Shown here piece after piece: positions 1 to 64,000 of a stretch of 64,000 bases of DNA. The notes beneath the pieces were generated by a model that saw only the letters and a list, made by a program, of their open reading frames with translations, did no database searches and was not told where the DNA came from. Within the stretch, counting starts at the first letter, position 1. Each line of letters starts with the position of its first letter. The DNA lies in the NCBI GenBank assembly GCA_029862005.1, contig JAOTYD010000008.1, positions 4,472-68,471 on the forward strand, in the 5' to 3' direction. The position numbers and the translations under genes were made by a program. The DNA is from Gammaproteobacteria bacterium (GTDB lineage Bacteria > Pseudomonadota > Gammaproteobacteria > GCA-001735895).

Positions 1-1067
<1,067 letters not shown>

Positions 1068-1076
1068 AATCTCGCC

Positions 1077-1853
1077 ATGCCCGCGATTCTTGACCAGTTC
1101 AAGCTAGCCGGTAGTAACTTTGTTGTGACCGGAGCAAGCTCCGGAATCGGTCGTGCCATGGCAGGTTTCCTGGCGCAGGCCGGTGCCGGTGTGGTGCTGG
1201 TGGCGCGACGCGAAACCGCGTTGGCCGAGGCCGTCGACGAAATTAATACCGGTGTTGACAAAGCCAGTTACGTGGTCGCCGACCTTGAACAGCGCGATCA
1301 GCTTGCGGAAATTGCCGCTCAATGCAAGTCGTCGATCAAGGGTGGGCATATCGATGGCATCGTTAATGCTGCCGGACTTAACCTGCGCGAACCGGTTGAG
1401 CAGGTATCGATCGAGAGCTGGGATGTCACGATAAACCTGAACCTTTCAGTTCCATTTTTCTTCACGCGCGAATTTATACCAGAGATGCGCAGTCGAAAAT
1501 TTGGCCGCATCATCAACATTGCCTCGTTGCAATCGACGCGCGCTTTTCCAAATGGTCTGCCCTATGGTGCTTCCAAGGGTGGCATCTGCCAGTTGACACG
1601 CGCCATGGCAGAAGCCTGGTCACGCCACGGTATTTGCTGCAACGCGCTGGCACCCGGATTTTTTCCGACCGAGCTCACGGCCCCGGTATTCGATAATCCC
1701 GAGAGCCGGGATCGGTTCGCGCAACAAACCGCGATCGGGCGTAACGGCGAACTCGAAGATTTATCGGGAGCTACCATATTTTTTGCCTCGCCGGCGTCGG
1801 GTTATATTACCGGCCAGACCCTGGCGGTCGATGGAGGATTCACCGCAAAATGA
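1077..1853 (+). CDS. Short-chain dehydrogenase/reductase (SDR) family oxidoreductase
   Basis: N-terminal Rossmann motif VTGASSGIGRAMA and a YGASK catalytic block. Starts 10 nt after the upstream stop. Confidence 0.85.
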   Translation: MPAILDQFKLAGSNFVVTGASSGIGRAMAGFLAQAGAGVVLVARRETALAEAVDEINTGVDKASYVVADLEQRDQLAEIAAQCKSSIKGGHIDGIVNAAGLNLREPVEQVSIESWDVTINLNLSVPFFFTREFIPEMRSRKFGRIINIASLQSTRAFPNGLPYGASKGGICQLTRAMAEAWSRHGICCNALAPGFFPTELTAPVFDNPESRDRFAQQTAIGRNGELEDLSGATIFFASPASGYITGQTLAVDGGFTAK

Positions 1854-2842
1854 AAGCACTAGTTTACACCGCCAACGAGGAGATGACTTACCGCGATGAG
1901 CCGGAACCGACGCCCGACCAGGGCGATGCGCTAATTGCAATCGAATCTGTCGGTATCTGTGGGTCCGACATGCACGCCTACCTTGGACACGACGAGAGGC
2001 GGGTGCCACCTTTGATACTGGGTCATGAGGCAGTAGGCACGGTCATCGAGGGTGGCAATAGCGGGCAACGGGTCGTGTTGAATCCACTCATCACCTGTGG
2101 GATCTGCGACGATTGTCTCGGCGGACGCCAGAACCTGTGCGCGAGTCGCGACTTGATCGGTATGTATCGCGCCGGCGCTTTCGCCGAGAAAATTGCGATT
2201 CCCGAGCGTAACCTGATCCCGGTACCGCAAGGAATGCCGAGTGAACACGCGGCGCTGACTGAACCGGGTGCGACCGGTCTGCATGCGGTTTTGCTCGCCG
2301 AGCGGATCGTCAGTCGGCCCTTGAGCGAATCGTGCGCGCTCGTCATTGGCGCCGGTTCGGTCGGTTTACTGACCGCGTTGATACTGCGTGACAAGGGCGT
2401 CGAAGAAATCGTGGTCGCCGAAACCAACCCGTTGAGGCGCGAACTGGTTGCACAACACTGCGATTTTGAGTTGATTGATCCGATTACTGAACAGCCAGCG
2501 GCACAACGCTTCGATTGCGTGTTTGACGCGGTCGGTGGAGCAGTCACGCGCGAGCAGGCGGTGCCGGCTACTCGATCTGGCGGGATTATCGTGCATATCG
2601 GTTTGATGGATAACAAGGGATCGATGGACGTGCGCGCGATGACTCTGCGCGAGATCACGTTTATCGGCACCTATACCTATACCCCGTTAGATTTGGGCGC
2701 CACGCTGCATAAATTAAACAGCGGTGCGCTTGGCAGCCTGAACTGGATTGAACAACGACCATTGGCCGATGGCGCCGAGGCATTCAGCGAGTTGCTACAT
2801 GGGCAATGTGCTGCGCCTAAGGTTGTTTTAAGTACCGTTTAA
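1850..2842 (+). CDS. Zn-dependent medium-chain alcohol/polyol dehydrogenase (MDR family)
   Basis: GICGSDMHAYLGHDE zinc-ADH signature and a GAGSVGL NAD-binding motif. Its ATG overlaps the SDR stop (ATGA). Confidence 0.85.
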   Translation: MKALVYTANEEMTYRDEPEPTPDQGDALIAIESVGICGSDMHAYLGHDERRVPPLILGHEAVGTVIEGGNSGQRVVLNPLITCGICDDCLGGRQNLCASRDLIGMYRAGAFAEKIAIPERNLIPVPQGMPSEHAALTEPGATGLHAVLLAERIVSRPLSESCALVIGAGSVGLLTALILRDKGVEEIVVAETNPLRRELVAQHCDFELIDPITEQPAAQRFDCVFDAVGGAVTREQAVPATRSGGIIVHIGLMDNKGSMDVRAMTLREITFIGTYTYTPLDLGATLHKLNSGALGSLNWIEQRPLADGAEAFSELLHGQCAAPKVVLSTV

Positions 2843-2876
2843 AGTCAGTAGTCAAACCGTCCGAACCGTACCAGCG

Positions 2877-2898
2877 GCCCGGGTTTCCACTCCCGGGC
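2877..2898 (+). terminator. GC-rich hairpin (GCCCGGG-N8-CCCGGGC) followed by a T-rich run; candidate intrinsic terminator between the ADH and glpK
   Basis: Perfect 7-bp stem read directly; CTTTGGCGGTTT follows. Confidence 0.35.
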
Positions 2899-2912
2899 TT
2901 TGGCGGTTTAGT

Positions 2913-4397
2913 TCAGGCGCTGGTCTTAACCTTGATCACGGCCTCGTGCCAGTCGGCCAGCAGCAGGCTGCGCTGATGGGCTTCCATTTCGGGATCAAAC
3001 TCCCGCTCCGCCTGCCAACGCCGCGCAACATCGTCAAGCGAGTCGAATAATCCGACCTGCAGGCCGGCGAGGTAGGCGGCACCCAGCGCGGTGGTTTCGG
3101 TCTCCACTGGCCGTTCGACAATGATGTCTAGCATGCTGGCGAGAAACTGGCACAGCCAGTTATTTTGTACCATGCCACCATCGACACGTAACCGGGTCGG
3201 GGTTATACCGTCGCGGCGCTTGGCCTCGAGCAGGTCGAAGGTCTGGTAGCAAATCGATTCGAGCGTGGCGCGCACCAGCTCGGCCGGCCCGGTATCGCGC
3301 GTAATGCCAAATATTGCACCACGAGCTTCGGGATCCCAGTGCGGGGCACCCAGACCGGTAAACGCCGGCACCAGGTAGACCCCATTATTGGAATCGAGCG
3401 ATTCGGCCATGGCCTCGGTTTGATGCGCCGTATCGATGATGCCGATGCCATCGCGCAGCCACTGCACCGCGGCACCGGCAACGAAGATCGAACCTTCCAG
3501 TGCATAAGTCGTTTTTCCGGCAAGCCGGTAGCCAACCGTAGTTAACAGCTTGTTGCTTGACGCCAGTGCCTGCGCACCGGTATTCAGCATCATGAAACAA
3601 CCGGTGCCATAGGTGCTCTTGATCATTCCGGTTTCGAAACAGGCCTGGCCGACGAGCGCGGCCTGTTGATCGCCAGCAACACCCGCGATTGGAATTTCGA
3701 CGCTCAGCAATGACTTGCTGGTTACCCCGTAGTCAGCAGCACAGTCGCGAACGTCGGGCAATAGTGACTCGGGAACGTCAAGCATGTCGAGTAGTTCGGT
3801 ATCCCATTGCTGTGTATGGATATCGAACATCAGCGTGCGAGAAGCGTTGGTAGCGTCGGTGGCATGAACCTTGCCGCCAGTCAGGCGCCAGATCAGGAAA
3901 CTGTCGATCGTACCGAAAGCCAGTTCTCCCTTGGCGGCACGGGCTCGTGCGCCCTCGACATTTTCGAGAATCCAGTTAACCTTGGTGCCGGAAAAATAAG
4001 GGTCTAGCAGTAGCCCGGTTTTTGCGGTAACCATAGCTTCCAGGTTTTGGGCGCGCAAGGTTTCGCAATAGTTGGCGGTGCGGCGATCCTGCCACACGAT
4101 CGCGTGGTAGATCGGCTCGCCGCTGGAACGGTCCCAGACCACGGTAGTTTCGCGCTGGTTGGTAATGCCGATCGCGGCGATTTCGCGATTGTCGGTACCC
4201 GCCTTTTCAAGAGCGTCACGCACTACTGTCAGTGTTGTCGTCCAGATTTCTTCTGCGTTATGCTCAACCCAGCCATCCCTCGGAAAATGCTGCGAAAATT
4301 CCTTTTGTGCGGTAAAGCAGGCATGCCCGTTTTCGTCGAACAGCATGGCCCGTGAACTGGTGGTGCCCTGGTCGATGCTGAGAATATACTGACTCAT
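2913..4397 (-). CDS. glpK: Glycerol kinase
   Basis: Full-length FGGY kinase; N-terminus [21 protein letters not shown] is typical of GlpK. Confidence 0.9.
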
Positions 4398-4465
4398 CTA
4401 AAAATCCTCTGTGCTGTCATCCCGAACTCGACTCGGGCTCTTGCAATCATCGCATTATATCGAGA

Positions 4466-4560
4466 TTCCGATATGTCGGACCACCGCTTATGCGGGAATG
4501 ACGGCAAAGTTTATGCGTCATCCCGGGCTTGACCGATACGTCGGACCGCCGGGATCTTGT
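4466..4560. repeat. REP-like hairpin repeat, site A (GCGGGAATGACG ... CGTCATCCCGGG)
   Basis: Intergenic between glpK and glpD. Shares the GCGGGAATGAC core with sites B, C, D, F and G. Confidence 0.45.
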
Positions 4561-4618
4561 AATGTCGCCGTGAATCAAATATTCCCGCCGGGCCGCGCAG
4601 GTTCGCGAGAGAATGAGA

Positions 4619-6220
4619 CTATTTCGCAAAATACTCATCGAAACGTGCCTTTGCCTCGTTGCCAAATAGCTTTTCGCAGGCCTCGAACAGACCTGCCGAT
4701 TGTTGCAGTGTCGTACGCGACACCAGCAACTCGATCTTGGAGCGGCGCCTGAGATAATCTTCGAGTTTGACGATCATTTCATTGTGCGCCAGGTATTCTA
4801 TTTCGCAACGGCGGATGCCGGTGTTTTCAATCAACGGCTCTGTCAGGGTGGGGTTCCGCTCAATCGCGTTGAGCAGGGTCTCGGCCTGTGCGCCATAGCG
4901 GCGCCACAAGCGCCTGCTTAAGGGTTCACAGGTGTCGTTGGCGAAAAATTCATCGAGCCCCAGCTTGCTTGCACGTTTGAAATAAGCCTGTTGTGCCTGA
5001 TCATCGGGTTCCCCATACCATTTCTCGACATGATCCAGTTTCAGGCCGAGTTCGGCGACGCAAGCACAAATCTCGTTGCCGACATTCAGGCAGTCAGTCA
5101 ATTTGCCACCAAAAATACTGATGTGACTCTGACCGGCGGACATCTCAATCACGTGTTTGCGCGATAGTTGCTGGACGTCAATCGAATTATCGCCGAGCTT
5201 GCGTGTTGCCAATGGCCGTACGCCACAGCGCTCGGCAATAATATCCCCGGGTACTAGCGGTGTGGGTAGATCGAGTCGGGCATTTATGTTCGATAGCACG
5301 AAATCACGATCCTCATCGGTTACCGCGGGGACAGGATCGTCAACCTTCGTGTCGGTAGTACCGATGCAGGTCCGGTTTGCCATGGGTATTGCAAAGAACA
5401 GGCGTTCATCGTCGGCAAAAAATGCAAGCACGCGATGATTTTCCGAAATCTGCGGTACGATCAGATGGATGCCTTTCGATAAAACGTGTTGGTATTCAGT
5501 CTCGACGCCGGTGAGCGCATTATGGCTGTCGACGAAGGCACCCGCCGCATTGATCAGGATTCTGGAGCGAATTTCAAACGAGTTGCCGTTGATCTGGTCC
5601 TGTGCCTGCGTGATCCAGTGGCCATTCGCATCGCGGGTCGCTCCTTCAGATTTGACATAGTTGGCCGCAACACAGCCGTTGTCGAGTGCGCTGCGCACGA
5701 AGTTGAATACAAAGCGAGCGTCGTTATCATGCAGAAACGCATCTGAGTACTCGATTCCGGCGCTGCTTATGCCCGTGTTGATTAAGGGTTCGATCTGCTT
5801 TAAACGACGCGGTGAAACCAGCTTTGGTGTGCGAGTTTTACCCCGGCCCAGCAACCAGTAGAGCCAGGTACTTGCCAAGATAATCCAGGGGTGAAATCGA
5901 AAACGTTTGTTGACCGTCATCAGGAAGCGAATTTCCTTGACGGTAGAGGGAAAGCTGTCGAGCAACTCGTTGCGCGACTTGCACAGTCCCGCAACCAGGC
6001 CGAACTCATAGCCTTCCATGTACTTGATACCGCCCCAGACCAGGTTGGAGGATTGCTGGCTGGTGAAACCGGCAAAGTCTCCGGCATCGATCAGCGCGAC
6101 GCTTGCCCCACGTGCTGCCAGTGCCGCAGCCGTTACCGCACCGTTGATGCCACCACCCACAATCAGAACTTCAAAGGCTTCATTTTCGAGGCGCGCAATA
6201 TTGCCGTTACGCAGGTCCAT
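4619..6220 (-). CDS. glpD: FAD-dependent sn-glycerol-3-phosphate dehydrogenase
   Basis: FAD dinucleotide-binding motif VGGGINGAVTAAALAARG; the length fits GlpD and it sits in the glycerol locus. Confidence 0.9.
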   Translation of the reverse strand: MDLRNGNIARLENEAFEVLIVGGGINGAVTAAALAARGASVALIDAGDFAGFTSQQSSNLVWGGIKYMEGYEFGLVAGLCKSRNELLDSFPSTVKEIRFLMTVNKRFRFHPWIILASTWLYWLLGRGKTRTPKLVSPRRLKQIEPLINTGISSAGIEYSDAFLHDNDARFVFNFVRSALDNGCVAANYVKSEGATRDANGHWITQAQDQINGNSFEIRSRILINAAGAFVDSHNALTGVETEYQHVLSKGIHLIVPQISENHRVLAFFADDERLFFAIPMANRTCIGTTDTKVDDPVPAVTDEDRDFVLSNINARLDLPTPLVPGDIIAERCGVRPLATRKLGDNSIDVQQLSRKHVIEMSAGQSHISIFGGKLTDCLNVGNEICACVAELGLKLDHVEKWYGEPDDQAQQAYFKRASKLGLDEFFANDTCEPLSRRLWRRYGAQAETLLNAIERNPTLTEPLIENTGIRRCEIEYLAHNEMIVKLEDYLRRRSKIELLVSRTTLQQSAGLFEACEKLFGNEAKARFDEYFAK

Positions 6221-6264
6221 CGATTTACCGACACGGCTCCCTGTGATTCAAATTTACAGCCAAT

Positions 6265-6549
6265 TCAGACTTTCCTGAAAACAAAGACGAACCAGCCAAT
6301 TGCCAACGCCAGCGCGCCCCATAGCGGGGTGCCGATAAAGGCCAGCCATCCCAGGTTGATAAATCCCGTGCCCAACCATGAAATGAAGAGGCGATCACCA
6401 CGAGTCGTATCGATGCCGAATATACCGCGGCGTGGATTACCCCCGGGGCTGAATTTTTCCCAGACGCCCATGGTGACGATTGACCCCACCAACGTTATGA
6501 AAAACGCGGCGGTCGGCCAGGTCCATGCCATCCAGGATAAATCTAACAC
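6265..6549 (-). CDS. Small integral membrane protein (DUF2160-like, GlpU-type component of glycerol ABC systems)
   Basis: 94 aa with two hydrophobic segments. Positioned between the permeases and glpD as in rhizobial glpSTPQUV loci. Confidence 0.6.
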   Translation of the reverse strand: MLDLSWMAWTWPTAAFFITLVGSIVTMGVWEKFSPGGNPRRGIFGIDTTRGDRLFISWLGTGFINLGWLAFIGTPLWGALALAIGWFVFVFRKV

Positions 6550-6564
6550 GGGGCACCCATCTGA

Positions 6565-7362
6565 CTAAACACGTCCCAGGGCAAAACCCTTGGCGATGTA
6601 GTTGCGCACGAAGTAAATGACAAACGCTCCCGGTATGATGGTGAGCGAACCCGCGGCGGCCAACAGTCCAAGTTCGTAACCCGAGGTACTTGCCGTTCGC
6701 GTCATGGTCGCTGCAATGGGCTTGGCTTCAACCGAGGTCAGGGTTTTTGCCAGTAACAGTTCCACCCACGAGTACATGAAGCAGAAGAACATGGCGACGC
6801 CGATACCGGCTGCGATGGTTGGGATAAAAATACGAATAAAAAATCGCCAGAAGGAGTAGCCGTCGAGATAGGCGGTTTCATCGAGCTCTTTCGGAATCCC
6901 GGACATGAAGCCCTCGAGAATCCATACCGCGAGCGGAATGTTAAACAGGCAATGCGCGAGCGCGACGGCGATATGCGTATCAAACAACTCGATCGATGAG
7001 TAAAGCTGGAAGAATGGCAGTGCAAACACGGCCGGGGGCGCCATACGATTGGTCAATAACCAGAAGAACAGATGCTTGTCACCGAGGAAACGATAGCGTG
7101 AAAACGCGTAAGCCGCGGGTAGCGCGACCGAAACCGAAATGAAAGTGTTGATGACCACGTAAATCAGCGAATTGATGTAACCGTTATACCAGGTTGGATC
7201 GGTAAAAATCTTGGTATAGTTTTCTAGCGTGAACTGTTGTGGAAAAAATGAAAACCCGCCCAGAATTTCGTTGGTCGTTTTAAACGACATCGACAGCAGC
7301 CCGTAGATCGGCAGCATCAGGAACAGGATATACAGGGTTGGCAAAACCCATTTTCTATTCAT
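6565..7362 (-). CDS. Carbohydrate-type ABC transporter permease (glycerol uptake)
   Basis: Multi-pass membrane protein with a binding-protein-dependent permease signature region. Confidence 0.8.
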   Translation of the reverse strand: MNRKWVLPTLYILFLMLPIYGLLSMSFKTTNEILGGFSFFPQQFTLENYTKIFTDPTWYNGYINSLIYVVINTFISVSVALPAAYAFSRYRFLGDKHLFFWLLTNRMAPPAVFALPFFQLYSSIELFDTHIAVALAHCLFNIPLAVWILEGFMSGIPKELDETAYLDGYSFWRFFIRIFIPTIAAGIGVAMFFCFMYSWVELLLAKTLTSVEAKPIAATMTRTASTSGYELGLLAAAGSLTIIPGAFVIYFVRNYIAKGFALGRV

Positions 7363-7366
7363 GCGG

Positions 7367-8254
7367 TCATTGCTCCTCGTTGCGCATCATCACGGTGTAA
7401 AAAACCCAGCAAATCAGCAACACGACCAGGAAGTAGATTAATGACATCGCCGCCGCGGGGCCGAGATCGAATTGCCCGAGCGCGATCTTGACCAGGTCGA
7501 TCGACAGGAAGGTGGTGGTGTTGCCCGGGCCGCCTCCGGTCAGTACGAAGGGTTCGGTGTATATCATGAAACTGTCCATGAAACGCAACAGGATCGCAAT
7601 GGTCAGTACCCGTTTCATTTTCGGCAACTGGATATAACGAAATACCGCCCAGCGACTGGCGCCATCGATGTGCGCAGCCTGGTAGTAGGCATCGGGAATC
7701 GAACACAACCCGGCATAACAAAGTAACACCACCAGGGAAGTCCAGTGCCAGACATCCATAACTACAGTCGTCATCCAGGCAGATACTGGTTGCTGGGTGA
7801 AATTGTAGTCAAAACCTATCGAGTTCAGGCTGTACCCGAGCAGGCCGATGTCGGGTAGCGCGAAAATGTTCCACATCGCACCGACGACGTTCCACGGGAT
7901 CAGCAACGGCAGCGCCATCAGCACCAGGCAGACCGAGACCCATGGTCCCTTGCGCGGCATCGACAGTGCGACCGCGATCCCGAGCGGGACCTCGATCGAG
8001 ATTATCATGCCGGTAAACAACAACTGTCGCAGTAGCGAATCGTGAAAACGTTCGGAACGCAGTACCTTCTCGAACCAGGTGACGCCTTCCCAGAAAAAAG
8101 CGTTATTACCGAAAGTTTCCTGCACCGAGTAATTGACGACCGTCATCAGCGGGATGAATGCGTTGAATGCCACCAGTAGTAATACCGGCACCACCAGCCA
8201 CCAGGCTTTTTGATTGGTGGTTTTACGCACCTTTCGCCTCCACCACCCAGTCAT
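7367..8254 (-). CDS. Carbohydrate-type ABC transporter permease (glycerol uptake)
   Basis: Six-TM permease topology, directly upstream of the second permease. Confidence 0.8.
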   Translation of the reverse strand: MTGWWRRKVRKTTNQKAWWLVVPVLLLVAFNAFIPLMTVVNYSVQETFGNNAFFWEGVTWFEKVLRSERFHDSLLRQLLFTGMIISIEVPLGIAVALSMPRKGPWVSVCLVLMALPLLIPWNVVGAMWNIFALPDIGLLGYSLNSIGFDYNFTQQPVSAWMTTVVMDVWHWTSLVVLLCYAGLCSIPDAYYQAAHIDGASRWAVFRYIQLPKMKRVLTIAILLRFMDSFMIYTEPFVLTGGGPGNTTTFLSIDLVKIALGQFDLGPAAAMSLIYFLVVLLICWVFYTVMMRNEEQ

Positions 8255-9299
8255 CGCGATAAATGTGGAGATTGGCGGGATCGAATTGAATCATCGGGCT
8301 TTCCGGGGGTATTGCCTGGTCTTCTGCAACCAGCATCTTGATTTGCTCGGATTCGTGTTTGACGGTCACCACCTGGAAGCGCCCGAGGTCTTCAACTTTC
8401 TGAATCTCGACCGGAATCCCGTCATCGCCGAAACGAACAAACTCCGGCCGAATACCGATTTCGAGTTTACCGCTCAAATCGGTATCGGCCGGATAATCCG
8501 ACGAGAGCGGATTATTCCCAAATACGGGTTGCCCGTTTTCTAGCCTGCAGGGCAGTACGTTCATCCCGGGTGAACCAATAAAGTAGCCAACGAATGTGTG
8601 TTTGGGCCTGGAAAATAATTCTACGGGGCTGCCGACCTGAACCACCCCGCCGTCATGCATGACGATGACCTGATCGGCAAAGGTTAGCGCCTCGACCTGA
8701 TCGTGGGTAACGTAAATCATCGTAACCCCGATCTGTTGATGCAGCTCCTTGAGCTTCGAGCGCAGCTGCCATTTCAAATGCGGGTCGATGACCGTCAGTG
8801 GCTCGTCGAACAGAATTGCGTTGACATCCTCGCGCACCAGACCCCGGCCCAGGGAAATTTTTTGCTTGCCGTCCGCAGTCAGACCCGAAGCACGCTGCTG
8901 CAATCGCTCGGACAGGTCCAGCATGTCGGCGATCTCGGTAACTCTTTCCCGGATCCTTGCTTCCGGCATACCTCGATTGCGCAGTGGAAATGCCAGGTTA
9001 TCGAACACGGTCATCGTGTCGTAGACCACCGGAAACTGGAAAACCTGTGCAATATGTCGACCGGCCGTAGGCAGCTGGGTCACCTCTTGATGGTCAAACA
9101 GAATCGAACCTTCTGACGGTGTCAGTAACCCCGAAATAATGTTTAACAAGGTCGTTTTGCCACAGCCTGAGGGACCGAGCAGCGCGTAAGCACCGCCATC
9201 TTCCCATACCTGGCTGACTTCCTTGAGCGCGTATACAGGTGCCTGGCCCGGTGGCGGGGGATAGGCATGGCGTACGTCCTTAAACTCGATTCGCGACAT
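8223..9299 (-). CDS. ABC transporter ATP-binding protein, MalK/UgpC-like, with a degenerate signature motif
   Basis: Walker A GPSGCGKTT and a C-terminal TOBE-like domain. The signature reads ISLGRG instead of LSGGQ. Confidence 0.8.
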   Translation of the reverse strand: MSRIEFKDVRHAYPPPPGQAPVYALKEVSQVWEDGGAYALLGPSGCGKTTLLNIISGLLTPSEGSILFDHQEVTQLPTAGRHIAQVFQFPVVYDTMTVFDNLAFPLRNRGMPEARIRERVTEIADMLDLSERLQQRASGLTADGKQKISLGRGLVREDVNAILFDEPLTVIDPHLKWQLRSKLKELHQQIGVTMIYVTHDQVEALTFADQVIVMHDGGVVQVGSPVELFSRPKHTFVGYFIGSPGMNVLPCRLENGQPVFGNNPLSSDYPADTDLSGKLEIGIRPEFVRFGDDGIPVEIQKVEDLGRFQVVTVKHESEQIKMLVAEDQAIPPESPMIQFDPANLHIYRDDWVVEAKGA

Positions 9300-9300
9300 G

Positions 9301-10365
9301 CTACACCTGTGTTTCGATTAACATTTCGTTGGCGTCGAAATACAGGCAGCGATTCGAATCGAAGAAAAAACTGGCGCTCTCCCCAAATTCGTAGCCGTGA
9401 ATACCGTGCGCCTCGCTAACCCAGTTATTGCCTTCGATAATGACGCGAATGATACTTTCAGAGCCGCTAATCTCGGCAATCTGAACCTCGCCATCGACTT
9501 CGACACCTTCGCCAACGGGTAATAAATGGTGCGGCCGCAAACCGATTTTATAGGCTCCGTCGGGCATCTCGGCGAGCCTGGGTGGCACGCTCCAGCTCAC
9601 CGCGTCACTGAGGTAGGCGGTCTCACCACGTTTCTCGATCGAGGCGATATTAACCGGCGGGTCGGAGAAAACCCGGGCGCTCGCAAGCGATTCGGGATGG
9701 CGATAAATGGTCGAGGTTTTGCCGAACTGTACCACCCGCCCCTCGTCCAGGGTCGCCGTGTAACCCCCGAGCATCAGTGCCTCGAGCGGCTCGCTGGTAG
9801 CATAGACGACCGTGGCACCGGTATCGGCAAACATCCTCGGGAGTTCGTCGCGCAGCTCTTCGCGTAACTTGTAATCGAGGTTCGCAAGCGGCTCGTCCAG
9901 TAACACCAGTTCGGCCCCCTTGACCAGTGCCCGCGCCAGCGCGGTGCGCTGTTGCTGACCACCTGAAAGTTCACTCGGCAGGCGGTCGAGCATGGGTGTC
10001 AGTTTCAACAGGTCGGCAAAGCGACGCACCTTTTCATTAATTTCCTGTCGGGGTAATCCGGCAACCTTTAACGGTGAAGCGATGTTGTCGTAAACGCTGA
10101 AACTCGGGTAATTGATAAAGGCCTGGTAAACCATTGCAACGCTGCGCTTTTGCACCGGTATTCCGGTGACGTTTTCACCATTGACCCAGAGTTCACCACG
10201 GGTCGGTTTTTCCAGTCCTGCCATCAGGCGCATCAGCGAGGTCTTGCCGCTTAACGTGGTACCCAGCAGGATATTGAACTGGCCGGGTTCTAGCGACAAA
10301 TCGGTTTCGTAGATATGGGTCTCAGCACCAACTCGCAGTGAAACCTGGCGTAATTCAATCGCCAT
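9301..10365 (-). CDS. ABC transporter ATP-binding protein, MalK/UgpC-like, canonical
   Basis: Walker A GTTLSGKTS, signature LSGGQQQR and Walker B LVLLDEP. Confidence 0.85.
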   Translation of the reverse strand: MAIELRQVSLRVGAETHIYETDLSLEPGQFNILLGTTLSGKTSLMRLMAGLEKPTRGELWVNGENVTGIPVQKRSVAMVYQAFINYPSFSVYDNIASPLKVAGLPRQEINEKVRRFADLLKLTPMLDRLPSELSGGQQQRTALARALVKGAELVLLDEPLANLDYKLREELRDELPRMFADTGATVVYATSEPLEALMLGGYTATLDEGRVVQFGKTSTIYRHPESLASARVFSDPPVNIASIEKRGETAYLSDAVSWSVPPRLAEMPDGAYKIGLRPHHLLPVGEGVEVDGEVQIAEISGSESIIRVIIEGNNWVSEAHGIHGYEFGESASFFFDSNRCLYFDANEMLIETQV

Positions 10366-11169
10366 TTAAGCGCTTCCCGCCAATTTTTCAGTCGCGTGGG
10401 CGCGTTTAATGATTTCAAGATTGACATCGTACTCGCGGCACAGCCGGATCGCTTCGTCGGGAATGCCGTCATCCGTAACCAGCGTTTCGATCGCCGAAAC
10501 ACCCGCAATTCGAATTGGCGCATGACGTTCAAACTTCATCGAGTCGGTGACCAGTATGACCGAGCGCGCATGCTGAATGATCGCCCGCGTGACGCGAACT
10601 TCCCTGAGGTCAAAGTCGAAAAACTCGCCCTCGCTGTCGATCGCCGAGCAACCGATAATGGCATAGTCAACCTTGAAGTTGTCGATAAATTCCTCGGCGC
10701 TGGAACCAACGATTCCGCCATCAGAGCTCCGAATTGCACCACCCGCGATCATGACGTCGAGGCTGGGGGCAGGCCACAGCATACTGGCGACGTTGATGTT
10801 ATTGGTAATCACCAGCATCCCGCTGCGGTCGTAAAGATATTCGGCGACGCGCTCGGTGGTGGTGCCGATGTTGATGAACAGTGAAGAATTGTCGGGTAGT
10901 AACTCGGCCGCACGGCGGGCAATCTCGGATTTTTCCTCGCGCATCAGGATTTTACGAGCACCGTAGCCGAGATTTTCGACATTGTCTTTGACCACTGCGC
11001 CACCGTGAACCCGCTGCAGCAGCTGTTGTTCATACAGCTGGTTCAGGTCACGGCGAATGGTTTGTGGCGTTACCCGCAGGTGATTCGATAACTGGTCGAC
11101 CTGAACCGATCCATGCTCACGGATATAGTCCATGATCAGATGCTGTCGACTGCTGATATCGGTGCTCAT
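10366..11169 (-). CDS. glpR: DeoR-family transcriptional regulator (GlpR-like)
   Basis: N-terminal HTH VSPQTIRRDL-type block and a C-terminal sugar-phosphate sensor domain. Start placed at MSTDISS; the ORF could extend to 11235. Confidence 0.75.
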   Translation of the reverse strand: MSTDISSRQHLIMDYIREHGSVQVDQLSNHLRVTPQTIRRDLNQLYEQQLLQRVHGGAVVKDNVENLGYGARKILMREEKSEIARRAAELLPDNSSLFINIGTTTERVAEYLYDRSGMLVITNNINVASMLWPAPSLDVMIAGGAIRSSDGGIVGSSAEEFIDNFKVDYAIIGCSAIDSEGEFFDFDLREVRVTRAIIQHARSVILVTDSMKFERHAPIRIAGVSAIETLVTDDGIPDEAIRLCREYDVNLEIIKRAHATEKLAGSA

Positions 11170-11263
11170 CGTGGTTTCACAGAAATTTGAGAGCAGACCA
11201 CCCCCGGAGCCCTGTTTAACGAGCCCCGGCGGCAATCATGTTCAACGGTCTATCCCCAGACCG

Positions 11264-12991
11264 TTAGTTCTTCCAGCGTTTGATTAACTCGTCGTAGTTG
11301 ACGGTCTGCCCCCTGGGCTTTTCGTTAACCTTGGCTTTCGGTGATCCGGGCTTGTTTAGCCAGACTGATGGATCCGATACCTTGTTGAGCCGTGGACCGC
11401 AGCCACCATAAGTACCCGCTTTCTCGTCCGCGGCCTGCATGCGCGACATGACGAGATCCATTTCCTCCGCGAGACGATCCATCGCCTGCTGCGGTGTGAA
11501 AGCGCCCGAGTTTACATCCCCGATTTGCTGCCACCAGATTTGGGCCAGCTTCGGGTAGTCGGGTACGTTGACACCGGTCGGTGACCACAACACGCGATCA
11601 GGCGAGCGATAGAATTCCACCAATCCTCCCAGTTTCGGGGCGCGCTCGGTGAACGACTCGTGGTTGATCGTGGTGTCGCGGATGAAGGTCAGTCCAACAT
11701 GGCTTTTCTTGACGTCGACTGTTTTTGAAACCACGAACTGGGCATACAGCCAGGCCGCCTTGCGACGATCAACCGGGGTTGACTTGAACAGGGTCCAGGA
11801 ACCTGCATCCTGGTAGCCGAGTTTTTGACCTTCTTCCCAGTAGGGTCCGTGGGGCGAAGGTGCCATCCGCCAGAGCAGATTTCCATCACCGTCAACGGTA
11901 TTGTTGCCGGCACTCTGCGGAGCCACCATGGATGCCGTAAACGCGGTGTACCAGAAGATCTGCTGGGCCACGTTGCCTTGCGAAAGCGCTGGCAGCGACT
12001 GGTAAAAGTCATAACTAGCGGCGCCCGGTGGTGCATATTTGCGCAGCCATTCGTCCCACTTGCGGATCGCGTAAACTGCAGCCGGGCCGTTGGCGGCACC
12101 ACCGCGGGAAACCGATGCGCCGACCGGGTTACAGCTGCCGGATTCCATGCGTATGCCCCATTCGTCGACGGGAATTCCGTTCGGCAGACTCTTGCTGCCG
12201 GCACCGGCCATCGATAGCCAGGCGTCGGTCATGCGCCAACCCAGGTCAGGTGCGCGCTTGCCGTAGTCCATGTGGCCATAGACCCGAACGCCATCGATTT
12301 CCTTGACGTGTACCGAGAAGAACTCGGCGATATCTTCATAGGCCGACCAGTTAACCGGAACGCCAAGGTCGTAACCGTACATGCTTTTGAATTTTTCCTG
12401 TAAATCCGCACGATCGAACCAGTCCTTGCGAAACCAGTACAGGTTCGCAAACTGCTGATCGGGCAACTGGTAAAGTTTGCCATCCGGTCCGGTGGTGAAG
12501 GATCGGCCAACGAAATCATCAACGTCAAGCATCGGATTGGTGACGTCTTTACCGTCGCCCGCCATCCAGTCCGACAGGTTCACCGCCAGCTGTAAGCGGG
12601 AATGAGTACCGATCAAATCCGAGTCATTGATGTAAGCATCGTACAAGTTACGTTGAGTTTGCATCTGGGTCTGCACTGCCTGCACCACCTCGCCTTCGCC
12701 GAGCAACTGGTGATTAACCTTGATCCCGGTGATTTCCTCGAACGCCTTGGTCAGGGTTTTGGACTCGTATTCGTGGGTTGGAATGGTTTCGGACAGAACG
12801 TTGATTTCCATACCCTGGAACGGCTTGGCAGCATTGATAAACCATTCCATTTCCTTCATCTGTTCTGATTTCGACAGTGAAGACGGCTGGAATTCGTTGT
12901 CCACCCAATTTTTTGCCTCGTCCATACCGGCATAGACGGATTGTGCACAGAACGCAGCAGCCGCAGCCACCAGCGCGATTCGCTTGATCAT
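11264..12991 (-). CDS. Large periplasmic ABC substrate-binding protein (glycerol-binding GlpV-like)
   Basis: Sec signal peptide MIKRIALVAAAAAFCAQSVYA. First gene of the minus-strand glycerol transporter unit. Confidence 0.75.
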   Translation of the reverse strand: MIKRIALVAAAAAFCAQSVYAGMDEAKNWVDNEFQPSSLSKSEQMKEMEWFINAAKPFQGMEINVLSETIPTHEYESKTLTKAFEEITGIKVNHQLLGEGEVVQAVQTQMQTQRNLYDAYINDSDLIGTHSRLQLAVNLSDWMAGDGKDVTNPMLDVDDFVGRSFTTGPDGKLYQLPDQQFANLYWFRKDWFDRADLQEKFKSMYGYDLGVPVNWSAYEDIAEFFSVHVKEIDGVRVYGHMDYGKRAPDLGWRMTDAWLSMAGAGSKSLPNGIPVDEWGIRMESGSCNPVGASVSRGGAANGPAAVYAIRKWDEWLRKYAPPGAASYDFYQSLPALSQGNVAQQIFWYTAFTASMVAPQSAGNNTVDGDGNLLWRMAPSPHGPYWEEGQKLGYQDAGSWTLFKSTPVDRRKAAWLYAQFVVSKTVDVKKSHVGLTFIRDTTINHESFTERAPKLGGLVEFYRSPDRVLWSPTGVNVPDYPKLAQIWWQQIGDVNSGAFTPQQAMDRLAEEMDLVMSRMQAADEKAGTYGGCGPRLNKVSDPSVWLNKPGSPKAKVNEKPRGQTVNYDELIKRWKN

Positions 12992-13035
12992 GAGAATTGC
13001 CTCCTCGGTTTTATGTTTATTTAGTTACTTCGACA

Positions 13036-13065
13036 CGCCCGCTGAATCTACGCCCGCGGATTCAG
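13036..13065. promoter_or_regulatory. Inverted repeat CTGAATC-N10-GATTCAG plus direct CGCCCGC repeats, then TTCGTTT-type repeats, in the AT-rich divergent promoter region
   Basis: Read directly. Lies upstream of the SBP gene and the flavodoxin-like gene; candidate GlpR/DeoR operator. Confidence 0.3.
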
Positions 13066-13151
13066 ATTGTCAATAATCTTTTTCGTTTGTTCGTATTAAT
13101 GTTCATTTTGACGTTATATTTTCGTTTTATCTGAAAACTAACGATAAATCG

Positions 13152-13673
13152 GTGTCGGCTTTTACTCTATTCAAGGCTGCTTTAAGCCTTTATGATCGCT
13201 TCATGCCGAATCCCAAGCACTTGCTCATTGTTGCCCATAATCCGTCGGCCAACACCCAGAAACTGGTGGATGCGACGCTGCGTGGCGCCAGGCATGAAGA
13301 TATCGAAGGGGTAGAGGTGAAGCATATTCCGCCGCTACAGGCAGTCGCCGATGACGTGCTCCGGGCGGACGCGATAATTCTTGGGACGACCGAGAATTTT
13401 GGCTATATGAGCGGTGCACTGAAAGATTTCTTCGATCGAATTTACTATCCCTGCCTGGAACATACCGAGGCAATGCCGTTTGCTGCGTATATCCGCGCGG
13501 GCCTTGACGGTACCGGCACCAAAATCGCGATCCGTAAAATCACGTCGGGATTGAAATGGAAAGCGGTGCAGGAATCGATCATATTGCATGGTGAATACCG
13601 GCCGGAGTTTGAAGCACAGTGCGAAGAGCTTGGCATGTTGATGGCCGCCAGTTTGGAATCAGGCATAATCTGA
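13152..13673 (+). CDS. Flavodoxin-like fold NAD(P)H-dependent FMN reductase family protein
   Basis: Flavodoxin-like loop pattern (LLIVAHNPSANT..., AIILGTTENFGY). Confidence 0.6.
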   Translation: MSAFTLFKAALSLYDRFMPNPKHLLIVAHNPSANTQKLVDATLRGARHEDIEGVEVKHIPPLQAVADDVLRADAIILGTTENFGYMSGALKDFFDRIYYPCLEHTEAMPFAAYIRAGLDGTGTKIAIRKITSGLKWKAVQESIILHGEYRPEFEAQCEELGMLMAASLESGII

Positions 13674-13683
13674 ATGAAATAAA

Positions 13684-13735
13684 TGGTCATTCCCGCGCAA
13701 GTTGCGGTCCGAAGTATCGGAATCTTGTATCGTGC
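13684..13735. repeat. REP-like hairpin repeat, site D (GTCATTCCCGCG + CGCAAGTTGCG hairpin)
   Basis: Shares the GTCATTCCCGC core (reverse complement of GCGGGAATGAC) with sites A, B and C. Confidence 0.4.
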
Positions 13736-13794
13736 GTATTTTAAAGGATCCCCGTTTGCACGTGGATCACATCATAGTCGTTGGGGGATTTTAA

Positions 13795-14490
13795 ATGGCG
13801 GACTTTAGTGGAAAAAAAGCAATTGTTTTAGGGGGTACATCCGGCATCGGGCTGGCGACCAGCGAAATGCTGCGTGACGGCGGCGCTGAAGTCATCGCCG
13901 GTAGCCGCAGCGAACGTGAAATCGACGGCATCGAGTGCGTGCAGGTCGACGTGCTCGATCGTCCGGTATTGAGCACACTGTTCGAAAAACACCAGGGATT
14001 TGATTACCTGGTCAATGCGGCCACCGGGGGCCCCCGCGCCATAGGGCCTTTCCTCGAAATGGATCTCGACGGATTTCAGAATTCATTCGCCAAGCTCTGG
14101 GGCTATGTGAACAGCGTGCGTCTCGGGGTTCCGCAGATGTCACCGGGAGGCGCGGTGGTATTGTTCAGCGGTTATCCCGCGCGCAAGTATCGTCCGGGCA
14201 CGCTCGCCATCGGCAGCGTCGGTGGTTCGGTTGAAGCCTTTATCCACCTGGTCGCCAACGAGGTCAGCCCGGTCCGTATCAACGGTGTTTGCCCCGGCCT
14301 TATCGATACGCCGATGTCGCCGCTGCAGGGTGACGAACGCAAGGCATACTATGACAAAGGCACTGCAGGTCATCTGATTCCGCGGGCCGGCACGGCTTCG
14401 GAATGCGCTGGCGCCGCAATCTTTCTGCTCGAAAACGAATTTGTAACCGGCACGATCATCGACGTCGATGGCGGTGCGATCGTGACATGA
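13795..14490 (+). CDS. SDR-family oxidoreductase
   Basis: GKKAIVLGGTSGIGLA Rossmann motif. Confidence 0.8.
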   Translation: MADFSGKKAIVLGGTSGIGLATSEMLRDGGAEVIAGSRSEREIDGIECVQVDVLDRPVLSTLFEKHQGFDYLVNAATGGPRAIGPFLEMDLDGFQNSFAKLWGYVNSVRLGVPQMSPGGAVVLFSGYPARKYRPGTLAIGSVGGSVEAFIHLVANEVSPVRINGVCPGLIDTPMSPLQGDERKAYYDKGTAGHLIPRAGTASECAGAAIFLLENEFVTGTIIDVDGGAIVT

Positions 14491-15626
14491 GTTTTGAAAA
14501 AATCAGTAAGCTGCTGACTGGAGATACCCCGGGGTGCACCACAGAACTGAACTATTTCCACATCGGGCCTGCTGATGCGGACAAAAAAGTCTACCTGCAG
14601 GCGGCCCTGCATGCCGATGAACAGCCTGGAATCCTGATTCTGCATCACCTGTTGCAATTATTACGTGACGCGGATACCGCCGGTGAACTGAATGCGCGCT
14701 TCGTGATTTTCCCGATGGTCAATCCACTCGGTATGGGCGATATCGAATTTGGTCAACACCAGGGCCGTTACAATCGCAGTACCGGGGTGAACCATAATCG
14801 TGCCTGGCCGGAACTTTATGATGCGGTCGGTGAAGCGCTTTTAAGCAAACTCGGTCCTGACGCCGACGAAAATCTCCGGCAGGTCCGCACAGCCTTGCTG
14901 GACTGGGTTGAAACCCTGCCGCAGGTTACCGTGCTGGATCAATGGCGCCGATGTCTAATCGGTGAAGCCTGCGACGCGGACTATGTTTTTGATGTGCATT
15001 GCGACGATGACTCGTTGGTCCATATTTTTACCGTGCCGCAGCTGGCGGAAACTATGCAACAGCTCGCCAACTGGACCGGGGCCGCGGCGACCTTGCTGGC
15101 AGAAGACAGCGGCGGTGGTTCCTTCGACGAGGTTTGGGCCGCTATCTGGTTGCGACTCGCATCCGAGTGCCCGGATAAACCTGTTCCCTTACCGGTCGTT
15201 TCTTGCACGCTGGAATACCGTGGTCGATTCGACACCTTTGACGAACTGAATCGACGAGACGCCGAAAATCTGTACGGTTATTTCCAGGAACAGGGTTTGA
15301 TTACCGGAAAGTGGATCGGTCAAAAACACGAGGCTCCCGCACCCACTGATCTACGTGCGACCGAAATGCTGCGAGCACCGCAAGCAGGATTACTCGCCTA
15401 TTGCGTGGAACTCGGGGACTGGGTCGAAAAGGGCGATCGCATCGCCGACCTGATCCGGCTCGACGGCGAGGGCGTGTTTGTTGAAAGAATCCCGTTGCTT
15501 GCGGGCACTTCTGGCCGGGTCATTTCACGTAAAGTCACGAAGTATGCCTGGGCTAATGCCAATGTTGCCAAGATTGTTGGTACTGAAATCCTCGAATCGC
15601 GCAGCGGCTACCTGCTCAGTGATTAA
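14487..15626 (+). CDS. Succinylglutamate desuccinylase/aspartoacylase (AstE/AspA) family Zn hydrolase
   Basis: LQAALHADEQPG metal-binding block. ATG at 14487 overlaps the SDR stop (ATGA); the long 14403 extension was rejected. Confidence 0.7.
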   Translation: MSFEKISKLLTGDTPGCTTELNYFHIGPADADKKVYLQAALHADEQPGILILHHLLQLLRDADTAGELNARFVIFPMVNPLGMGDIEFGQHQGRYNRSTGVNHNRAWPELYDAVGEALLSKLGPDADENLRQVRTALLDWVETLPQVTVLDQWRRCLIGEACDADYVFDVHCDDDSLVHIFTVPQLAETMQQLANWTGAAATLLAEDSGGGSFDEVWAAIWLRLASECPDKPVPLPVVSCTLEYRGRFDTFDELNRRDAENLYGYFQEQGLITGKWIGQKHEAPAPTDLRATEMLRAPQAGLLAYCVELGDWVEKGDRIADLIRLDGEGVFVERIPLLAGTSGRVISRKVTKYAWANANVAKIVGTEILESRSGYLLSD

Positions 15627-16036
15627 TCCTGGTTTTCCTGGGTCCAGTTGCTCACGGGCAGATGCTCGTCGACATGTAGCCAGCTGACCTTTTCTTCAAG
15701 GAAACTGTGATCCTGCGGTGCCAGTCGCTCGAGATCGTCAAACAGGCCGAGTTGCATGTGAATTTCATCCGGACGGTCGCTGGTTTCGTAGGCAACCGGT
15801 GATCCACAATGCCCGCAGAAACTTCGCGTAACGCCATCATCGGTGGTAAACCGTTTTGGCACTGCCGCGGTGAATATTACTTGTCCTGGCTTAAAACCGG
15901 CAAAGGTCGTCATGACCGAACCACTTTGCCGGCGACAGGATTCGCAATGACAGTGCCCGACCCAGTCTGATTCACCGTCGATTTCGAATTTGACTGCACC
16001 ACAGTAACAGTGGCCGGTTAATTTTTGTTCGTTCAT
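15623..16036 (-). CDS. GFA-family (glutathione-dependent formaldehyde-activating / CENP-V-like) Zn protein
   Basis: CYCGAV ... CHCESCRR ... CGHCGSP cysteine pattern. Confidence 0.75.
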   Translation of the reverse strand: MNEQKLTGHCYCGAVKFEIDGESDWVGHCHCESCRRQSGSVMTTFAGFKPGQVIFTAAVPKRFTTDDGVTRSFCGHCGSPVAYETSDRPDEIHMQLGLFDDLERLAPQDHSFLEEKVSWLHVDEHLPVSNWTQENQD

Positions 16037-16067
16037 TGAGGTTTTGCCGGAGGTCGATTGTATCCGG

Positions 16068-16493
16068 TTATTTAGAGTTCGATTTCATGACAAAGTCTTC
16101 GAGCTTCTTGTCAATGCCGAGGACATGCAGTTTAAGCCACTTGTATAGAAAATCGGAAAGCGAGATCTGTAGCGACGGGTGCATGCTCGGATCGGTTTCC
16201 AGCATCGCCTCTAGCTCCTCGCGGAAACGGTCATGCGCCTCGATGTGTTCTTCCTGATGGGGATATCCAAGTTCGACCATGTAGGTTTCTTCGAGGATGA
16301 AATGATGCTCGGCGTAAAGCTTGAGGCGAATCAGGATTTCGGGATCGAAGGGTACTTCCTTGATTTTATCGATCAGCTCGAACAAAACCTGGTGCTGCGT
16401 GTCCTGCCAGATGATGTCACTGGTTTTTTGCATTGCGCCGGATTCTGGGAAGATAGTCCGACCACGATAGATGAAAAGCTTGACCTTAGTCAA
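16068..16493 (-). CDS. Bacteriohemerythrin-like protein
   Basis: HHE cation-binding pattern (HF.LEE..M...YP...H...H). An alternative start at 16433 (MQKTSDIIW) is likely. Confidence 0.7.
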   Translation of the reverse strand: MTKVKLFIYRGRTIFPESGAMQKTSDIIWQDTQHQVLFELIDKIKEVPFDPEILIRLKLYAEHHFILEETYMVELGYPHQEEHIEAHDRFREELEAMLETDPSMHPSLQISLSDFLYKWLKLHVLGIDKKLEDFVMKSNSK

Positions 16494-16525
16494 GGGATCG
16501 AAGTTTTGTAACCTGAGGGCCCTGG

Positions 16526-17152
16526 TTATTGGGGAGTGGTCGCAGCCGGCGTAAATGACATGATCGAAATCGCTTCGTTGATCAGTAGTTTGGCCTGCTC
16601 ATGGTCGTTATACAAAAACAGCGTGTAGGCGTCGGCCATCTCGTTCCGATGCATGCCGATGATCAGCGCATTGCGATAGTCGGCGGCGAAATCAGGATTG
16701 ATATCGAATGCCGAGGCCGCGGCCCAGTTGGCGTTGAATTTATCCAGCGCCTCCGCCTCGGGAAAAGTACTGGTTGCGGTCTCACCGCCGACTGACAAGC
16801 GATTAGTGATCGATTCGAACAGCAGCGGGAACAGGTGGTTGGGTTCGGGCGCGGCATTATGTGGGTCGTTGTATTCGATCTCGATACGGTTCAGCGGGCG
16901 CACGATAAATCGGACTTCGAGCGCTCCCGATTCATGCCTTAACGCGTATTCGTAGGGCAGAATGGCGTTCGCCTGCGTCGGCTGGTCAATATATTGAGTT
17001 TGCCGATGCATGCGCAATCCAGCTTCCCGCAGCAGCCGATCGAAGGCTGCGCGGGCATCCTTTTCCGCCGCATCTGCGGCCGTGGGTGTGCCCAGGTGAA
17101 TCAGCACCAGCAGGGGCCCGAGCAACGAGGTTATGAATTTTCGGATTGCCAT
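16526..17152 (-). CDS. Secreted hypothetical protein
   Basis: Sec signal peptide MAIRKFITSLLGPLLVLIHLGTPTAADA. Last gene of the cytochrome operon. Confidence 0.5.
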   Translation of the reverse strand: MAIRKFITSLLGPLLVLIHLGTPTAADAAEKDARAAFDRLLREAGLRMHRQTQYIDQPTQANAILPYEYALRHESGALEVRFIVRPLNRIEIEYNDPHNAAPEPNHLFPLLFESITNRLSVGGETATSTFPEAEALDKFNANWAAASAFDINPDFAADYRNALIIGMHRNEMADAYTLFLYNDHEQAKLLINEAISIMSFTPAATTPQ

Positions 17153-17904
17153 TGTTTCAATAGGTCCTCGGCCACCTGCGCCCAACTCGCTTCCGGCGAC
17201 AGGGTCAGAAAGTGTTGCAGGTCTTTAACCGCGCTGTTCCGGTCGCCAAGGGCTTCGTGGGTCGAGGCGCGATTGAAATAGGCTGCCGGCACCTCCGGCT
17301 CGAGCTCGACGCAACGATTGAAATCAACCAGCGCCAGATCGTATTTTTCGGCTTCGAAATGCAGGCTACCGCGATTGAAATAGGCCGCGACAAATTTCTG
17401 GTCCAGCTCGATCGCACTATCCAGATCTCGCCGCGCATCGTCGTTGCGGCCGAACTGGCGATAGGCCTGGGCGCGATTGGTCAGCAGGATCGGGTCGTGC
17501 GGGTTCAATTCGACCGCGCGATTGAGATCGGCTAATGCCAGGCTGGTTTGCTGGTTTTGCAGAAACAGGCTCGAACGAACGCTCAACAGCATTGTATCGT
17601 TGGGGAATTTGCCGAGTGCCTCGTTTAATGTCTCCAGCGCCAGTGGTGCGCGCCCTTCGTCGAGATGCTGTAGCGCTACCTGAACGAGTTTGTCGGGACT
17701 CAGGCTGGCGTGCGGATCTTTCTGCTTATGTGCGCCGGCACCAGTAGTTTGTTGCCGGGGTGATTCGAGAAAAGACTTCATTTCCTCGCTTAACCCGGTT
17801 TCCTGGGCTAGCACAGCTTTATCCACGAGGACTGCGCCTGCAACGAATACCAGCATCCCTGCCGCAAACCACCCGGCAAAATGGGTTGAATCTCTGGCCG
17901 ACAT
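17131..17904 (-). CDS. Membrane-anchored TPR-repeat protein
   Basis: N-terminal TM helix, then at least five TPR units (AYFNRG/AYFNRA repeats). ATG lies 2 nt after the cytochrome stop. Confidence 0.7.
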   Translation of the reverse strand: MSARDSTHFAGWFAAGMLVFVAGAVLVDKAVLAQETGLSEEMKSFLESPRQQTTGAGAHKQKDPHASLSPDKLVQVALQHLDEGRAPLALETLNEALGKFPNDTMLLSVRSSLFLQNQQTSLALADLNRAVELNPHDPILLTNRAQAYRQFGRNDDARRDLDSAIELDQKFVAAYFNRGSLHFEAEKYDLALVDFNRCVELEPEVPAAYFNRASTHEALGDRNSAVKDLQHFLTLSPEASWAQVAEDLLKQWQSENS

Positions 17905-17906
17905 GT

Positions 17907-20285
17907 TTATTCCTTGCTGTAAGCCTGCAGCATCTTGTTCATCAACTCGATATGCTGCGCGTCGGTCAGGCGACCGGGCTCGGACACCTTGGACCACAGA
18001 TCGGCATTGGTCATTTCACGGTGGCAACCCATGCACAGTCCGGTGCGATCCATTGCATCGCGCACCTCTTGTGGCAGCGCGCGCGACAGCGGCCAGTGCG
18101 AGCCTACCGTTTGTGTCTGTTGGCCGTCCTTGATAATCGTGGACAAGTCAAAATCAAGCGCCTCGATTTTGGGTATCTGGATCTTGAAGTTGCTCGGAAT
18201 GGGTTTGCCGGTGCGCTGATCGATCAGGTCCTCAACCACGTTCTCGGTGTAGCGCAGCGAGAACACACCACCGGAGATACCGTAACCCTGGGCTTTCGGA
18301 TTGTTGTGGCAGCTTTCGCAGGTACGGGCCTTGCGCTGCGCCGAGTGTGGCTGCACCGGCGCCATGTCGAGGCCGAGCGGCACGCGCTCCTGTCCCAGTT
18401 CCTTCTGCTCGTCGTAGGCCATTGCGATCTGGTTATGCGCCACAGTGCTACCGTCGCGCGCCCGCACGGTCCAGATAACCTGGCATCCCGGCATCAGCGG
18501 AGTCACGCGACCCTCACCGTTGATGCCGAGCACTGGCTCTTCCCAACGCAGGTAGGAACGGGTTTCGGAGACCTTGCCCGGGCTCTGGATGCCCTTGGTG
18601 CCGAGCGGTGATTCCGCGGTGGAACCATCCGGGTAGCGCAGCGATCCGGAGGCGATCCAGTCGGTGTCTTGCTTCGGCTTGCCGTTTTTATCCGGGCCGT
18701 AGTCGACGTCGACGTGGCAGCCGTAACACTGCGGTACCCAGGACGCGTGGCAGGCGTAACACTCGAGGCTCTCGGCGTGTTTCTTGACGCTTGCCATCGC
18801 CACCATTGCCTGAGAGTTGCGCCAGGCATCATCTTCGGCCAGCTTTTTCAGCAGCGGCACCTTGAAATCGTTGCCGGTAGCCGAGTGCATGATGACCGTA
18901 TCGCCATCCTTGACCACGTTGCCGTAGGGGTTGCCGCGCGCGCTCAGCAGATAACCGTCCTTCTTGTCGTAAACGGTCGCAAATGCCGCGGTCTCCTGCA
19001 GCAGGCTGTTGGCGAGGCCGCGCGGCGAGTTACCAATCGACTTGGCGAATTCTTCGCCGTGACCGAGTGGCAGCTCCCATGGGTACTCTTCCGGCGTTCC
19101 ATGACAGTCCTGGCACTCGACCTCGACCTGCGCCAGCGTAGTGCCCGGGATATTGCCGTCACCGTGCATGTCGATCGTGGTGTGGCAATCCTGGCACAGC
19201 AAGCCGCCTTCAGGGTTTTCCGGACGGCTCTTGATCTGGTGATGCAGGTCGTCGGAAATAAACAGGTAATTCTTGGTATGCAGCTTGGGCTGCTTGCCGC
19301 CGGTCTCGCTGTAGGGTGAGCCGTAGGGGAATTCCATCAGGCCCTGGTAGGTCACGCCGATGCGCTTGCCGCGGTTATGGCACGAATTGCAGGTTTCGAC
19401 CGGGATACCGGAATAGGTCGTGTCGCCGACCGTGACCTTGGATTTACGCGTGGCCTGGATCTGATGGGTCAGCATGTGACCTTTCTGCGTCTTGTCGATG
19501 GTGGGATCACCGCCCTCGTATATGCCTTCGTTACCGTAGGGGATGTGGCAGGAAGAACAGCCCTGGCCGCGATAATCACCGCGCTTTTCACGCCCCTTGA
19601 CGGTGACGTGACAACGCTGGCACTGCTGGCGCTGATAGGTAAAGCCGGCCAGCTTCGGATCTTTCTCGATCTCGTCGACGCTGGGTTGCGGGATTTGCGC
19701 CAGTTCGGTCGGAAACTGTTCCTTATGTGCCGCAATCATGTCCTTCATGTAAGCCTTGTAGGCGTCGGTGCCGACGCTTGGAACAGGTCCGTCGCCGTCC
19801 TTGACGTCGTAATTACCCCACGGCACCTTGTGGTTTTGCACTTCGGGGATGCCCCAGGTGTGCAGATTACCCTGGATTTTACCGGCCTCGGTGTTCATCA
19901 GGGATTTTTCGAGGCGTTCTTCATAGCCGGCATGGCAAGCGCTTTGCCCACAGGTGAACTTGTTAATATCCATCGCGCCAGGGTCGGGGTAGAAGGTTTG
20001 CGGACCCTTGAAGTCGACCAGTGACTGAGGCGATCCTTCGTGTGCCTTGGCTGCGTCGCTGGCGGTGGGATCACCACCGTGGCACATCACGCAGCCGGCG
20101 GTATCGCCATGCACGGCGCTCAGCGAATTGATCAGTTGCAGCATCGCACTCGATTCCTCGCGAATCGACTCGATGCCGTTATGGCAGGCAAGACAGCCCG
20201 AGACAGCCGCAGGCGACGGGCCCGGATTGATCCAGAGAAGCGAAAATAAAATGATTACCCCAAGTGCCTTGCCGTACCGGTCCAT
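17907..20285 (-). CDS. Periplasmic multiheme cytochrome c (11 CXXCH motifs plus one CX4CH)
   Basis: Signal peptide; motifs CLACH, CVMCH, CGQSACH, CQRCH, CSSCH, CNSCH, CQDCH x2, CYACH, CYGCH, CESCH and CMGCH read from the translation. Confidence 0.85.
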   Translation of the reverse strand: MDRYGKALGVIILFSLLWINPGPSPAAVSGCLACHNGIESIREESSAMLQLINSLSAVHGDTAGCVMCHGGDPTASDAAKAHEGSPQSLVDFKGPQTFYPDPGAMDINKFTCGQSACHAGYEERLEKSLMNTEAGKIQGNLHTWGIPEVQNHKVPWGNYDVKDGDGPVPSVGTDAYKAYMKDMIAAHKEQFPTELAQIPQPSVDEIEKDPKLAGFTYQRQQCQRCHVTVKGREKRGDYRGQGCSSCHIPYGNEGIYEGGDPTIDKTQKGHMLTHQIQATRKSKVTVGDTTYSGIPVETCNSCHNRGKRIGVTYQGLMEFPYGSPYSETGGKQPKLHTKNYLFISDDLHHQIKSRPENPEGGLLCQDCHTTIDMHGDGNIPGTTLAQVEVECQDCHGTPEEYPWELPLGHGEEFAKSIGNSPRGLANSLLQETAAFATVYDKKDGYLLSARGNPYGNVVKDGDTVIMHSATGNDFKVPLLKKLAEDDAWRNSQAMVAMASVKKHAESLECYACHASWVPQCYGCHVDVDYGPDKNGKPKQDTDWIASGSLRYPDGSTAESPLGTKGIQSPGKVSETRSYLRWEEPVLGINGEGRVTPLMPGCQVIWTVRARDGSTVAHNQIAMAYDEQKELGQERVPLGLDMAPVQPHSAQRKARTCESCHNNPKAQGYGISGGVFSLRYTENVVEDLIDQRTGKPIPSNFKIQIPKIEALDFDLSTIIKDGQQTQTVGSHWPLSRALPQEVRDAMDRTGLCMGCHREMTNADLWSKVSEPGRLTDAQHIELMNKMLQAYSKE

Positions 20286-20375
20286 TGGTCATCCCCCTTG
20301 TAGCTATTTTTGTTAATTGGTACCCGCGCGCGACGAACGGATAACAGCAGGCTAGAGATTTTTTTTGCCGTCGAC

Positions 20376-20389
20376 TTGACATATGTCAA
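20376..20389. promoter_or_regulatory. FNR/FixK/Anr-type box TTGACATATGTCAA (TTGA-N6-TCAA)
   Basis: Perfect 14-bp palindrome about 95 nt upstream of the cytochrome start codon. Confidence 0.45.
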
Positions 20390-20469
20390 ATCGGAGCCTG
20401 TTTCAATTAAAATGCTTTATAACGGTGCAGAGAGGTAACTTTTGGTGCATGGTAGCGACTTAATCAACA

Positions 20470-20548
20470 AGATCCCCGCTGGTGCGGGGATGACGCCGAG
20501 TCGTTACGTCATTCCCGCCGGATGCGGAACACTTAGCGGGAATCTCAC
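20470..20548. repeat. REP-like hairpin repeat, site B (ATCCCCGC-TGGT-GCGGGGATGACG ... CGTCATTCCCGCCGGATGCGG ... GCGGGAAT)
   Basis: 8-bp stem hairpin plus repeated core motifs. Located between the aminotransferase 3' end and the cytochrome promoter. Confidence 0.45.
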
Positions 20549-20592
20549 AATGGTGATCGTGTATTAAAATCCCGGTTTAAATGGGGATGATT

Positions 20593-21915
20593 TCAGGATT
20601 GATTGAATTCGCGGCAGGCAGCGTCGAGGCCACGCAGGGTTTGTTCGAGATCCTGCGCGGTATGTACGGTGGATACGAAACGTCGCACGCCGGGCAACAC
20701 GTATTGCCCTTGCTTCATCAGCAGGGTATCGAACTTGCGCATTGAAGCCTGGTCGCTGGCGAGTATATCGGCCTGGTTGCGCGGGGTTTTATCCATGAAC
20801 AGGATTTGCCACAGCGAGCCGGTATGCTCGGCGATCGCCGGGATATCGTGCTGGTCGAGGACCTTTTGCGTTTCGCGACAGAGATCATCGGCAAAACCGT
20901 TCATGCGCTTGTAGACGCCGGGTTTGCCGAGTTCGTCGAGCATTGCCATGGTCGCAGCGGCCGCGACGGGGTTACCGTGCAGAGTGCCGTTGAAATAGGT
21001 ATACCCCGGTTGGCCTTTCAGTTTTGGATCGGACAGGCCGATGACGTCCGCGCGTCCGGCGATACAGGACAGGGGACCGCCACCGCCGACGACTTTGCCG
21101 TGGGTCGAGAGATCGGGCTTGACGTCGTACCGTTGCTGGGCGCCGCCGTAGCTCAGACGAAAACCGGTGACGACCTCGTCGAGCACGAACAGGATGTCGT
21201 ATTCATCGCAGATTTTTCGGATGCCATGCAGGAATTCGGGTTCGGCCGGGATGATGCGCTGTACCGGCTCGGCAAAAATGGCGGCGATATCGGCGTGATG
21301 TTCGGCAACAATCTTGCGCAGGGTTTCGAGGTCGTTGTAGGGGCAGACCAGCATCGTTGAAACCGTCGCTTCGGGCTGTCCATAGGAATCTGGCGTGCCC
21401 TGCGGGTAGGCGCCGGTTTCTTTCGGAAAAGTCGACACGATCGCGTAATCGTGGTTACCGTGGTAGGCGCCCTCGAACTTGAGGATCTTGTTACGCCCGG
21501 TAAACGCGCGTGCCAGACGCATCGCGTAGCCAGTTGCTTCCGAGCCAGTGGTTGCGTAGGCGATTTTCTCGGCGCAGGGTATATCGTTAACCAGACGCTC
21601 GGCCAGGTGCACGGCGATATCGTTCAAGGAGCCGAACATGTGCGCACCACGATCCAGCTGCGCCTTGGTGGCTTCGACCACGGCGGGGTGCGAATGTCCA
21701 AGAATCAGTGCGCCGGCACCGCCGACGTAATCGATATACTCGTTGCCGTCGACGTCCCACATGCGCGAACCCTTGCCATGCGAGTAAATCAGGCGAATGT
21801 CATCGGCCAGCGAATAGCTGCCGAGGCCCGAGCCGGGTAAAACACGGTCGGCAATTGCAAACAGGTCGCGTTGCGACATGCTGCCGGGTGATTGTTTAAC
21901 TGCATGTGATGACAT
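20593..21915 (-). CDS. Class III (omega) PLP-dependent aminotransferase
   Basis: GSA-aminomutase/omega-transaminase-like blocks (YVGGAGALILGHSHP, DEVVTGFR). Confidence 0.85.
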   Translation of the reverse strand: MSSHAVKQSPGSMSQRDLFAIADRVLPGSGLGSYSLADDIRLIYSHGKGSRMWDVDGNEYIDYVGGAGALILGHSHPAVVEATKAQLDRGAHMFGSLNDIAVHLAERLVNDIPCAEKIAYATTGSEATGYAMRLARAFTGRNKILKFEGAYHGNHDYAIVSTFPKETGAYPQGTPDSYGQPEATVSTMLVCPYNDLETLRKIVAEHHADIAAIFAEPVQRIIPAEPEFLHGIRKICDEYDILFVLDEVVTGFRLSYGGAQQRYDVKPDLSTHGKVVGGGGPLSCIAGRADVIGLSDPKLKGQPGYTYFNGTLHGNPVAAAATMAMLDELGKPGVYKRMNGFADDLCRETQKVLDQHDIPAIAEHTGSLWQILFMDKTPRNQADILASDQASMRKFDTLLMKQGQYVLPGVRRFVSTVHTAQDLEQTLRGLDAACREFNQS

Positions 21916-21942
21916 GATAGGGACTCCAGAAACCTGCTTGGT

Positions 21943-23040
21943 TTAGCCGACTGCCTCACGCAGCCATTGGTGTAGTTTAAAAATTGACAATTCGTTGTAT
22001 ATCCCGCCCTCGGGATTCAAGACCAGTGGCCCGGGTTTATAACCGCGCGAATTCATCCCGCGCTGAACTTCCCTGACGATATCCAGGTCTTCCTGGAACG
22101 TGGTTTCACGATCGTTCTCGATGACCTTTTGCAGGGTTTCGTCTACCTCGCCATCGTTCGAGTAAAATGTACGGAATACGCGCACGTCATCAACCGCGAG
22201 CGGGCGCCAGGAAAAGCTGTTGACCATCCCGCCGGGATAAAACTGGATCGAAGTGGCCGGCCACAGGTAAAAGCTGCCGTAAGCGGCACCGCTGACGTCA
22301 TACCAGGCATCTTCGCTGTGCGAGGCTTCGGAGGTATGGTGCAACACCTTGATATCTCCGTAAGGCATAATCGAGTAGGTATCGGGATCGATGATGCCCT
22401 TTGCAAACGAGGGATGGCAATTCGGGCAGTGGTAACACTCGTTATAGTTTTCGACCGCGACGAACCAGTTGCAGCCCTCGTCGGCGGTATGGTGGTAGGC
22501 ATACTTGCGTTGCTCGAGGTCAGGGCACAGTTTAAGCATTTCATCGCGAATTCCCGGGTAGGACTTATCCATGCTTGTAGCCTCTGGATCGAGGTTGATT
22601 AACAGGAAACCGAGAAAATTCTCGAGCCTGATTTCGGTCAAGCAGATCTTGGAAGCATTGAAACCGGGCACCTTGTTCGCATGGGGTGCAGCTTTTAACT
22701 GTCCCCGCAGGTCATAAGACCAGGCATGGTAAGGGCAGACCAGTAGCTTTTTATTACCGCTGCCCTCGGCAAGTTTGTGCCCACGATGCTGGCAGACGTT
22801 GTAAAACGCCTTGATCCCGCCCTCGCGGGTATGCGTGATGAGGATGTCCTGGTCGTAGATTTCGAGCGTCAGGAAATCACCGGGTTTACCGACCTGGCTC
22901 GAATGGCAGGCCATCAACCAGTTCTTGTAAAACACTTCGTCAACGATGCGCCGGTAAAGATTGGGATCGGTAAAGTATTTCGCATCGAGTCCCATTACCG
23001 GGACACCATCTGCAACCACTTTCAAATCAGGATTCGTCAT
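21943..23040 (-). CDS. Rieske [2Fe-2S] non-heme iron oxygenase, alpha subunit (GbcA/CntA/Stc2-like N-demethylase or C-N lyase type)
   Basis: Rieske CQHRGH ... CPYHAW and mononuclear iron site NECYHCPNCH. Start placed at MTNPDLK; the ORF could extend to 23103. Confidence 0.8.
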   Translation of the reverse strand: MTNPDLKVVADGVPVMGLDAKYFTDPNLYRRIVDEVFYKNWLMACHSSQVGKPGDFLTLEIYDQDILITHTREGGIKAFYNVCQHRGHKLAEGSGNKKLLVCPYHAWSYDLRGQLKAAPHANKVPGFNASKICLTEIRLENFLGFLLINLDPEATSMDKSYPGIRDEMLKLCPDLEQRKYAYHHTADEGCNWFVAVENYNECYHCPNCHPSFAKGIIDPDTYSIMPYGDIKVLHHTSEASHSEDAWYDVSGAAYGSFYLWPATSIQFYPGGMVNSFSWRPLAVDDVRVFRTFYSNDGEVDETLQKVIENDRETTFQEDLDIVREVQRGMNSRGYKPGPLVLNPEGGIYNELSIFKLHQWLREAVG

Positions 23041-23935
23041 AAATGTTTTCCTCCCAACGCGCGGAATGAAACGCTTCAACGGAGGCGCTTGCCGCGTCGC
23101 CACCGCGTACTACCAGCAGTGCGCACAGGCTTTCGAGCAGTGCGATCACCGCTGAATTGGAATGAAAGAACTGCGGGGTATGGGTTGGGGAGACCAGTCC
23201 CAGGTCGGCCTCGCGGCACAGCGTTGCCGCGTTGCTGTCGGTTACGCCAATGACTTTTGCCCCTTTCCTTTTTGCCAGCTTTACCGCGGCCAGCGTATCG
23301 CGGCGATAAGGCTGGAATGTCATCGCCAGCAGGCAGTCGCGCTCGTCCATGCGAATCAGGTCGTCCGACGGCAGGCTGCCGTGACGTGGTGACAGGATAA
23401 AATGATCGAAGCCCATGCGCGCGACATACCAGAAGTTGTAGGCGAGCGGATAGGCGAGGCCGAGGCCGAGCACGTAAACCCGGCGCGCGTTGATCATCCA
23501 GTCGACCGCGCGCTCGAGATCCTGCACCGATTGCTGCTCGAACATCTTTTCGGTGTTGTCGAGACAGGCCTCGGCCATGCTGCCGAACACCGCGGTGCTG
23601 CCGCCCTCGCGATCCATCTGTTGCAGCCAGCGGACGCGGTCGGGTGACGAGCCGGTACCGCCGCGTACGAAATCACGGAAACGCTCGCGCATGGCTTCGT
23701 AGCCTTCAAATCCCAGGTGACGTGCCAGGCGTACGAAACTGTTCGGATGAACCTCTGCATTCGTCGCCAGCGTGCGCATCGATTGCAGCCCGACTTCATG
23801 TGGATGATCGATGATATAGCGCGCGCACAACTGTAGCTGACCGGGCAGGTTATCGAACTCGGCCAGCAAGCGCTTGAGCACTTCTTCCTGGGACTGCGGC
23901 AATCCAGCTTCGAGAATCTTAAATTTTTGCTGCAT
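23027..23935 (-). CDS. RpiR/MurR-family transcriptional regulator (HTH + SIS domain)
   Basis: HTH_6 region (VGLQSMRTLATNAEVHPNSFVRLARHLGF) and a C-terminal SIS domain. Start at MQQKFKIL. Confidence 0.8.
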   Translation of the reverse strand: MQQKFKILEAGLPQSQEEVLKRLLAEFDNLPGQLQLCARYIIDHPHEVGLQSMRTLATNAEVHPNSFVRLARHLGFEGYEAMRERFRDFVRGGTGSSPDRVRWLQQMDREGGSTAVFGSMAEACLDNTEKMFEQQSVQDLERAVDWMINARRVYVLGLGLAYPLAYNFWYVARMGFDHFILSPRHGSLPSDDLIRMDERDCLLAMTFQPYRRDTLAAVKLAKRKGAKVIGVTDSNAATLCREADLGLVSPTHTPQFFHSNSAVIALLESLCALLVVRGGDAASASVEAFHSARWEENIYDES

Positions 23936-23965
23936 TTGTGACAATTGTGCACTTGATTTAAATAA

Positions 23966-23981
23966 TGATACAAGTGTATCA
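23966..23981. promoter_or_regulatory. Palindrome TGATACA-AG-TGTATCA in the RpiR / DMGDH-like divergent intergenic region; candidate operator
   Basis: Perfect 7-bp arms read directly. An ACAATTGT palindrome is 25 bp away. Confidence 0.4.
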
Positions 23982-24025
23982 TCAGCGGATCTTTCGATGC
24001 AACCAAATTTTATCGGAGTCAGCTG

Positions 24026-26459
24026 GATGCAAAGCAAGGCGAATATCGTCATTATCGGCGGCGGCGTTATGGGCTGTTCGCTTGCCTATCACCTGTGCAA
24101 GGAAGGCGAGACCGATATTGTGCTGCTGGAAAAGGCGGAGTTGACCAGTGGCTCGACCTGGCATGCGGCTGGCCAGATTACGCACTCGGTCAGTCACTAC
24201 AGCCTCGCCAAGATGGCGGCTTATGGCACCGAGCTCTACCCGCGCCTCGAGGACGAGACCGGGCAATCCTGTACCTGGCACGGCAGCGGCAGCCTGCGTA
24301 TCGCCTATACCCAGGACGAAGTCGACTGGATCAAGTACACGCTATCGGTGGGCAAGGGCCTCGGTCACGAAATGGAAATCATCGGGCCTGAGCGTATCGC
24401 CGAGCTGCACCCTTTCTATAATCTCGACGGTGTAATGGCCGCGCTCTATACCCCGCACGATGGGCATGTCGACCCGGCCGGTGTTACCTTTGCGATGGCC
24501 AGGGGGGCACGCATGATGGGTGGTACCGTGATTCGTCAAAATCGGGTCACGGGCATCACACGCACCGGCGATACTTTCGTGGTACACACCGGGCAGGGTG
24601 ACATCGAGGCCGACCGGGTGGTCAACTCGGGCGGTACCTACGCGCGTCAGATCGGGGAGTGGGTGGGGCTGAATTTACCGATCGCAAACATGCTGCACCA
24701 CTACCTGATCACCGACACGGTGCCCGAATTCCAGGCTCTTGAAAAAGAGTTGCCGGTAATTCGGGACGACTCGCAGGTTTCGGGTTATATCCGCATGGAG
24801 CAGAAGTCGGGCCTGATCGGGATTTATGAAAAGGCAAACGCGGCCTCGGTCTGGGATGACGGCACGCCGTGGGAATCCGAGAACGAACTGTTCGAGCCCG
24901 ATTACGACCGCATCATGCCGTGGCTTGAAAACGCGCTCGAGCGCATGCCGGTTCTCGCCGACAAGGGCATCAAGAGCGTCGTGCATGGGGCCATTACCCA
25001 TCCGCCAGACGGCAACATGCTGCTGGGGCCGTCCGGGGTAAAGAATTTCTGGGTTTGCTGTGGTTCGCAGGTCGGCATTGCCTGGGGCCCGGGCGCGGGG
25101 AAGTACCTCGCGCAGTGGATGGTGCACGGTGCCGCGGACGTATCGATGCGCAGTTTCGACCCACGCCGCTTCGGTGCCCGCATCGATGATGAATACCGCG
25201 TCAACAAGGCGAAGGAGGATTACCTGCTGCGCCACGAAATCCCGTTTCCGCATCTGGACCGTCCAGACCTGCGGCCGTCACATTCCAGGCTTTCGCCTCT
25301 CTACGAGATCCTGAAAGACAAGGGAGCAGTTTATGAAGATGTGTATGGCTGGGAACGTCCCTACTGGTTCGCGGTCAATGGCGTCGAGCAAAAGCATATC
25401 GAGAGTTTTCGGCGCAGTGCGTTATTCGACATCATCGGCAACGAGGTACGCGGTATGCGCGCCCACGCCGGTATCGCGGATTTGACCGCGTTTGCCAAGG
25501 TCGAGATCAGTGGCGCCGATGCCGAGGCTTACCTCGACCGAATCCAGTCGAACAAGGTGCCGCAAAAAGAGGGCAGTGTCACGTTGACCTACCTGGTGAT
25601 GGGTAACGGGCGCATCGAGGGCGAGGCCACGATCGTCAAGCTTGGCGATAATCATTACTACATGGTTTACGCCGCGGTACGCGAAGCCGCGCTGTTGAAC
25701 TGGATGCAGGAGGAGGTTCGGGCGGACGAAACGGTCACCTTTAGCAATGTTTCAGAAAACTACGGTGTCATAATGCTGGCCGGTCCGGCGTCACGCAGAA
25801 TTCTCGGCGGATGTACCGACGTCGCCCTCGATAATACAAGTTTCCGCTGGTTATCGACGCAACTTATCACCGTGGCCGGAATAACCGACGTGCGCGCACT
25901 GCGCGTAACTTATACCGGTGAACTCGGTTGGGAACTGCACGTGCCGATGGCGGGTATGCTCGATGTCTACAGCGCGCTGGTTTCGACCTCGCACAGTGAG
26001 GGAATGGTACATATCGGTTCGGCCACGCTGAACGCGGTGCGCATGGAGAAGGCTTATCGTTCCGGGTCGGAAATCACCAATGAAGTCACCATCACCGAGG
26101 CTGACGTGGCGCGTTTCGCGCGGGATGGCGAATTCCAGGGTGCCGAGTATTCACTCAAGTCTGCCGAGCGCTGGGTACTCGCTTATCTCCAGCTCGATGA
26201 GCCCGCTGCGGACGCAGTGCAGTGCGATCCACTGGGTTCCGAGTCGGTATGGCACCGGGGAAAGCCGGTAGGGCAGATCTCGTCCGGTGGCTATGGATAC
26301 GACCAGGGCAAGTATCTTGCCTTTGCCTATATCAGGCCCGAACTGAACCAGGTGGGTAATGAATTCGAAGTGCTGGTCATGGGTGAATCACGCCGCGCCG
26401 TAATCGTCGAGCAATGCGTGTATGATCCACAGAACCTTCTGCCTCGTTCGGAAGAATAA
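24026..26459 (+). CDS. Dimethylglycine/sarcosine dehydrogenase-family FAD-dependent N-demethylase with a folate-binding aminomethyltransferase domain
   Basis: FAD motif IVIIGGGVMGCSLAYHL and C-terminal GcvT-like domain; 810 aa. ATG 9 nt after a GGAG. Confidence 0.85.
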
Positions 26460-26468
26460 TACCGATTG

Positions 26469-26590
26469 TCGTTCCGCGGCTTGACCGCGGGACCCAGTCA
26501 AACAACATCGCGTGTAGCGCGAACATTTAAAGTAAGCTCTGCGAGCGTGATGGTTACACTGGATCCCGCGGTCAGGCCGCGGGATGACTA
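26469..26590. repeat. Tandem GC hairpins, REP-like site F (CCGCGG-CTTGA-CCGCGG; ATCCCGCGG-TCAGG-CCGCGGGAT followed by GAC)
   Basis: Perfect 9-bp stem in the second hairpin, followed by the GATGAC tail shared with the other sites. Confidence 0.45.
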
Positions 26591-26634
26591 ATAAGTGGTT
26601 AAGCCGCAGGGCGACAAGTTACCGAGGAGATGAA

Positions 26635-27015
26635 ATGGACAAAGATTTATTTGAAAAAGGCCTGGCCAAGCGCAAAGGCACGTTGGGCGCGGAGTATGTT
26701 GAAAAGAACCTGGCCGCGGCCGATGATTTCACGCGCCCTTTCCAGGAGGCAATGACCGCATGGTGCTGGGGTTTCGGCTGGGGCGACGAGGTAATCGAAC
26801 CGAAGACGCGTTCGATGATGAACCTGGCGATGATCGGCGCGCTCGGCAAGATGCATGAATGGGAAATCCACTGCCGTGGTGCGCTCAATAACGGCGTCAG
26901 CAAGGAGGAGATTCGAGCCATTATTCACGTGGTTGGAATTTACTGCGGTGTGCCGCAGTCGCTGGAGTGTTTTCGCGTGGCGCGCAAGGTGCTGGAAGAG
27001 GCTGGCGAGCTATAA
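26635..27015 (+). CDS. Carboxymuconolactone decarboxylase (CMD/AhpD-like) family protein
   Basis: Family-typical size and blocks (TAWCWGFGWGDEV, HCRGALNNGVSKEEI). GAGGAG Shine-Dalgarno upstream of the start. Confidence 0.7.
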   Translation: MDKDLFEKGLAKRKGTLGAEYVEKNLAAADDFTRPFQEAMTAWCWGFGWGDEVIEPKTRSMMNLAMIGALGKMHEWEIHCRGALNNGVSKEEIRAIIHVVGIYCGVPQSLECFRVARKVLEEAGEL

Positions 27016-27222
27016 CAAGGCTTTGCACATCGTTCGAACCAACCAGTCTGACCCCAGTTCTTCTGCCATAAACATGTATGGTCTTGTTGTTCCAGCTAGA
27101 CACCTGGGCACTCTGGTATCATCTAGGGGACAGATATATTTGCGGACCCCGGATGATTTCCATCAATCGAACTTTACCAGCCAAAGAGAAACTAAGGTTA
27201 ATCGATAACTTGACCACGAACC

Positions 27223-29028
27223 ATGCCTGAGCTGATCTGCAGACCCCGGATTTTGTTGCTGCTGTTAATTATCGCGTTACCCCGGGTATCGATTGCAGCC
27301 GGTGAAGACCAGGGTCTCGTCCAGTGGCAGGACTGGAGCAAAGACCTGTTTGACCAGGCAAGGCAGCAGCAGCGCATGGTGATCATGGACCTGGAAGCGG
27401 TCTGGTGTCACTGGTGTCATGTCATGGAAGCCAAAACCTACAGCCACCCGGACGTGGCACAATTAATCAATACGCATTTTATCCCGGTGCGAGTGGACGC
27501 GGACGCCAATCCGGATATCGCCGCCCGCTATGGGCGCTGGGGATGGCCCGCAACAATCGTGTTTTCGCCTGAAGGCGACGAAATCGTCAAGCGACGAGGA
27601 TACATCCCGATCATCGGCATGTTATCGATGCTTGAAGCAATAATTGCCGATCCGAGTCCAGGGCCATCGGTATGGAACGAACCGAAGGCGACACCCGCCA
27701 GCCAGGCGGCGCTTGCTCCTGCACTGCGTACCAGGCTGGAACAGGCCTTCTTTGACCTGTATGACCCCCGCTACGGTGGCTGGGGTCGTATTCACCGGTT
27801 TGTCAATTCACCTGCAACCGAGTATGCGCTCGAACAGGCACGTCTCGGCAAGCGAGAATATGAATTGATGGCGCGGCTCACACTGCACAATGGCCTGCAG
27901 CTGATCGATCCAGAATGGGGTGGTGTTTACCAGTATTCGGACCAGTTCGACTGGCGCTCGCCGCATTTCGAGAAAATCATGTTTTTCCAGGCCGAGAACT
28001 TACGCCTGTATTCGTTGGCATACTCACGTTGGCGGGACGATACTTTTCTCGAAGCAGCGCACGACATTTTTCGTTACCTTGAATCCTTCATGCTCGACGC
28101 CGGCGGCGGGTTCTATACCAGCCAGGATGCCGATCTCAGCCTCGAGGTCGATGGCCACGCATTTTTCACGCTTAGCGACAAGGAGCGGCGCGCACTGGGG
28201 ATGCCGCGTATCGACAAAAATATCTACACGCGGGAAAATGCGTGGTTGATTCGGGCGCTGTTGGATTATTACAACGCCAGCGATAACCAGGCGGCATTTG
28301 AGCGCGCACGGGATGCAACCCGTTTTATCCTGGAGCATCGAAGTTTGCCAGGAGGTGGATTCAGTCATGGGAACAACGATGTCGGTGGCCCTTATCTTGG
28401 AGACAATCAGGCGATGCTGCAGGCTTTTATCGCACTCTATCAGAATAGCGGTGACAGACACTGGTTGCCGCAAATTGCGGCAAGCCTGGAATTCATTGAT
28501 GCCCAGTTTCGAAATCCCGAGGGCGGTTATAATAGTGCTGCGGTTGAGCCAGCCAGCGATGGCGTATTTGCCGAACCGTTTCTACAGGTAGATGAAAATG
28601 CGGCGCTTGCGCGTAGTGCAAATATCGCCTAGCATTATATAGGGACAGAGACTTCGAAAAAAATCAGCGAACATGCAATGCGTTTTCTCGCGGCACCGGA
28701 ACTGAGCGAGCAGTTCAGTTTTCAGCCATCCATATTGCTCGCCGACTACGAGCTCAACACGGCGCCAGTGCATATTGCGATTATCGGTGCCAAAAAGGAT
28801 ACTGCAGCCCGGGAATTGTTCAATGCCGCTCGAGATTATCCTGCGAGCTACATGCGTCTGGACTGGTGGGATCGAAGCGAAGGACCGTTATCGAATAACA
28901 GCATCGTATATCCCGAGCTGGATCGTGCCGCAGCCTTTGTCTGCTCGAATTACGCCTGTTCATTGCCACTGTTTGCCGCCGACGAGATTGCGCCGAAGGT
29001 TGCCGAGCTCTACGCTACCGAAGATTAG
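27223..29028 (+). pseudogene. Secreted thioredoxin-like DUF255/YyaL-family protein interrupted by a single in-frame TAG at 28630-28632
   Basis: N-part has the VWCHWCHVM thioredoxin-like motif. The C-part (28678-29028) is the family C-terminus (VCSNYACSLP). Both are in the same frame with only one stop. Confidence 0.6.
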
Positions 29029-29096
29029 AATTTTCGATCGAGCATCGCGGCAATATTCGATTTACTTGCCCTGGTCCGGGGGGTAAATTACTTTGC

Positions 29097-30215
29097 ATGA
29101 AGATTACCGGCATTAGCGTTTGGCAGCTCGACCTGCCTTTGCACAAGCCTTACTGGCTCTCCGGCGGCAGGCTCAAGTTCGAGCAACTCGATTCCACCAT
29201 TGTTCGCATCGATACCGACGCTAACGTATCGGGTTGGGGCGAGGGTTGTCCCTGGGGTGTGACTTACCTGCCGGCCTTCGGCAAGGGTATACGCGCCGGT
29301 ATCGAGGAACTCGCACCCCTGCTTATCGGCAAAGATCCGCGCCAGGCCGATTCGATCAACCGTGTCATGGACCTGGCGTTGCCGGGACATCCGTATGTCA
29401 AGTCGGCGCTCGACATTGCCTGCTGGGACATCGCCGCAAAAGCAGCCGGTTTGCCTCTATGCGAACTGCTAGGCGCGCGCGAACCCGATCCGGTGCCCAT
29501 CGCATCGAGCGTATCCACCGGCGGCCCGCAGGAAATGCTCGACGAGGTGCAGCGTTTCCGCGACCTGGGTTATCGCGTGCATTCCTGTAAGGTCGGCGCC
29601 GATGTACACCAGGATATCGAGCGCATCAATTTACTCGCCGCCAACGAACGTGCCGGTGAGATTATTTTTTACGACGTCAACCGCGCCTGGCTGCCGCGCG
29701 AGGCAATCACGGTAATGAACGCGGTTTCCGGGCTGACTTCGTGGTTTGAGCAACCCTGCGAAACGCTCGACGAGATCGCACAGGTGCGTCGGCATACCAC
29801 TTATCCAATCGGGGTCGACGAGGGCTTGCACGGCATCGATGACCTGATTCGTATTCAGCGCGACGGTATCGCCGAGGTCGTGAATATCAAGATTAACCGC
29901 GTCGGCGGTCTGACCAAGACGCGACGCCTGCGTGATTTCTGCCTGGCAACCGGTATCACGATGCTGATCATGGATACCGGCGGTACCGTCGTATCCGACA
30001 CCGCCGTCGCGCATTTTGCACAAACTATCCCCGCGGCATTCTGCCAGGGTGTCTGGTCCTGCCAGGAGATGGTCAGCGTCCATCCGGCACCCGGACAAGG
30101 CGTGCGTAACGTGGAAGGCTGCTTCAGCGCGCCCGACCTGCCGGGTCTCGGGGTTGAACCGGAGCTCTCGCTGCTCGGAGACCCGATTGCCATGTATGGT
30201 CGGGAATCTGGCTGA
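29097..30215 (+). CDS. Enolase-superfamily enzyme (mandelate racemase / muconate lactonizing enzyme family)
   Basis: MR/MLE N-terminal capping domain and barrel blocks (KSALDIACWD, VNIKINRVGG). Confidence 0.8.
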   Translation: MKITGISVWQLDLPLHKPYWLSGGRLKFEQLDSTIVRIDTDANVSGWGEGCPWGVTYLPAFGKGIRAGIEELAPLLIGKDPRQADSINRVMDLALPGHPYVKSALDIACWDIAAKAAGLPLCELLGAREPDPVPIASSVSTGGPQEMLDEVQRFRDLGYRVHSCKVGADVHQDIERINLLAANERAGEIIFYDVNRAWLPREAITVMNAVSGLTSWFEQPCETLDEIAQVRRHTTYPIGVDEGLHGIDDLIRIQRDGIAEVVNIKINRVGGLTKTRRLRDFCLATGITMLIMDTGGTVVSDTAVAHFAQTIPAAFCQGVWSCQEMVSVHPAPGQGVRNVEGCFSAPDLPGLGVEPELSLLGDPIAMYGRESG

Positions 30216-30250
30216 ATTTCAACAGGCATCCCCGGTAAGCAACCTGCTTA

Positions 30251-31033
30251 CTAGATTGACTGCCAGACCTGGTACAGGTCAGGATCAGCCAGGATGCCGC
30301 GCAGCGCATCGTCCAGAATAGTCGCCCAGCGCTCGGCACCTTCCTCGGTGTCGACGAGATCCTGGCGGATTTCAATGGAAACATGTGGCAACCCGGCTGC
30401 CTCGGCGTGATGATCAATCGTATAGTCGGCGGGGTGTTTGCCCGAGTAAGGTTCGTTATCCCCGATGTTAAAACCTTCGGGATGCGCACGCAGGTTTGCC
30501 ATTAGTGGTACCGGAATGCGCGGGTCTTTGTCCCATAGAATTCCCGCATGCCAGGGGCGCACAAAACCGGCCATTTGTGGCGTGAAGCTATGTATCGAAA
30601 TGAATGCGGGCACCACCCCCTGTTCCCTGAAGCGATGCAGTTCCGAATCGATGGCTTTTCGATAGGGCGTGTAAAAGCAATGAATGCGCTCATTGCGATG
30701 CGCTTCCGACATGCTCTGATTACCCGGAATTACCCGATCATCACTGGTTTCCGGCATCACACTGGGATCCTCAAGGCTGCGATTGAGGTCGACAACAAGT
30801 CGGGAATAGCCAGCCAGTACGGCGGGTGCATCGAGATGCTCGGAAAGATGATTGATCAACTTGCGGGTGCCGATATCGTAGGCAATATGCTGTTGCAGTT
30901 CTGACTTGTCGAGACCGAGGCTGTCCAGCATTTTCGGCATGACGTTACTGACATGATCGCCGGTAAGCAGGACCTTGGCCTTTCCCTGGTCGTTGATTAC
31001 CGTGTATGGCGGAGGGTCATCGGGTCCGATCAT
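30251..31033 (-). CDS. N-formylglutamate amidohydrolase (FGase) family hydrolase
   Basis: FGase family pattern (LLTGDHVSN ... ISIHSFTP). Confidence 0.7.
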   Translation of the reverse strand: MIGPDDPPPYTVINDQGKAKVLLTGDHVSNVMPKMLDSLGLDKSELQQHIAYDIGTRKLINHLSEHLDAPAVLAGYSRLVVDLNRSLEDPSVMPETSDDRVIPGNQSMSEAHRNERIHCFYTPYRKAIDSELHRFREQGVVPAFISIHSFTPQMAGFVRPWHAGILWDKDPRIPVPLMANLRAHPEGFNIGDNEPYSGKHPADYTIDHHAEAAGLPHVSIEIRQDLVDTEEGAERWATILDDALRGILADPDLYQVWQSI

Positions 31034-31303
31034 TGATTCGATAGTGCTCGCTGGTCAAATTCGAGGTTTACATAATGCGCTTAAGCGGCATCGGGAATTC
31101 GGCAAGAATAAAGGCTCTTTCCGCGACGGTCCAGTATTCGCCGCAGGCCCGTTTGCGCACAATGCACGGGTCGATTCCCTTGTAACCCGGGTATTAGAGG
31201 CACGCGAACGCCTTGCTGCGTTAATCGATAGTGATCCGAATTCTGGTACTGCCATCGATCAGTGGTATATTAAGCGGCCCAGCCAGGGATTACCGAGCTC
31301 GCC

Positions 31304-32329
31304 ATGCACGCAGAACCGCAAGATCTAGACCAGCAACCGGTCGCCCGACAGGCCTCGATAGCGTGGCAGGTGCCCGTTATCGATGTTGCCGAGGTATTTG
31401 CGGATTCATCCAGTGATGCCGCGGTAAGTGCGATTGATCAAATTGCCGATGCTTGCAAGACCTGGGGATTCTTCCAGGTCGTTAATCACGATATACCTGC
31501 CACGCTTATCGACGACGTCTGGCAGCAAACCCATGCCCTGTTCGCGTTACCGGTCGAGGAAAAGCTAAAGATAGTCCGCAACAAGGACAACCCATGGGGT
31601 TTTTACAATAACGAATTGACCAAGAACCAGCGCGACAAGAAAGAAGTTTTCGATTTTACCCGCGAGGGCGTCGACCCGATTTATCATCAGAGCAATCGAT
31701 GGCCCGCACATCAGCCGGAATTCAAAGCCACGATGATGTCTTATCTCGAGGCCTGCACCGAACTTTCGCTGAATCTGCTCGAAGCTTTTTGCCTGGGGCT
31801 GGATTTACCCGCCAATTTCATGCATGACGATTTTGCGACCAACCACACCGGTTTCGTGCGGCTTAATTACTACCCGGTCAAGGATCCGATGGCCGGTCTG
31901 GCGATCGATCATCAGCCGACAGCAGACCTCGGTATCCATCATCACACCGATGCCGGAGCCTTGACGGTCTTGCTGCAGGATCAGGTCAGCGGTCTGCAGG
32001 TCTACCGCGACGGGTATTGGTATGACATCCCGACGGTTGACGGCGCGATGGTGATCAATACCGGTGACATGATGCAGGTCTGGTCCAACGATATCTACAA
32101 GGCCGCCATTCATCGCGTGCTGGCGATGGATACCCGTGAACGTTACAGTATTCCATTTTTCTTTAATCCGGCAGCAAACTGCAAAGTCTGTCCGTTACCC
32201 TCGGTGGTCAACGCGCAGAATCCTAGTCGCTATGACGCTATCGAGTGGGGCAGTTTTCGGGGCAAGCGCTCTGACGGTGACTATGCGGACTACGGTACCG
32301 AGGTTCAGATTTCGCAGTACCGAAAATAG
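31304..32329 (+). CDS. 2-oxoglutarate/Fe(II)-dependent dioxygenase (IPNS/DIOX_N type)
   Basis: HxD...H iron-binding triad (HHHTDAG ... AAIHRV) and RxS 2OG-binding region. Confidence 0.8.
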   Translation: MHAEPQDLDQQPVARQASIAWQVPVIDVAEVFADSSSDAAVSAIDQIADACKTWGFFQVVNHDIPATLIDDVWQQTHALFALPVEEKLKIVRNKDNPWGFYNNELTKNQRDKKEVFDFTREGVDPIYHQSNRWPAHQPEFKATMMSYLEACTELSLNLLEAFCLGLDLPANFMHDDFATNHTGFVRLNYYPVKDPMAGLAIDHQPTADLGIHHHTDAGALTVLLQDQVSGLQVYRDGYWYDIPTVDGAMVINTGDMMQVWSNDIYKAAIHRVLAMDTRERYSIPFFFNPAANCKVCPLPSVVNAQNPSRYDAIEWGSFRGKRSDGDYADYGTEVQISQYRK

Positions 32330-32365
32330 TATCAATTTCCAGATCGACGAATTCCATAGCAGCAG

Positions 32366-32857
32366 ATGAGTCGTTATCGCCCCCCGGGACCACCAAAATC
32401 GCCCTATATCACGCGTGCTGGTATGCAGGCGCTGGAAACGGAGCAAAAGGCAATCTGGTTAAAGCGCCGCGAAGTCGTCGCGGCCCTGTCGGCCGCTGCC
32501 GCGGAGGGTGATCGCTCGGAAAACGCCGAATATATCTATAGGAAAAAGGAACTTCGTGAACTCGATCGGCGGATTCGTTACCTGCAAAAACGCCTGCCGC
32601 AACTGAATGTTGTCGATCAAAAACCCGCGAACGCAGAGCGTGTATTTTTCGGTGCCACGGTCACGCTTGAAGATGAAGTCGGCACGGTAGTGACCTATCG
32701 TATTGTAGGCCCGGACGAATTTGATCACGCGGAAAACTATATCAGTGTCGATTCGCCACTGGCGCAATCTCTGTTGAAACGCGAACTGGGGGACGAGGTC
32801 AAAGTAGAGGTGCCCCGGGGGCGACTGGTTTACACTATCGTCGATATCAGCTATTGA
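32366..32857 (+). CDS. greB: Transcription elongation factor GreB
   Basis: Gre N-terminal coiled coil and a C-terminal FKBP-like domain (RIVGPDEFD ... ISVDSPLAQSLL). Confidence 0.8.
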   Translation: MSRYRPPGPPKSPYITRAGMQALETEQKAIWLKRREVVAALSAAAAEGDRSENAEYIYRKKELRELDRRIRYLQKRLPQLNVVDQKPANAERVFFGATVTLEDEVGTVVTYRIVGPDEFDHAENYISVDSPLAQSLLKRELGDEVKVEVPRGRLVYTIVDISY

Positions 32858-32872
32858 GAACGAGTTGCGGCA

Positions 32873-33955
32873 ATGAAGATTACCGGGTTTAAAACGACGC
32901 TCGTCGATGTACCGCTGCAGCGGCCGATCGCAACCTCCATCCACCAGATAAAAAGCATGGGTTTTGTGCTGCTGGAGCTCGAAACTGACCAGGGGCTTAT
33001 CGGCGAAAGCTGTGTGCTGACATTAAATGCCGTACGGATCAATGCGCTGCATGAAATGCTGCTCGGTTTCGCGCACCAGGTCGAGGGACGTGACCCGCAT
33101 TTTATAGCCGCCATCTGGCAGGATATCTGGAATGAACTGAATCCGATTGGTCACAAGGGCTTTTCGATAGCCGCACTCACCGCGATCGATACTGCCTGCT
33201 GGGACCTGGTGGGCAAGGCTGCAGAATTGCCCTTGCACAAGATATTCGGTGCCTGTCGCGAACGGGTAAAAACCTATGCCAGTGGTGGGCTGTGGCTATC
33301 GCAGCCGATCGACAGCCTGGTTGCAGAAGCCGCTGAACTGATCGACAGCGGATTCCGTGCCGTAAAGATCCGCCTGGGCAAGCCGAGCATACGCGAAGAT
33401 GTCGAGCGCGTGGCCGCGGTGCGAGATGCCATTGGCCCCGGCATCGAATTGCTCGCCGATGCCAACCAGGCACTCTCGGTAAAGCATGCCATTCAGCTCG
33501 GTCGGGAGCTCGAGGAATTCGAGCTTGCCTGGTTCGAAGAACCTGTGGTTTACCACAATCTTGTCGGCTGCGCCGAGGTGCGAGCCGCGCTCGACACGCC
33601 GATCGCGGCGGGTGAGACTGAGTATACGCACCTCGGTATGCGCGATATTCTCGAGTCGGGGGCAGTCGATGTTTTAATGCCTGATCTCCAGCGCATCGGT
33701 GGTTTGAGCGAAATGCGGCGAGTTGCGGCACTTGCCCTGGCCTATGAAATTCCGATCTCGACACATATCTTCACCGAGTACAGTCTGTGTATCGCCGCTA
33801 GCGAATCCAACTGTATTTCAGTTGAACACATGCCCTGGTGTGCTGCCCTGTTTAACGAGGAAATGGAACTTGCCGATGGCCTGATCACTGTTCCTGAGCG
33901 CCCGGGTACCGGTTTTAGTTTTGACAAGACGGCAATAAAACGCTTTAGTGTTTGA
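32873..33955 (+). CDS. Enolase-superfamily enzyme (MR/MLE family), second copy
   Basis: MR_MLE blocks (KGFSIAALTAIDTACWD, metal ligand region ELLADANQA). Confidence 0.8.
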   Translation: MKITGFKTTLVDVPLQRPIATSIHQIKSMGFVLLELETDQGLIGESCVLTLNAVRINALHEMLLGFAHQVEGRDPHFIAAIWQDIWNELNPIGHKGFSIAALTAIDTACWDLVGKAAELPLHKIFGACRERVKTYASGGLWLSQPIDSLVAEAAELIDSGFRAVKIRLGKPSIREDVERVAAVRDAIGPGIELLADANQALSVKHAIQLGRELEEFELAWFEEPVVYHNLVGCAEVRAALDTPIAAGETEYTHLGMRDILESGAVDVLMPDLQRIGGLSEMRRVAALALAYEIPISTHIFTEYSLCIAASESNCISVEHMPWCAALFNEEMELADGLITVPERPGTGFSFDKTAIKRFSV

Positions 33956-36153
33956 CTATGGGGGTACCAGACACGACCAAATTGCTCTTCCGGGAGATTG
34001 CACAGCTGTTGCTTTTTTCTGTGATGTTGCTGTGCCTCAATCCGGCGCATGCCTATCTCAACCGCAGCTATAGCACGCTTGCAGAATCAGTCGCTTTCGA
34101 TGGCGATTTCATCGAGATCCTGCAATCGGGGAAACTGCGTATTCTGTTAACGCGCGATTTTTCGAGCGCTGACTACCTACCGCGCCGTGCTTCACCCCTG
34201 GCGGAGCAACAGCGCATTGCAGAGGAGTTTGCGCTGTCGCACGGATTAATTCCAGAGCTGGTAATCGTCGATAATTTCTCCAAATTGATCCCGGCACTGG
34301 AAGCCGGTTTCGGCGATATTATCGTAGATAACCTGACGATTAATGATCAACGGCTCGAGAAGATTTCCTTCTCGGTGCCGGTCGACCACGTCAACGAACA
34401 GGTGGTCGTGGCCAAAAACAACAAATCAATACAGCGCGTGCGCGATCTGAATGGCAAGCGGGTGATGGTAAGCCGCGACTCGACTTTCTGGCATGCGCTC
34501 AAGTGGCTCAAGGACAACAGATATCCCGAGATCGAAATCCTGGAAACGCCCGATGGCGTTCTAATTGAAGACGTGCTGGACGATCTCGCTGCCGGCGAGA
34601 TTGATGCCACAATTATGGACAGTAACCTGGTCAGAATATATGAATCGTTTCGCGATGAAATCAGGGTGGCCACCAACTTCAGCAGCCAGCGCGATATCGG
34701 TTGGGGGGTACGTAAGAATGCTCCGCGATTGGTAAATGAAATCAATCGCTACCTGCAGCTTGAGTTCCAGGCCGAGGATCTGGATAAGCATTTTGTCGGT
34801 GATTTTGATGAAATAAAGAAGCGCCGCGTGCTGCGCGTTTTGCTACGTAACAACGCTGCTTCCTATTTCCTCTATCGCGGCGAGCTCATGGGATTCGAGT
34901 ACGAACTTGCGCGCGAGTTTGCCAACTACCATGGCTTGCGCATGGAAGTGGTGGTCCCGCCAAGTTACCGCGAGCTGACGACCTGGCTGCTCGAGGGCAG
35001 GGCAGATATCGCGCTCGGATTCCTTGAGCCCGATGACCTGCAGCGCCGGCTTGGCGTTGATTTTTCCGAACCCTATCACTATGCGCGACAACATATCGTG
35101 GTGCACAAAGACGATAGTACCTCTTCTCTAGCCGATCTGGATGGCCAGACTATTCTCGTACGTCACCAAAGTCATTACTGGAAAAGGCTTTCCTCGTTGC
35201 AAAATCAGGGCGCGGGTTTTAGCCTGCGCGCTGCCGATGATAACGTTGAAACAGAGCAATTAATTGAGCTGGTAGCGCACGGTAAGTACAAGGCAACCAT
35301 GGCCGATCAACATCTGCTTGATATCGAAATTGCCAAGTCGGTTCCGGTCCGTTCGACTTATTCCATGGAGCAGGAAGTCCCGCATTCGATCGCATTGCGT
35401 AAACGTAATCCAATGCTCAAACTGGCGCTAGACGAGTTTGTCAAACGAATCTACAAGAGCGAGTTTTACAACGTAACCTATATCGAGTACTTCAAGAATC
35501 GAAAATCGGTACAGCGCCTGGCGCGTGGGCGCGTCATTGATGCATTGAAAGGGCAGATTTCGCCCTACGATGAACTGGTACGCAAGTATTCTGATCGCTA
35601 TGGATTCGACTGGCGCCTGGTAACTGCGCAGATGTACCAGGAGAGTAGGTTCAATCCAGGCGCGAAATCGCAGTTCGGTGCTCGTGGTTTGATGCAATTA
35701 ATGCCGCGTACCGCCAAGGCAATGGGAGTTAAAGATATCAGTGATCCCGCCAGTAGCATCCGTGGCGGCATCAAGTATCTCGACTGGTTGCGCGACCGCT
35801 TTAATGCCGACCTGCCGATTTCGGATCGGCTCTGGTTTACGCTTGCGTCTTACAATGCGGGTTCGGGTCACGTACAGGATGCACGCCGTCTTGCTGCTCA
35901 GCTGGGGCGTGATCCGGATCGCTGGTTCGGGCATACCGAACAGGCAATGTTATTGCTGGAAAGAAAACAATACGCACAGAAAGCGCGTTACGGTTATGTC
36001 AATGGCAGTGAACCAGTCAACTACGTGCGGGATATCAAGCAGCGTTTCGAGGCCTATGTCGATCTCAGCCGGAACATCGCCTCGACTTCAGAGTTGATCG
36101 ATCCCCTGATCTCGCCAACCAGGGATTCGATTGTAACAACCAGGGCCGACTAG
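33952..36153 (+). CDS. mltF: Membrane-bound lytic murein transglycosylase F-like protein (tandem SBP_bac_3 domains + SLT domain)
   Basis: Signal peptide, periplasmic-binding family-3 domains, SLT catalytic block GLMQLMPRTA ... ASYNAGSG. Confidence 0.75.
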   Translation: MTMGVPDTTKLLFREIAQLLLFSVMLLCLNPAHAYLNRSYSTLAESVAFDGDFIEILQSGKLRILLTRDFSSADYLPRRASPLAEQQRIAEEFALSHGLIPELVIVDNFSKLIPALEAGFGDIIVDNLTINDQRLEKISFSVPVDHVNEQVVVAKNNKSIQRVRDLNGKRVMVSRDSTFWHALKWLKDNRYPEIEILETPDGVLIEDVLDDLAAGEIDATIMDSNLVRIYESFRDEIRVATNFSSQRDIGWGVRKNAPRLVNEINRYLQLEFQAEDLDKHFVGDFDEIKKRRVLRVLLRNNAASYFLYRGELMGFEYELAREFANYHGLRMEVVVPPSYRELTTWLLEGRADIALGFLEPDDLQRRLGVDFSEPYHYARQHIVVHKDDSTSSLADLDGQTILVRHQSHYWKRLSSLQNQGAGFSLRAADDNVETEQLIELVAHGKYKATMADQHLLDIEIAKSVPVRSTYSMEQEVPHSIALRKRNPMLKLALDEFVKRIYKSEFYNVTYIEYFKNRKSVQRLARGRVIDALKGQISPYDELVRKYSDRYGFDWRLVTAQMYQESRFNPGAKSQFGARGLMQLMPRTAKAMGVKDISDPASSIRGGIKYLDWLRDRFNADLPISDRLWFTLASYNAGSGHVQDARRLAAQLGRDPDRWFGHTEQAMLLLERKQYAQKARYGYVNGSEPVNYVRDIKQRFEAYVDLSRNIASTSELIDPLISPTRDSIVTTRAD

Positions 36154-36178
36154 GCCCGTGTCCGGTTTTTACCGGATA
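36143..36178 (+). terminator. Two tandem hairpins after mltF (GGGCC-GACTA-GGCCC and TCCGGT-TTTT-ACCGGA)
   Basis: Read directly. No clear U-tract, so possibly bidirectional or a weak terminator. Confidence 0.3.
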
Positions 36179-36222
36179 TCGCGGTTGAGCAACCGTATGC
36201 CAATGCTTACTGTAGTGCGAAA

Positions 36223-37443
36223 TTAACCCAGCGCCAGGACTTTCAAATCGGTTTCCGGGTCGGCGACCTCGGCGGGTGTTGGATTTTTGCCCGCCGCGAT
36301 AATCCGGGTGCCGAAGGCATATGATTTGGGCTCGTTCATCGCGTCGATTGCGAGTAATTCGTCATCACGGTAGTACCAGACCGACATAATCGAAGGATCG
36401 GCGCCGGGGCGAAACACGGTTTGATTGTGACCCTGGCTGAGGCCGACGATCTGCAGACGGCAATCGTACTGTTCCGACCAGAACCACGGTAACGCGGTAT
36501 AGGTCACTGCTTCTCCGGCCAGGACACGTGCCACCAGGTCTCCCTGGTCGGCTGCGTTTTGTACTGACTCGAGACGAATATGCTGACCGTTGCGGACAAA
36601 GTTGGTGCAATCGCCGGCAGCATAAATATTCGGATCGGAGGTCTGGCAGATTTCGTTGACACGGATCCCGTTGTCACAATCCAGCCCGGCTGCCTGCGCG
36701 AGCCCGGTATTGGGGCTGCTGCCGATACCCACCAGGACCAGGTCGGCATCGATCACTTCGCCGGTTTCGAGGGCGGCACCGCTTACGATACCGCCTTCGC
36801 CGAGCAGGCTGGTCATGCGCACAGACTCCCGTAAATCTACACCATGCCCAAGGTGCAGCTCACGAAAGTAACTTGACGTTGCCGCGGCAGCGACGCGTTG
36901 CAGGATACGCTCGGCCATTTCGAGCAGTGTGACTTCGAGCCCCATCTGGCGGGCGCTCGCGGCTGCCTCCAGTCCTATATATCCACCGCCGATAATGAGC
37001 AGCTTGCGTCCGGGCTGAAATTCGGGGGACATTTTGTCGGTATCATCGATGCTGCGTAACGTGAATACCCGGTCCAGGTCCCCACCATTTGCGACGGGAA
37101 GGCTGCGCGCACTGGAACCGGTGCATAACAGTAGCTTGTCATATTCGATCGATTCGCCGCTGGTGGTGACAACCTTGCGGTCATCACGATCGATCGCGTC
37201 AATGCGGGAGTTAAGGCGCAGGTTGATGTTCTGCTCCTGGTACCATTCCGGTGGGCGAATAAACAGGCGTTCACGGTCGAGTTCACCGATCAGGTATTTC
37301 TTGGAAAGCGGGGGGCGCTGATAGGGTAGATATGATTCTTCGCCAATCAGCAAGACCGGTTGCTTGCTGGCTAGCGCCACGTGGCGTGTTATGAAGGAGG
37401 CCGCCGCCTGACCCGCACCAACAATGACAATCGGGGCGGTCAC
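36223..37443 (-). CDS. FAD-dependent NAD(P)H:ferredoxin reductase (putidaredoxin/rubredoxin reductase type)
   Basis: IVIVGAGQAA FAD motif, a second GG dinucleotide fold and a C-terminal reductase dimerisation domain. Confidence 0.8.
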   Translation of the reverse strand: MTAPIVIVGAGQAAASFITRHVALASKQPVLLIGEESYLPYQRPPLSKKYLIGELDRERLFIRPPEWYQEQNINLRLNSRIDAIDRDDRKVVTTSGESIEYDKLLLCTGSSARSLPVANGGDLDRVFTLRSIDDTDKMSPEFQPGRKLLIIGGGYIGLEAAASARQMGLEVTLLEMAERILQRVAAAATSSYFRELHLGHGVDLRESVRMTSLLGEGGIVSGAALETGEVIDADLVLVGIGSSPNTGLAQAAGLDCDNGIRVNEICQTSDPNIYAAGDCTNFVRNGQHIRLESVQNAADQGDLVARVLAGEAVTYTALPWFWSEQYDCRLQIVGLSQGHNQTVFRPGADPSIMSVWYYRDDELLAIDAMNEPKSYAFGTRIIAAGKNPTPAEVADPETDLKVLALG

Positions 37444-37446
37444 GGA

Positions 37447-37767
37447 TTACTCCGGTTCGGGGACGTAGAGTATCAATCCATCCAGCGCCGACGAGGCAAC
37501 TATCTGGCAGCTCAGACGGCTATTATCCTCTCGTTCGACATCAGTCATTTCGAGCATGGTGTCTTCGATATCGTCGATCTCTCCTGTTTTCTCGAACCAT
37601 TCGGGATCGACAAACACGTGGCAGGTGGCGCAGGAAAGACAACCGCCACATTCGCCCTCGATGTGCGGAACGTTGTTCGCCGTCGCAGCTTCCATCAGGT
37701 TCAAGCCGTCTTTTACATCAGCGCTGATTTCGCTGCCATCTTCCATTTTCCAGGTGATATTGGCCAT
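37447..37767 (-). CDS. [2Fe-2S] ferredoxin, adrenodoxin/putidaredoxin type
   Basis: CGGCLSCATCH ... C cluster ligands; 106 aa. Starts 4 nt upstream of the reductase. Confidence 0.85.
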   Translation of the reverse strand: MANITWKMEDGSEISADVKDGLNLMEAATANNVPHIEGECGGCLSCATCHVFVDPEWFEKTGEIDDIEDTMLEMTDVEREDNSRLSCQIVASSALDGLILYVPEPE

Positions 37768-37854
37768 GTTTTACTGCATATCGTGGATATCAAAGTCGCG
37801 TAATGTATCCTTTTTTGATGTCGATGTCTTTTCGAATTTTGCGCATCTGCGCGG

Positions 37855-39312
37855 TTACAGAGCCGACTCGTTCACAGTTTGCCGTATCAGGGACCATAGC
37901 TTTTCAACATGCTCACGGGTGGTAGCTTCAACTCCGATCGAAACCCTTACCATCCAGCGATCGTCGAGCATCGATGGGCTCATAAAGGCTACCCCGGATT
38001 GATTGATGGCGTTAACCCAGGCGAGGGTATGGCGATCCAGCGCTTCACCTTCGATGCCGGGTGGTTCATGGCGAATGCAGACGGTTTGCAATTTGACCGG
38101 TGCCAGCACGTGCCAGTCTTCGGTGGCGGCAACCGTTTCGGCAAACCAGCGCGCGTTTTCGAGATCGCGTCGCAGGCGGGTGCGAATCGATTCGATACCA
38201 TCGATGCCGAGGTGATACCAGAGTTTGAGCGCGCGGAACCGACGCCCCAGCGGTATACCCCAGTCGCGGTATTGCCGGACTTCGTCATCGACGTTCGAAC
38301 GCAGGTAACTGGGATTGGTCGACATGACCCGCACCAGGTGCTGCACGTCACGCACGTACATCAGCGAGCAGTCGAGGATCGTTCCCATCCACTTATGAGG
38401 ATTCCAGGAGATGGAATCGGCTGCTTCTACACCCTCCCAGAGGTGACGGCATTCGGGTAACAGCATCGCACTGCCGGCCATGGCGGCGTCGACGTGTAAC
38501 CAGATATCGTATCCCGCCGTTATCTCGGCGATTTCGGCAACCGGGTCGAAAGCGGTGACACTGGTTGAGCCCACCGAAGCGACCACGGCCACCGGTAGGT
38601 ATCCGTTGGCGATGTCGGTTACAACTTGTTCCGCGAGACTCTCTGCTTGCATGGAGTGACTTTCGGGGTCCATTGCGACCATGCGCAGGTTGTCGCTACC
38701 GATTCCGGCCAGTAGCGCCGCCTTGACCACCGACGAGTGTGCCTCGGCAGTGGTATAGATCACAAGCGGTTTGTCAGCACCCTGCAGCCCTCCACGATTC
38801 TGCGCGTAGTTGCTGGCTCGTTCACGCGCCAGTAACAGTGAAGTCAGGCATGAAGTCGACGCGGTATCATGAATGCATCCCTCCCAGTTTTCGGAGAGCC
38901 CGGTGAGCTGGCGCATCCAGTCACAGACGACTTCCTCGACTTCGGTCAATGATGGGCAGCTTTCCCAGGAAATACCCAGCGCCCCAAGACCCGAACTCGC
39001 GATATCACCCAACACCGAGGCTAGTGCTGCGTTGGAGGGAAACCAGCCATAATGCATCGGGTGTTGTACCAGCGTGATTCCCGGCAATACACGCTGTTCC
39101 AGTTCACGCAGCAGTTGCTCGGGTGCCAACGGTGCTTCAGGTGCACTGGCGGGAAAGCTACGCCTGATGTTGCCGGGTTCAACCTGGGCTCGAACCGGCC
39201 GCTGCTCCAGGTTCGTACGGTAGTCGGCAATCCAGTCGATCAACTCGTGGCCGGCGTGGCGAAATTCTTCGGGTGTCATAAGTTTACTCGAATCGCTGTA
39301 GAAGGGTTTCAA
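37855..39312 (-). CDS. Group II PLP-dependent (aromatic) amino acid decarboxylase
   Basis: SWNPHKW PLP-lysine motif; 485 aa. Confidence 0.85.
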   Translation of the reverse strand: MKPFYSDSSKLMTPEEFRHAGHELIDWIADYRTNLEQRPVRAQVEPGNIRRSFPASAPEAPLAPEQLLRELEQRVLPGITLVQHPMHYGWFPSNAALASVLGDIASSGLGALGISWESCPSLTEVEEVVCDWMRQLTGLSENWEGCIHDTASTSCLTSLLLARERASNYAQNRGGLQGADKPLVIYTTAEAHSSVVKAALLAGIGSDNLRMVAMDPESHSMQAESLAEQVVTDIANGYLPVAVVASVGSTSVTAFDPVAEIAEITAGYDIWLHVDAAMAGSAMLLPECRHLWEGVEAADSISWNPHKWMGTILDCSLMYVRDVQHLVRVMSTNPSYLRSNVDDEVRQYRDWGIPLGRRFRALKLWYHLGIDGIESIRTRLRRDLENARWFAETVAATEDWHVLAPVKLQTVCIRHEPPGIEGEALDRHTLAWVNAINQSGVAFMSPSMLDDRWMVRVSIGVEATTREHVEKLWSLIRQTVNESAL

Positions 39313-39370
39313 ACTCCGGATTTTCAGGTATCGTTGGTTTTTGAGTCAATCAGTATTATTCAGCCAGACA

Positions 39371-40083
39371 TGAACCACGCTATCAGGGTTGCGATTCTGG
39401 ATGCGGTGCCCGAGAGTTTCTGGGCGGACGATCTTGGAATTACGGACGCGCAAAAATTCATAGATTTGTTGCAACCGTTGAACGCCTCCGCGCGTTTCGA
39501 GGTTTACTACACGTCGAAAAACCAGTTTCCCGATAGCATCGATGACTATGACGCAATCCTGGTGACTGGCAGTCCCTGCAGCGTCCACGATGATCATGAC
39601 TGGATTCGCGAATTGATTGATCTTACCCGGGTCGCGAACAGCAAGGGATTAAGGGTGATTGGATCCTGTTTCGGCCACCAGCTGGTGGCGCGGGCCTTTG
39701 GGGGTGAAGTAGGATTTAACGAGAATGGCTGGATGATTGGAAACTATTCTATGCGTATTACCAACCGTTATGACTGGATGCAGCCTGTTGCAAGCATCAC
39801 CGGCCTGTATCATTTTAACCAGGAACGCGTAACCCGTTTGCCGGAAGCGGCGGAGCCTTTTGCGCACACCGAGGAATATGTCGATTACGGCTTTACGCTG
39901 GGAGATAATATCATGTGTTTCCAGGGTCATCCCGAGCAACCCCTGCGCGCGATGGTAAATTTTCTGAAGGCAACCGATAGCCTTTCGCCCGATGAGCAAG
40001 CCAGGGCCACTCGCTATATTCATGACGGTGAGCCCGACTCGCACATCTGGGCGGAGTGGATGATGCGCTTTTTTATCGCCTGA
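39371..40083 (+). CDS. Class I glutamine amidotransferase-like protein (GATase1)
   Basis: GSCFGHQLVA Cys-His active-site block. Start at MNHAIRV, because the long upstream ORF overlaps the decarboxylase. Confidence 0.7.
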
Positions 40084-40112
40084 GTGCGATCGCTAACTAG
40101 CGGGAGATAACT

Positions 40113-40382
40113 ATGAAACGTTGTTACACAGTTGCAGTTCTGGTTTTGTGCCTTGGCTCGCTGCAGGCCGCGGATATCGACAACGGTGACGATCTGCATT
40201 TCTCGAATTGTACCGGTTGCCACGACCCATCGGTATACACGCGTGACAACCGGCGAGTCAGGGATCTTGCGCAACTCGGGACGCAGGTTCGCTTTTGCAA
40301 GGACACGCTCGAATTAACCTGGTTCGACGACGAGGTTGAAGACGTAGTCGGATACCTGAACCAAACTTACTACCACTTTTAA
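40113..40382 (+). CDS. Small secreted protein with a single CXXCH motif (putative monoheme c-type cytochrome)
   Basis: Signal peptide [19 protein letters not shown] and CTGCHD. Confidence 0.4.
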
Positions 40383-40402
40383 TTCGTGGGTGCTGATATT
40401 CC

Positions 40403-41980
40403 TTACCAGCGGCCGATGATGATACCCCGGGATTCATCCCGCCCGGGACCCATGGCTGCCAGGTCGTCATACGATGCACCAACGCGGGGTTTCAATCGAC
40501 GACGCGAATCGATCAGCAGTTGCCGCATATCCCTGCGAATTTTACTGTGGTCCAGGTCCTCGCCGAGATCGTTTAACTCATTCGGATCTCTCTGCATATC
40601 GAACAGCTGGGGTCGATACAGGTTATGGTGAATATATTTCCAGCGTTGATCACGGACCATGGTTGCGCGGCAATCATAGGGCGCGATATCGAGCAGGGTT
40701 CGAGGCCCGCGGTCCGAATAATCGATCTCACTTAAAGCGTACTGCCGCCAGTCGGCTGGCGCGCTATGTGATCGTAGTAGCGGCATCAGCGAACATCCTT
40801 CGACTCGCTCGTGGCAGATATTGCCACCAGCGAATTCGATAAACGTCGGCAACAGGTCAATCGCCTCGACCATCTCGTTGCAGACGCTACCGCGGGTTTC
40901 ATCGGCGGTCGCGTTTGGGTTGACGATGATCAACGGGATTTTTACCGAGGCTTCGTGGAACAGGTCTTTTTCTCCAAGCCAGTGATCACCCAGGTATTCA
41001 CCGTGATCACTGGTGAACACCAGCATCGTTTTTTCGAAGATACCGGTTTGTTTCATGTATTCGAACAGGCGCCCCAGTTGATCATCGATCTGTCGAACCA
41101 GGCCCATGTAAACCGGAATAACACGTTCGCGCACATCTTCACGCGCGAAGCTCTCGCTGTATTCCTGCTCCATAAAGGCCCGGTAAACCGGATGCGGGTT
41201 GTGTAACTCCTTGTCGGAACGCACCACAGCCTGGACATCCTCGCCGCTATAGAGGTCGTGATACGGTGCGGGAGCGATCAATGGCCAATGTGGCTTGATA
41301 TAGGAGAGGTGCAGACACCAGGGATTATCGTCCTCTTGCTGTTCCAGGAAATCGATCGCCCGGTTGGTTAAAAAAGTAGTCTCCGAATGCGCTTCGTCAA
41401 CCCGCGACGGGTAGACCGAGTTACGCAGTCTCCAGCCTGAGCGAATATTGCCATCTTTGTCTTCGCCGCTATTGGCGTATTCCTGCCACGGATTTTTGCC
41501 GGCGTAACCGGCGCGATTAAGAAATGTGGTATAGCCGTGGTTGTCAGGCAAACTTCCGTCCGGATATAAACCTTCGTGCAGCTCGAAAGGTTCGTAACCG
41601 CCGCTGCCGGAATGCCACATAGAGTCAGATTCGGATGTAACGCCGAGCGACTCCATTGCTGCGGCACTTTTCCGGTTGTGAGCTTTGCCTACCAATGCGC
41701 TGCGATATCCCGAGGGTCTCAGGTAATCGGCGATCGTCAGTTCGTCCACTCGCATCGGGTCTTCGTTGGCCATTACCCCGTGGCTGGACTGGTAACGCCC
41801 GGTATAAAAACTGGCACGCGACGGGCCGCAGATCGGCGCCTGGCAATATGCATTGTCAAAACGCACACCGCGTGCGGCCAGTGAATCGATGTTCGGAGTA
41901 TGGAGTTTCAGGTGCCCGTAGCAGGACAGGTAGTCCCACCGTAGCTGGTCGCACATGATGAACAGAATATTTCGCGGCAT
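40403..41980 (-). CDS. Cys-type sulfatase (arylsulfatase / choline-sulfatase-like)
   Basis: N-terminal LFIMCDQLRWD and formylglycine motif CGPSRASFYTGR. Confidence 0.85.
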   Translation of the reverse strand: MPRNILFIMCDQLRWDYLSCYGHLKLHTPNIDSLAARGVRFDNAYCQAPICGPSRASFYTGRYQSSHGVMANEDPMRVDELTIADYLRPSGYRSALVGKAHNRKSAAAMESLGVTSESDSMWHSGSGGYEPFELHEGLYPDGSLPDNHGYTTFLNRAGYAGKNPWQEYANSGEDKDGNIRSGWRLRNSVYPSRVDEAHSETTFLTNRAIDFLEQQEDDNPWCLHLSYIKPHWPLIAPAPYHDLYSGEDVQAVVRSDKELHNPHPVYRAFMEQEYSESFAREDVRERVIPVYMGLVRQIDDQLGRLFEYMKQTGIFEKTMLVFTSDHGEYLGDHWLGEKDLFHEASVKIPLIIVNPNATADETRGSVCNEMVEAIDLLPTFIEFAGGNICHERVEGCSLMPLLRSHSAPADWRQYALSEIDYSDRGPRTLLDIAPYDCRATMVRDQRWKYIHHNLYRPQLFDMQRDPNELNDLGEDLDHSKIRRDMRQLLIDSRRRLKPRVGASYDDLAAMGPGRDESRGIIIGRW

Positions 41981-42009
41981 TACACAGAATCCAATGACGT
42001 TATCTCCGC

Positions 42010-42110
42010 CGAAGCGGGGATCTCTAACTGATTGGCTACCAGTTTATACAAGATTCCCGCTTTCGCGGGAATGACTTTTTATGATCGTAAAGTCATTAAT
42101 CCTTGTATAG
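42010..42110. repeat. REP/MITE-like nested palindrome, site C (TATACAAG ... ATTCCCGC-TTTC-GCGGGAATGAC ... AATGACTTT-N10-AAAGTCATT ... CTTGTATA)
   Basis: Three nested perfect inverted repeats plus GCGGGGATC upstream. Lies between the permease and the sulfatase. Confidence 0.5.
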
Positions 42111-43025
42111 CCGCGGGTTGAATACATCGCGCAGGAAGTCTCCCATCAGGTTGATCGCGATGACGATGACGACCAGGAAGAAGCCGGGGATCAACGTGAT
42201 CCACCAGGATCCCGAGTAAAGGTACTCCTTGCCAATGCTGATCAGCGAGCCGAGGCTGGGCTCGGTGACCGGCATACCGAGGCCGAGAAATGAAAGAGCC
42301 GCTTCGGTAATAATCGCGTTGGCGATTTGTACGGTAGCGATGACAAATATTGGGGACAGGCAGTTCGGCAAAATGTGTTTGAACATGATGCGAATTGGCC
42401 CAAAGCCCATCACGTGCGCGGCATCGACATATTCCTTTTCTTTTTCTCCGAGCACCGATGAGCGCACCGTGCGGGCAACTTGCGGCCATTCGGCTAGTCC
42501 GATAACGAGAATCAGGATCAGCATCGCCCAGTTACTGTAGGTTTCGCCGCCGAAGGCATTTTTAACGATGGCAAGAACGATGATAGCCACCATCAGCGTC
42601 GAAAACGACAGCTGCACATCCGCGATTCGCATCAGTATGTTATCGACACGACCGCCGATGTAACCCGATACCAGGCCGATGACGATGCCAATTGCAGCCT
42701 GCAGTAATACCGCGAATATACCGATCAGCAGTGACACGCGCATGCCATAGAGAATCGTGCTCCAGAGGTCGCGTCCCTGGTCGTCGGTGCCGAGTAAAAA
42801 ACGTTGGTCCGCTCCCTCGAACCAGACTGGCGGCATTTCTGAATCCATCAGGTCGATTTGTGTCAGATCGTATGGATCGAACGGCGCGATCAGCGGCGAG
42901 AACAACGCCATCAGTGCCAAAATCAGGAACAGAGAACTCGCAGCAATTGCGATTTTGTCGCGCTTGTAATAATGCACCAGGTCGGATTGCAGCATTTGCT
43001 GCCATCGCGTCGTGACTGCGTTCAT
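42096..43025 (-). CDS. Opp/Dpp-type ABC transporter permease (DppC-like)
   Basis: N-terminal OppC-type extension and the permease signature region. Confidence 0.85.
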   Translation of the reverse strand: MNAVTTRWQQMLQSDLVHYYKRDKIAIAASSLFLILALMALFSPLIAPFDPYDLTQIDLMDSEMPPVWFEGADQRFLLGTDDQGRDLWSTILYGMRVSLLIGIFAVLLQAAIGIVIGLVSGYIGGRVDNILMRIADVQLSFSTLMVAIIVLAIVKNAFGGETYSNWAMLILILVIGLAEWPQVARTVRSSVLGEKEKEYVDAAHVMGFGPIRIMFKHILPNCLSPIFVIATVQIANAIITEAALSFLGLGMPVTEPSLGSLISIGKEYLYSGSWWITLIPGFFLVVIVIAINLMGDFLRDVFNPRLYKD

Positions 43026-44002
43026 TGCCTGCGCCCAACCAGATCAACCATTGGGTTGATCACACCATAAAGCAGATCGACTAGCGTATTGACAACGACG
43101 AACAGGAAACCGACAAACATAATGTAGGCGGTGATCAGCGGGATGTCGGAGCGGTTAACCGCTTCGAGAAACATGAATCCCATCCCCGGCCACTGAAACA
43201 CCGACTCGGTCAATATCGTGTAGGCGACCATGATGCCGATTTGCACACCGCCGACGGTAATCACCGGCAACATCGTATTTTTAAGGGCATGCTTGAGGTA
43301 AACCGGCATCGCGGACAGGCCCTTGGCGCGTGCGAACTTGACGTATTCGGAACTTAAGACTTCGAGCATTTCTGCACGTACCAGACGAATAAACAGCGGC
43401 AGCATGATGGATGACAGTGCAATTGCCGGCATGATGATATGCACGATGCCGTCCCAGCTGGCGAAATTGGTACTCCAGTAAGCCCACACCTGTACCACCT
43501 CACCGCGGCCGAAAGAGGGCATCCAGCCCAGCGTGATCGAAAAAATGAATATCATCGCCAGTGCGGTAAGGAATACCGGGATTGATATACCGACGACACT
43601 AACCGCCATGGTAAAACGGCTAAACCAGTGGCGCGGCTTGATCGCGCAAAAAACGCCCATCGGAATCGACACGAATATGATGATCAGCGACGCGGCGAAC
43701 GAAAGCTCGAGCGTAGCCGGCAGCTTTTTGAGGATGACGTCGAGTGTCGGCTCCTTGAAAAAATAGGAAGTACCGAGGTCCCCCTGCAGCGCGCGGGTGA
43801 TAAAACGGCCGTATTGTACCAGTAGTGGATCGTTGAGACCCAGTGATTCGCGCAGGTTGGCGCGCTCCACTTCCGACATCGACATGGCAGCCAGTTCCCG
43901 GGTCGGATCGCCCAGCGTGTCCTGGATCGAAAAACAGAACAGGCTGATGATGAGCATCACGATCGCCGCCTGCAAAACTCTTCTGAGCAGGAACTGGATC
44001 AT
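43022..44002 (-). CDS. Opp/Dpp-type ABC transporter permease (DppB-like)
   Basis: Typical DppB-like N-terminus MIQFLLRRVLQA; six TM helices. Confidence 0.85.
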   Translation of the reverse strand: MIQFLLRRVLQAAIVMLIISLFCFSIQDTLGDPTRELAAMSMSEVERANLRESLGLNDPLLVQYGRFITRALQGDLGTSYFFKEPTLDVILKKLPATLELSFAASLIIIFVSIPMGVFCAIKPRHWFSRFTMAVSVVGISIPVFLTALAMIFIFSITLGWMPSFGRGEVVQVWAYWSTNFASWDGIVHIIMPAIALSSIMLPLFIRLVRAEMLEVLSSEYVKFARAKGLSAMPVYLKHALKNTMLPVITVGGVQIGIMVAYTILTESVFQWPGMGFMFLEAVNRSDIPLITAYIMFVGFLFVVVNTLVDLLYGVINPMVDLVGRRQ

Positions 44003-44069
44003 GTTACGAGAAAATACTCCGGGCGGAAATCGCCCGGAGCAGGTTATCGGGAGCTGATGACGAAGTCAT

Positions 44070-45626
44070 CTAGTTGATGACGAGATCACCCAAGTACGGG
44101 AAGTTGAGCGCGTTTACGATTGGATCGATGTTAACGCCCTTGCGTGCCGCCCAGGCGAGGTTTTGCCAGTGCAGCGGGACAAACCCGGCGTCCTGGTAAA
44201 TCTTGGCCTCGATGTCCTGTAGCATTTTCGCGCGCTTGGTGGAATCGGTTTCAGCGTTTGCCATCATGGTATTCTTATCGACGTAGTCGCTACTATAGTT
44301 ACCCGAATTGTAAACACCCATGCCGGTGCTCTGATCCGGGGTCATCGCCAGGAACTCGAAAAAGTTGGCGCTGTCCTCGGTGTCGGAATGCCAGCCGATC
44401 ATCATGATATCCGCGGCGCGGTCGTCGAATGCAGGCCAGTATTGCGCCTTGGGCATGGTTTGCAGATCGACCTTGATGTTGATTTTTGACAGCATCGTGG
44501 CAACCGCCTGGGCGATTTTATCGTCATTAACGTAACGATTATTCGGCGCCATCATGGTGACGCTGAAGCCATTCTCGTAACCCGCGTCTTTCATCAGCTG
44601 TTGGGCGAGTTTTAGGTCAAAGCGGGGTTTGAGTTTGGGATTGTAACCGAGATAACCCGCGGGGCTCATCTGGCCGGCCGTGGTCGCAAAACCTTTCATG
44701 ATTTTTTGGACGATGGCCTCGTTATTAACCGCATGAACGATTGCCATGCGGACGCGCTGATCGCGAAACTCGGGACGACGTTCCTGGTTCATCTGAAACG
44801 TGATGATACGCGTGCCGGGCATTGTGACCAGATCAGCGTTGCTGGCTGAGCGAATCTGGTCGAAGTCATTTGGCGATACCGGCGCGATGAAATCTACATC
44901 ACCGGAGAGCAGCGCTGCAACCCGTGTTTGCTCATCCTTGATCGGTGTAAAGATAATGCGATCAACATTACCGGGAGAACCTTTGTCCCAGTAATTCGCA
45001 AAACGCTCGAAGACGATTTTAACGCCCTGTTCACGTGAAGTTACCTTAAACGGACCGGTTCCGGACAGGTTGGTTGAGGCAAACGATGCGCCATTTTTAA
45101 CGATCGCGCCCTTGTCGTTACCGTTGGCATCGGTTCCGGTGTAAAACTTGCTGTCCATCGGGAAAATGTAGGTCGCAGTATGCAATACCAACGGGTAAGG
45201 GCCGCTGGTTACCAGGTCGATGGTGTGATCGTCGATCACATTGAGCTCGGTGAAATTGGCAAATATGCCCTTGAAATCGGGACTCACCTTGAGGCGATCG
45301 AAGGTCCATTTAAAATCCGCTGCGGTCATCGGGTTGCCACTGTGGAACTTGACGCCCTTGCGCAGGTTAAAGCGCACCGTGGTCGGATTAAGGCGCTTGT
45401 AGCTGGTCGCCAGTCGATTTTCAAATGCCAGGTCCTTAGTCCAGCGGATCAGCGGATCAAAGGACATATGTGAGAGTTGTAAAATACCGCCGGATAATTG
45501 CTCGTGAATATCCAAAGTCACCGGATCGGCGTCATAAGCAAGCCTTAGATCTTTTGCATTTGCCGTGGTGAAGGATAGCAGGCTCGCCATCACCAGGCAG
45601 GTAGTAAGTAGAAAACGATTTTTCAT
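44070..45626 (-). CDS. Family-5 (peptide/opine/nickel) ABC substrate-binding protein
   Basis: Signal peptide; SBP_bac_5 length and blocks. AAGGAG Shine-Dalgarno upstream of the start. Confidence 0.85.
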   Translation of the reverse strand: MKNRFLLTTCLVMASLLSFTTANAKDLRLAYDADPVTLDIHEQLSGGILQLSHMSFDPLIRWTKDLAFENRLATSYKRLNPTTVRFNLRKGVKFHSGNPMTAADFKWTFDRLKVSPDFKGIFANFTELNVIDDHTIDLVTSGPYPLVLHTATYIFPMDSKFYTGTDANGNDKGAIVKNGASFASTNLSGTGPFKVTSREQGVKIVFERFANYWDKGSPGNVDRIIFTPIKDEQTRVAALLSGDVDFIAPVSPNDFDQIRSASNADLVTMPGTRIITFQMNQERRPEFRDQRVRMAIVHAVNNEAIVQKIMKGFATTAGQMSPAGYLGYNPKLKPRFDLKLAQQLMKDAGYENGFSVTMMAPNNRYVNDDKIAQAVATMLSKINIKVDLQTMPKAQYWPAFDDRAADIMMIGWHSDTEDSANFFEFLAMTPDQSTGMGVYNSGNYSSDYVDKNTMMANAETDSTKRAKMLQDIEAKIYQDAGFVPLHWQNLAWAARKGVNIDPIVNALNFPYLGDLVIN

Positions 45627-45706
45627 GGTGGATACTCCTTCAGTCATTTGTCATTGGTTATGCCTACAGCAGTTTTATTGAAAAAAACCGAAAAATTTTT
45701 ATATTA

Positions 45707-47425
45707 TTAGTGTGTTATATCTTCATGCTCATAAATACTATCGAATCGCGGCATTAGCGCAAGTAGCTCGATGCTGTATTCGTTTCGCGGGCTTTCGAAA
45801 AAATCTTCGCAATCCGCAGTCTCAAGTATGCGCCCACGGCGCATGATTGCAACCCGATCACACATTTGGCGGATGACTGGCAAGTCGTGACTTATAAACA
45901 GCATGGTCAGACCAAGTTCGTCCTGCAAGTCCTTCAACAGGTTCAATATCTGTGCCTGCACCGATACGTCGAGCGCCGAAGTCGGCTCGTCGCAAATTAA
46001 AAGTCGAGGCCTGCTCGCGAGTGCCCGGGCGATTGATATACGTTGGCGTTGACCACCCGAGAATTCGTGTGGGTAGCGACGCCCCATCTGGCGACCCAGG
46101 CCCACGTGGTCGAGCAGATCGCCGACGATCTGGCTGACTTCCTGGGGTGGCGCAAGTCGATGAAACAGGATCGGCTCGGCGATGATATCGTTAACCTTCA
46201 TGCGCCCATTGAGCGATGAGTAGGGATTCTGGAACACCATTTGCATTTGCAGTCTGGCTTGTTTTACGGCTTCATGGTCCGGGTTATTAAACAATTCAAC
46301 TCCGTCGAACCGGATCGAACCGCTGTTGGGTTGCTGCAATCCGGCCACCATGCGGGCAATCGTGGATTTGCCTGATCCGCTTTCGCCGACCAGCCCGAAT
46401 GACTCTCCCTGTTTGATGGTCAGATTGACATCCTGGGTGGCTTGCAGGTATCTACGGTTCTTTTCGAGAAACGCATCGCGTGTAATAAACCGCAGGTTCA
46501 GATTTTCGATTTCGAGGAGGTTTTCACCACCCCCATGTCTCGTGCTCTGCCCCAGCCAGTGGGTAGAGACATCGATATGCTTGAGACCCTTGGCGGTGGT
46601 TTCGATATATTCAACCAGTGGAAAGCGATCAACCTTGATCGTCGATCTAGGTACGGCGCTGATCAGGCTCTTGGTATAGTCGTGTTTTGGCGCGGTCAAA
46701 ACCTGAGCGGTCTTCCCGATCTCTACCAGCTTACCGCGATACATGACTGCGACGCGGTCGGTCACGCTTGCGATGACGCCCATATCGTGAGTTACCAACA
46801 GGCAACCGACCTGGCGTTCCTGGCACAGGCATCGAATCAATGAAAGGATCTGGTCTTGTACCGATACGTCCAGTGCAGTAGTGGGTTCGTCGGCGATCAA
46901 TAACTCGGGTTCGCCGGCGAGCGCGATCGCAATCACGACACGCTGACGCATGCCGCCCGAAAACTGATGCGGAAATTGCTTGATGCGAATTTCGGGATCG
47001 GGGATGCCAACCTGGTCGAGCAGATCGATCGCGATCCGCAAAGCTTCTTTCTGACTGTCAACGCTGAGATTGGTAAGAATGGTCTCGATCAACTGATTTT
47101 CAACGGTGAACAGCGGATTCAGCGATGTCATCGGGTCCTGAAAAATGAAACCCACGCGCGAGCCCCGAACCTTTAAAATTTCCTTGTCGGTGAAAGTAGA
47201 GATCTTGGTATCGTTGAGGTATATGTCGCCTTTTGACACCCGACCCGGTGGGCTAAGCAATTGTACGATACCGTTGCCGATAGTTGATTTACCGGCGCCT
47301 GATTCACCCACGAGCCCCAGAATTTCACCGGCTTCGAGATCAAAACTGACGTCTTCGACTGCATAATCGGTTTCGTATCGGCCGGGGAATTCGATACTTA
47401 GATTTTTTATACTTAACAGCGGCAT
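45707..47425 (-). CDS. Fused double ATPase subunit of an Opp/Dpp-type ABC transporter (DppD+DppF fusion)
   Basis: Two Walker A motifs (GLVGESGAGKST, GLVGESGSGKST) and two LSGG signatures. Confidence 0.85.
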   Translation of the reverse strand: MPLLSIKNLSIEFPGRYETDYAVEDVSFDLEAGEILGLVGESGAGKSTIGNGIVQLLSPPGRVSKGDIYLNDTKISTFTDKEILKVRGSRVGFIFQDPMTSLNPLFTVENQLIETILTNLSVDSQKEALRIAIDLLDQVGIPDPEIRIKQFPHQFSGGMRQRVVIAIALAGEPELLIADEPTTALDVSVQDQILSLIRCLCQERQVGCLLVTHDMGVIASVTDRVAVMYRGKLVEIGKTAQVLTAPKHDYTKSLISAVPRSTIKVDRFPLVEYIETTAKGLKHIDVSTHWLGQSTRHGGGENLLEIENLNLRFITRDAFLEKNRRYLQATQDVNLTIKQGESFGLVGESGSGKSTIARMVAGLQQPNSGSIRFDGVELFNNPDHEAVKQARLQMQMVFQNPYSSLNGRMKVNDIIAEPILFHRLAPPQEVSQIVGDLLDHVGLGRQMGRRYPHEFSGGQRQRISIARALASRPRLLICDEPTSALDVSVQAQILNLLKDLQDELGLTMLFISHDLPVIRQMCDRVAIMRRGRILETADCEDFFESPRNEYSIELLALMPRFDSIYEHEDITH

Positions 47426-47599
47426 TTGCTATTTGGCCTTGATTTTTAGCTGCTTGGGCGAAACGGGATGCTAACGCGCTCGTCAATAAATTGCTACTTC
47501 TCAGGGCTGCCGATCAACTGTGCCTTCAGGTTATAGGGCCAGGCATTTGTGATTCCGGTAAGCATTAAATAATTAGACCGGTAGAATCGAATCTTTAAA

Positions 47600-48337
47600 C
47601 TAGTACCGTAAACGGTGTTGGTACAGGATTTCATAGGATGGGCGTGCGTGTAACGCTATCTGTTTATCCTTGTCCGAAAGCGTATATTTTTGTTCGCGAT
47701 AGGGTGCGAACCCGGTCGAGTTGCAGACCGAATCATACCAGTACTTTGCCCAGACCCCGTCGCTATCGCGAGGACCTTTTGGCCAACTGAGCATTTCGGG
47801 TCCAAACTCGATGTCGAGCTTTGTACAGATTGCTTGCAGCATGGTAGCCGGGTCCAGCAGGAACTCGCGGCTATCGATGACCAGGGGGATCTCGCCGGTC
47901 ATGGCGCGCACCTGATCGAATAACTCGGCCTGCTGGATGAAGCCGATATCCTCCAGCGTCGCGTCACTGCGCACCGCGGCATAGGACGTTATTACCGCTT
48001 CGGGTTCGCGGATCAGGAAACAGTTGACCATTTCGGATAGCCAGTCACGCTCGATTTCCGGTAACAGGTGCAGGGTCATGTGTTTCTGGTAGAAGATCTG
48101 CTTACCTCCCGGTATGGCGCCGGTGCAACGCTCGATGATCGCGTCAACGTCGGTGCCCTGGGCTTCAATCACTTCAGCCGCGCCCGGGTGTGGTAAACCG
48201 GTTGCCTGCAGGTAATAACCATACAAGGGCTCATCCCACACGACGCAATCGTTTCGATTCTCCCAGGCGCGCATCAACGCGGTCGAGATATTGCGGGGTC
48301 CCGACCACATCGCAATACGCAGTGGGGTTACGCGCAT
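47600..48337 (-). CDS. Putative PAPS-dependent sulfotransferase-family protein
   Basis: 5'-PSB-like loop SGPRNISTALMR and 3'-PB-like REPEAVITS. Weak motif-level call only. Confidence 0.4.
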   Translation of the reverse strand: MRVTPLRIAMWSGPRNISTALMRAWENRNDCVVWDEPLYGYYLQATGLPHPGAAEVIEAQGTDVDAIIERCTGAIPGGKQIFYQKHMTLHLLPEIERDWLSEMVNCFLIREPEAVITSYAAVRSDATLEDIGFIQQAELFDQVRAMTGEIPLVIDSREFLLDPATMLQAICTKLDIEFGPEMLSWPKGPRDSDGVWAKYWYDSVCNSTGFAPYREQKYTLSDKDKQIALHARPSYEILYQHRLRY

Positions 48338-49248
48338 TCCTGCTCGAGCATCGCGAGGTAAAGCTGCTGCAGTTTTTCGACCATTGGGCCGCGTTTGCCG
48401 TCACCGATGGTGCGGCCATCGATTTCGCGCACCGGTGCCAGGCCTGCAAAAGTGCCGGTCACGAAGGCTTCGTTTGCGCTGTAAACATCGGTCAGGCTGA
48501 AATTTTTCTGCCTCACCGGGATCTGGTTCTGCTCGCACAACTCGATTACCTTGCCGCGGGTTATGCCACCCAGGCAGTAATCGCCTGTCGAGGTCCACAC
48601 CTCATCCTTGCACACGATAAAAAAATGGGTCGAGTTACAGGTGGCGACAAAGCCATGGGGGTCGAGCATTAACGCCTCGTCGGCCCCGGCCTTGGCGGCC
48701 TGGATGCAGGCGGTAATGCAGTTCAGCTTGGAGTGACTGTTGAGCTTCGGATCCTGCACGTCGGGATAGCCGCGGCGCACGTGGACCGTGAACAGCTTGA
48801 TGCCCTTGCACGCGGTCTCGGGGAGTGCCTGCTTGTACTCCGGAATAATCACGATGGTGGGGGCTGTGATCGTAACGCGGGGATCCTGGTAGGGTGTCGC
48901 CTTGATCCCGCGCGACACCATGAGCCGGATGTGAACGCCATCCTGCATGTTGTTTTTTTCAAGCAGGCGGTAGAGGCGTTCGCCGAGTTCCGCGGCAGTT
49001 AATTCCATTTCCATATCGAGCGCTTTTGCGCCTGCATATAACCGCTCGAGGTGTTGCTCGAGAAACGCGATCTTGCCCCGGTGTACGCGCAATCCTTCCC
49101 AGACGCCATCGCCAAGCACGAAGCCGCTGTCGAACACCGATACTCTGGCCTCGTCACGTGCAAAAAATTCACCATTGATATCGATGAAGATGTCCGCGTT
49201 GCGCGGATCGTCCTGATACTCGTGAGTACCCTTGGTCTGACTATTCAT
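48328..49248 (-). CDS. Class IV PLP-dependent aminotransferase (branched-chain / D-amino-acid type)
   Basis: Aminotran_4 fold blocks (EGLRVHRGKIAFL, catalytic region TCNSTHFF). Confidence 0.8.
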   Translation of the reverse strand: MNSQTKGTHEYQDDPRNADIFIDINGEFFARDEARVSVFDSGFVLGDGVWEGLRVHRGKIAFLEQHLERLYAGAKALDMEMELTAAELGERLYRLLEKNNMQDGVHIRLMVSRGIKATPYQDPRVTITAPTIVIIPEYKQALPETACKGIKLFTVHVRRGYPDVQDPKLNSHSKLNCITACIQAAKAGADEALMLDPHGFVATCNSTHFFIVCKDEVWTSTGDYCLGGITRGKVIELCEQNQIPVRQKNFSLTDVYSANEAFVTGTFAGLAPVREIDGRTIGDGKRGPMVEKLQQLYLAMLEQECA

Positions 49249-49798
49249 CGGTGCTTCCTAATTCAAATTCCTCGCCCATACTCGAAATGCTCAGGTAAAC
49301 GGCACCATCGCGTTCAGTTTCATCCGCGAGATTGAGCAGGTCGTAAAAAGCGCTGCGGCTGATCAGTGCATCCAGGCCTTCGCGAAAATGTACATAGGGT
49401 CGAGGTTGGTTGGTGTTCGTGTCGATATCGACACGAACAGGGTGATCGCGATCGACGATGATTTGTTCACTTGTGTTGGTGGTAAACACGATTGCCTGTT
49501 GACCATTTTCCTCGATGCGATCGACCAGGTTTGCAACAAACGGCGCATCGTCCACCTGGATGCGCAGTTTTTCGGCGGGCGTGACGAGGAAGTACTCGTC
49601 ACCTTCGCGACGCAGAATCCCGGCAAACAGCTTCACCATGGAATCGCGCCGGAATGGGCGCCCCTCATGAAACCAGTTGCCATCGGCTGCGATACGGATA
49701 TCGATCTCGCCCTGATTTCGAGGATTCCAGTCACGCCTCGCCGCCCGGGTTGTTTCACTGGTCCTGATATTGGCGAGAATTTGATCGAGTTGGGACAT
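49241..49798 (-). CDS. Hypothetical protein (possibly DUF1285-like)
   Basis: No recognisable catalytic motif. Overlaps the downstream aminotransferase by 8 nt. Confidence 0.45.
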   Translation of the reverse strand: MSQLDQILANIRTSETTRAARRDWNPRNQGEIDIRIAADGNWFHEGRPFRRDSMVKLFAGILRREGDEYFLVTPAEKLRIQVDDAPFVANLVDRIEENGQQAIVFTTNTSEQIIVDRDHPVRVDIDTNTNQPRPYVHFREGLDALISRSAFYDLLNLADETERDGAVYLSISSMGEEFELGSTDE

Positions 49799-49977
49799 GC
49801 GTGTTTGTTTAATTTAACCAGCCACGATGTTATCCCCGGCGTGGATTAATGTCATCCTGTGCTTCGAGCCGCTACAAATGATCGGTGCTCGCACTGAACT
49901 GCCGGTTTTTCGAGACGGCTCACGCGATCTATCGAAAACGAATCAGTTAATCTATACTTTTACCACTTGCGCCATCC

Positions 49978-50733
49978 ATGAGGAAACAATCCACCATGAA
50001 ACGCAGAGGATTCGTCAAGCTGTGTGCGTCAGCGCTCGCCAGCATTACCGCCAGTCCCCAGTTACTGGCCCGGGAGAATCATGTTTATCATCGATACGGC
50101 AAGGTTGCCCTGATCGATCCCAATAGTGGTGAACCGATGCGGGCGGCGTCGCTGAACGTGGGAGAGGCTTACCTGTTCCACTACCCGTTTGTGTCCACGC
50201 CGTGTTTTCTCATAGACCTGGGCAAGTCAGTCACAACCCGAAGTAATCTCAAGACCCGCGACGGCGAGCTCTATCGGTGGCAGGGCGGGTCGGGGCAAAA
50301 AAACTCGGTGGTTGCATTCTCCGCGATTTGTGCGCACAAGATGAGCCACCCGGCACCATCTGTAAGCTTTATCAACTATCGGCATGGAAAAGTCAGGTTT
50401 CGTAACAGCAATGATGAACTCGAACAACGCGCCGGCGTCATATACTGCTGTTCGGAAAACAGCGTGTATGATCCCGCACATGGGGGTCGAGTACTCGGGG
50501 GCCCGGCACCGCAGCCGCTGGCTTCAATTGAGCTGGAATACGACAGGAGTGAAGATATCTTTTACGCTACCGCCACGATTGGCGGCGAAATGTTCGACCG
50601 TTATTTCAGGAATTTCCACGATCGGCTGGTACTGCAACACGGTCGAACCGATATCGATCGGGCATTGACCGGGACCACCGACCTGGTGCGACTCAGGGAT
50701 TACACCGAAAACCAGGTGAGCTGCCAGGCTTGA
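49978..50733 (+). CDS. Tat-exported protein with a degenerate Rieske-like Cys/His pattern
   Basis: Twin-arginine motif KRRGFVKL; CAHKMSH but no canonical second CXXH box. Confidence 0.5.
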   Translation: MRKQSTMKRRGFVKLCASALASITASPQLLARENHVYHRYGKVALIDPNSGEPMRAASLNVGEAYLFHYPFVSTPCFLIDLGKSVTTRSNLKTRDGELYRWQGGSGQKNSVVAFSAICAHKMSHPAPSVSFINYRHGKVRFRNSNDELEQRAGVIYCCSENSVYDPAHGGRVLGGPAPQPLASIELEYDRSEDIFYATATIGGEMFDRYFRNFHDRLVLQHGRTDIDRALTGTTDLVRLRDYTENQVSCQA

Positions 50734-50866
50734 GAAAAAGCGGGACCGAATAAGACTCCTGCCTCCGCGCAAACAAGGCTTCAAAGTAAAATCAAATGCC
50801 TGAATCAAATTTCCGGACGCAATCCGGTGCTGCTACTATTGGCTATTGTTTCCACCTGGTTTAGCG

Positions 50867-52759
50867 ATGGCGGATAAGCGATTATCGGGCAAGCTCGCAG
50901 TGATTCTGCATGCGGATGTCGTGGGATCCACGATGCTGGTGCAACAGGATGAGCAAAAAGCTCACCAGCGCATCCAGGATTCTTTCCAGCGTTTCGGTAA
51001 AACCATTTCAAACTATCATGGCCAGGTTCGTGAACTCCGCGGCGATGCGCTACTGGCCGAGTTCGAACGTGCCTCGGATGCGATCTCCGCGGCGCTGTCT
51101 TTTCAATCAGACCAGGCGAATTACAACGCGCAACTCGATGACGATATCCGCCCACTGGTGCGGGTTGGGATCGCCATGGGTGAGGTCGTGATTGCCGATG
51201 ACACGATCACGGGTGCAGGTGTGGTGTTGGCACAAAGGCTGGAGCAATTGGCGGATCCCGGTGGGTTATGCATAACACCGGCAATCCGTGAAGCGATGCC
51301 GCGGCGCCTGCCGTTCGAGCTTGAGAATATCGGTGAACAGCAATTAAAGGGATTCGATGAGCCCATTGGCGTTTACCGGGTCGTATTGACCCCTGGGGCA
51401 GCGGTCCCATCTCCCGAGCCGGGCCGGAATAGTGACGCTGCGGTGGGCTCGCAAAAGCTCAGAATTGTGGCAACCGCAGTTGTACTGGCTGTTTTTGCTG
51501 CGGCTACCTATGGCTTTGTCACCTGGCAATCAAGGGAACCTGTCATTCCCGAATCCACAGATCAGATTTCATCCGAAAAACCCTCGATAGCGGTTTTACC
51601 TTTCGACAATATGAGCGGTGACCCTGAGCAGGAGTATTTCGCCGATGGAATTACCGAGGATCTGACCACCGATTTGTCGAGAATCTCGGGATTGTTCGTG
51701 GTTGCTCGTAATTCGGCTTTTTCCTACAAGGGCAGATCGGTCGACGTACGTACTGTCGCCCAGGAACTGGGCGTGCGTTATGTTCTCGAAGGCAGCATTC
51801 GACGCGCCGATAACCAGATTCGGATCAATGCGCAGCTGGTTGACGGATCCAATGGCGGTCATATCTGGGCCGAGCGTTTTGATGGCACTATGGCTGATGT
51901 GTTCGCCTTGCAGGACCAGGTCAACCGGAAGATTGTCGCCGCACTCGAGGTCAACTTGACCTCGGCAGATGAAAAAAGATTCGACCATGTCGAGACCAAA
52001 GTTCCGGAGGCTTATGACAGGTTGTTGCTCGGGATCGAGCAGTACAACACCTTTACCCCTGATGCTGTTGTCGAAGCCCGTGAGATTTTCAAACAAGCTG
52101 CGGCTCTCGATCCAAACTACGCGCGGGCCTATGCCAACATCGCGTTAACGCATGCGACAGAAGTCAATTTTTTCTGGTCGAAGGATCGTGAAGGATCCAT
52201 TCGGCTAGGGCTGGAGTTTGCGCGCAAGGCCCTGGAACTGGACGATACTATTCCACAGATATACCTGACGCGAAGCATTCTGTATCTGTCGCAGCGTCAA
52301 CACCAGACCGCGCTCGAGTCGGCCCAACGCACGATTGAGGTCCACCCGAATTATGTTGATGGATATGCAACGCTGGCGTTTATTTCGAGCTATTCGGGTA
52401 ACTTCGAAAAAGGGCTCGAAGCACTGGACCAAGCGATACGCATCAATCCGCAGGGCACCGGCGTTTATCTCGCCGTCAAAGGCCGCATTCTTTTTTTAAT
52501 GGAAAAATACGATGACGCCGTACCGGCACTCGAGGAAGCGCTTGATCGAAATCCGGGATTCGACCGGATTCATTTGCATCTCGCAGCAGTCTACGCTCAG
52601 CTCGGACGAATCGAGGACGCCGAATGGTCGGTGGAAGAGGCGCTCGCAATCAATCCGGATATCACGCTGGCGAAGGAACGCCGCGAGAGTATCTATCGGC
52701 GCGAAAGCGATCTTGAGCATTACGTGGATGCCTTGCGTAAGGCCGGGGTACCCGAGTGA
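50867..52759 (+). CDS. Class III adenylate/guanylate cyclase with a TM segment and C-terminal TPR domain
   Basis: N-terminal CHD domain (LAVILHADVVGST, RVGIAMGEVV), one TM helix, then TPR repeats. Confidence 0.75.
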   Translation: MADKRLSGKLAVILHADVVGSTMLVQQDEQKAHQRIQDSFQRFGKTISNYHGQVRELRGDALLAEFERASDAISAALSFQSDQANYNAQLDDDIRPLVRVGIAMGEVVIADDTITGAGVVLAQRLEQLADPGGLCITPAIREAMPRRLPFELENIGEQQLKGFDEPIGVYRVVLTPGAAVPSPEPGRNSDAAVGSQKLRIVATAVVLAVFAAATYGFVTWQSREPVIPESTDQISSEKPSIAVLPFDNMSGDPEQEYFADGITEDLTTDLSRISGLFVVARNSAFSYKGRSVDVRTVAQELGVRYVLEGSIRRADNQIRINAQLVDGSNGGHIWAERFDGTMADVFALQDQVNRKIVAALEVNLTSADEKRFDHVETKVPEAYDRLLLGIEQYNTFTPDAVVEAREIFKQAAALDPNYARAYANIALTHATEVNFFWSKDREGSIRLGLEFARKALELDDTIPQIYLTRSILYLSQRQHQTALESAQRTIEVHPNYVDGYATLAFISSYSGNFEKGLEALDQAIRINPQGTGVYLAVKGRILFLMEKYDDAVPALEEALDRNPGFDRIHLHLAAVYAQLGRIEDAEWSVEEALAINPDITLAKERRESIYRRESDLEHYVDALRKAGVPE

Positions 52760-52769
52760 AAATCTGCCG

Positions 52770-52814
52770 CCATCCCCGCGCCGAATCCCACGTTATCCCC
52801 GCTTGCGCGGGGTA
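52770..52814. repeat. REP-like hairpin, site E (ATCCCCGC-TTGC-GCGGGG), preceded by a second ATCCCCGCG copy
   Basis: Same stem sequence as site B. Lies between the convergent cyclase and moaD genes. Confidence 0.35.
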
Positions 52815-52820
52815 GACGGA

Positions 52821-53075
52821 TCAACCGCCGGTGACCGGGGGAAAGAAGGCGATTTCGTCGGTGTTGCTGATTTCTGCAGTCGGTTCGCTCATTTCCTGGT
52901 TGATTGCCACCAGTATTCGGGTGTCACCGTTAAACTCGCTATCAAAGGGCTCTCCACGTGCCCGCAATAGCGCAACCAGGTCGGCAACTGTCTTGCAATC
53001 CGCTGATAAATTTATTTCCTCTGATTTAATGCCCAGCGATTCGGCCAGTCGCGCAAAATAGAGAATATCAGCCAT
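52821..53075 (-). CDS. moaD: Molybdopterin synthase sulfur-carrier subunit MoaD
   Basis: 84 aa with a C-terminal Gly-Gly. Confidence 0.75.
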   Translation of the reverse strand: MADILYFARLAESLGIKSEEINLSADCKTVADLVALLRARGEPFDSEFNGDTRILVAINQEMSEPTAEISNTDEIAFFPPVTGG

Positions 53076-53080
53076 TACCC

Positions 53081-54349
53081 TTAAAGGGACCAGTCGAAGA
53101 ACTGGATATTGACTTCGTCACCGGCCTCGACGCCGTCGTTTTCATCGGGCAGTACGATAAAGCAGTTGGCGCGGCTCATCGACGTCAGGATACCGGATCC
53201 CTGTTTGCCGGTTTTGCTGACCTGCCATTCGTTATTGTCGTCCAGCATGGCGATACCGCGCTGGAACTCGTAGCGCCCCGGCTTCTTGCGCATCGCATCG
53301 AGTGCACGCGCGCGAAACAATGCCGGGCGTCTGGATTTGGCGCCGGCCAGAGCATCGATCGCGGGCACCACGAACTGGCTGAAGGTCACCATTACCGCGA
53401 CCGGGTTACCGGGTAAACCCATGAAAATGCTGGCGTCGATCTGGCCAAAGGTCAACGGTCGCCCCGGCTTGATCGCGATTTTCCAGAACTCGGTCGTACC
53501 GAGTTCTGACAGTGCCGGCCTGATGTAGTCGGCCTCCCCGACCGAAACACCACCGGTGCTGATGATCAAATCAGCCCGCTTCGATGCATTATCGAGCACT
53601 TCGCGCATGGCTGTGGGTTCATCCTTGACCACGCCGAGATCGATGATGTCGACTGCCATGGGCGATAGCATGCCGTGCAGGCTATAGCGATTACTGTCAT
53701 AAATCTTGCCCGGCTCGAGCTTTTCACCAATTGAGACCAGCTCGTCGCCGGTGGAGAAAAATGCGACTACGGGTTTGCGCTTGACCTGGAGTTGACCAAT
53801 GCCCAGCGATGCCAGCACGCCGATATCGGCCGGGCTGAGTCTGACGCCAGCGTCAATCACGATTTCACCGCGGGCAACGTCCTCGCCGGCCAGGCGGATA
53901 TTTTCACCGACCCGATGATCAGAATCGACCCGAATCCTGCCGGTTTCGGTAATTTCCACCTGCTCCTGCATGATCACCGCGTCGGTACCCTCGGGTACCA
54001 GTGCCCCGGTCATGATGCGCACGCATTGTCCTGGGCCACAGTCACCACTAAACGGGGTGCCCGCAAAAGCCGTGCCGACTTCTTCAAGCTCGGTAATTTC
54101 CCCTTTTGACAGGCTGTCGATGGCAACCGCAACCCCGTCCATTGCTGAATTAGGCAGCGGCGGAACGTCATGCGGGGACTTGACGGCTTCATTGTTTACG
54201 CGGTCAAGGCACTCACGAATCGGCAGGCGCTCGCAGGCGTGGACCGGTAGTACGCGTTCCTGGATTTTGTTTAACGCATCGCCGAGGCTGATCGATTCCG
54301 GGTCGAAGGGATCTGCACAGCTGGGCGCGGAAGAAATTTTGTTGCTCAT
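53081..54349 (-). CDS. moeA: Molybdopterin molybdenum/tungsten transferase MoeA
   Basis: MoeA N and C domains; ISTGGVSVGEADY motif. Confidence 0.85.
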   Translation of the reverse strand: MSNKISSAPSCADPFDPESISLGDALNKIQERVLPVHACERLPIRECLDRVNNEAVKSPHDVPPLPNSAMDGVAVAIDSLSKGEITELEEVGTAFAGTPFSGDCGPGQCVRIMTGALVPEGTDAVIMQEQVEITETGRIRVDSDHRVGENIRLAGEDVARGEIVIDAGVRLSPADIGVLASLGIGQLQVKRKPVVAFFSTGDELVSIGEKLEPGKIYDSNRYSLHGMLSPMAVDIIDLGVVKDEPTAMREVLDNASKRADLIISTGGVSVGEADYIRPALSELGTTEFWKIAIKPGRPLTFGQIDASIFMGLPGNPVAVMVTFSQFVVPAIDALAGAKSRRPALFRARALDAMRKKPGRYEFQRGIAMLDDNNEWQVSKTGKQGSGILTSMSRANCFIVLPDENDGVEAGDEVNIQFFDWSL

Positions 54350-54591
54350 GAAACGGAGTGTAGTCGCTTAGGAGCGTAATTGAGGCACAGACAGGGTAAA
54401 AATGGTAGGGGTAACACCATTTTTTTGTGGCTGCGGCCAATCCTTTTAGTAAAGTGGATTAAATTTAGGGCTTGGGGCTATAAAAGCAGCGGCGAGAGTG
54501 GTATTTTTACGCCTTGACCGAAAGCGTTCCAGCGGGATCAAAGAGCCGTGTTCCGGCGGGAATGACAATAACGACACAATCGGAGGATACA

Positions 54592-55071
54592 ATGCAGAAA
54601 TCCCTTAACATCGATCCCGGGAAGTGTACCGGCTGTCTCCAGTGCGAAATGGCCTGCTCCTACGAGCACACGGGGACCTTTAATCCATCTCGATCGTACA
54701 TCAAGGTATTCACTTTCCACCAGGAAGGGAGGTTTGCACCCTATACCTGCACCCAGTGCGATGAAGCCTGGTGTATGCGGGCCTGTCCGGTTGACGCCAT
54801 CAGCGTCGATATGGCCACCGGTGCCAAGGTAATCTCCGATGACAAGTGTGTCGGCTGCAAGGTCTGCACCATCGCCTGCCCGTTCGGTACCGTCAACTAC
54901 TCGCAAGCGACCGGCAAGGTCGTTAAATGCGACCTCTGTGGCGGTGACCCGCAGTGTGCGGCAGCCTGTCCTACCGGTGCGATCACCTATGTCGACGCAG
55001 ACTGGACCGGTTACGATCGCATGCTCGCCTCGGCAGCCAAGAGTCTGCCATCCGCCGAAGCAACCGCTTAA
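54592..55071 (+). CDS. aorA: Electron-transfer subunit with four [4Fe-4S] clusters (AorA-like)
   Basis: Four CxxCxxCxxxCP motifs. GGAGGA Shine-Dalgarno upstream of the start. Confidence 0.8.
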   Translation: MQKSLNIDPGKCTGCLQCEMACSYEHTGTFNPSRSYIKVFTFHQEGRFAPYTCTQCDEAWCMRACPVDAISVDMATGAKVISDDKCVGCKVCTIACPFGTVNYSQATGKVVKCDLCGGDPQCAAACPTGAITYVDADWTGYDRMLASAAKSLPSAEATA

Positions 55072-55089
55072 CAATGGGGGTAACGAATC

Positions 55090-56940
55090 ATGTCATGGAC
55101 AAGAAAAATCCTGAGGGTAGATCTCTCTAAAGGTACCTGTACTTCCGAACCGCTCAACATGGATTGGGCGAAACTATACCTGGGTCAGCGCGGACTGGCG
55201 TCAAAATACCTGACCGATGAAGTCGATCCGAAATGTGACGCACTCGGACCCGACAATAAACTGATCATGGCCACCGGTCCGCTGACCGGCACCATGGCTT
55301 CAACCGGTGGACGCTACTCCGTCATCTGCAAGAGCCCGCTGACCGGCGCTATCGCCTGCTCGAATTCTGGCGGTTTTTTCGGCGCGGAATTGAAATTTGC
55401 TGGCTGGGATATGATCATCTTCGAGGGCAAATCGGATAAGCCGGTCTACCTGCTGATCCAGGACGATAAGGCCGAGCTGCGCTCTGGAGACGGGATCTGG
55501 GGCAAGTCCGCCTGGGAAACCGATGATATCCTGCACCAGACCCACCAGGACCCGCAACTGCGAGTCGCCTGTGTCGGGCGTACTGCTGAACACGGTTGTC
55601 TTTATGCGGCGGTCATGAACGACAAGCACCGCGCTGCCGGACGCTCCGGTGTCGGTACCGTCATGGCTTCGAAAAACCTGAAGGCTGTCGCGGTACGCGG
55701 TACCGGTGGAATTGGTAACGTCCACGACGCCAAGGCCTTCATGGCGGCGACCAGTGACGGCAAGGCGATACTTGCCGAGAACGCGGTTACCGGCCAGGGA
55801 CTGCCGGCCTATGGCACCCAGGTGCTGATGAACGTCATCAACGGAGTAGGCGCCTTGCCGGCCCGCAATATGCGCGATGTCGGTTTCGAAGGCGCGGAGC
55901 ATATCTCTGCCGAGGCCATGGCCGAACCGCGCAAGAGCGACGGCAAGCCCAACCTGACCACGAATGGCGCCTGCTTCAGTTGCACCATCGCCTGTGGTCG
56001 CATCTCGACCGTCGATCCGACGCATTTTTCGGTCAAGGATAAACCGCAGTACCAGGGGGCATCCGGTGGTCTCGAGTACGAAGCCGCCTGGGCGCTGGGT
56101 GCCGATACCGGTGTCGATGACCTCGATGCGCTGACCTATGTGAATTTCCTTTGCAACGAGGATGGCATGGATCCGATTACCTACGGCGCAACCGTGGCCG
56201 CCGCGATGGAAATGTTCGAGGACGGGGTTATCACGACCAAGGAAACCGGGGGTATCGAACTCAAGTTCGGCGGCGCCGAGGCGTTTGTTGCGATTACCGA
56301 GCAATTTGTCACCGGCGAGGGATTTGCGAAAGACCTGGGATTAGGCTCGAAGCGACTGTGCGAAAAGTACAAGCGTCCGGAATTGTCGATGACGGTCAAG
56401 GGCCAGGAATTCCCAGCCTACGATCCGCGCGGTATCCAGGGCATCGGTCTCGCTTATGCCACTTCAAACCGGGGCGCCTGCCATCTCAGGGGTTACACCA
56501 TAGCCTCCGAAGTGCTGGGTATTCCGGTCAAGACCGAGATGAACGATACCGACGGCAAGGCCGAGCTGGTCAAGGCGTTCCAGGACGCGACCGCACTGGT
56601 CGATTCCGCTGGATTGTGCGTCTTCACGACTTTTGCCTGGGGCATGGATAATATCGCGCCGCAGATCGACGCGGCCTGTGAGGGCGACTGGAGCGTCGAA
56701 AACTGCCTCGAGACCGGTGAGCGCATCTGGAACATGGAGCGCCTGTTCAACGAGGCCGCCGGCTTTACCGCCGATGACGACACGTTGCCCAAGCGCCTGC
56801 TCAAGGAGATCATCAAGAGTGGCCCGACCGAGGGCCAGGTTAATCGCCTCGGTGAAATGCTGCCCAAGTACTACGAGGCCAGGGGCTGGACCGCCGACGG
56901 CAAGATCCCGGACGAAACCCGGCAACGTTTATCATTGTAA
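55090..56940 (+). CDS. aorB: Tungsten-containing aldehyde:ferredoxin oxidoreductase, catalytic subunit (AOR family)
   Basis: AOR_N start MSWTRKILRVDLSKG; full-length AFOR_N + AFOR_C at 616 aa. Confidence 0.9.
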   Translation: MSWTRKILRVDLSKGTCTSEPLNMDWAKLYLGQRGLASKYLTDEVDPKCDALGPDNKLIMATGPLTGTMASTGGRYSVICKSPLTGAIACSNSGGFFGAELKFAGWDMIIFEGKSDKPVYLLIQDDKAELRSGDGIWGKSAWETDDILHQTHQDPQLRVACVGRTAEHGCLYAAVMNDKHRAAGRSGVGTVMASKNLKAVAVRGTGGIGNVHDAKAFMAATSDGKAILAENAVTGQGLPAYGTQVLMNVINGVGALPARNMRDVGFEGAEHISAEAMAEPRKSDGKPNLTTNGACFSCTIACGRISTVDPTHFSVKDKPQYQGASGGLEYEAAWALGADTGVDDLDALTYVNFLCNEDGMDPITYGATVAAAMEMFEDGVITTKETGGIELKFGGAEAFVAITEQFVTGEGFAKDLGLGSKRLCEKYKRPELSMTVKGQEFPAYDPRGIQGIGLAYATSNRGACHLRGYTIASEVLGIPVKTEMNDTDGKAELVKAFQDATALVDSAGLCVFTTFAWGMDNIAPQIDAACEGDWSVENCLETGERIWNMERLFNEAAGFTADDDTLPKRLLKEIIKSGPTEGQVNRLGEMLPKYYEARGWTADGKIPDETRQRLSL

Positions 56941-56991
56941 CCTCGAACCCCTCGCCGCAAGGCGGGGGGTTTTTCCTTAAAGAGCACTGAC

Positions 56992-58242
56992 ATGCAACAT
57001 ATCATCATAGGTGCAGGGCCCGCGGGCGTGGTAGCAGCGGAAACCCTGCGTAAAACAGACCCTGAAGCACAAATCACGATTATCGGCGATGAGCCGGAAC
57101 CGCCGTACTCGCGCATGGCGATCCCGTATTATCTCATTAGAAATATCGATGAAACCGGAACCTACCTGCGTGATCCCGGGACGCATTTCGGCGCCCTGAA
57201 TATCGAAGTCGTGCAGCAGCGCGTCGACAAGATCGACGCCAAGGCGAAATCGGTAACACTGGCCGATGGTAGCTCACACGCTTACGACAAGCTATTGATT
57301 GCCACGGGTTCACATCCAATCAGTCCGCCGATACCGGGGCTCGATTTGCCGCAGGTACATTCCTGCTGGACACTCGAAGACGCGCGCAACATCGTCAAGC
57401 TGGCGCAGTCCGGGTCCAACGTGGTGCTCATCGGCGCCGGCTTTATCGGCTGTATTATCCTTGAGGCACTGGTCAAGTGCGACGTGCATCTTGCCGTGGT
57501 AGAAATGGGTAACCGCATGGTACCCCGCATGCTGGACGAAAAGGCCGGCGGATTGCTTGAATCCTGGTGCAAGAACCAGGGCATCGATGTGCATACCTCC
57601 TGCAGCGTTGACGGGATTGCCGAAGCCGGGGACGAGGTCGAAGTGTCGTTAAGCGATGGCAGCAAGCTGAGTGCCGCGCTGGTGATTACCGCGACCGGGG
57701 TCAAGGCGAATACCGACCTGGTGGAAGATACCGATATCAATATCGACCAGGGCATACTGGTGAACCGGCGCATGCAGACCAGTAATCCGGACGTCTACGC
57801 GGCGGGCGATGTTGCGCAAGGCGTAGATTTTTCTACCGGTAACTTCGAGGTACAGGCGATCCAGCCTACCGCGACCGATCACGGACGTATTGCCGCGCTC
57901 AACATGGCGGGACAGGGCGATGAACATCATGGTACGCTGAACATGAATGTCCTCGATACCGTGGGTTTGGTTTCGTGCTCGTTTGGTCTGTGGATGGGGG
58001 TTGATGGCGGTGAAAGCGCCGAGCTCTATAATCCCGACGAATTTCAGTATATCAACCTGCAGTTCGATGGCGATCACCTGGTTGGCGCCAGCAGCGTCGG
58101 CAAGACCCAGCACGTCGGTGTGCTGCGAGGATTGATCGAGTCGAAGATTCACCTGGGTGAATGGAAAGCCCGATTGATGCAGGATCCGACCGCGATCATG
58201 GAAGCCTATGTCGGCTGTACCCAGGAACTCGGGTATGCCTGA
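56992..58242 (+). CDS. aorC: FAD-containing NAD(P)-binding oxidoreductase subunit (AorC-like)
   Basis: IIGAGPAGVVAAETL and a second Rossmann fold (VVLIGAGFIGCI). Confidence 0.75.
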   Translation: MQHIIIGAGPAGVVAAETLRKTDPEAQITIIGDEPEPPYSRMAIPYYLIRNIDETGTYLRDPGTHFGALNIEVVQQRVDKIDAKAKSVTLADGSSHAYDKLLIATGSHPISPPIPGLDLPQVHSCWTLEDARNIVKLAQSGSNVVLIGAGFIGCIILEALVKCDVHLAVVEMGNRMVPRMLDEKAGGLLESWCKNQGIDVHTSCSVDGIAEAGDEVEVSLSDGSKLSAALVITATGVKANTDLVEDTDINIDQGILVNRRMQTSNPDVYAAGDVAQGVDFSTGNFEVQAIQPTATDHGRIAALNMAGQGDEHHGTLNMNVLDTVGLVSCSFGLWMGVDGGESAELYNPDEFQYINLQFDGDHLVGASSVGKTQHVGVLRGLIESKIHLGEWKARLMQDPTAIMEAYVGCTQELGYA

Positions 58243-58493
58243 TGCAGATCAGCATCGAGTTTTATGCATCGTTGATGAAATACCTGCCGCCGGGTAAGAG
58301 CCGTTTCAGACGCGAAATAAAGGTCGACCAGGGGCTCAAGCTCGCCCGCCTGATTGAACAGTTTCATATCTCGCCCGAGGAGGCACATCTGGTGCTCGTT
58401 AACGGGTTATTCGTCTGTGGCGAAGATCGCGCGGGGTGCGAACTGGTTGAAGGCGACGTCGTCTCGATCTGGCCGCCAGTTGCGGGTGGCTAG
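58242..58493 (+). CDS. MoaD/ThiS-like sulfur-carrier protein dedicated to the AOR cluster (AorD-like)
   Basis: 83 aa ending in GG. ATG overlaps the aorC stop (TGATG). Confidence 0.65.
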   Translation: MQISIEFYASLMKYLPPGKSRFRREIKVDQGLKLARLIEQFHISPEEAHLVLVNGLFVCGEDRAGCELVEGDVVSIWPPVAGG

Positions 58494-58498
58494 GCAAC

Positions 58499-58813
58499 GT
58501 GCCCGAGTCGACCGTGGTCGAATATGAAATGGGTTACGGCGCTGAAGAATTCGGCAATGTACTCAACGGGCCCTTCAGCGGAGACCAATCAGGATATCTC
58601 TGCAGGCAGATAGAAAGCCATCACTGGGCGCTCGAACAGCCGGGCGCGACATTTGATCTGACCATTAAAGCCATCGAGAAACCGCCGCGCAAACTCGGCC
58701 TGTTCAACCTGCCCGTGCTGGATGTACGTTTTACTTTTACCGATACCGAGACCCCTTTGCGCGATCAATTTTTCCATCGCTTTCACCAGTATTTTCACAA
58801 GGGTGGCGGATGA
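58499..58813 (+). CDS. Hypothetical protein, translationally coupled to moeB
   Basis: No recognisable motif. GTG start; its stop overlaps the moeB ATG (ATGA). Confidence 0.4.
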   Translation: MPESTVVEYEMGYGAEEFGNVLNGPFSGDQSGYLCRQIESHHWALEQPGATFDLTIKAIEKPPRKLGLFNLPVLDVRFTFTDTETPLRDQFFHRFHQYFHKGGG

Positions 58814-59553
58814 ACCCGGCGCAGAAAGATCGCTACGCGCGTCATATCCGCCTGTCGCAGATCGGCGAAAAGGGTCAGCAGGCGATCCTCGATGCGAGCG
58901 CACTGATTGTCGGCGTTGGCGGTCTCGGCTCCCCTGCAGCCATGTACCTGGCCGCGGCGGGCATCGGTAAGCTCATTCTGAGCGATTACGATGTCGTCGA
59001 AACCTCGAATCTGCAGCGCCAGATTATTCATAACAATGCTTCGGTGGGAGAAAACAAGGTCGATTCGGGTCGGCAAACCGTGCAGGCGTTGAATCCCGAC
59101 TGCAAAGTCGAAGTGATCGGCTATCAACTCGAAGGCGAAGAATTAAAGCAGGTCATCGAATCGGTCGATATCGTACTCGATTGCACCGACAATTACCCAA
59201 CCCGCTTCGAGATCAATCGCTATTGCGTCGAGACCGACACGCGCCTGGTAATCGGTGCGGCGATCAGGCTCGAGGGTCAGATCATGAATTACCAGCCGGA
59301 TGCCAACAGCTCTTGTTACCAGTGTCTGTACTCGCATGCCTACGGCGCCGAGGAATCCTGTGAGTTTGAAGGCGTACTGGGCCCGGTGGCTGGCCTCATC
59401 GGTACCCTACAGGCCGTGCAAACCCTGCTGATCCTGGCCGGTCAGGGTGAAGGATTGGTTAATCGGTTGTTACTGTTCGATGCCTTCGCGATGCAGTGGC
59501 AATCCGTAACCCTGCCCAAAAACCCGAACTGCCCGGTCTGCAGCAAGAATTGA
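58810..59553 (+). CDS. moeB: Molybdopterin-synthase adenylyltransferase MoeB/ThiF-family E1
   Basis: GVGGLGSPAAMYLAAAGIG nucleotide fold; CxxC ... CPVC zinc motif. Confidence 0.85.
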   Translation: MNPAQKDRYARHIRLSQIGEKGQQAILDASALIVGVGGLGSPAAMYLAAAGIGKLILSDYDVVETSNLQRQIIHNNASVGENKVDSGRQTVQALNPDCKVEVIGYQLEGEELKQVIESVDIVLDCTDNYPTRFEINRYCVETDTRLVIGAAIRLEGQIMNYQPDANSSCYQCLYSHAYGAEESCEFEGVLGPVAGLIGTLQAVQTLLILAGQGEGLVNRLLLFDAFAMQWQSVTLPKNPNCPVCSKN

Positions 59554-59578
59554 TCTTCACCGTTTCGCTTGCAGTTCG

Positions 59579-60112
59579 TTAGGTAGTTTCGGTTGTGGAA
59601 TAGAAATCCACGTAGATGAATTCTGCGATTGCATTGACATCGTTAATATCGAGCACCGGGATTTCAATCTCCGCGGGTGGGTTTGCATCGCAGGCCAGCG
59701 CGATCACGGATGCATCGTTCTGGTAAAGGAAAGGTTTGCCCAGGGTTTCGCGATGCAGTTCTATTTTCGGGAACTGGATGTCCTTGTAACCTTCAACCAG
59801 GATGATGTCGGCGCGCTCGGTATCGAGCATGTCGATGATTTCATGCAATTCCGGTTCATCGGCGGGTTCGTCGAACTCGGTGATGAGCGCCATGCGGGTG
59901 GTCGTGCAGATGACCGTCTGGTCGGCACCGGCCTTGCGCAATTCGTAGCTGTCCTTGCCCGGGAAGTCGAGTTCAAAGTGGTGGTGGGCATGCTTGATCA
60001 CCGAAATCCGCAATTCGCGCGCCTTGAGCAGCGGGATCAGTTGTCGCAACAGCGTGGTTTTGCCGGTTCCGCTGTAGGCGCTAAAGCCGAGAATGGGTAT
60101 CGAGGTGCTCAT
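59579..60112 (-). CDS. mobB: Molybdopterin-guanine dinucleotide biosynthesis adapter MobB
   Basis: Walker A GFSAYSGTGKTTLL. Start at MSTSIPIL overlaps the mobA stop. Confidence 0.8.
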   Translation of the reverse strand: MSTSIPILGFSAYSGTGKTTLLRQLIPLLKARELRISVIKHAHHHFELDFPGKDSYELRKAGADQTVICTTTRMALITEFDEPADEPELHEIIDMLDTERADIILVEGYKDIQFPKIELHRETLGKPFLYQNDASVIALACDANPPAEIEIPVLDINDVNAIAEFIYVDFYSTTETT

Positions 60113-60702
60113 TGCCGGGCCTGCAGCTGTTGCTGATCCGTGGGTGTGTTGATATTGCGAAACATGTCCGCGCAATCCGAGAAATCGGTTTGCACAAAGC
60201 CATGCGAAGCATACCAGCGGTCGATCTTGCGGTCGCCGCTATCGAGAAATTCGAGCAGGCTCGGCCGCAGATCAACCTTGATCAGCGCGTGCACCGGTTG
60301 CAGTCGCTTACCGTCGAAGGCGACGTGGATAGGGGCATTAGTTTGCTCGTGGCTCAGGATAAATCGAGCAACGTAGTCATTTACCAGCAGCGGGCTATCG
60401 CAGGGTAGCGTCACGATATAGTCGCTTGCAACCGCGGCCATGGCGCTGGCAAAGCCGGCCAGCGGACCCTGGTAATCCTCGAGCTGGTCACTGATGACCG
60501 GGTGGCCGAAATTTCGGTAACGATCGTGATTGCGATTTGCATTGATTATAATGTCAACCGACTGCTGTTCGAGATTGTCAATCAGAAGAGATACCAGCGG
60601 CTGACCATTGAACTCGATCAGGCCCTTGTCCTGACCGCCCATGCGCCTGCCCTGACCGCCGGCGAGAATCACCGCGGTGATGTCTCTGGTGCCTATGCTC
60701 AT
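60109..60702 (-). CDS. mobA: Molybdenum cofactor guanylyltransferase MobA
   Basis: AVILAGGQGRRMGG nucleotidyltransferase motif. Confidence 0.85.
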   Translation of the reverse strand: MSIGTRDITAVILAGGQGRRMGGQDKGLIEFNGQPLVSLLIDNLEQQSVDIIINANRNHDRYRNFGHPVISDQLEDYQGPLAGFASAMAAVASDYIVTLPCDSPLLVNDYVARFILSHEQTNAPIHVAFDGKRLQPVHALIKVDLRPSLLEFLDSGDRKIDRWYASHGFVQTDFSDCADMFRNINTPTDQQQLQARQ

Positions 60703-60947
60703 CGCATTTTGGACTGACGTACCGAATCCAGTTCAACCACTGTAGAAATGGAGATTGCTGTTTCCTCGCCAGTTACCGGAAAATTCATGATCAGAAAAGG
60801 CCTGGTGCGTAAAATGGGGTTTGTCCTGCTGTGTTTGAAATCGAGCTGCAGTGTACCAATCCGCGTCGGGTTGCGTCGAATTTTCGTTGGGGTGGTCAGG
60901 TAAAACGGTTAAACTGCCAGCTCCAGCTTAATCAATACGAGGTAGTA

Positions 60948-61148
60948 ATGGACGAAGAAGCCCTGAACATGTCGATACGCAAATTTCTGAAGAAAGTCGG
61001 TATTACATCGCAGCGCGAAATCGAACGTGCAATAGATATCGCCAATACCGAGGGACGCCTAGACGGCAATCCGGTCAGGGTCAAGATCACGCTGGAATGC
61101 GATCTGATCGACGACGCCCTGTCGATCGAAGACGAAATCAAGTACTAG
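60948..61148 (+). CDS. Small hypothetical protein (66 aa)
   Basis: Internal ATG with a GGTAGTAATG context. The longer ORF from 60831 lacks a ribosome-binding site. Confidence 0.35.
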   Translation: MDEEALNMSIRKFLKKVGITSQREIERAIDIANTEGRLDGNPVRVKITLECDLIDDALSIEDEIKY

Positions 61149-61163
61149 CAGCGGGCGCGAACC

Positions 61164-61685
61164 ATGAGTCAGGATCGAGAATTCGTGCCCTTGAGGATAG
61201 CGGTATTGACCGTGTCTGACTCGCGCGACGAGGCAACCGACAAGTCGGGCGCCTTACTGGTTAAAATGCTTGGCGCATCGGGCCACCCGCTCGCCGAGAA
61301 AGCCATCGTTCCGGACAACAAGTATCGCATTCGTGAAGTGGTCTCGCGCTGGATTGCCGATGAATCGCTGCCGGTTGTTTTAACCACCGGGGGTACTGGT
61401 GTTACCGGCCGTGACGGTACCCCCGAAGCGGTCACGCCGTTGCTCGATAAGGTTATCGACGGTTTTGGTGAAACCTTTCGCAGCCTTTCCTACCAGACTA
61501 TCGGCACCTCGACCCTGCAATCGCGTGCGATAGCGGGCGTGGCCAACGGTACCTATATATTTTGCCTGCCGGGTTCTGCGGGAGCCTGCAAGGATGCCTG
61601 GACGCAGTTGATCAGTAGCCAGCTTGATTACCGAACTCGTCCCTGTAACCTGGTTGAGTTGATGCCGCGATTACGCGAAACCTAG
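61164..61685 (+). CDS. moaB: Molybdenum cofactor biosynthesis protein MoaB/MogA family
   Basis: LTTGGTGVTGRD motif. Confidence 0.8.
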   Translation: MSQDREFVPLRIAVLTVSDSRDEATDKSGALLVKMLGASGHPLAEKAIVPDNKYRIREVVSRWIADESLPVVLTTGGTGVTGRDGTPEAVTPLLDKVIDGFGETFRSLSYQTIGTSTLQSRAIAGVANGTYIFCLPGSAGACKDAWTQLISSQLDYRTRPCNLVELMPRLRET

Positions 61686-61733
61686 AATTCAGATACTTCG
61701 GTTTCATCGTGGTCAGTTGTCTGCTAGTATCGG

Positions 61734-62597
61734 CTAGCTTGCGCTCTTGCGTACCGGCCGGGCTGGCGGAATCTCGTCGAACTCGATCAGTTCGCCACCG
61801 TGGTAAACCAGGAAATGCCGACCCTTGGCCCGGGCGATCAGGGTTACCCCGACCTGCTGTGCAATCTCGAGACCCATGGCAGTAATCCCGGAACGCGACA
61901 GTAAAACCGGTATCTCCATTAACGCGACCTTGATGACCATTTCCGATGTCAGGCGCCCGGTAGTGTAAAAGAGCTTGTCATGTCCCTGCAGGTCGTTGAG
62001 CCACATGTAACCCGCGATCGCATCGACCGCATTGTGCCGGCCGACATCCTCGATAAACTGTTCGATACCCTGGGATTCACTGCACAGGGCGCAACCGTGT
62101 ACGGCACCGGCATTCTTGTAAATTTCGTTGAATTCATTGAGCTGGTTGAGCAGCGCGTAAATCGCAGATTGCCTGAGTGCCGGCGGTTGCAGCGATATCT
62201 TGTCGATGTCCTCCATCAAGTCGCCAAATACTGTTCCCTGGCCGCATCCGGTGGTGACCGTTTTACGACCGAGCTTGGCGTCGAGATCTTCGATACCATC
62301 GTGCGTGGTAATTGCGACCGCCTCGGCCTCCCAGTCAACCTGGATCGCCTTGATCGCCTCGATATCATCGATCATCCGCTGGTTACGCAGCCAACCCAGG
62401 ATCAGTAACTCGGGGTGATTGCCGAGCGTCATCAGGGTAACGATTTCACGCTTGTCGAGATATATCGTGAGCGCGCGTTCCACGGCTATCGCGCCTTCCA
62501 CCGGCTCGTTGTATTCGTTGCAGGCGATAACATTGGCCGTGGCCTTGAGGCCGGCATTACTGAGTTGGGGAAGGCGTCGCTGCGGGACGGAAGTCAT
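61734..62597 (-). CDS. fdhD: Sulfurtransferase FdhD (formate dehydrogenase accessory protein)
   Basis: FdhD/NarQ fold blocks (GRHNAVD, conserved Cys in TGCGQG). Confidence 0.85.
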   Translation of the reverse strand: MTSVPQRRLPQLSNAGLKATANVIACNEYNEPVEGAIAVERALTIYLDKREIVTLMTLGNHPELLILGWLRNQRMIDDIEAIKAIQVDWEAEAVAITTHDGIEDLDAKLGRKTVTTGCGQGTVFGDLMEDIDKISLQPPALRQSAIYALLNQLNEFNEIYKNAGAVHGCALCSESQGIEQFIEDVGRHNAVDAIAGYMWLNDLQGHDKLFYTTGRLTSEMVIKVALMEIPVLLSRSGITAMGLEIAQQVGVTLIARAKGRHFLVYHGGELIEFDEIPPARPVRKSAS

Positions 62598-62622
62598 GGG
62601 ATAGGCCCTTGGGTAAAAGGTA

Positions 62623-63660
62623 CTAACCGCCGGTGAGATTCATGTGGCGCAGCAGTATTTCCTGGGAATTGAGGTTGAAATCATGTCCCTTCGGCTTGAT
62701 TTGCATCGAGTCGATGATAGCCTGCTCGAGCGCTTCCGGATTACCGGGATTGGCCCGAATAACATGGCGCAGATCAAGCGAATGCTCCTGCCCCAGGCAT
62801 AACAGCAGGCGCCCCTCTGCAGTCACACGCACGCGATTGCAGGATTCGCAGAAGTTATGGCTGTGCGGCGAAATAAAGCCAACCCGGGTATTGTCTTGTT
62901 GGGTGAGCTGATAATAGCGAGACGGGCCTGCAGTAGTCATTGTGCTGGGTACGATCTCGAAGTGTTGTTCGAGATCTTCGAGAATCTGGTCGCTAGAATA
63001 ATAGGCAACGGCACGGTCATGATGGTCGTTCTGGCCGAGTGGCATTTCCTCGATAAAGCTGATGTCGATGCCGCGATCGATACAATAGTTTACCAGGTCG
63101 AGAATTTCGTCATGGTTGTGGTTTCTCAGTACCACGGTATTTATCTTGATCTGATCGAAATTGCAGGCGATTGCCGCGTCGATGCCATCGAGTGTCTTTT
63201 TGAGTTCGCCAACCCGCGTCATTTCACGGAAGCGTTCCGGGCGTAGCGTATCCAGGCTGACATTAATGCGCGTCACACCGGCGTCCTTTAAAGGGCGCGC
63301 ATACTTCTCGAGCTGGGTTGCATTGGTGGTCAGCGTCAGGTCACGCAGGCCTTCGCTGGCACCCAGGTTGTTGAACAATTGCATAATATTTCTTCGCACC
63401 AGTGGCTCGCCACCCGTGATACGAATCTTGTCCACGCCGAGTTTGATAAAGGCCCTGCCCACGCTTTCCATTTCTTCGAGCGTCAACAACTGTGTGCGCG
63501 GCACGAATTTCATCTTTTCCGGCATGCAGTAAACACAGCGCAGGTCACAGCGGTCAGTAACCGACAGACGCACGTAACTGACCGTGCGCCCGTAGCGGTC
63601 GATGAGCTGGTTCTGTGGAGTTGTCTCGGCCATGGGACGAGCTATTCTAGCAACGATCAC
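62623..63660 (-). CDS. moaA: GTP 3',8-cyclase MoaA (radical SAM)
   Basis: CDLRCVYCMP radical-SAM cluster motif and a C-terminal second cluster (CESCNRVR). Confidence 0.9.
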   Translation of the reverse strand: MIVARIARPMAETTPQNQLIDRYGRTVSYVRLSVTDRCDLRCVYCMPEKMKFVPRTQLLTLEEMESVGRAFIKLGVDKIRITGGEPLVRRNIMQLFNNLGASEGLRDLTLTTNATQLEKYARPLKDAGVTRINVSLDTLRPERFREMTRVGELKKTLDGIDAAIACNFDQIKINTVVLRNHNHDEILDLVNYCIDRGIDISFIEEMPLGQNDHHDRAVAYYSSDQILEDLEQHFEIVPSTMTTAGPSRYYQLTQQDNTRVGFISPHSHNFCESCNRVRVTAEGRLLLCLGQEHSLDLRHVIRANPGNPEALEQAIIDSMQIKPKGHDFNLNSQEILLRHMNLTGG

Positions 63661-63827
63661 GTGATTTAGAAACGGCAGAATTGTTAGGGTCTTTACCCGG
63701 TTGAGTCCGCGTCAATGGTGGAATTCACAAGCCCTGGTTCTGGTACAGTAAATTAAATTTGCTGGCACTAGTTCGCATCTGGTAGCTCCATATACTTTGC
63801 GCATTCTTACCCACCAGGACCGGAGTC

Positions 63828-64000
63828 ATGTTGATAGGTGTTCCCAAGGAAATCAAGAACCACGAGTACCGCGTCGGGATGGCACCCGCGAGTGTGCGCG
63901 AGGCGATAAAACACGGCCATAAAGTGATGGTCGAAACCAATGCCGGCGACGGTATCGGTGTTAGCGATGCCGAGTACGAAAAAATCGGCGCACAAGTCGT
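63828..64000 (+). CDS. ald: Alanine dehydrogenase (3' end lies outside the window)
   Basis: MLIGVPKEIKNHEYRVGMAP ... GHKVMVE is the conserved alanine dehydrogenase / PNT N-terminus. Confidence 0.65.
   Translation, partial: MLIGVPKEIKNHEYRVGMAPASVREAIKHGHKVMVETNAGDGIGVSDAEYEKIGAQV

Follow-up and report, generated by a model that had tools for sequence, protein, structure and literature searches.

The region analyzed here lies in a 64-kb stretch of gammaproteobacterial DNA (the window), which was compared with ~120 related loci (designated below by L numbers). A sequence-only reading had listed eight minus-strand genes between nucleotides 40403 and 49798, and all of them were confirmed by open reading frame calls and Pfam matches. 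The features of the region are as follows.

49827-49855, minus strand: sigma-70-like promoter match 5' of the DUF1285 gene (no more than a weak match to the consensus)
49241-49798, minus strand: DUF1285 gene, 185 aa, first gene of a three-gene operon
48328-49248, minus strand: fold-type-IV (AT4-like) gene, 306 aa
47600-48337, minus strand: sulfotransferase gene (ST5), 245 aa, PF19798 (Sulfotransfer_5), predicted PAPS type
47426-47599, no strand: ST5-to-ATPase intergenic region, scar of a deleted 724-aa gene
45707-47425, minus strand: fused double ATPase gene of an Opp/Dpp-type ABC importer, 572 aa
44070-45647, minus strand: gene for a family-5 periplasmic binding protein (SBP), 525 aa
44015-44041, minus strand: GC-rich hairpin (11-bp stem) and T-run between the genes for the SBP and the OppB/DppB-like permease
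43022-44002, minus strand: OppB/DppB-like permease gene, 326 aa, BPD_transp_1 and BPD_transp_1_N (Pfam)
42096-43025, minus strand: permC, OppC/DppC-like permease gene, 309 aa, BPD_transp_1 and OppC_N (Pfam)
41981-42095, no strand: nested-palindrome REP-like element, 115 nt, in the permC/sulfatase spacer
40403-41980, minus strand: Cys-type (formylglycine) sulfatase gene, 525 aa, SpAS1 arylsulfatase branch
40113-40382, plus strand: small CXXCH protein gene, 89 aa, convergent with the sulfatase gene

The overlaps of 8 nt (49241-49248) and 10 nt (48328-48337) that had suggested translational coupling of the first three genes are both present, and the gap between ST5 and the ATPase gene, put at about 175 nt, measures 174 nt (47426-47599). 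An Opp-type importer is likewise recovered by Pfam, with two ABC_tran stretches and oligo_HPY in the ATPase gene product, SBP_bac_5 (PF00496, 2e-86) in the SBP, and BPD_transp_1 in both permeases, whose genes overlap by 4 nt. The promoter match (ATGACA-17-TAACAT) agrees with the consensus at 9 of 12 positions, and the number of sigma-70-like matches across the region is not above shuffled expectation. The 11-bp GC-rich hairpin at 44015-44041, followed by its T-run, is a possible attenuating terminator.

A widespread sulfotransferase gene pair

The PAPS-sulfotransferase-like motifs that had been pointed out in the 245-aa protein, SGPRNISTALMR and REPEAVITS, are present, and a profile search places the protein in the sulfotransferase family Sulfotransfer_5 (PF19798, 3e-55). 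Structure prediction gave the PAPS-binding fold: the AF2 model has a pLDDT of 90.5 and a pTM of 0.89, and each Foldseek match in the PDB with an E value below 2e-4 is a PAPS sulfotransferase, the top ones being CurM ST, OLS ST, TPST1/2, and 3-OST. The stretch FLIREPEAVITS aligns with OLS-ST HLVRHPYAVIES, and all 81 sequences compared share W11-S12-G13-P14-R15-N16, S18-T19, D35, K85, H90, R110, P112, and S118. The HMM match, the predicted fold, and the invariant 5'-PSB and 3'-PB PAPS-loop motifs thus identify ST5 as a sulfotransferase that probably uses PAPS. We found no characterized PF19798 member, and there is no PAPS-synthesis gene within the 64-kb window.

In 67 of 80 genome loci, an AT4-like gene immediately adjoins ST5 on the same strand, either upstream (43 loci) or downstream (24 loci), and it lies within 1 to 4 kb in 3 more. 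The two genes often overlap by 4 nt, and the pair is distributed over many bacterial phyla and one archaeal metagenome-assembled genome. No third recurrent gene family was found among 102 flanking open reading frames, so that the AT4-like protein is the sole constant partner of ST5 in the 80 genomes; this absence and the 67/80 adjacency indicate that the pair is autonomous. The product of the partner gene had been called a class IV aminotransferase, a description that stands for the fold (Aminotran_4, PF01063, 2e-43) and fails for the chemistry. It scores under all NCBIfam BCAT/DAAT/ADCL cutoffs, and Asn170 (codon 48739-48741, confirmed) sits at the canonical catalytic-Lys column, where BCAT "niKslnyln" aligns with "klNshskln". 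The residue in this column follows gene order: all 42 partners whose genes lie upstream of ST5 have N, and all 24 with downstream genes have H. ST5 is a widespread, uncharacterized sulfotransferase paired with an aminotransferase-like protein that is without the catalytic Lys, and we regard this pair as a more novel lead than the reading of the importer and sulfatase.

The first gene of the operon has a narrower association. Its product carries the two DUF1285 domains in N- and C-terminal positions (PF06938, 8e-29; PF21028, 5e-27), and homologues lie upstream of the pair in L002-L022 and in many metagenome loci; none was detected in L023-L080 (tblastn, E<=1e-10). DUF1285 accordingly partners the pair only in one gammaproteobacterial clade, that of the window. 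A nucleotide-derived ligand has been proposed for this family (PMC2954208).

The distribution of ST5 bears on the proposal that the whole region is a single sulfation/desulfation unit, in which ST5 and the sulfatase work on one metabolite or on related ones and share the Opp importer, for example in a cytoplasmic sulfate-ester cycle or by making a sulfated osmolyte or signal and taking it up again. This proposal is distinctly unlikely in our estimate. Across the 58 loci that have ST5 outside the clade, tblastn (E<=1e-10, at least 50% coverage) detected no homologue of the sulfatase or of Opp, and neither is a recurrent family in the 102 open reading frames that flank the pair.

A putative cytoplasmic sulfatase of the SpAS1 branch

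The predicted Cys-type sulfatase (Sulfatase, PF00884, 4.5e-50) does contain the expected CGPSR motif, as ICGPSR with Cys51 encoded at 41828-41830. It matches SpAS1 (4UPI) over its full length with 578 bits; Cys51 aligns with the SpAS1 formylglycine position and K99-A100-H101 with K101-T102-H103, of which K101 and H103 form the signature that distinguishes sulfatases from phosphonate monoester hydrolases (PMHs) (PMC5488252). No N-terminal signal peptide was found on the protein. These features support a Cys-type, SpAS1-like enzyme that is probably cytoplasmic. No gene for a formylglycine-generating enzyme (FGE) lies within the 64-kb window. The suggestion that choline sulfate is the substrate gained no support, as the choline-sulfatase model, which has a cutoff of 433 bits, gives the protein a score of 228.

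The enzyme might instead be a phosphonate monoester or phosphodiester hydrolase (PMH/PehA-like), with the Opp importer bringing in a phosphoester in the way that AccA handles agrocinopine. The best NCBIfam model is indeed PehA, the PMHs 2VQR and 2W8S come next after SpAS1 among its PDB relatives, AccA is among the remote PDB matches of the SBP, and the SpAS1 family is promiscuous (PMC5488252). However, the PehA score of 328 bits is far under its cutoff of 900, the two PMHs reach 241 and 222 bits against 578 for SpAS1, and the window enzyme has K99 and H101 of the arylsulfatase signature where PMHs have Tyr and Thr/Asp (PMC5488252). We consider a hydrolase of this kind very improbable.

Of the 9 distant, plasmid-borne homologues of the sulfatase that were inspected, 8 adjoin TTT or TRAP binding-protein-dependent importers, the SpAS1 locus included, and an FGE gene is present at one of these 9 loci. 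Such homologues pair with importers and not with sulfotransferases, which again argues against the single unit.

A variable importer and sulfatase island

The ATPase passes broader subfamily and NikD/NikE models in NCBIfam, and its best equivalog models, YejF and GsiA, fall far under cutoff. The SBP has a Sec signal peptide (ending ...TANA, followed by KD). Because the SBP matches GsiB/YliB, AgaA, DppA, and AccA only remotely (140 bits or less) and is far under the cutoff of all NCBIfam equivalog models, none of the known family-5 ligands can be transferred to it.

The gene content next to the sulfatase varies among relatives. A full Opp system is found in, e.g., L005, L083, and L100; six loci (L001, L007, L008, L013, L018, and L081) have an orphan SBP gene beside the sulfatase; eight (L084, L085, L087, L089, L090, L097, L112, and L114) have the sulfatase and no adjacent transporter; and the clade loci L014, L015, L019, and L022 retain the flanks and the ST5 block but yielded no sulfatase homologue. 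All of these variants lie within one syntenic backbone of MoeA, TPR-cyclase, GATase, and decarboxylase genes. The sulfatase and importer are thus in an island that was gained and lost while the flanks stayed syntenic, and the linkage of ST5 to the sulfatase is consequently no stronger than to unrelated neighbors such as MoeA, GATase, and the decarboxylase, which are equally syntenic. The single unit would draw support from the fact that in most members of the clade the sulfatase neighbors the ST5 block despite repeated intervening indels, with the sulfatase sometimes following 15 to 30 nt after a cNMP/MBL gene.

This last gene, which encodes a 724-aa cNMP-binding/MBL-fold protein, lies between ST5 and the island in nearly all relatives, another point against the single unit. 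The window has lost it: 47426-47599 is the scar left at its place, and of this interval only the last ~85 nt correspond to sequence that precedes the ATPase gene in L005 and L100. The direct adjacency of ST5 and Opp is peculiar to the window because of this loss. The 174-nt gap has neither a terminator nor a promoter match, and its predicted folding is not significant (z = +1.0). Read-through from ST5 into the Opp genes is therefore possible in this genome, which would favor the single unit.

The permC-sulfatase spacer (41981-42095) had been described as a REP site. The nested palindrome is there (-41.2 kcal/mol, z = -4.4), with no U-run on the transcribed strand, and related copies occur in L104 and L005 at the corresponding site and in L012, L085, and L081 elsewhere in the locus. 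Its two 20-mer arms are single-copy within the window, where two 12-mers recur at 13686-13730 as weak partial matches (E = 0.33 each), so that a REP-like character of this insert between permC and the sulfatase gene is plausible, though shown only in part.

The small convergent CXXCH protein beside the sulfatase was also found as described, with a signal peptide and CTGCH, and it is predicted to be exported and monohaem cytochrome c-like. Homologues that are 54 to 78% identical keep their place beside the GATase gene, and in several loci (e.g., L008, L087, and L114) the gene is 2 to 6 kb from the sulfatase gene. It is a conserved GATase neighbor, and nothing evident ties it to the sulfatase.

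Three modules and their relationship

We favor, with a probability of roughly 0.55, a reading in which three juxtaposed modules, not one pathway, make up the region and the second and third most likely cooperate. Module 1 (49798-47600) would be the translationally coupled operon of DUF1285, the fold-type-IV protein without the catalytic Lys, and the PF19798 sulfotransferase, with AT4-like/ST5 as a self-contained pair inside it. With PAPS as the donor, ST5 would O-sulfate a small hydroxylated molecule, probably one that resembles an amino acid, and the partner of ST5 may bind or transform this acceptor. Module 2 (47425-42096), the Opp/Dpp-type ABC importer, behaves as a variable cassette, and module 3 (41980-40403) is the putative cytoplasmic formylglycine sulfatase of the SpAS1 branch. 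The SBP would capture a small organosulfate, the importer would bring it in, and the sulfatase would then split it in the cytoplasm into sulfate and the alcohol. Desulfation in the cytoplasm after uptake is suggested by the SpAS1-like K/H signature, the lack of a signal peptide, and the importer neighbors at 8 of 9 distant loci, and it is the best-supported reading of modules 2 and 3. From the proposed sulfation/desulfation unit, both enzymes and this uptake and desulfation step are thus retained, and the functional link between ST5 and the sulfatase is not.

The importer and the sulfatase could themselves be unrelated, the former an ordinary peptide, opine, or metal-chelate importer and the latter a stand-alone scavenging enzyme, brought together at a shared insertion hotspot. 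The eight loci with the sulfatase and no adjacent transporter fit this alternative and indicate that the sulfatase has no strict need for the Opp importer; permC-sulfatase gaps of ~600 to 670 nt or 5 kb (L098-L103 and L091), the structured REP-like element in the window, and an SBP whose similarities are diagnostic of no known ligand class are also in line with it. In L083, L082, and L111, however, which are without the REP-like insert, the gap is 28 to 37 nt, and the SBP-only loci always have the SBP beside the sulfatase. These arrangements argue for coupling of modules 2 and 3, as do the repeated importer neighbors of distant homologues and the need of a cytoplasmic sulfatase for import of its charged substrate. 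We regard unrelated functions as unlikely.

Several observations go against the three-module reading. The importers of the distant sulfatase homologues are of the TTT/TRAP type and not Opp. The eight loci with a sulfatase and no adjacent transporter, the absence of FGE and PAPS-synthesis genes from the window, and the possible read-through from ST5 into Opp also count against it. In addition, the clade sulfatase mostly follows the ST5 block, and some regulatory or metabolic link may exist.

Comparison with known systems

Both DUF1285 domains are full length in the window protein, as in the structures of SPO0140 and Sbal_2486 (2RE3 and 2RA9; PMC2954208). Most family members have Nudix neighbors (PMC2954208), whereas the clade of the window has the AT4-like/ST5 pair. 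The best structural matches to the predicted ST5 are the "activating" ST domains of CurM and OLS (4GBM and 4GOX) and the TPSTs (3AP1 and 5WRJ), with E values of 4e-8 to 1e-5 and TM scores of ~0.45 to 0.57 (Foldseek). ST5 has in common with them the 5'-PSB (P-R-x-x-S/T-T) and 3'-PB (R...S) elements for PAPS binding, at an identity of only 11 to 18%. ST5 is a stand-alone 245-aa enzyme with a fold-type-IV partner, whereas the CurM/OLS ST domains have a PKS thioesterase as partner.

The AT4-like protein resembles an "aminotransferase, class 4" of Variovorax paradoxus B4 (7Z79; 312 bits, ~58% identity over 297 residues). The two share the motifs WEG(L/V)R, H-x-RLMV-(S/T)-RG-x-K, and GADEALMLD, and both have Asn where the canonical catalytic Lys would be; K168 and K174, which flank Asn170, are Arg in 7Z79. 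Over the aligned stretches, a variant of 7Z79, 9J32, differs from it solely by N->K at the catalytic-Lys position. The Variovorax and Ralstonia genes are located within an ABC_tran/AT4-like/SBP_bac_3/permease/permease/GntR cluster that, unlike the window, has no sulfotransferase. Our literature search found no paper on the function of 7Z79.

SpAS1 of Ruegeria (Silicibacter) pomeroyi (4UPI) is roughly 50 to 55% identical to the window sulfatase, with the same Cys-to-formylglycine motif and K-x-H signature and likewise without an extra N-terminal (signal) segment, the match starting at residue 2. Its activity was measured on synthetic 4-nitrophenyl substrates, which do not point to a physiological substrate (PMC5488252). 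The SpAS1 gene also adjoins a binding-protein-dependent importer, but of the TTT type (TctABC) rather than the Opp type. The window SBP shares the SBP_bac_5 fold family, and the importer the Opp/Dpp-type architecture, with characterized family-5 systems (GsiB/YliB, 1UQW; DppA, 1DPP; AgaA, 6HLX; AccA, 4RA1 and 8C6R). The Pseudomonas atsRBC-atsA type loci, which combine an ABC importer for sulfate esters with a cytoplasmic Cys-type arylsulfatase, have a similar logic. There, as proposed for the window, binding-protein-dependent uptake of an organosulfate is followed by cleavage by a cytoplasmic formylglycine sulfatase, although the Ats transporter belongs to the taurine/nitrate family and that of the window to the Opp/Dpp family.

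Organization of the sulfotransferase-sulfatase region

The region belongs to an uncultured gammaproteobacterium and is laid out as follows, with domain assignments from Pfam.

49241-49798, minus strand, DUF1285 gene (both DUF1285 domains)
48328-49248, minus strand, AT4-like gene, encoding a fold-type-IV protein of 306 aa (Aminotran_4)
47600-48337, minus strand, ST5 gene, encoding the 245-aa sulfotransferase (Sulfotransfer_5, PF19798, E = 3e-55)
45707-47425, minus strand, fused double ABC ATPase with oligo_HPY
44070-45647, minus strand, binding protein, SBP (SBP_bac_5)
43022-44002, minus strand, permease 1 (BPD_transp_1)
42096-43025, minus strand, permease 2 (BPD_transp_1)
40403-41980, minus strand, sulfatase (Sulfatase)
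40113-40382, convergent with the sulfatase gene, small CTGCH protein of 89 aa with a signal peptide

The DUF1285, AT4-like and ST5 genes overlap by 8 and 10 nt, and ST5 is followed by a 174-nt gap, the four transporter genes, a 115-nt spacer and the sulfatase gene. The sequence-only reading had the gene map right: all eight minus-strand ORFs, the overlaps and the 174-nt gap were found again, the motifs that it quoted are present in the window proteins, and its small convergent CXXCH protein is the 89-aa ORF with signal peptide and CTGCH. Its observation is thus confirmed and its interpretation partly supported. Three modules describe the locus best, namely DUF1285/AT4-like/ST5, an Opp/Dpp-type importer, and a sulfatase. 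A protein identical to ST5 is recorded on a 135-kb MAG contig.

The importer and sulfatase occupy a variable island

We compared the window proteins by tblastn with 22 close genome loci and 40 metagenome loci. The relatives share a backbone of MoeA, a TPR-cyclase, a protein with a Tat-type signal and no Pfam match, DUF1285, AT4-like, ST5 and a 724-aa cNMP-binding/MBL-fold protein; then comes an island of variable sulfatase and Opp content, after which the backbone resumes with a small cytochrome, a GATase, a PLP decarboxylase and a flavoprotein. The island takes four forms: a full Opp importer with sulfatase (e.g., L005, L083 and L100), an orphan SBP with sulfatase (L001, L007, L008, L013, L018 and L081), a sulfatase only, 15 to 30 nt after the 724-aa gene (L084, L085, L087, L089, L090, L097, L112 and L114), and an island in which tblastn found no sulfatase homologue (L014, L015, L019 and L022). 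The 15- to 30-nt spacing in the third form suggests a cNMP/MBL-sulfatase operon in those eight loci. In nearly all relatives the 724-aa gene, which matches cNMP_binding and, weakly, metallo-beta-lactamase, lies between ST5 and the island (L003 10850-13024, L083 2317-4488); it has been lost from the window (47426-47599) and from L001, and only about the last 85 nt of the 174-nt gap in the window match the region upstream of the relatives' ATPase gene.

The sequence-only reading had joined the ST5 block, importer and sulfatase into one sulfation/desulfation unit. The comparison does not support that claim, because synteny is equally strong for unrelated genes on the flanks, and loci that keep the ST5 block can be without the sulfatase, as in the four loci of the last form. 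The adjacency of ST5 and sulfatase therefore reflects shared ancestry and an indel hotspot and is not a demonstrable functional unit.

The six orphan SBP genes bear the mark of a deletion. Their opening eight codons (M(P/Q)LLSIKN) are those of the ATPase gene, fused in frame to the SBP signal sequence R(F/V)L..., with the junction at a Lys-Asn shared by the two genes (L081 8287-9858, L001 1373-3082, window 45626-45647 and 47402-47425). This indicates that the orphan SBPs arose by deletion of the whole ATPase gene at the Lys-Asn microhomology. These loci have lost the permease genes as well, yet each keeps an intact SBP ORF beside the sulfatase, with 65-83% identity. A second, divergent Opp-like set, whose SBP is 22-25% and whose permeases are 36-40% identical to those of the window, is present in L081 (13902-17256) and also in L091, L102, L105, L015 and L022, where it lies within a few kilobases of the sulfatase gene or replaces the sulfatase in the island. 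The orphan SBPs might dock to this set.

The surrounding DNA has several further features of note. The GATase ORF (39052-40083, 343 aa) and the convergent PLP-decarboxylase gene (37855-39312) share 261 nt. The Pfam match of the GATase spans residues 159-299 only, the ORF of one relative (L007) has 237 aa, and translation of the GATase probably begins some 100 codons further downstream. The conserved divergent neighbor of the DUF1285 operon (49978-50733) encodes a 251-aa protein without a Pfam match, whose close homologue in L002 has a twin-arginine-like signal at its start (MKRRGFVKL...). A dense molybdenum/tungsten-cofactor cluster at 53081-63660 holds MoeA, a 4Fe-4S protein, an aldehyde:ferredoxin oxidoreductase (55090-56940), a flavoprotein, a ThiF/MoeB-like protein, MobB, MobA, a MoCF_biosynth protein, FdhD and MoaA. 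The gene at 17907-20285 encodes a multihaem cytochrome c of 792 aa, whose motifs are MtrC/MtrF-like and c7/c3-like, and a TPR-protein ORF (17131-17997) overlaps the 3' end of this gene.

Probable uptake and desulfation of an organosulfate

The importer is of the Opp/Dpp type, with a family-5 SBP, two BPD_transp_1 permeases carrying OppB/OppC N-terminal domains, and two oligo_HPY ATPases fused into one 572-aa protein. Its SBP is only remotely related to GsiB, DppA, AgaA and AccA and falls far below the cutoff of every NCBIfam equivalog model (GsiB, 155 against 594; NikA, 120 against 393; DppA, 107 against 1005), which leaves no peptide, nickel, glutathione or opine specificity to assign. A hairpin of 11 GC-rich base pairs followed by a T-run stands right after the binding-protein gene (44015-44041, minus strand), and it may be an attenuator through which SBP transcript exceeds permease transcript.

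The 115-nt spacer before the sulfatase gene folds strongly as a nested palindrome (-41 kcal/mol, z = -4.4). Its transcribed strand lacks a U-run, and it looks like an inserted REP-type element and not a terminator. The nested-palindrome REP site of the sequence-only reading stands as a strong nested hairpin, but its dispersal is seen only weakly in the window, as a partial second match at 13686-13730 (E = 0.33); related copies occur at several other positions in relatives. A simple promoter and terminator scan of the 174-nt and 115-nt gaps gave nothing above shuffled expectation.

The sulfatase matches PF00884 (4.5e-50) and has the C-x-P-x-R nucleophile motif, with C51-G-P-S-R-A-S-F-Y-T-G aligned opposite the formylglycine site of 4UPI, the structure of SpAS1. 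It scores 578 bits against SpAS1 and 241 and 222 bits against the phosphonate monoester hydrolases (PMHs) 2VQR and 2W8S. Lys and His at the nucleophile pocket separate arylsulfatases from PMHs (PMC5488252), and K99 and H101 of the window enzyme lie opposite K101 and H103 of SpAS1, in place of the Tyr and Thr/Asp of PMHs. Assignment as a PMH is not supported, given this signature and a model score below cutoff. Choline-O-sulfate had been offered as a possible substrate, and assignment as a choline sulfatase is not supported either: the BetC model (TIGR03417) gives 228.3 against a cutoff of 433.45, and the choline sulfatases in the PDB score about 140 bits. Motif and Pfam scans of the 64-kb window found no formylglycine-generating enzyme (FGE) and no CysC or CysDN.

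The sulfatase has no signal peptide. An anionic substrate has to be imported to reach a sulfatase in the cytoplasm, so the most economical account of the two modules is uptake with subsequent desulfation. The importer would bring an organosulfate in, and the sulfatase would cleave the sulfate in the cytoplasm. This part of the sequence-only reading fared well. Where the REP-like element is absent, only 28 to 37 nt separate the OppC-like permease gene from the sulfatase gene (L083, L082 and L111); the SBP is retained beside the sulfatase in the orphan form; and eight of nine distant plasmid-borne sulfatase homologues inspected (47-52% identity) lie beside binding-protein-dependent importers. 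These are of the TTT type in Ruegeria pomeroyi (the SpAS1 locus itself), Nitratireductor, Variovorax RA8, Sulfitobacter mediterraneus and Paracoccus albus and of the TRAP type in Marinovum, Paroceanicella and Pseudosulfitobacter; Microbulbifer alone is without an importer. The S. mediterraneus locus also has an adjacent FGE gene. Importer and sulfatase thus probably belong together.

ST5 is a predicted PAPS-dependent sulfotransferase

The profile HMM of PF19798 matches ST5 at 187.5 bits (cutoff, 23.2; E = 3e-55). An AlphaFold2 model built on 32 homologues (pLDDT 90.5, pTM 0.89) was compared with the PDB by Foldseek, and all 18 matches with E < 2e-4 were PAPS-dependent sulfotransferases, including the CurM and olefin-synthase (OLS) sulfotransferase domains, TPST1/2, an Alicyclobacillus sulfotransferase and 3-OST; P-loop kinases appeared only from about E = 2e-4 upward. 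The elements expected to bind the 5'-phosphosulfate (the loop P14-R15-N16-x-S18-T19) and the 3'-phosphate (R110 and S118) show no variation among 81 homologues from several phyla, and phmmer places FLIREPEAVITS of ST5 opposite HLVRHPYAVIES of the OLS sulfotransferase in the 3'-phosphate-binding segment. By HMM, predicted fold and motifs, the 245-aa protein is a sulfotransferase. The sequence-only reading had called it PAPS-sulfotransferase-like and had named the lack of a PAPS-binding fold as a point on which its reading could fail; that objection falls, since HMM, Foldseek and invariant loop all say sulfotransferase. The label "HAD family hydrolase," which NCBI attaches to the identical protein and to several homologues, conflicts with the Pfam match, fold and motifs and looks like a propagated misannotation. 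PF19798 comprises 3,907 representatives at 50% identity (E <= 1e-3), and a literature search for a characterized member found none, only mentions in lists of Pfam families.

The partner of ST5 has no catalytic lysine

The AT4-like protein has the fold-type-IV domain (PF01063, 149 bits, E = 2e-43) but falls below every NCBIfam cutoff for the BCAT, DAAT and ADCL equivalogs and subfamilies (best, PRK08320, 254.5 against 363; ilvE_I, 208.8 against 245.6; D-amino-acid transaminase, 158 against 277). At the canonical position of the Schiff-base lysine it has Asn170 (codon 48739-48741), "klNshskln" standing opposite "niKslnyln" of archaeal BCAT (5MQZ, 5CM0 and 5E25). The earlier description as a class IV aminotransferase thus holds for the fold, but not for the canonical catalytic residue or the family models; a standard transaminase mechanism is unlikely, judged from sequence, and the label "branched-chain amino acid aminotransferase" is doubtful. 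The replacement is general, with Lys at this column in 0 of 66 PF19798-adjacent homologues, Asn in all 42 encoded upstream of ST5 and His in all 24 encoded downstream. Conservation is lacking at the neighboring lysines K168 and K174; the family has no invariant lysine, only a near-invariant K116. R69, T230-R231, T266 and the acidic residue of ADEA/ADDA, at positions that serve the cofactor phosphate and pyridine in canonical enzymes, are conserved, and since the phosphate-binding residues are kept, the protein may still bind a cofactor, PLP or PMP.

The nearest solved relative is 7Z79, an "aminotransferase, class 4" of Variovorax paradoxus B4 (312 bits, about 58% identity), which also has Asn at the catalytic-lysine column. 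In the alignments shown, 9J32 differs from it solely by Lys at this column, and the change looks like an engineered restoration of the lysine. A literature search on 7Z79 found nothing on function. Its gene (L130 5001-5954) and a Ralstonia syzygii homologue (L132 5001-5936) lie inside clusters of ABC ATPase, AT4-like, SBP_bac_3, two permeases and GntR, with no sulfotransferase nearby. These surroundings, of the polar-amino-acid transporter type, suggest an amino-acid-like ligand.

Conservation and possible chemistry of the AT4-like/ST5 pair

We surveyed 80 loci, one genome per species, with an ST5 homologue at 48-88% identity, from Gamma- and Alphaproteobacteria, Verrucomicrobiota, Planctomycetota, Actinomycetota, Chloroflexota and one archaeal MAG; ORFs of high-GC loci were called by a GC3 criterion. 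In 67 of these loci the AT4-like gene lies directly beside ST5 and on the same strand; 3 more have it within 1-4 kb, 6 have none, and 4 contigs are truncated. Stop-start overlaps are often 4 nt. A Pfam scan of 102 flanking ORFs at 58 loci outside the window's clade, searched for a third recurring partner, found no family in more than 4, the commonest being ThrRS and MutS (at most 4, a result of close kinship among the genomes); none of these ORFs encoded PAPS synthesis, a sulfatase or a transporter. Because the two genes are adjacent in most loci and no other family recurs, the pair is a self-contained unit. Only in the window's own clade (L002-L022) does DUF1285 accompany the two genes.

What we say of the function of the pair is drawn from fold, motifs, fusions and neighbors only. 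The plant "BCAT-like" proteins At5g27410 and At3g05190 may be ST5-AT4 fusions. Our literature search for such plant proteins returned nothing, and no ST5-AT4 fusion was found among the 80 loci, where two apparent cases proved to be ORFs on the wrong strand, or among the best 150 of the 3,907 representatives. Other associations hint at the chemistry: ST5 is fused to PhyH, an Fe/2-oxoglutarate dioxygenase, in one alphaproteobacterial MAG (L060 10001-11968), a separate PhyH gene directly follows ST5 in a Rhodobacteraceae MAG (L075 10004-10735 and 10515-11996), and the 400-aa PF19798 representative P0238 is an ST5::Nudix fusion. Nudix neighbors of DUF1285 are on record in the literature (PMC2954208); with P0238 and the joint presence of DUF1285 and ST5 in the window operon, this is why we speculate that DUF1285 could be a PAP/PAPS-binding accessory.

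We speculate that AT4-like and ST5 form a widespread and so far undescribed two-protein enzyme system, a long shot in our own estimate. In some lineages a PhyH-type dioxygenase, fused or adjacent, would install a hydroxyl group; ST5 would sulfate it to make a leaving group; and the AT4-like partner would act on the product by PLP/PMP chemistry other than transamination, for example elimination or replacement. The proposal takes its plausibility from two precedents. The CurM and OLS sulfotransferases, structurally nearest to ST5, are "activating" sulfotransferases, and in the PMP-dependent dehydratases ColD and E1 His replaces the catalytic Lys, as it does in the partners encoded downstream of ST5.

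Relation to known systems

Until now the SpAS1 family has served mostly as a model of enzyme promiscuity, and it gains here a genomic clue to its physiological role, in small anionic esters taken up via binding-protein-dependent importers. With the window, the systems that may serve organosulfate uptake in marine-sediment bacteria come to include a transporter of the Opp type. The pair brings forward an uncharacterized sulfotransferase family of about 3,900 clusters at 50% identity, almost always beside a lysine-less fold-type-IV protein whose Asn/His replacement tracks gene order exactly and which has a solved homologue with no function found in the literature; working out its chemistry could assign functions to both families. 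Collectively, the importer-plus-sulfatase is a new member of a known design, and the AT4-like/PF19798 pair, an uncharacterized and phylogenetically broad couple, is the more interesting lead of the two.

Follow-up and report, generated by a model that had tools for sequence, protein, structure and literature searches.

The 64-kb window analyzed here, the whole stretch of DNA under study, comes from an uncultured marine-type gammaproteobacterial metagenome-assembled genome and carries what is best explained, with a probability of about 80%, as a tungsten aldehyde oxidoreductase (AOR) operon of the Aromatoleum aromaticum type, aorABCDE-moeB, whose 104-aa gene would be aorE and whose small genes would have accessory roles. 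The six genes aorA-aorB-aorC-aorD-aorE-moeB form an operon inserted into a general Mo/W cofactor biosynthesis cluster, with the following features (coordinates within the window):

52821..53075, minus strand: moaD, canonical molybdopterin synthase sulfur carrier, 84 aa, C-terminal GG (Pfam ThiS 5.8e-16; NCBIfam TIGR01682, 76.3 bits versus a cut-off of 66.15)
53081..54349, minus strand: moeA, molybdopterin metal-insertion enzyme (Pfam MoeA_N, MoCF_biosynth, MoeA_C; NCBIfam NF007960, 544 bits versus a cut-off of 440)
54592..55071, plus strand: aorA, electron-transfer subunit with four [4Fe-4S] motifs, 159 aa (Fer4 families; 8C0Z chain C)
55090..56940, plus strand: aorB, tungsten-bis-metallopterin catalytic subunit, 616 aa (AFOR_N and AFOR_C; 8C0Z chain A)
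56992..58242, plus strand: aorC, FAD/NAD subunit, 416 aa (Pyr_redox_2 5.4e-59; 8C0Z chain E)
58242..58493, plus strand: aorD, AOR-linked MoaD-like sulfur carrier, 83 aa, C-terminal IWPPVAGG (Pfam ThiS)
58499..58813, plus strand: aorE, 104-aa accessory protein, predicted TBP-like fold, C-terminal (R/K)GGG
58810..59553, plus strand: moeB, MoaD-adenylating E1-like enzyme (Pfam ThiF 2.1e-72; NCBIfam NF004281, 282.6 bits versus a cut-off of 266)
59579..60112, minus strand: mobB (Pfam MobB 1.1e-46)
60109..60702, minus strand: mobA, GMP attachment for bis-MGD cofactors (Pfam NTP_transf_3 2e-36)
60740..60847, no strand: empty site, occupied by tupCBA-like tungstate transporter genes in four related islands (blastn colinearity with relative L004)
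60948..61148, plus strand: small ORF, DUF6494, 66 aa, position conserved among relatives (Pfam DUF6494 6.6e-23)
61164..61685, plus strand: moaB (NCBIfam TIGR02667, 259 bits versus a cut-off of 222)
61734..62597, minus strand: fdhD, sulfurtransferase for the formate dehydrogenase cofactor (Pfam FdhD-NarQ 1.4e-73)
62623..63633, minus strand: moaA, radical-SAM first step of pterin synthesis (Pfam Radical_SAM and Mob_synth_C)

A sequence-only reading of this DNA had named the genes from moeA to moaA, and the Pfam and NCBIfam searches found all of them where it had placed them and with the functions it had assigned. Its gene set therefore stands, but the order "moeA, moaD" does not, as both genes are encoded on the minus strand, diverge from the aor genes and follow each other as moaD, moeA along the plus strand. 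The ATGA overlap of the 104-aa gene with moeB that it had reported, 4 nt long, is read directly in the sequence. The aorC and aorD genes overlap by 1 nt (TGATG), and 5 nt separate aorD from aorE; the genes are tightly coupled.

The assignment of AorABC to the A. aromaticum subclass, with a MoaD-like gene of its own, had been proposed before and is borne out by comparisons with solved proteins, in which the 8C0Z chains are by far the best matches of all three subunits. AorA, whose ORF has an alternative start as early as position 54514, contains 16 cysteines in four CxxCxxC...C motifs and matches 8C0Z chain C (AorA) best among PDB entries (3.8e-78), with an alignment that begins at residue 1 and extends through the C-terminal DADWTG...AAK region, corresponding to the filament helix. 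For AorC, the best match is 8C0Z chain E (2.2e-129), the next one reaching only 5.6e-45. AorB scores 957 bits against 8C0Z chain A, 681 against 9MQX, 578 against the Pyrococcus furiosus AOR (1AOR), 228 against FOR and 158 against WOR5, and is 67% identical to A. aromaticum AorB in a pairwise alignment; it is much closer to the bacterial three-subunit branch than to archaeal AOR. The cluster ligands and catalytic residues are all kept: the ligands of the proximal [4Fe-4S] cluster FS0 (C295, C298, C302, and C510), the pterin-phosphate arginine R75, and E331, Y444, and H465, proposed for catalysis, are conserved relative to A. aromaticum, for whose AOR the counterparts of these cluster-ligand and catalytic residues have been named (PMC10413684). 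AorABC is thus classed by homology as a probable three-subunit tungsten AOR coupled to NAD and ferredoxin/viologen, a class within which sequence cannot tell W from Mo. By homology with the A. aromaticum enzyme, aldehydes would be oxidized at the W-bis-metallopterin center of AorB, and electrons would pass from its [4Fe-4S] cluster through the four AorA clusters to FAD in AorC and finally to NAD+. A link to the neighboring amine and aminotransferase genes, also put forward in the sequence-only reading, is speculative.

Two small genes lie downstream of aorC. AorD scores 31.5 bits against Pfam ThiS (cut-off 22.5), ends in a free Gly-Gly (PPVAGG), has archaeal MoaD/SAMP-type proteins as its nearest solved relatives and follows aorC in nearly all loci examined; it is probably a ThiS-family, MoaD-type sulfur carrier. 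The 104-aa gene had been called unknown, a label that no longer applies, since by position and family it corresponds to aorE, which takes fifth place in the published aorABCDE operon (PMC6365974, PMC9295118); the assignment is a probable one, based on operon position and on the family in close Aromatoleum relatives rather than on a direct alignment to the A. aromaticum AorE (WP_041646407). Across 71 informative loci, defined as AorB loci with enough downstream sequence, a homologue of ~90-105 aa with an (R/K)GGG end follows aorD in 62, among them those of Thauera, Rhodocyclaceae, and Sedimenticola. The order aorC-aorD-aorE seen here recurs in 60 of the 71, while two more have aorD-aorE with aorC unrecognized. 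Five loci lack aorE, three more also lack aorD, and in one neither aorC nor aorD/aorE was found. Since aorD is the last gene in some aor operons, AorE is not an absolute requirement, and aorE is best described as a widespread accessory gene. It is followed by moeB in 12 loci and by moaA in 8, and 40 of the 62 aorE loci have none of the searched cofactor-biosynthesis genes directly downstream.

Pfam and NCBIfam searches with the AorE protein of the window returned no match, including to ThiS and DUF1952. The only invariant feature across 63 distinct AorE sequences is the (R/K)GGG C-terminus, and among 9,955 ORFs examined, 65 of the 69 that end in GGG are AorE. In the AF2 model, the protein has a beta-alpha-beta4-alpha arrangement with a disordered tail, and a structural comparison ranks KA1, Aha1, and Bet v 1-type domains highest, with no beta-grasp proteins among these top matches; a TBP-like fold is predicted. 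The 2019 description of AorE as a MoaD/ThiS-type carrier was rejected, given that there is no ThiS match, the model is not beta-grasp and only the glycine terminus is MoaD-like. A possible relative is the DUF1952 C-terminal domain (PF09189) of the Thermus thermophilus HB8 "MoaD related protein" 1V8C, although the resemblance is weak by sequence: the AorE family profile aligns with residues 125-168, with an identical RGGG end, at a marginal E-value of 0.79, and one of 49 family members matches DUF1952 (8.9e-4, 19.5 bits) below the gathering cut-off of 22. The N-terminal domain of 1V8C, a MoaD beta-grasp (PMC1796856), was not detected in the AorD profile search. The arrangement of this domain and the AorE-like end mirrors the order aorD-aorE, with the difference that 1V8C is one fused chain and the window has two genes.

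How these proteins might work together is suggested in part by published expression data. Both aorD and aorE have been named as putative W-cofactor maturation factors (PMC6365974), and an expression plasmid to which aorDE had been added gave a specific activity of 16 instead of 4.5 U/mg and a P content of 8.9 instead of 5.2, while W did not rise (PMC9295118, Table 1), consistent with a function in supplying or loading the pterin. In the working model that we favor, AorD would act as a MoaD-type sulfur carrier, adenylated by the co-translated MoeB and then thiocarboxylated to provide dithiolene sulfur for the pterin that AorB is to receive, and AorE would be its partner in the supply or loading step, with the flexible, invariant (R/K)GGG tail as the functional element.

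The same features have been weighed for other roles of AorE. Possible, if clearly less probable than the favored model, is that AorE serves as an enzyme-specific chaperone of apo-AorB, analogous to TorD, NarJ, or XdhC, and keeps the apo-enzyme, or the completed W-bis-pterin cofactor, ready for insertion, with no sulfur chemistry involved. Operon linkage of aorE to the structural genes is strict, purified AOR does not contain the protein (PMC6365974), binding of ligands or client proteins is common among TBP-like and Bet v 1/Aha1-like folds, and the improved activity upon aorDE co-expression would agree with such a role; however, it leaves unexplained the invariant GGG terminus, the MoaD-domain fusion in Thermus and why moeB or moaA, and not aorB, is the recurrent neighbor. 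We consider it unlikely that AorE is itself a C-terminal-glycine carrier, that is, a non-beta-grasp analogue of MoaD/ThiS whose GGG would be adenylated by MoeB and then thiocarboxylated (or conjugated) for sulfur delivery to the tungsten cofactor. Although this would account for a tail that is invariant in 63 of 63 distinct members and disordered in the model, for a moeB that is translationally coupled to aorE here and the next gene in 12 loci, and for the RGGG of the AorE-like domain being the only free C-terminus of 1V8C, E1-like enzymes recognize the beta-grasp body of their substrates and AorE is predicted to be TBP-like, AorD already supplies a canonical GG carrier, and the 40 loci with no searched cofactor gene next to aorE do not favor it. 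Similarly doubtful is the broader idea that AorE represents an unrecognized class of small accessory proteins for W (possibly Mo) cofactor synthesis, with a DUF1952-homologous TBP-like domain, an (R/K)GGG end that is activated by MoeB or docks in place of the MoaD tail, and AorD as obligate partner, fused to it in 1V8C. If true, AorE would be the first non-beta-grasp member of E1-activated C-terminal-glycine carrier systems.

That the aor genes are wired into cofactor biosynthesis genes, as previously noted, is evident from moeA-moaD upstream and mobBA, moaB, fdhD, and moaA downstream. The further proposal, in which the entire island of 11 kb would be devoted to tungsten-cofactor maturation around AOR, is improbable. 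In its favor, aorD, aorE, and moeB are AOR-linked, tupCBA-like genes lie inside the islands of relatives, and other bacteria have MoeA/MobB/FdhD pathways that are selective for tungsten (PMC13197769). However, mobA, mobB, and fdhD serve bis-MGD enzymes and are not needed for the AOR-family cofactor, W-bis-MPT without nucleotide (PMC10413684), and the same island in the close relative L002 contains napDABC, the genes for a Mo-bis-MGD nitrate reductase. In addition, moaD and moeA score as canonical equivalogs, moaC and moaE were looked for and not found in the 64-kb window, and tup is missing from the island of this genome. We therefore regard mobAB, fdhD, moaB, moaA, moeA, and moaD as a general cofactor cluster, not a tungsten-only one. 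With regard to transport, the earlier observation that the window has no tupABC holds, as its ABC systems are of the SBP_bac_1 and SBP_bac_5 types only, its sole binding proteins belong to SBP_bac_1, SBP_bac_5, and SBP_bac_3, and no tungstate/molybdate binding protein of the PBP_like_2 or SBP_bac_11 type (TupABC/ModABC) was identified within the 64 kb; tblastn with the Tup homologues of L002 retrieved generic ATPases only. In four related islands, tupCBA-like genes are found next to mobA, and in L004, blastn colinearity breaks at the equivalent of 60740..60847, where 2.2 kb encode homologues of the L002 TupA, TupB, and ATPase proteins.

At this locus, the aorABCDE operon known from earlier work is well preserved and followed by moeB, and the enzyme class is not, as had been supposed, rare in mesophilic proteobacteria: at least 574 genome contigs match AorB, and the best 80 of these include Alpha-, Beta-, and Gammaproteobacteria and place AorB at 68% identity or more in at least 80 species genomes. 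What is added is modest, namely that AorE is not MoaD-like, with a predicted TBP-like fold and a weak DUF1952 resemblance, and that tupCBA is present in four relatives' islands and missing here. The archaeal P. furiosus AOR (1AOR) has the AFOR_N/AFOR_C catalytic fold and the cofactor-binding residues in common with AorB of the window, but archaeal AOR is a homodimer without AorA or AorC that uses ferredoxin only, whereas the window encodes the bacterial three-subunit type. A neighborhood of AOR, MoaD, MoeB, pyridine-nucleotide oxidoreductase, and ferredoxin was already described as tungsten-cofactor related in 2006 by Iyer, Burroughs and Aravind (PMC1779556), who proposed that the AOR-linked MoaD and MoeB make the pterin for the W-cofactor. 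That gene set matches the window, with MoaD strictly adjacent to AOR and MoeB, MoeA, MoaA, a pyridine-nucleotide disulfide oxidoreductase, and a 4Fe-4S ferredoxin; in the portion of the paper available to us, an aorE-type gene is not named. The closest known system is AorABCDE of A. aromaticum EbN1 (8C0Z; PMC6365974, PMC9295118, PMC10413684), which has the same five-gene order, Fe-S ligands, proposed catalytic residues, and AorA C-terminal helix region, as well as a MoaD-like AorD and a small fifth gene. A. aromaticum is a denitrifying betaproteobacterium and the host of the window an uncultured gammaproteobacterium; unlike in A. aromaticum, moeB is translationally coupled to aorE in the window and the main cofactor gene cluster surrounds the operon.

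All genes that the sequence-only reading had listed for this island are present, as judged by an ORF map together with Pfam and NCBIfam searches. The genes of the aor region, which encodes a predicted tungsten aldehyde oxidoreductase (AOR), are as follows.

52821-53075, minus strand: moaD, divergent from the aor genes
53081-54349, minus strand: moeA, divergent from the aor genes
54592-55071, plus strand: aorA
55090-56940, plus strand: aorB
56992-58242, plus strand: aorC
58242-58493, plus strand: aorD, encoding a MoaD-like protein
58499-58813, plus strand: the 104-aa ORF, putative aorE
58810-59553, plus strand: moeB

Downstream of moeB follow, in order, mobB, mobA, a DUF6494 mini-ORF, moaB, fdhD and moaA. 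One base is common to aorC and aorD (TGATG), the gap between aorD and the 104-aa gene is 5 nt, and the ATGA overlap of the latter with moeB, already reported, can be seen directly in the sequence. Given that the plus-strand genes are closely packed or overlapping, aorABCD, the 104-aa gene and moeB were assigned to one operon. Consensus scans for promoters and terminators gave chance-level results only, and no Rfam family was matched anywhere in the window, hence no Moco riboswitch was assigned.

The 104-aa protein has no match in Pfam or NCBIfam, and its gene had initially been described as unknown. However, close homologues were found by the hundreds in metagenomes, and the representative library contains no fewer than 176 clusters of homologues at 50% identity. 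For a neighborhood survey, 80 AorB loci were taken from species-level genomes and a profile of the protein was iterated over their six-frame ORFs. Besides the window, a homologue was identified in 64 of the 80 loci; where at least 2.6 kb beyond aorB was available it was found in 62 of 71, nearly always right after aorD, and these 62 include loci of Thauera, other Rhodocyclaceae and Sedimenticola selenatireducens. In Aromatoleum aromaticum, the operon is aorABCDE, with aorD and aorE as putative W-cofactor maturation factors, and the purified enzyme contained neither AorD nor AorE (PMC6365974). Based on this published gene order and on the recurrent position after aorD, we infer that the 104-aa gene is aorE, the fifth gene of that operon by position and family. 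When the orthologue from Thauera was searched against proteins, matches came from Thauera and Azoarcus, with no Aromatoleum entry.

Among 63 distinct AorE sequences, the sole invariant feature is a C-terminal (R/K)GGG. A terminal GGG occurs in 69 of the 9,955 ORFs of the loci, and AorE accounts for 65 of the 69. Three independent searches point to one entry, 1V8C, the "MoaD related protein" of Thermus thermophilus. In a Foldseek search with AorE, it ranked third among 350,542 chains, and the AorE family profile aligned with its residues 125-168, both ending in RGGG, with an E-value of 0.79 that is weak alone. In addition, one family member matches the Pfam model DUF1952 (8.9e-4, slightly below the gathering score). 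We take 1V8C to consist of an N-terminal MoaD beta-grasp domain and a C-terminal DUF1952 domain, following SCOP and Pfam, and the profile-matched coordinates agree with the C-terminal placement of the latter. The beta-grasp domain itself has been reported (PMC1796856). AorE is probably related to DUF1952/1V8C and, if this homology is real, 1V8C would be a natural AorD-AorE fusion, which would speak for joint action of the two proteins. The N-terminal domain of 1V8C was not detected with a profile of the AorD family. A protein search for 1V8C matched only one 44-aa fragment, which had no tblastn match in plasmids. Candidate AorD-AorE fusions among the longer AorE-profile matches were merely ORFs over-extended at the N-terminus. 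In the literature searched, neither the AorE fold, nor the invariant tail, nor the relation to DUF1952/1V8C is described.

In published co-expression work, adding aorDE to the expression plasmid increased the specific activity (from 4.5 to 16 U/mg) and the P content (from 5.2 to 8.9) but not the W content (PMC9295118). AorD probably acts as a dedicated MoaD-type carrier, adenylated by the co-translated MoeB, with AorE as its putative partner in pterin supply or loading. We tentatively favor such a partnership in pterin supply, leaving the chemistry of the tail unspecified (probability of about 0.35), and the rise in P content upon adding aorDE fits this role (PMC9295118). That AorE instead serves apo-AorB as a chaperone is only slightly less likely, and it is clearly more doubtful that the GGG tail of AorE is itself activated by MoeB, as in a carrier. 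The tail may also dock into a partner. The weights of these three readings (partner, chaperone and carrier) are rough, with about a fifth falling to none of them. A role as a MoaE substitute was dropped, since fold and size do not fit.

The accessory module beyond aorE differs between lineages. In the sponge symbionts Spongiihabitans (L029:5724-6100 and L031:16207-16590), another MoaD-like gene, whose product ends in IQGG, stands between aorE and moaA. Eight further loci, of which six are from Granulosicoccaceae, have moaA directly after aorE.

The island had also been proposed as a dedicated tungsten-cofactor route, a view which the flanking genes contradict. Both moaD and moeA score above the canonical equivalog cut-offs of NCBIfam, while mobA, mobB and fdhD serve bis-MGD enzymes. 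A close relative (L002) carries napDABC, for periplasmic nitrate reductase, in the same island between moeB and mobB (L002:11171-15035), a position at which these genes are missing in the window, and moaC and moaE were not found within the window. Unlike bis-MGD enzymes, those of the AOR family carry W-bis-MPT, with no nucleotide (PMC10413684). Taken together, the genes on either side of the operon have general roles in cofactor synthesis, and the island is not a tungsten-only route.

As previously stated, no tupABC is present in the window, where no tungstate or molybdate binding protein was found. Four related islands (L002, L004, L006 and L007) have three tupCBA-like genes between mobA and the DUF6494 ORF (L004:16881-19101; L002:18403-20327). 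The first two have TupA and TupB as best NCBIfam models, both under the equivalog cut-offs and with a partial query for TupA. The same site in the window comprises only ~107 bp (60740-60847), and an independent MAG assembly (GCA_029860755.1) agrees with it at 99.99% identity over 12 kb. The tup genes were evidently lost from the island in this lineage; the AOR operon is intact while the adjacent tungstate uptake genes are gone. Related islands keep the DUF6494 ORF (66 aa, 60948-61148, plus strand) in its place between mobA and moaB; in another locus (L037) it adjoins mobB. It may be an unrecognized small component of cofactor gene clusters.

Elsewhere in the window, a 251-aa protein (49978-50733, plus strand) that matches nothing in Pfam has an N-terminus (RRGFVKLCASALA...) of twin-arginine-like type. 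Its gene lies upstream of a TPR/guanylate-cyclase-domain gene (50846-52759), an arrangement kept in L001 and L002, two related loci. A 792-aa multihaem cytochrome (17907-20285, minus strand) combines MtrC/MtrF-like and cytochrome c7-like segments. A candidate second AorC-like flavoprotein (36223-39312, minus strand) is actually a ferredoxin reductase that carries a Reductase_C domain. It adjoins a PLP-dependent decarboxylase and, together with the latter and with a Rieske oxygenase and class III aminotransferase at 20593-23103, makes up the genes earlier referred to as an amine pathway; nothing was found that connects them with AOR.

The enzyme class had been considered rare in mesophilic proteobacteria, but the genome scan confirmed at least 574 AorB relatives, of which the best 80 are 68-96% identical to the window AorB, span Alpha-, Beta- and Gammaproteobacteria, and include many marine symbionts and sediment MAGs. 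With the aorABCDE family already in hundreds of proteobacterial genomes, the presence of this enzyme is unsurprising. AOR reduces acids, as well as NAD+ with H2, and since the enzyme is of biocatalytic interest, the practical value of this operon is that it encodes a natural variant. The remaining interest lies in the role of AorE, as aorDE co-expression already improves recombinant AOR (PMC9295118). Since AorE is predicted to be TBP-like and has AorD as its probable partner and a GGG tail that looks essential, it offers concrete mutants to try for improved heterologous production of tungsten enzymes.

With regard to known systems, a 2006 study had described gene neighborhoods in which AOR is linked with MoaD, MoeB, a pyridine-nucleotide oxidoreductase and a ferredoxin as tungsten-cofactor neighborhoods (PMC1779556). 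The assignment of AorABC to the A. aromaticum subclass holds against the cryo-EM structure of that enzyme (8C0Z). AorB matches chain A over its full length with 957 bits (P. furiosus AOR, 578; FOR, 228; WOR5, 158) and is 67% identical to A. aromaticum AorB. The AorB residues named in PMC10413684 (FS0 ligands Cys295/298/302/509, Arg75, Glu331, Tyr443 and His464) are conserved without exception when the two proteins are aligned, the numbering being shifted by +1 beyond residue 381. AorC matches chain E at 2.2e-129 (next solved protein, 5.6e-45), and AorA, with four ferredoxin motifs and 16 cysteines, matches chain C at 3.8e-78. By these sequence comparisons, the enzyme belongs to the branch of three-subunit AORs from bacteria. 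By homology with A. aromaticum AOR, aldehydes would be oxidized at the W-bis-metallopterin of AorB, and electrons would pass through five [4Fe-4S] clusters to the FAD of AorC and on to NAD+. The AorA alignment also takes in the filament-helix segment at the C-terminus.
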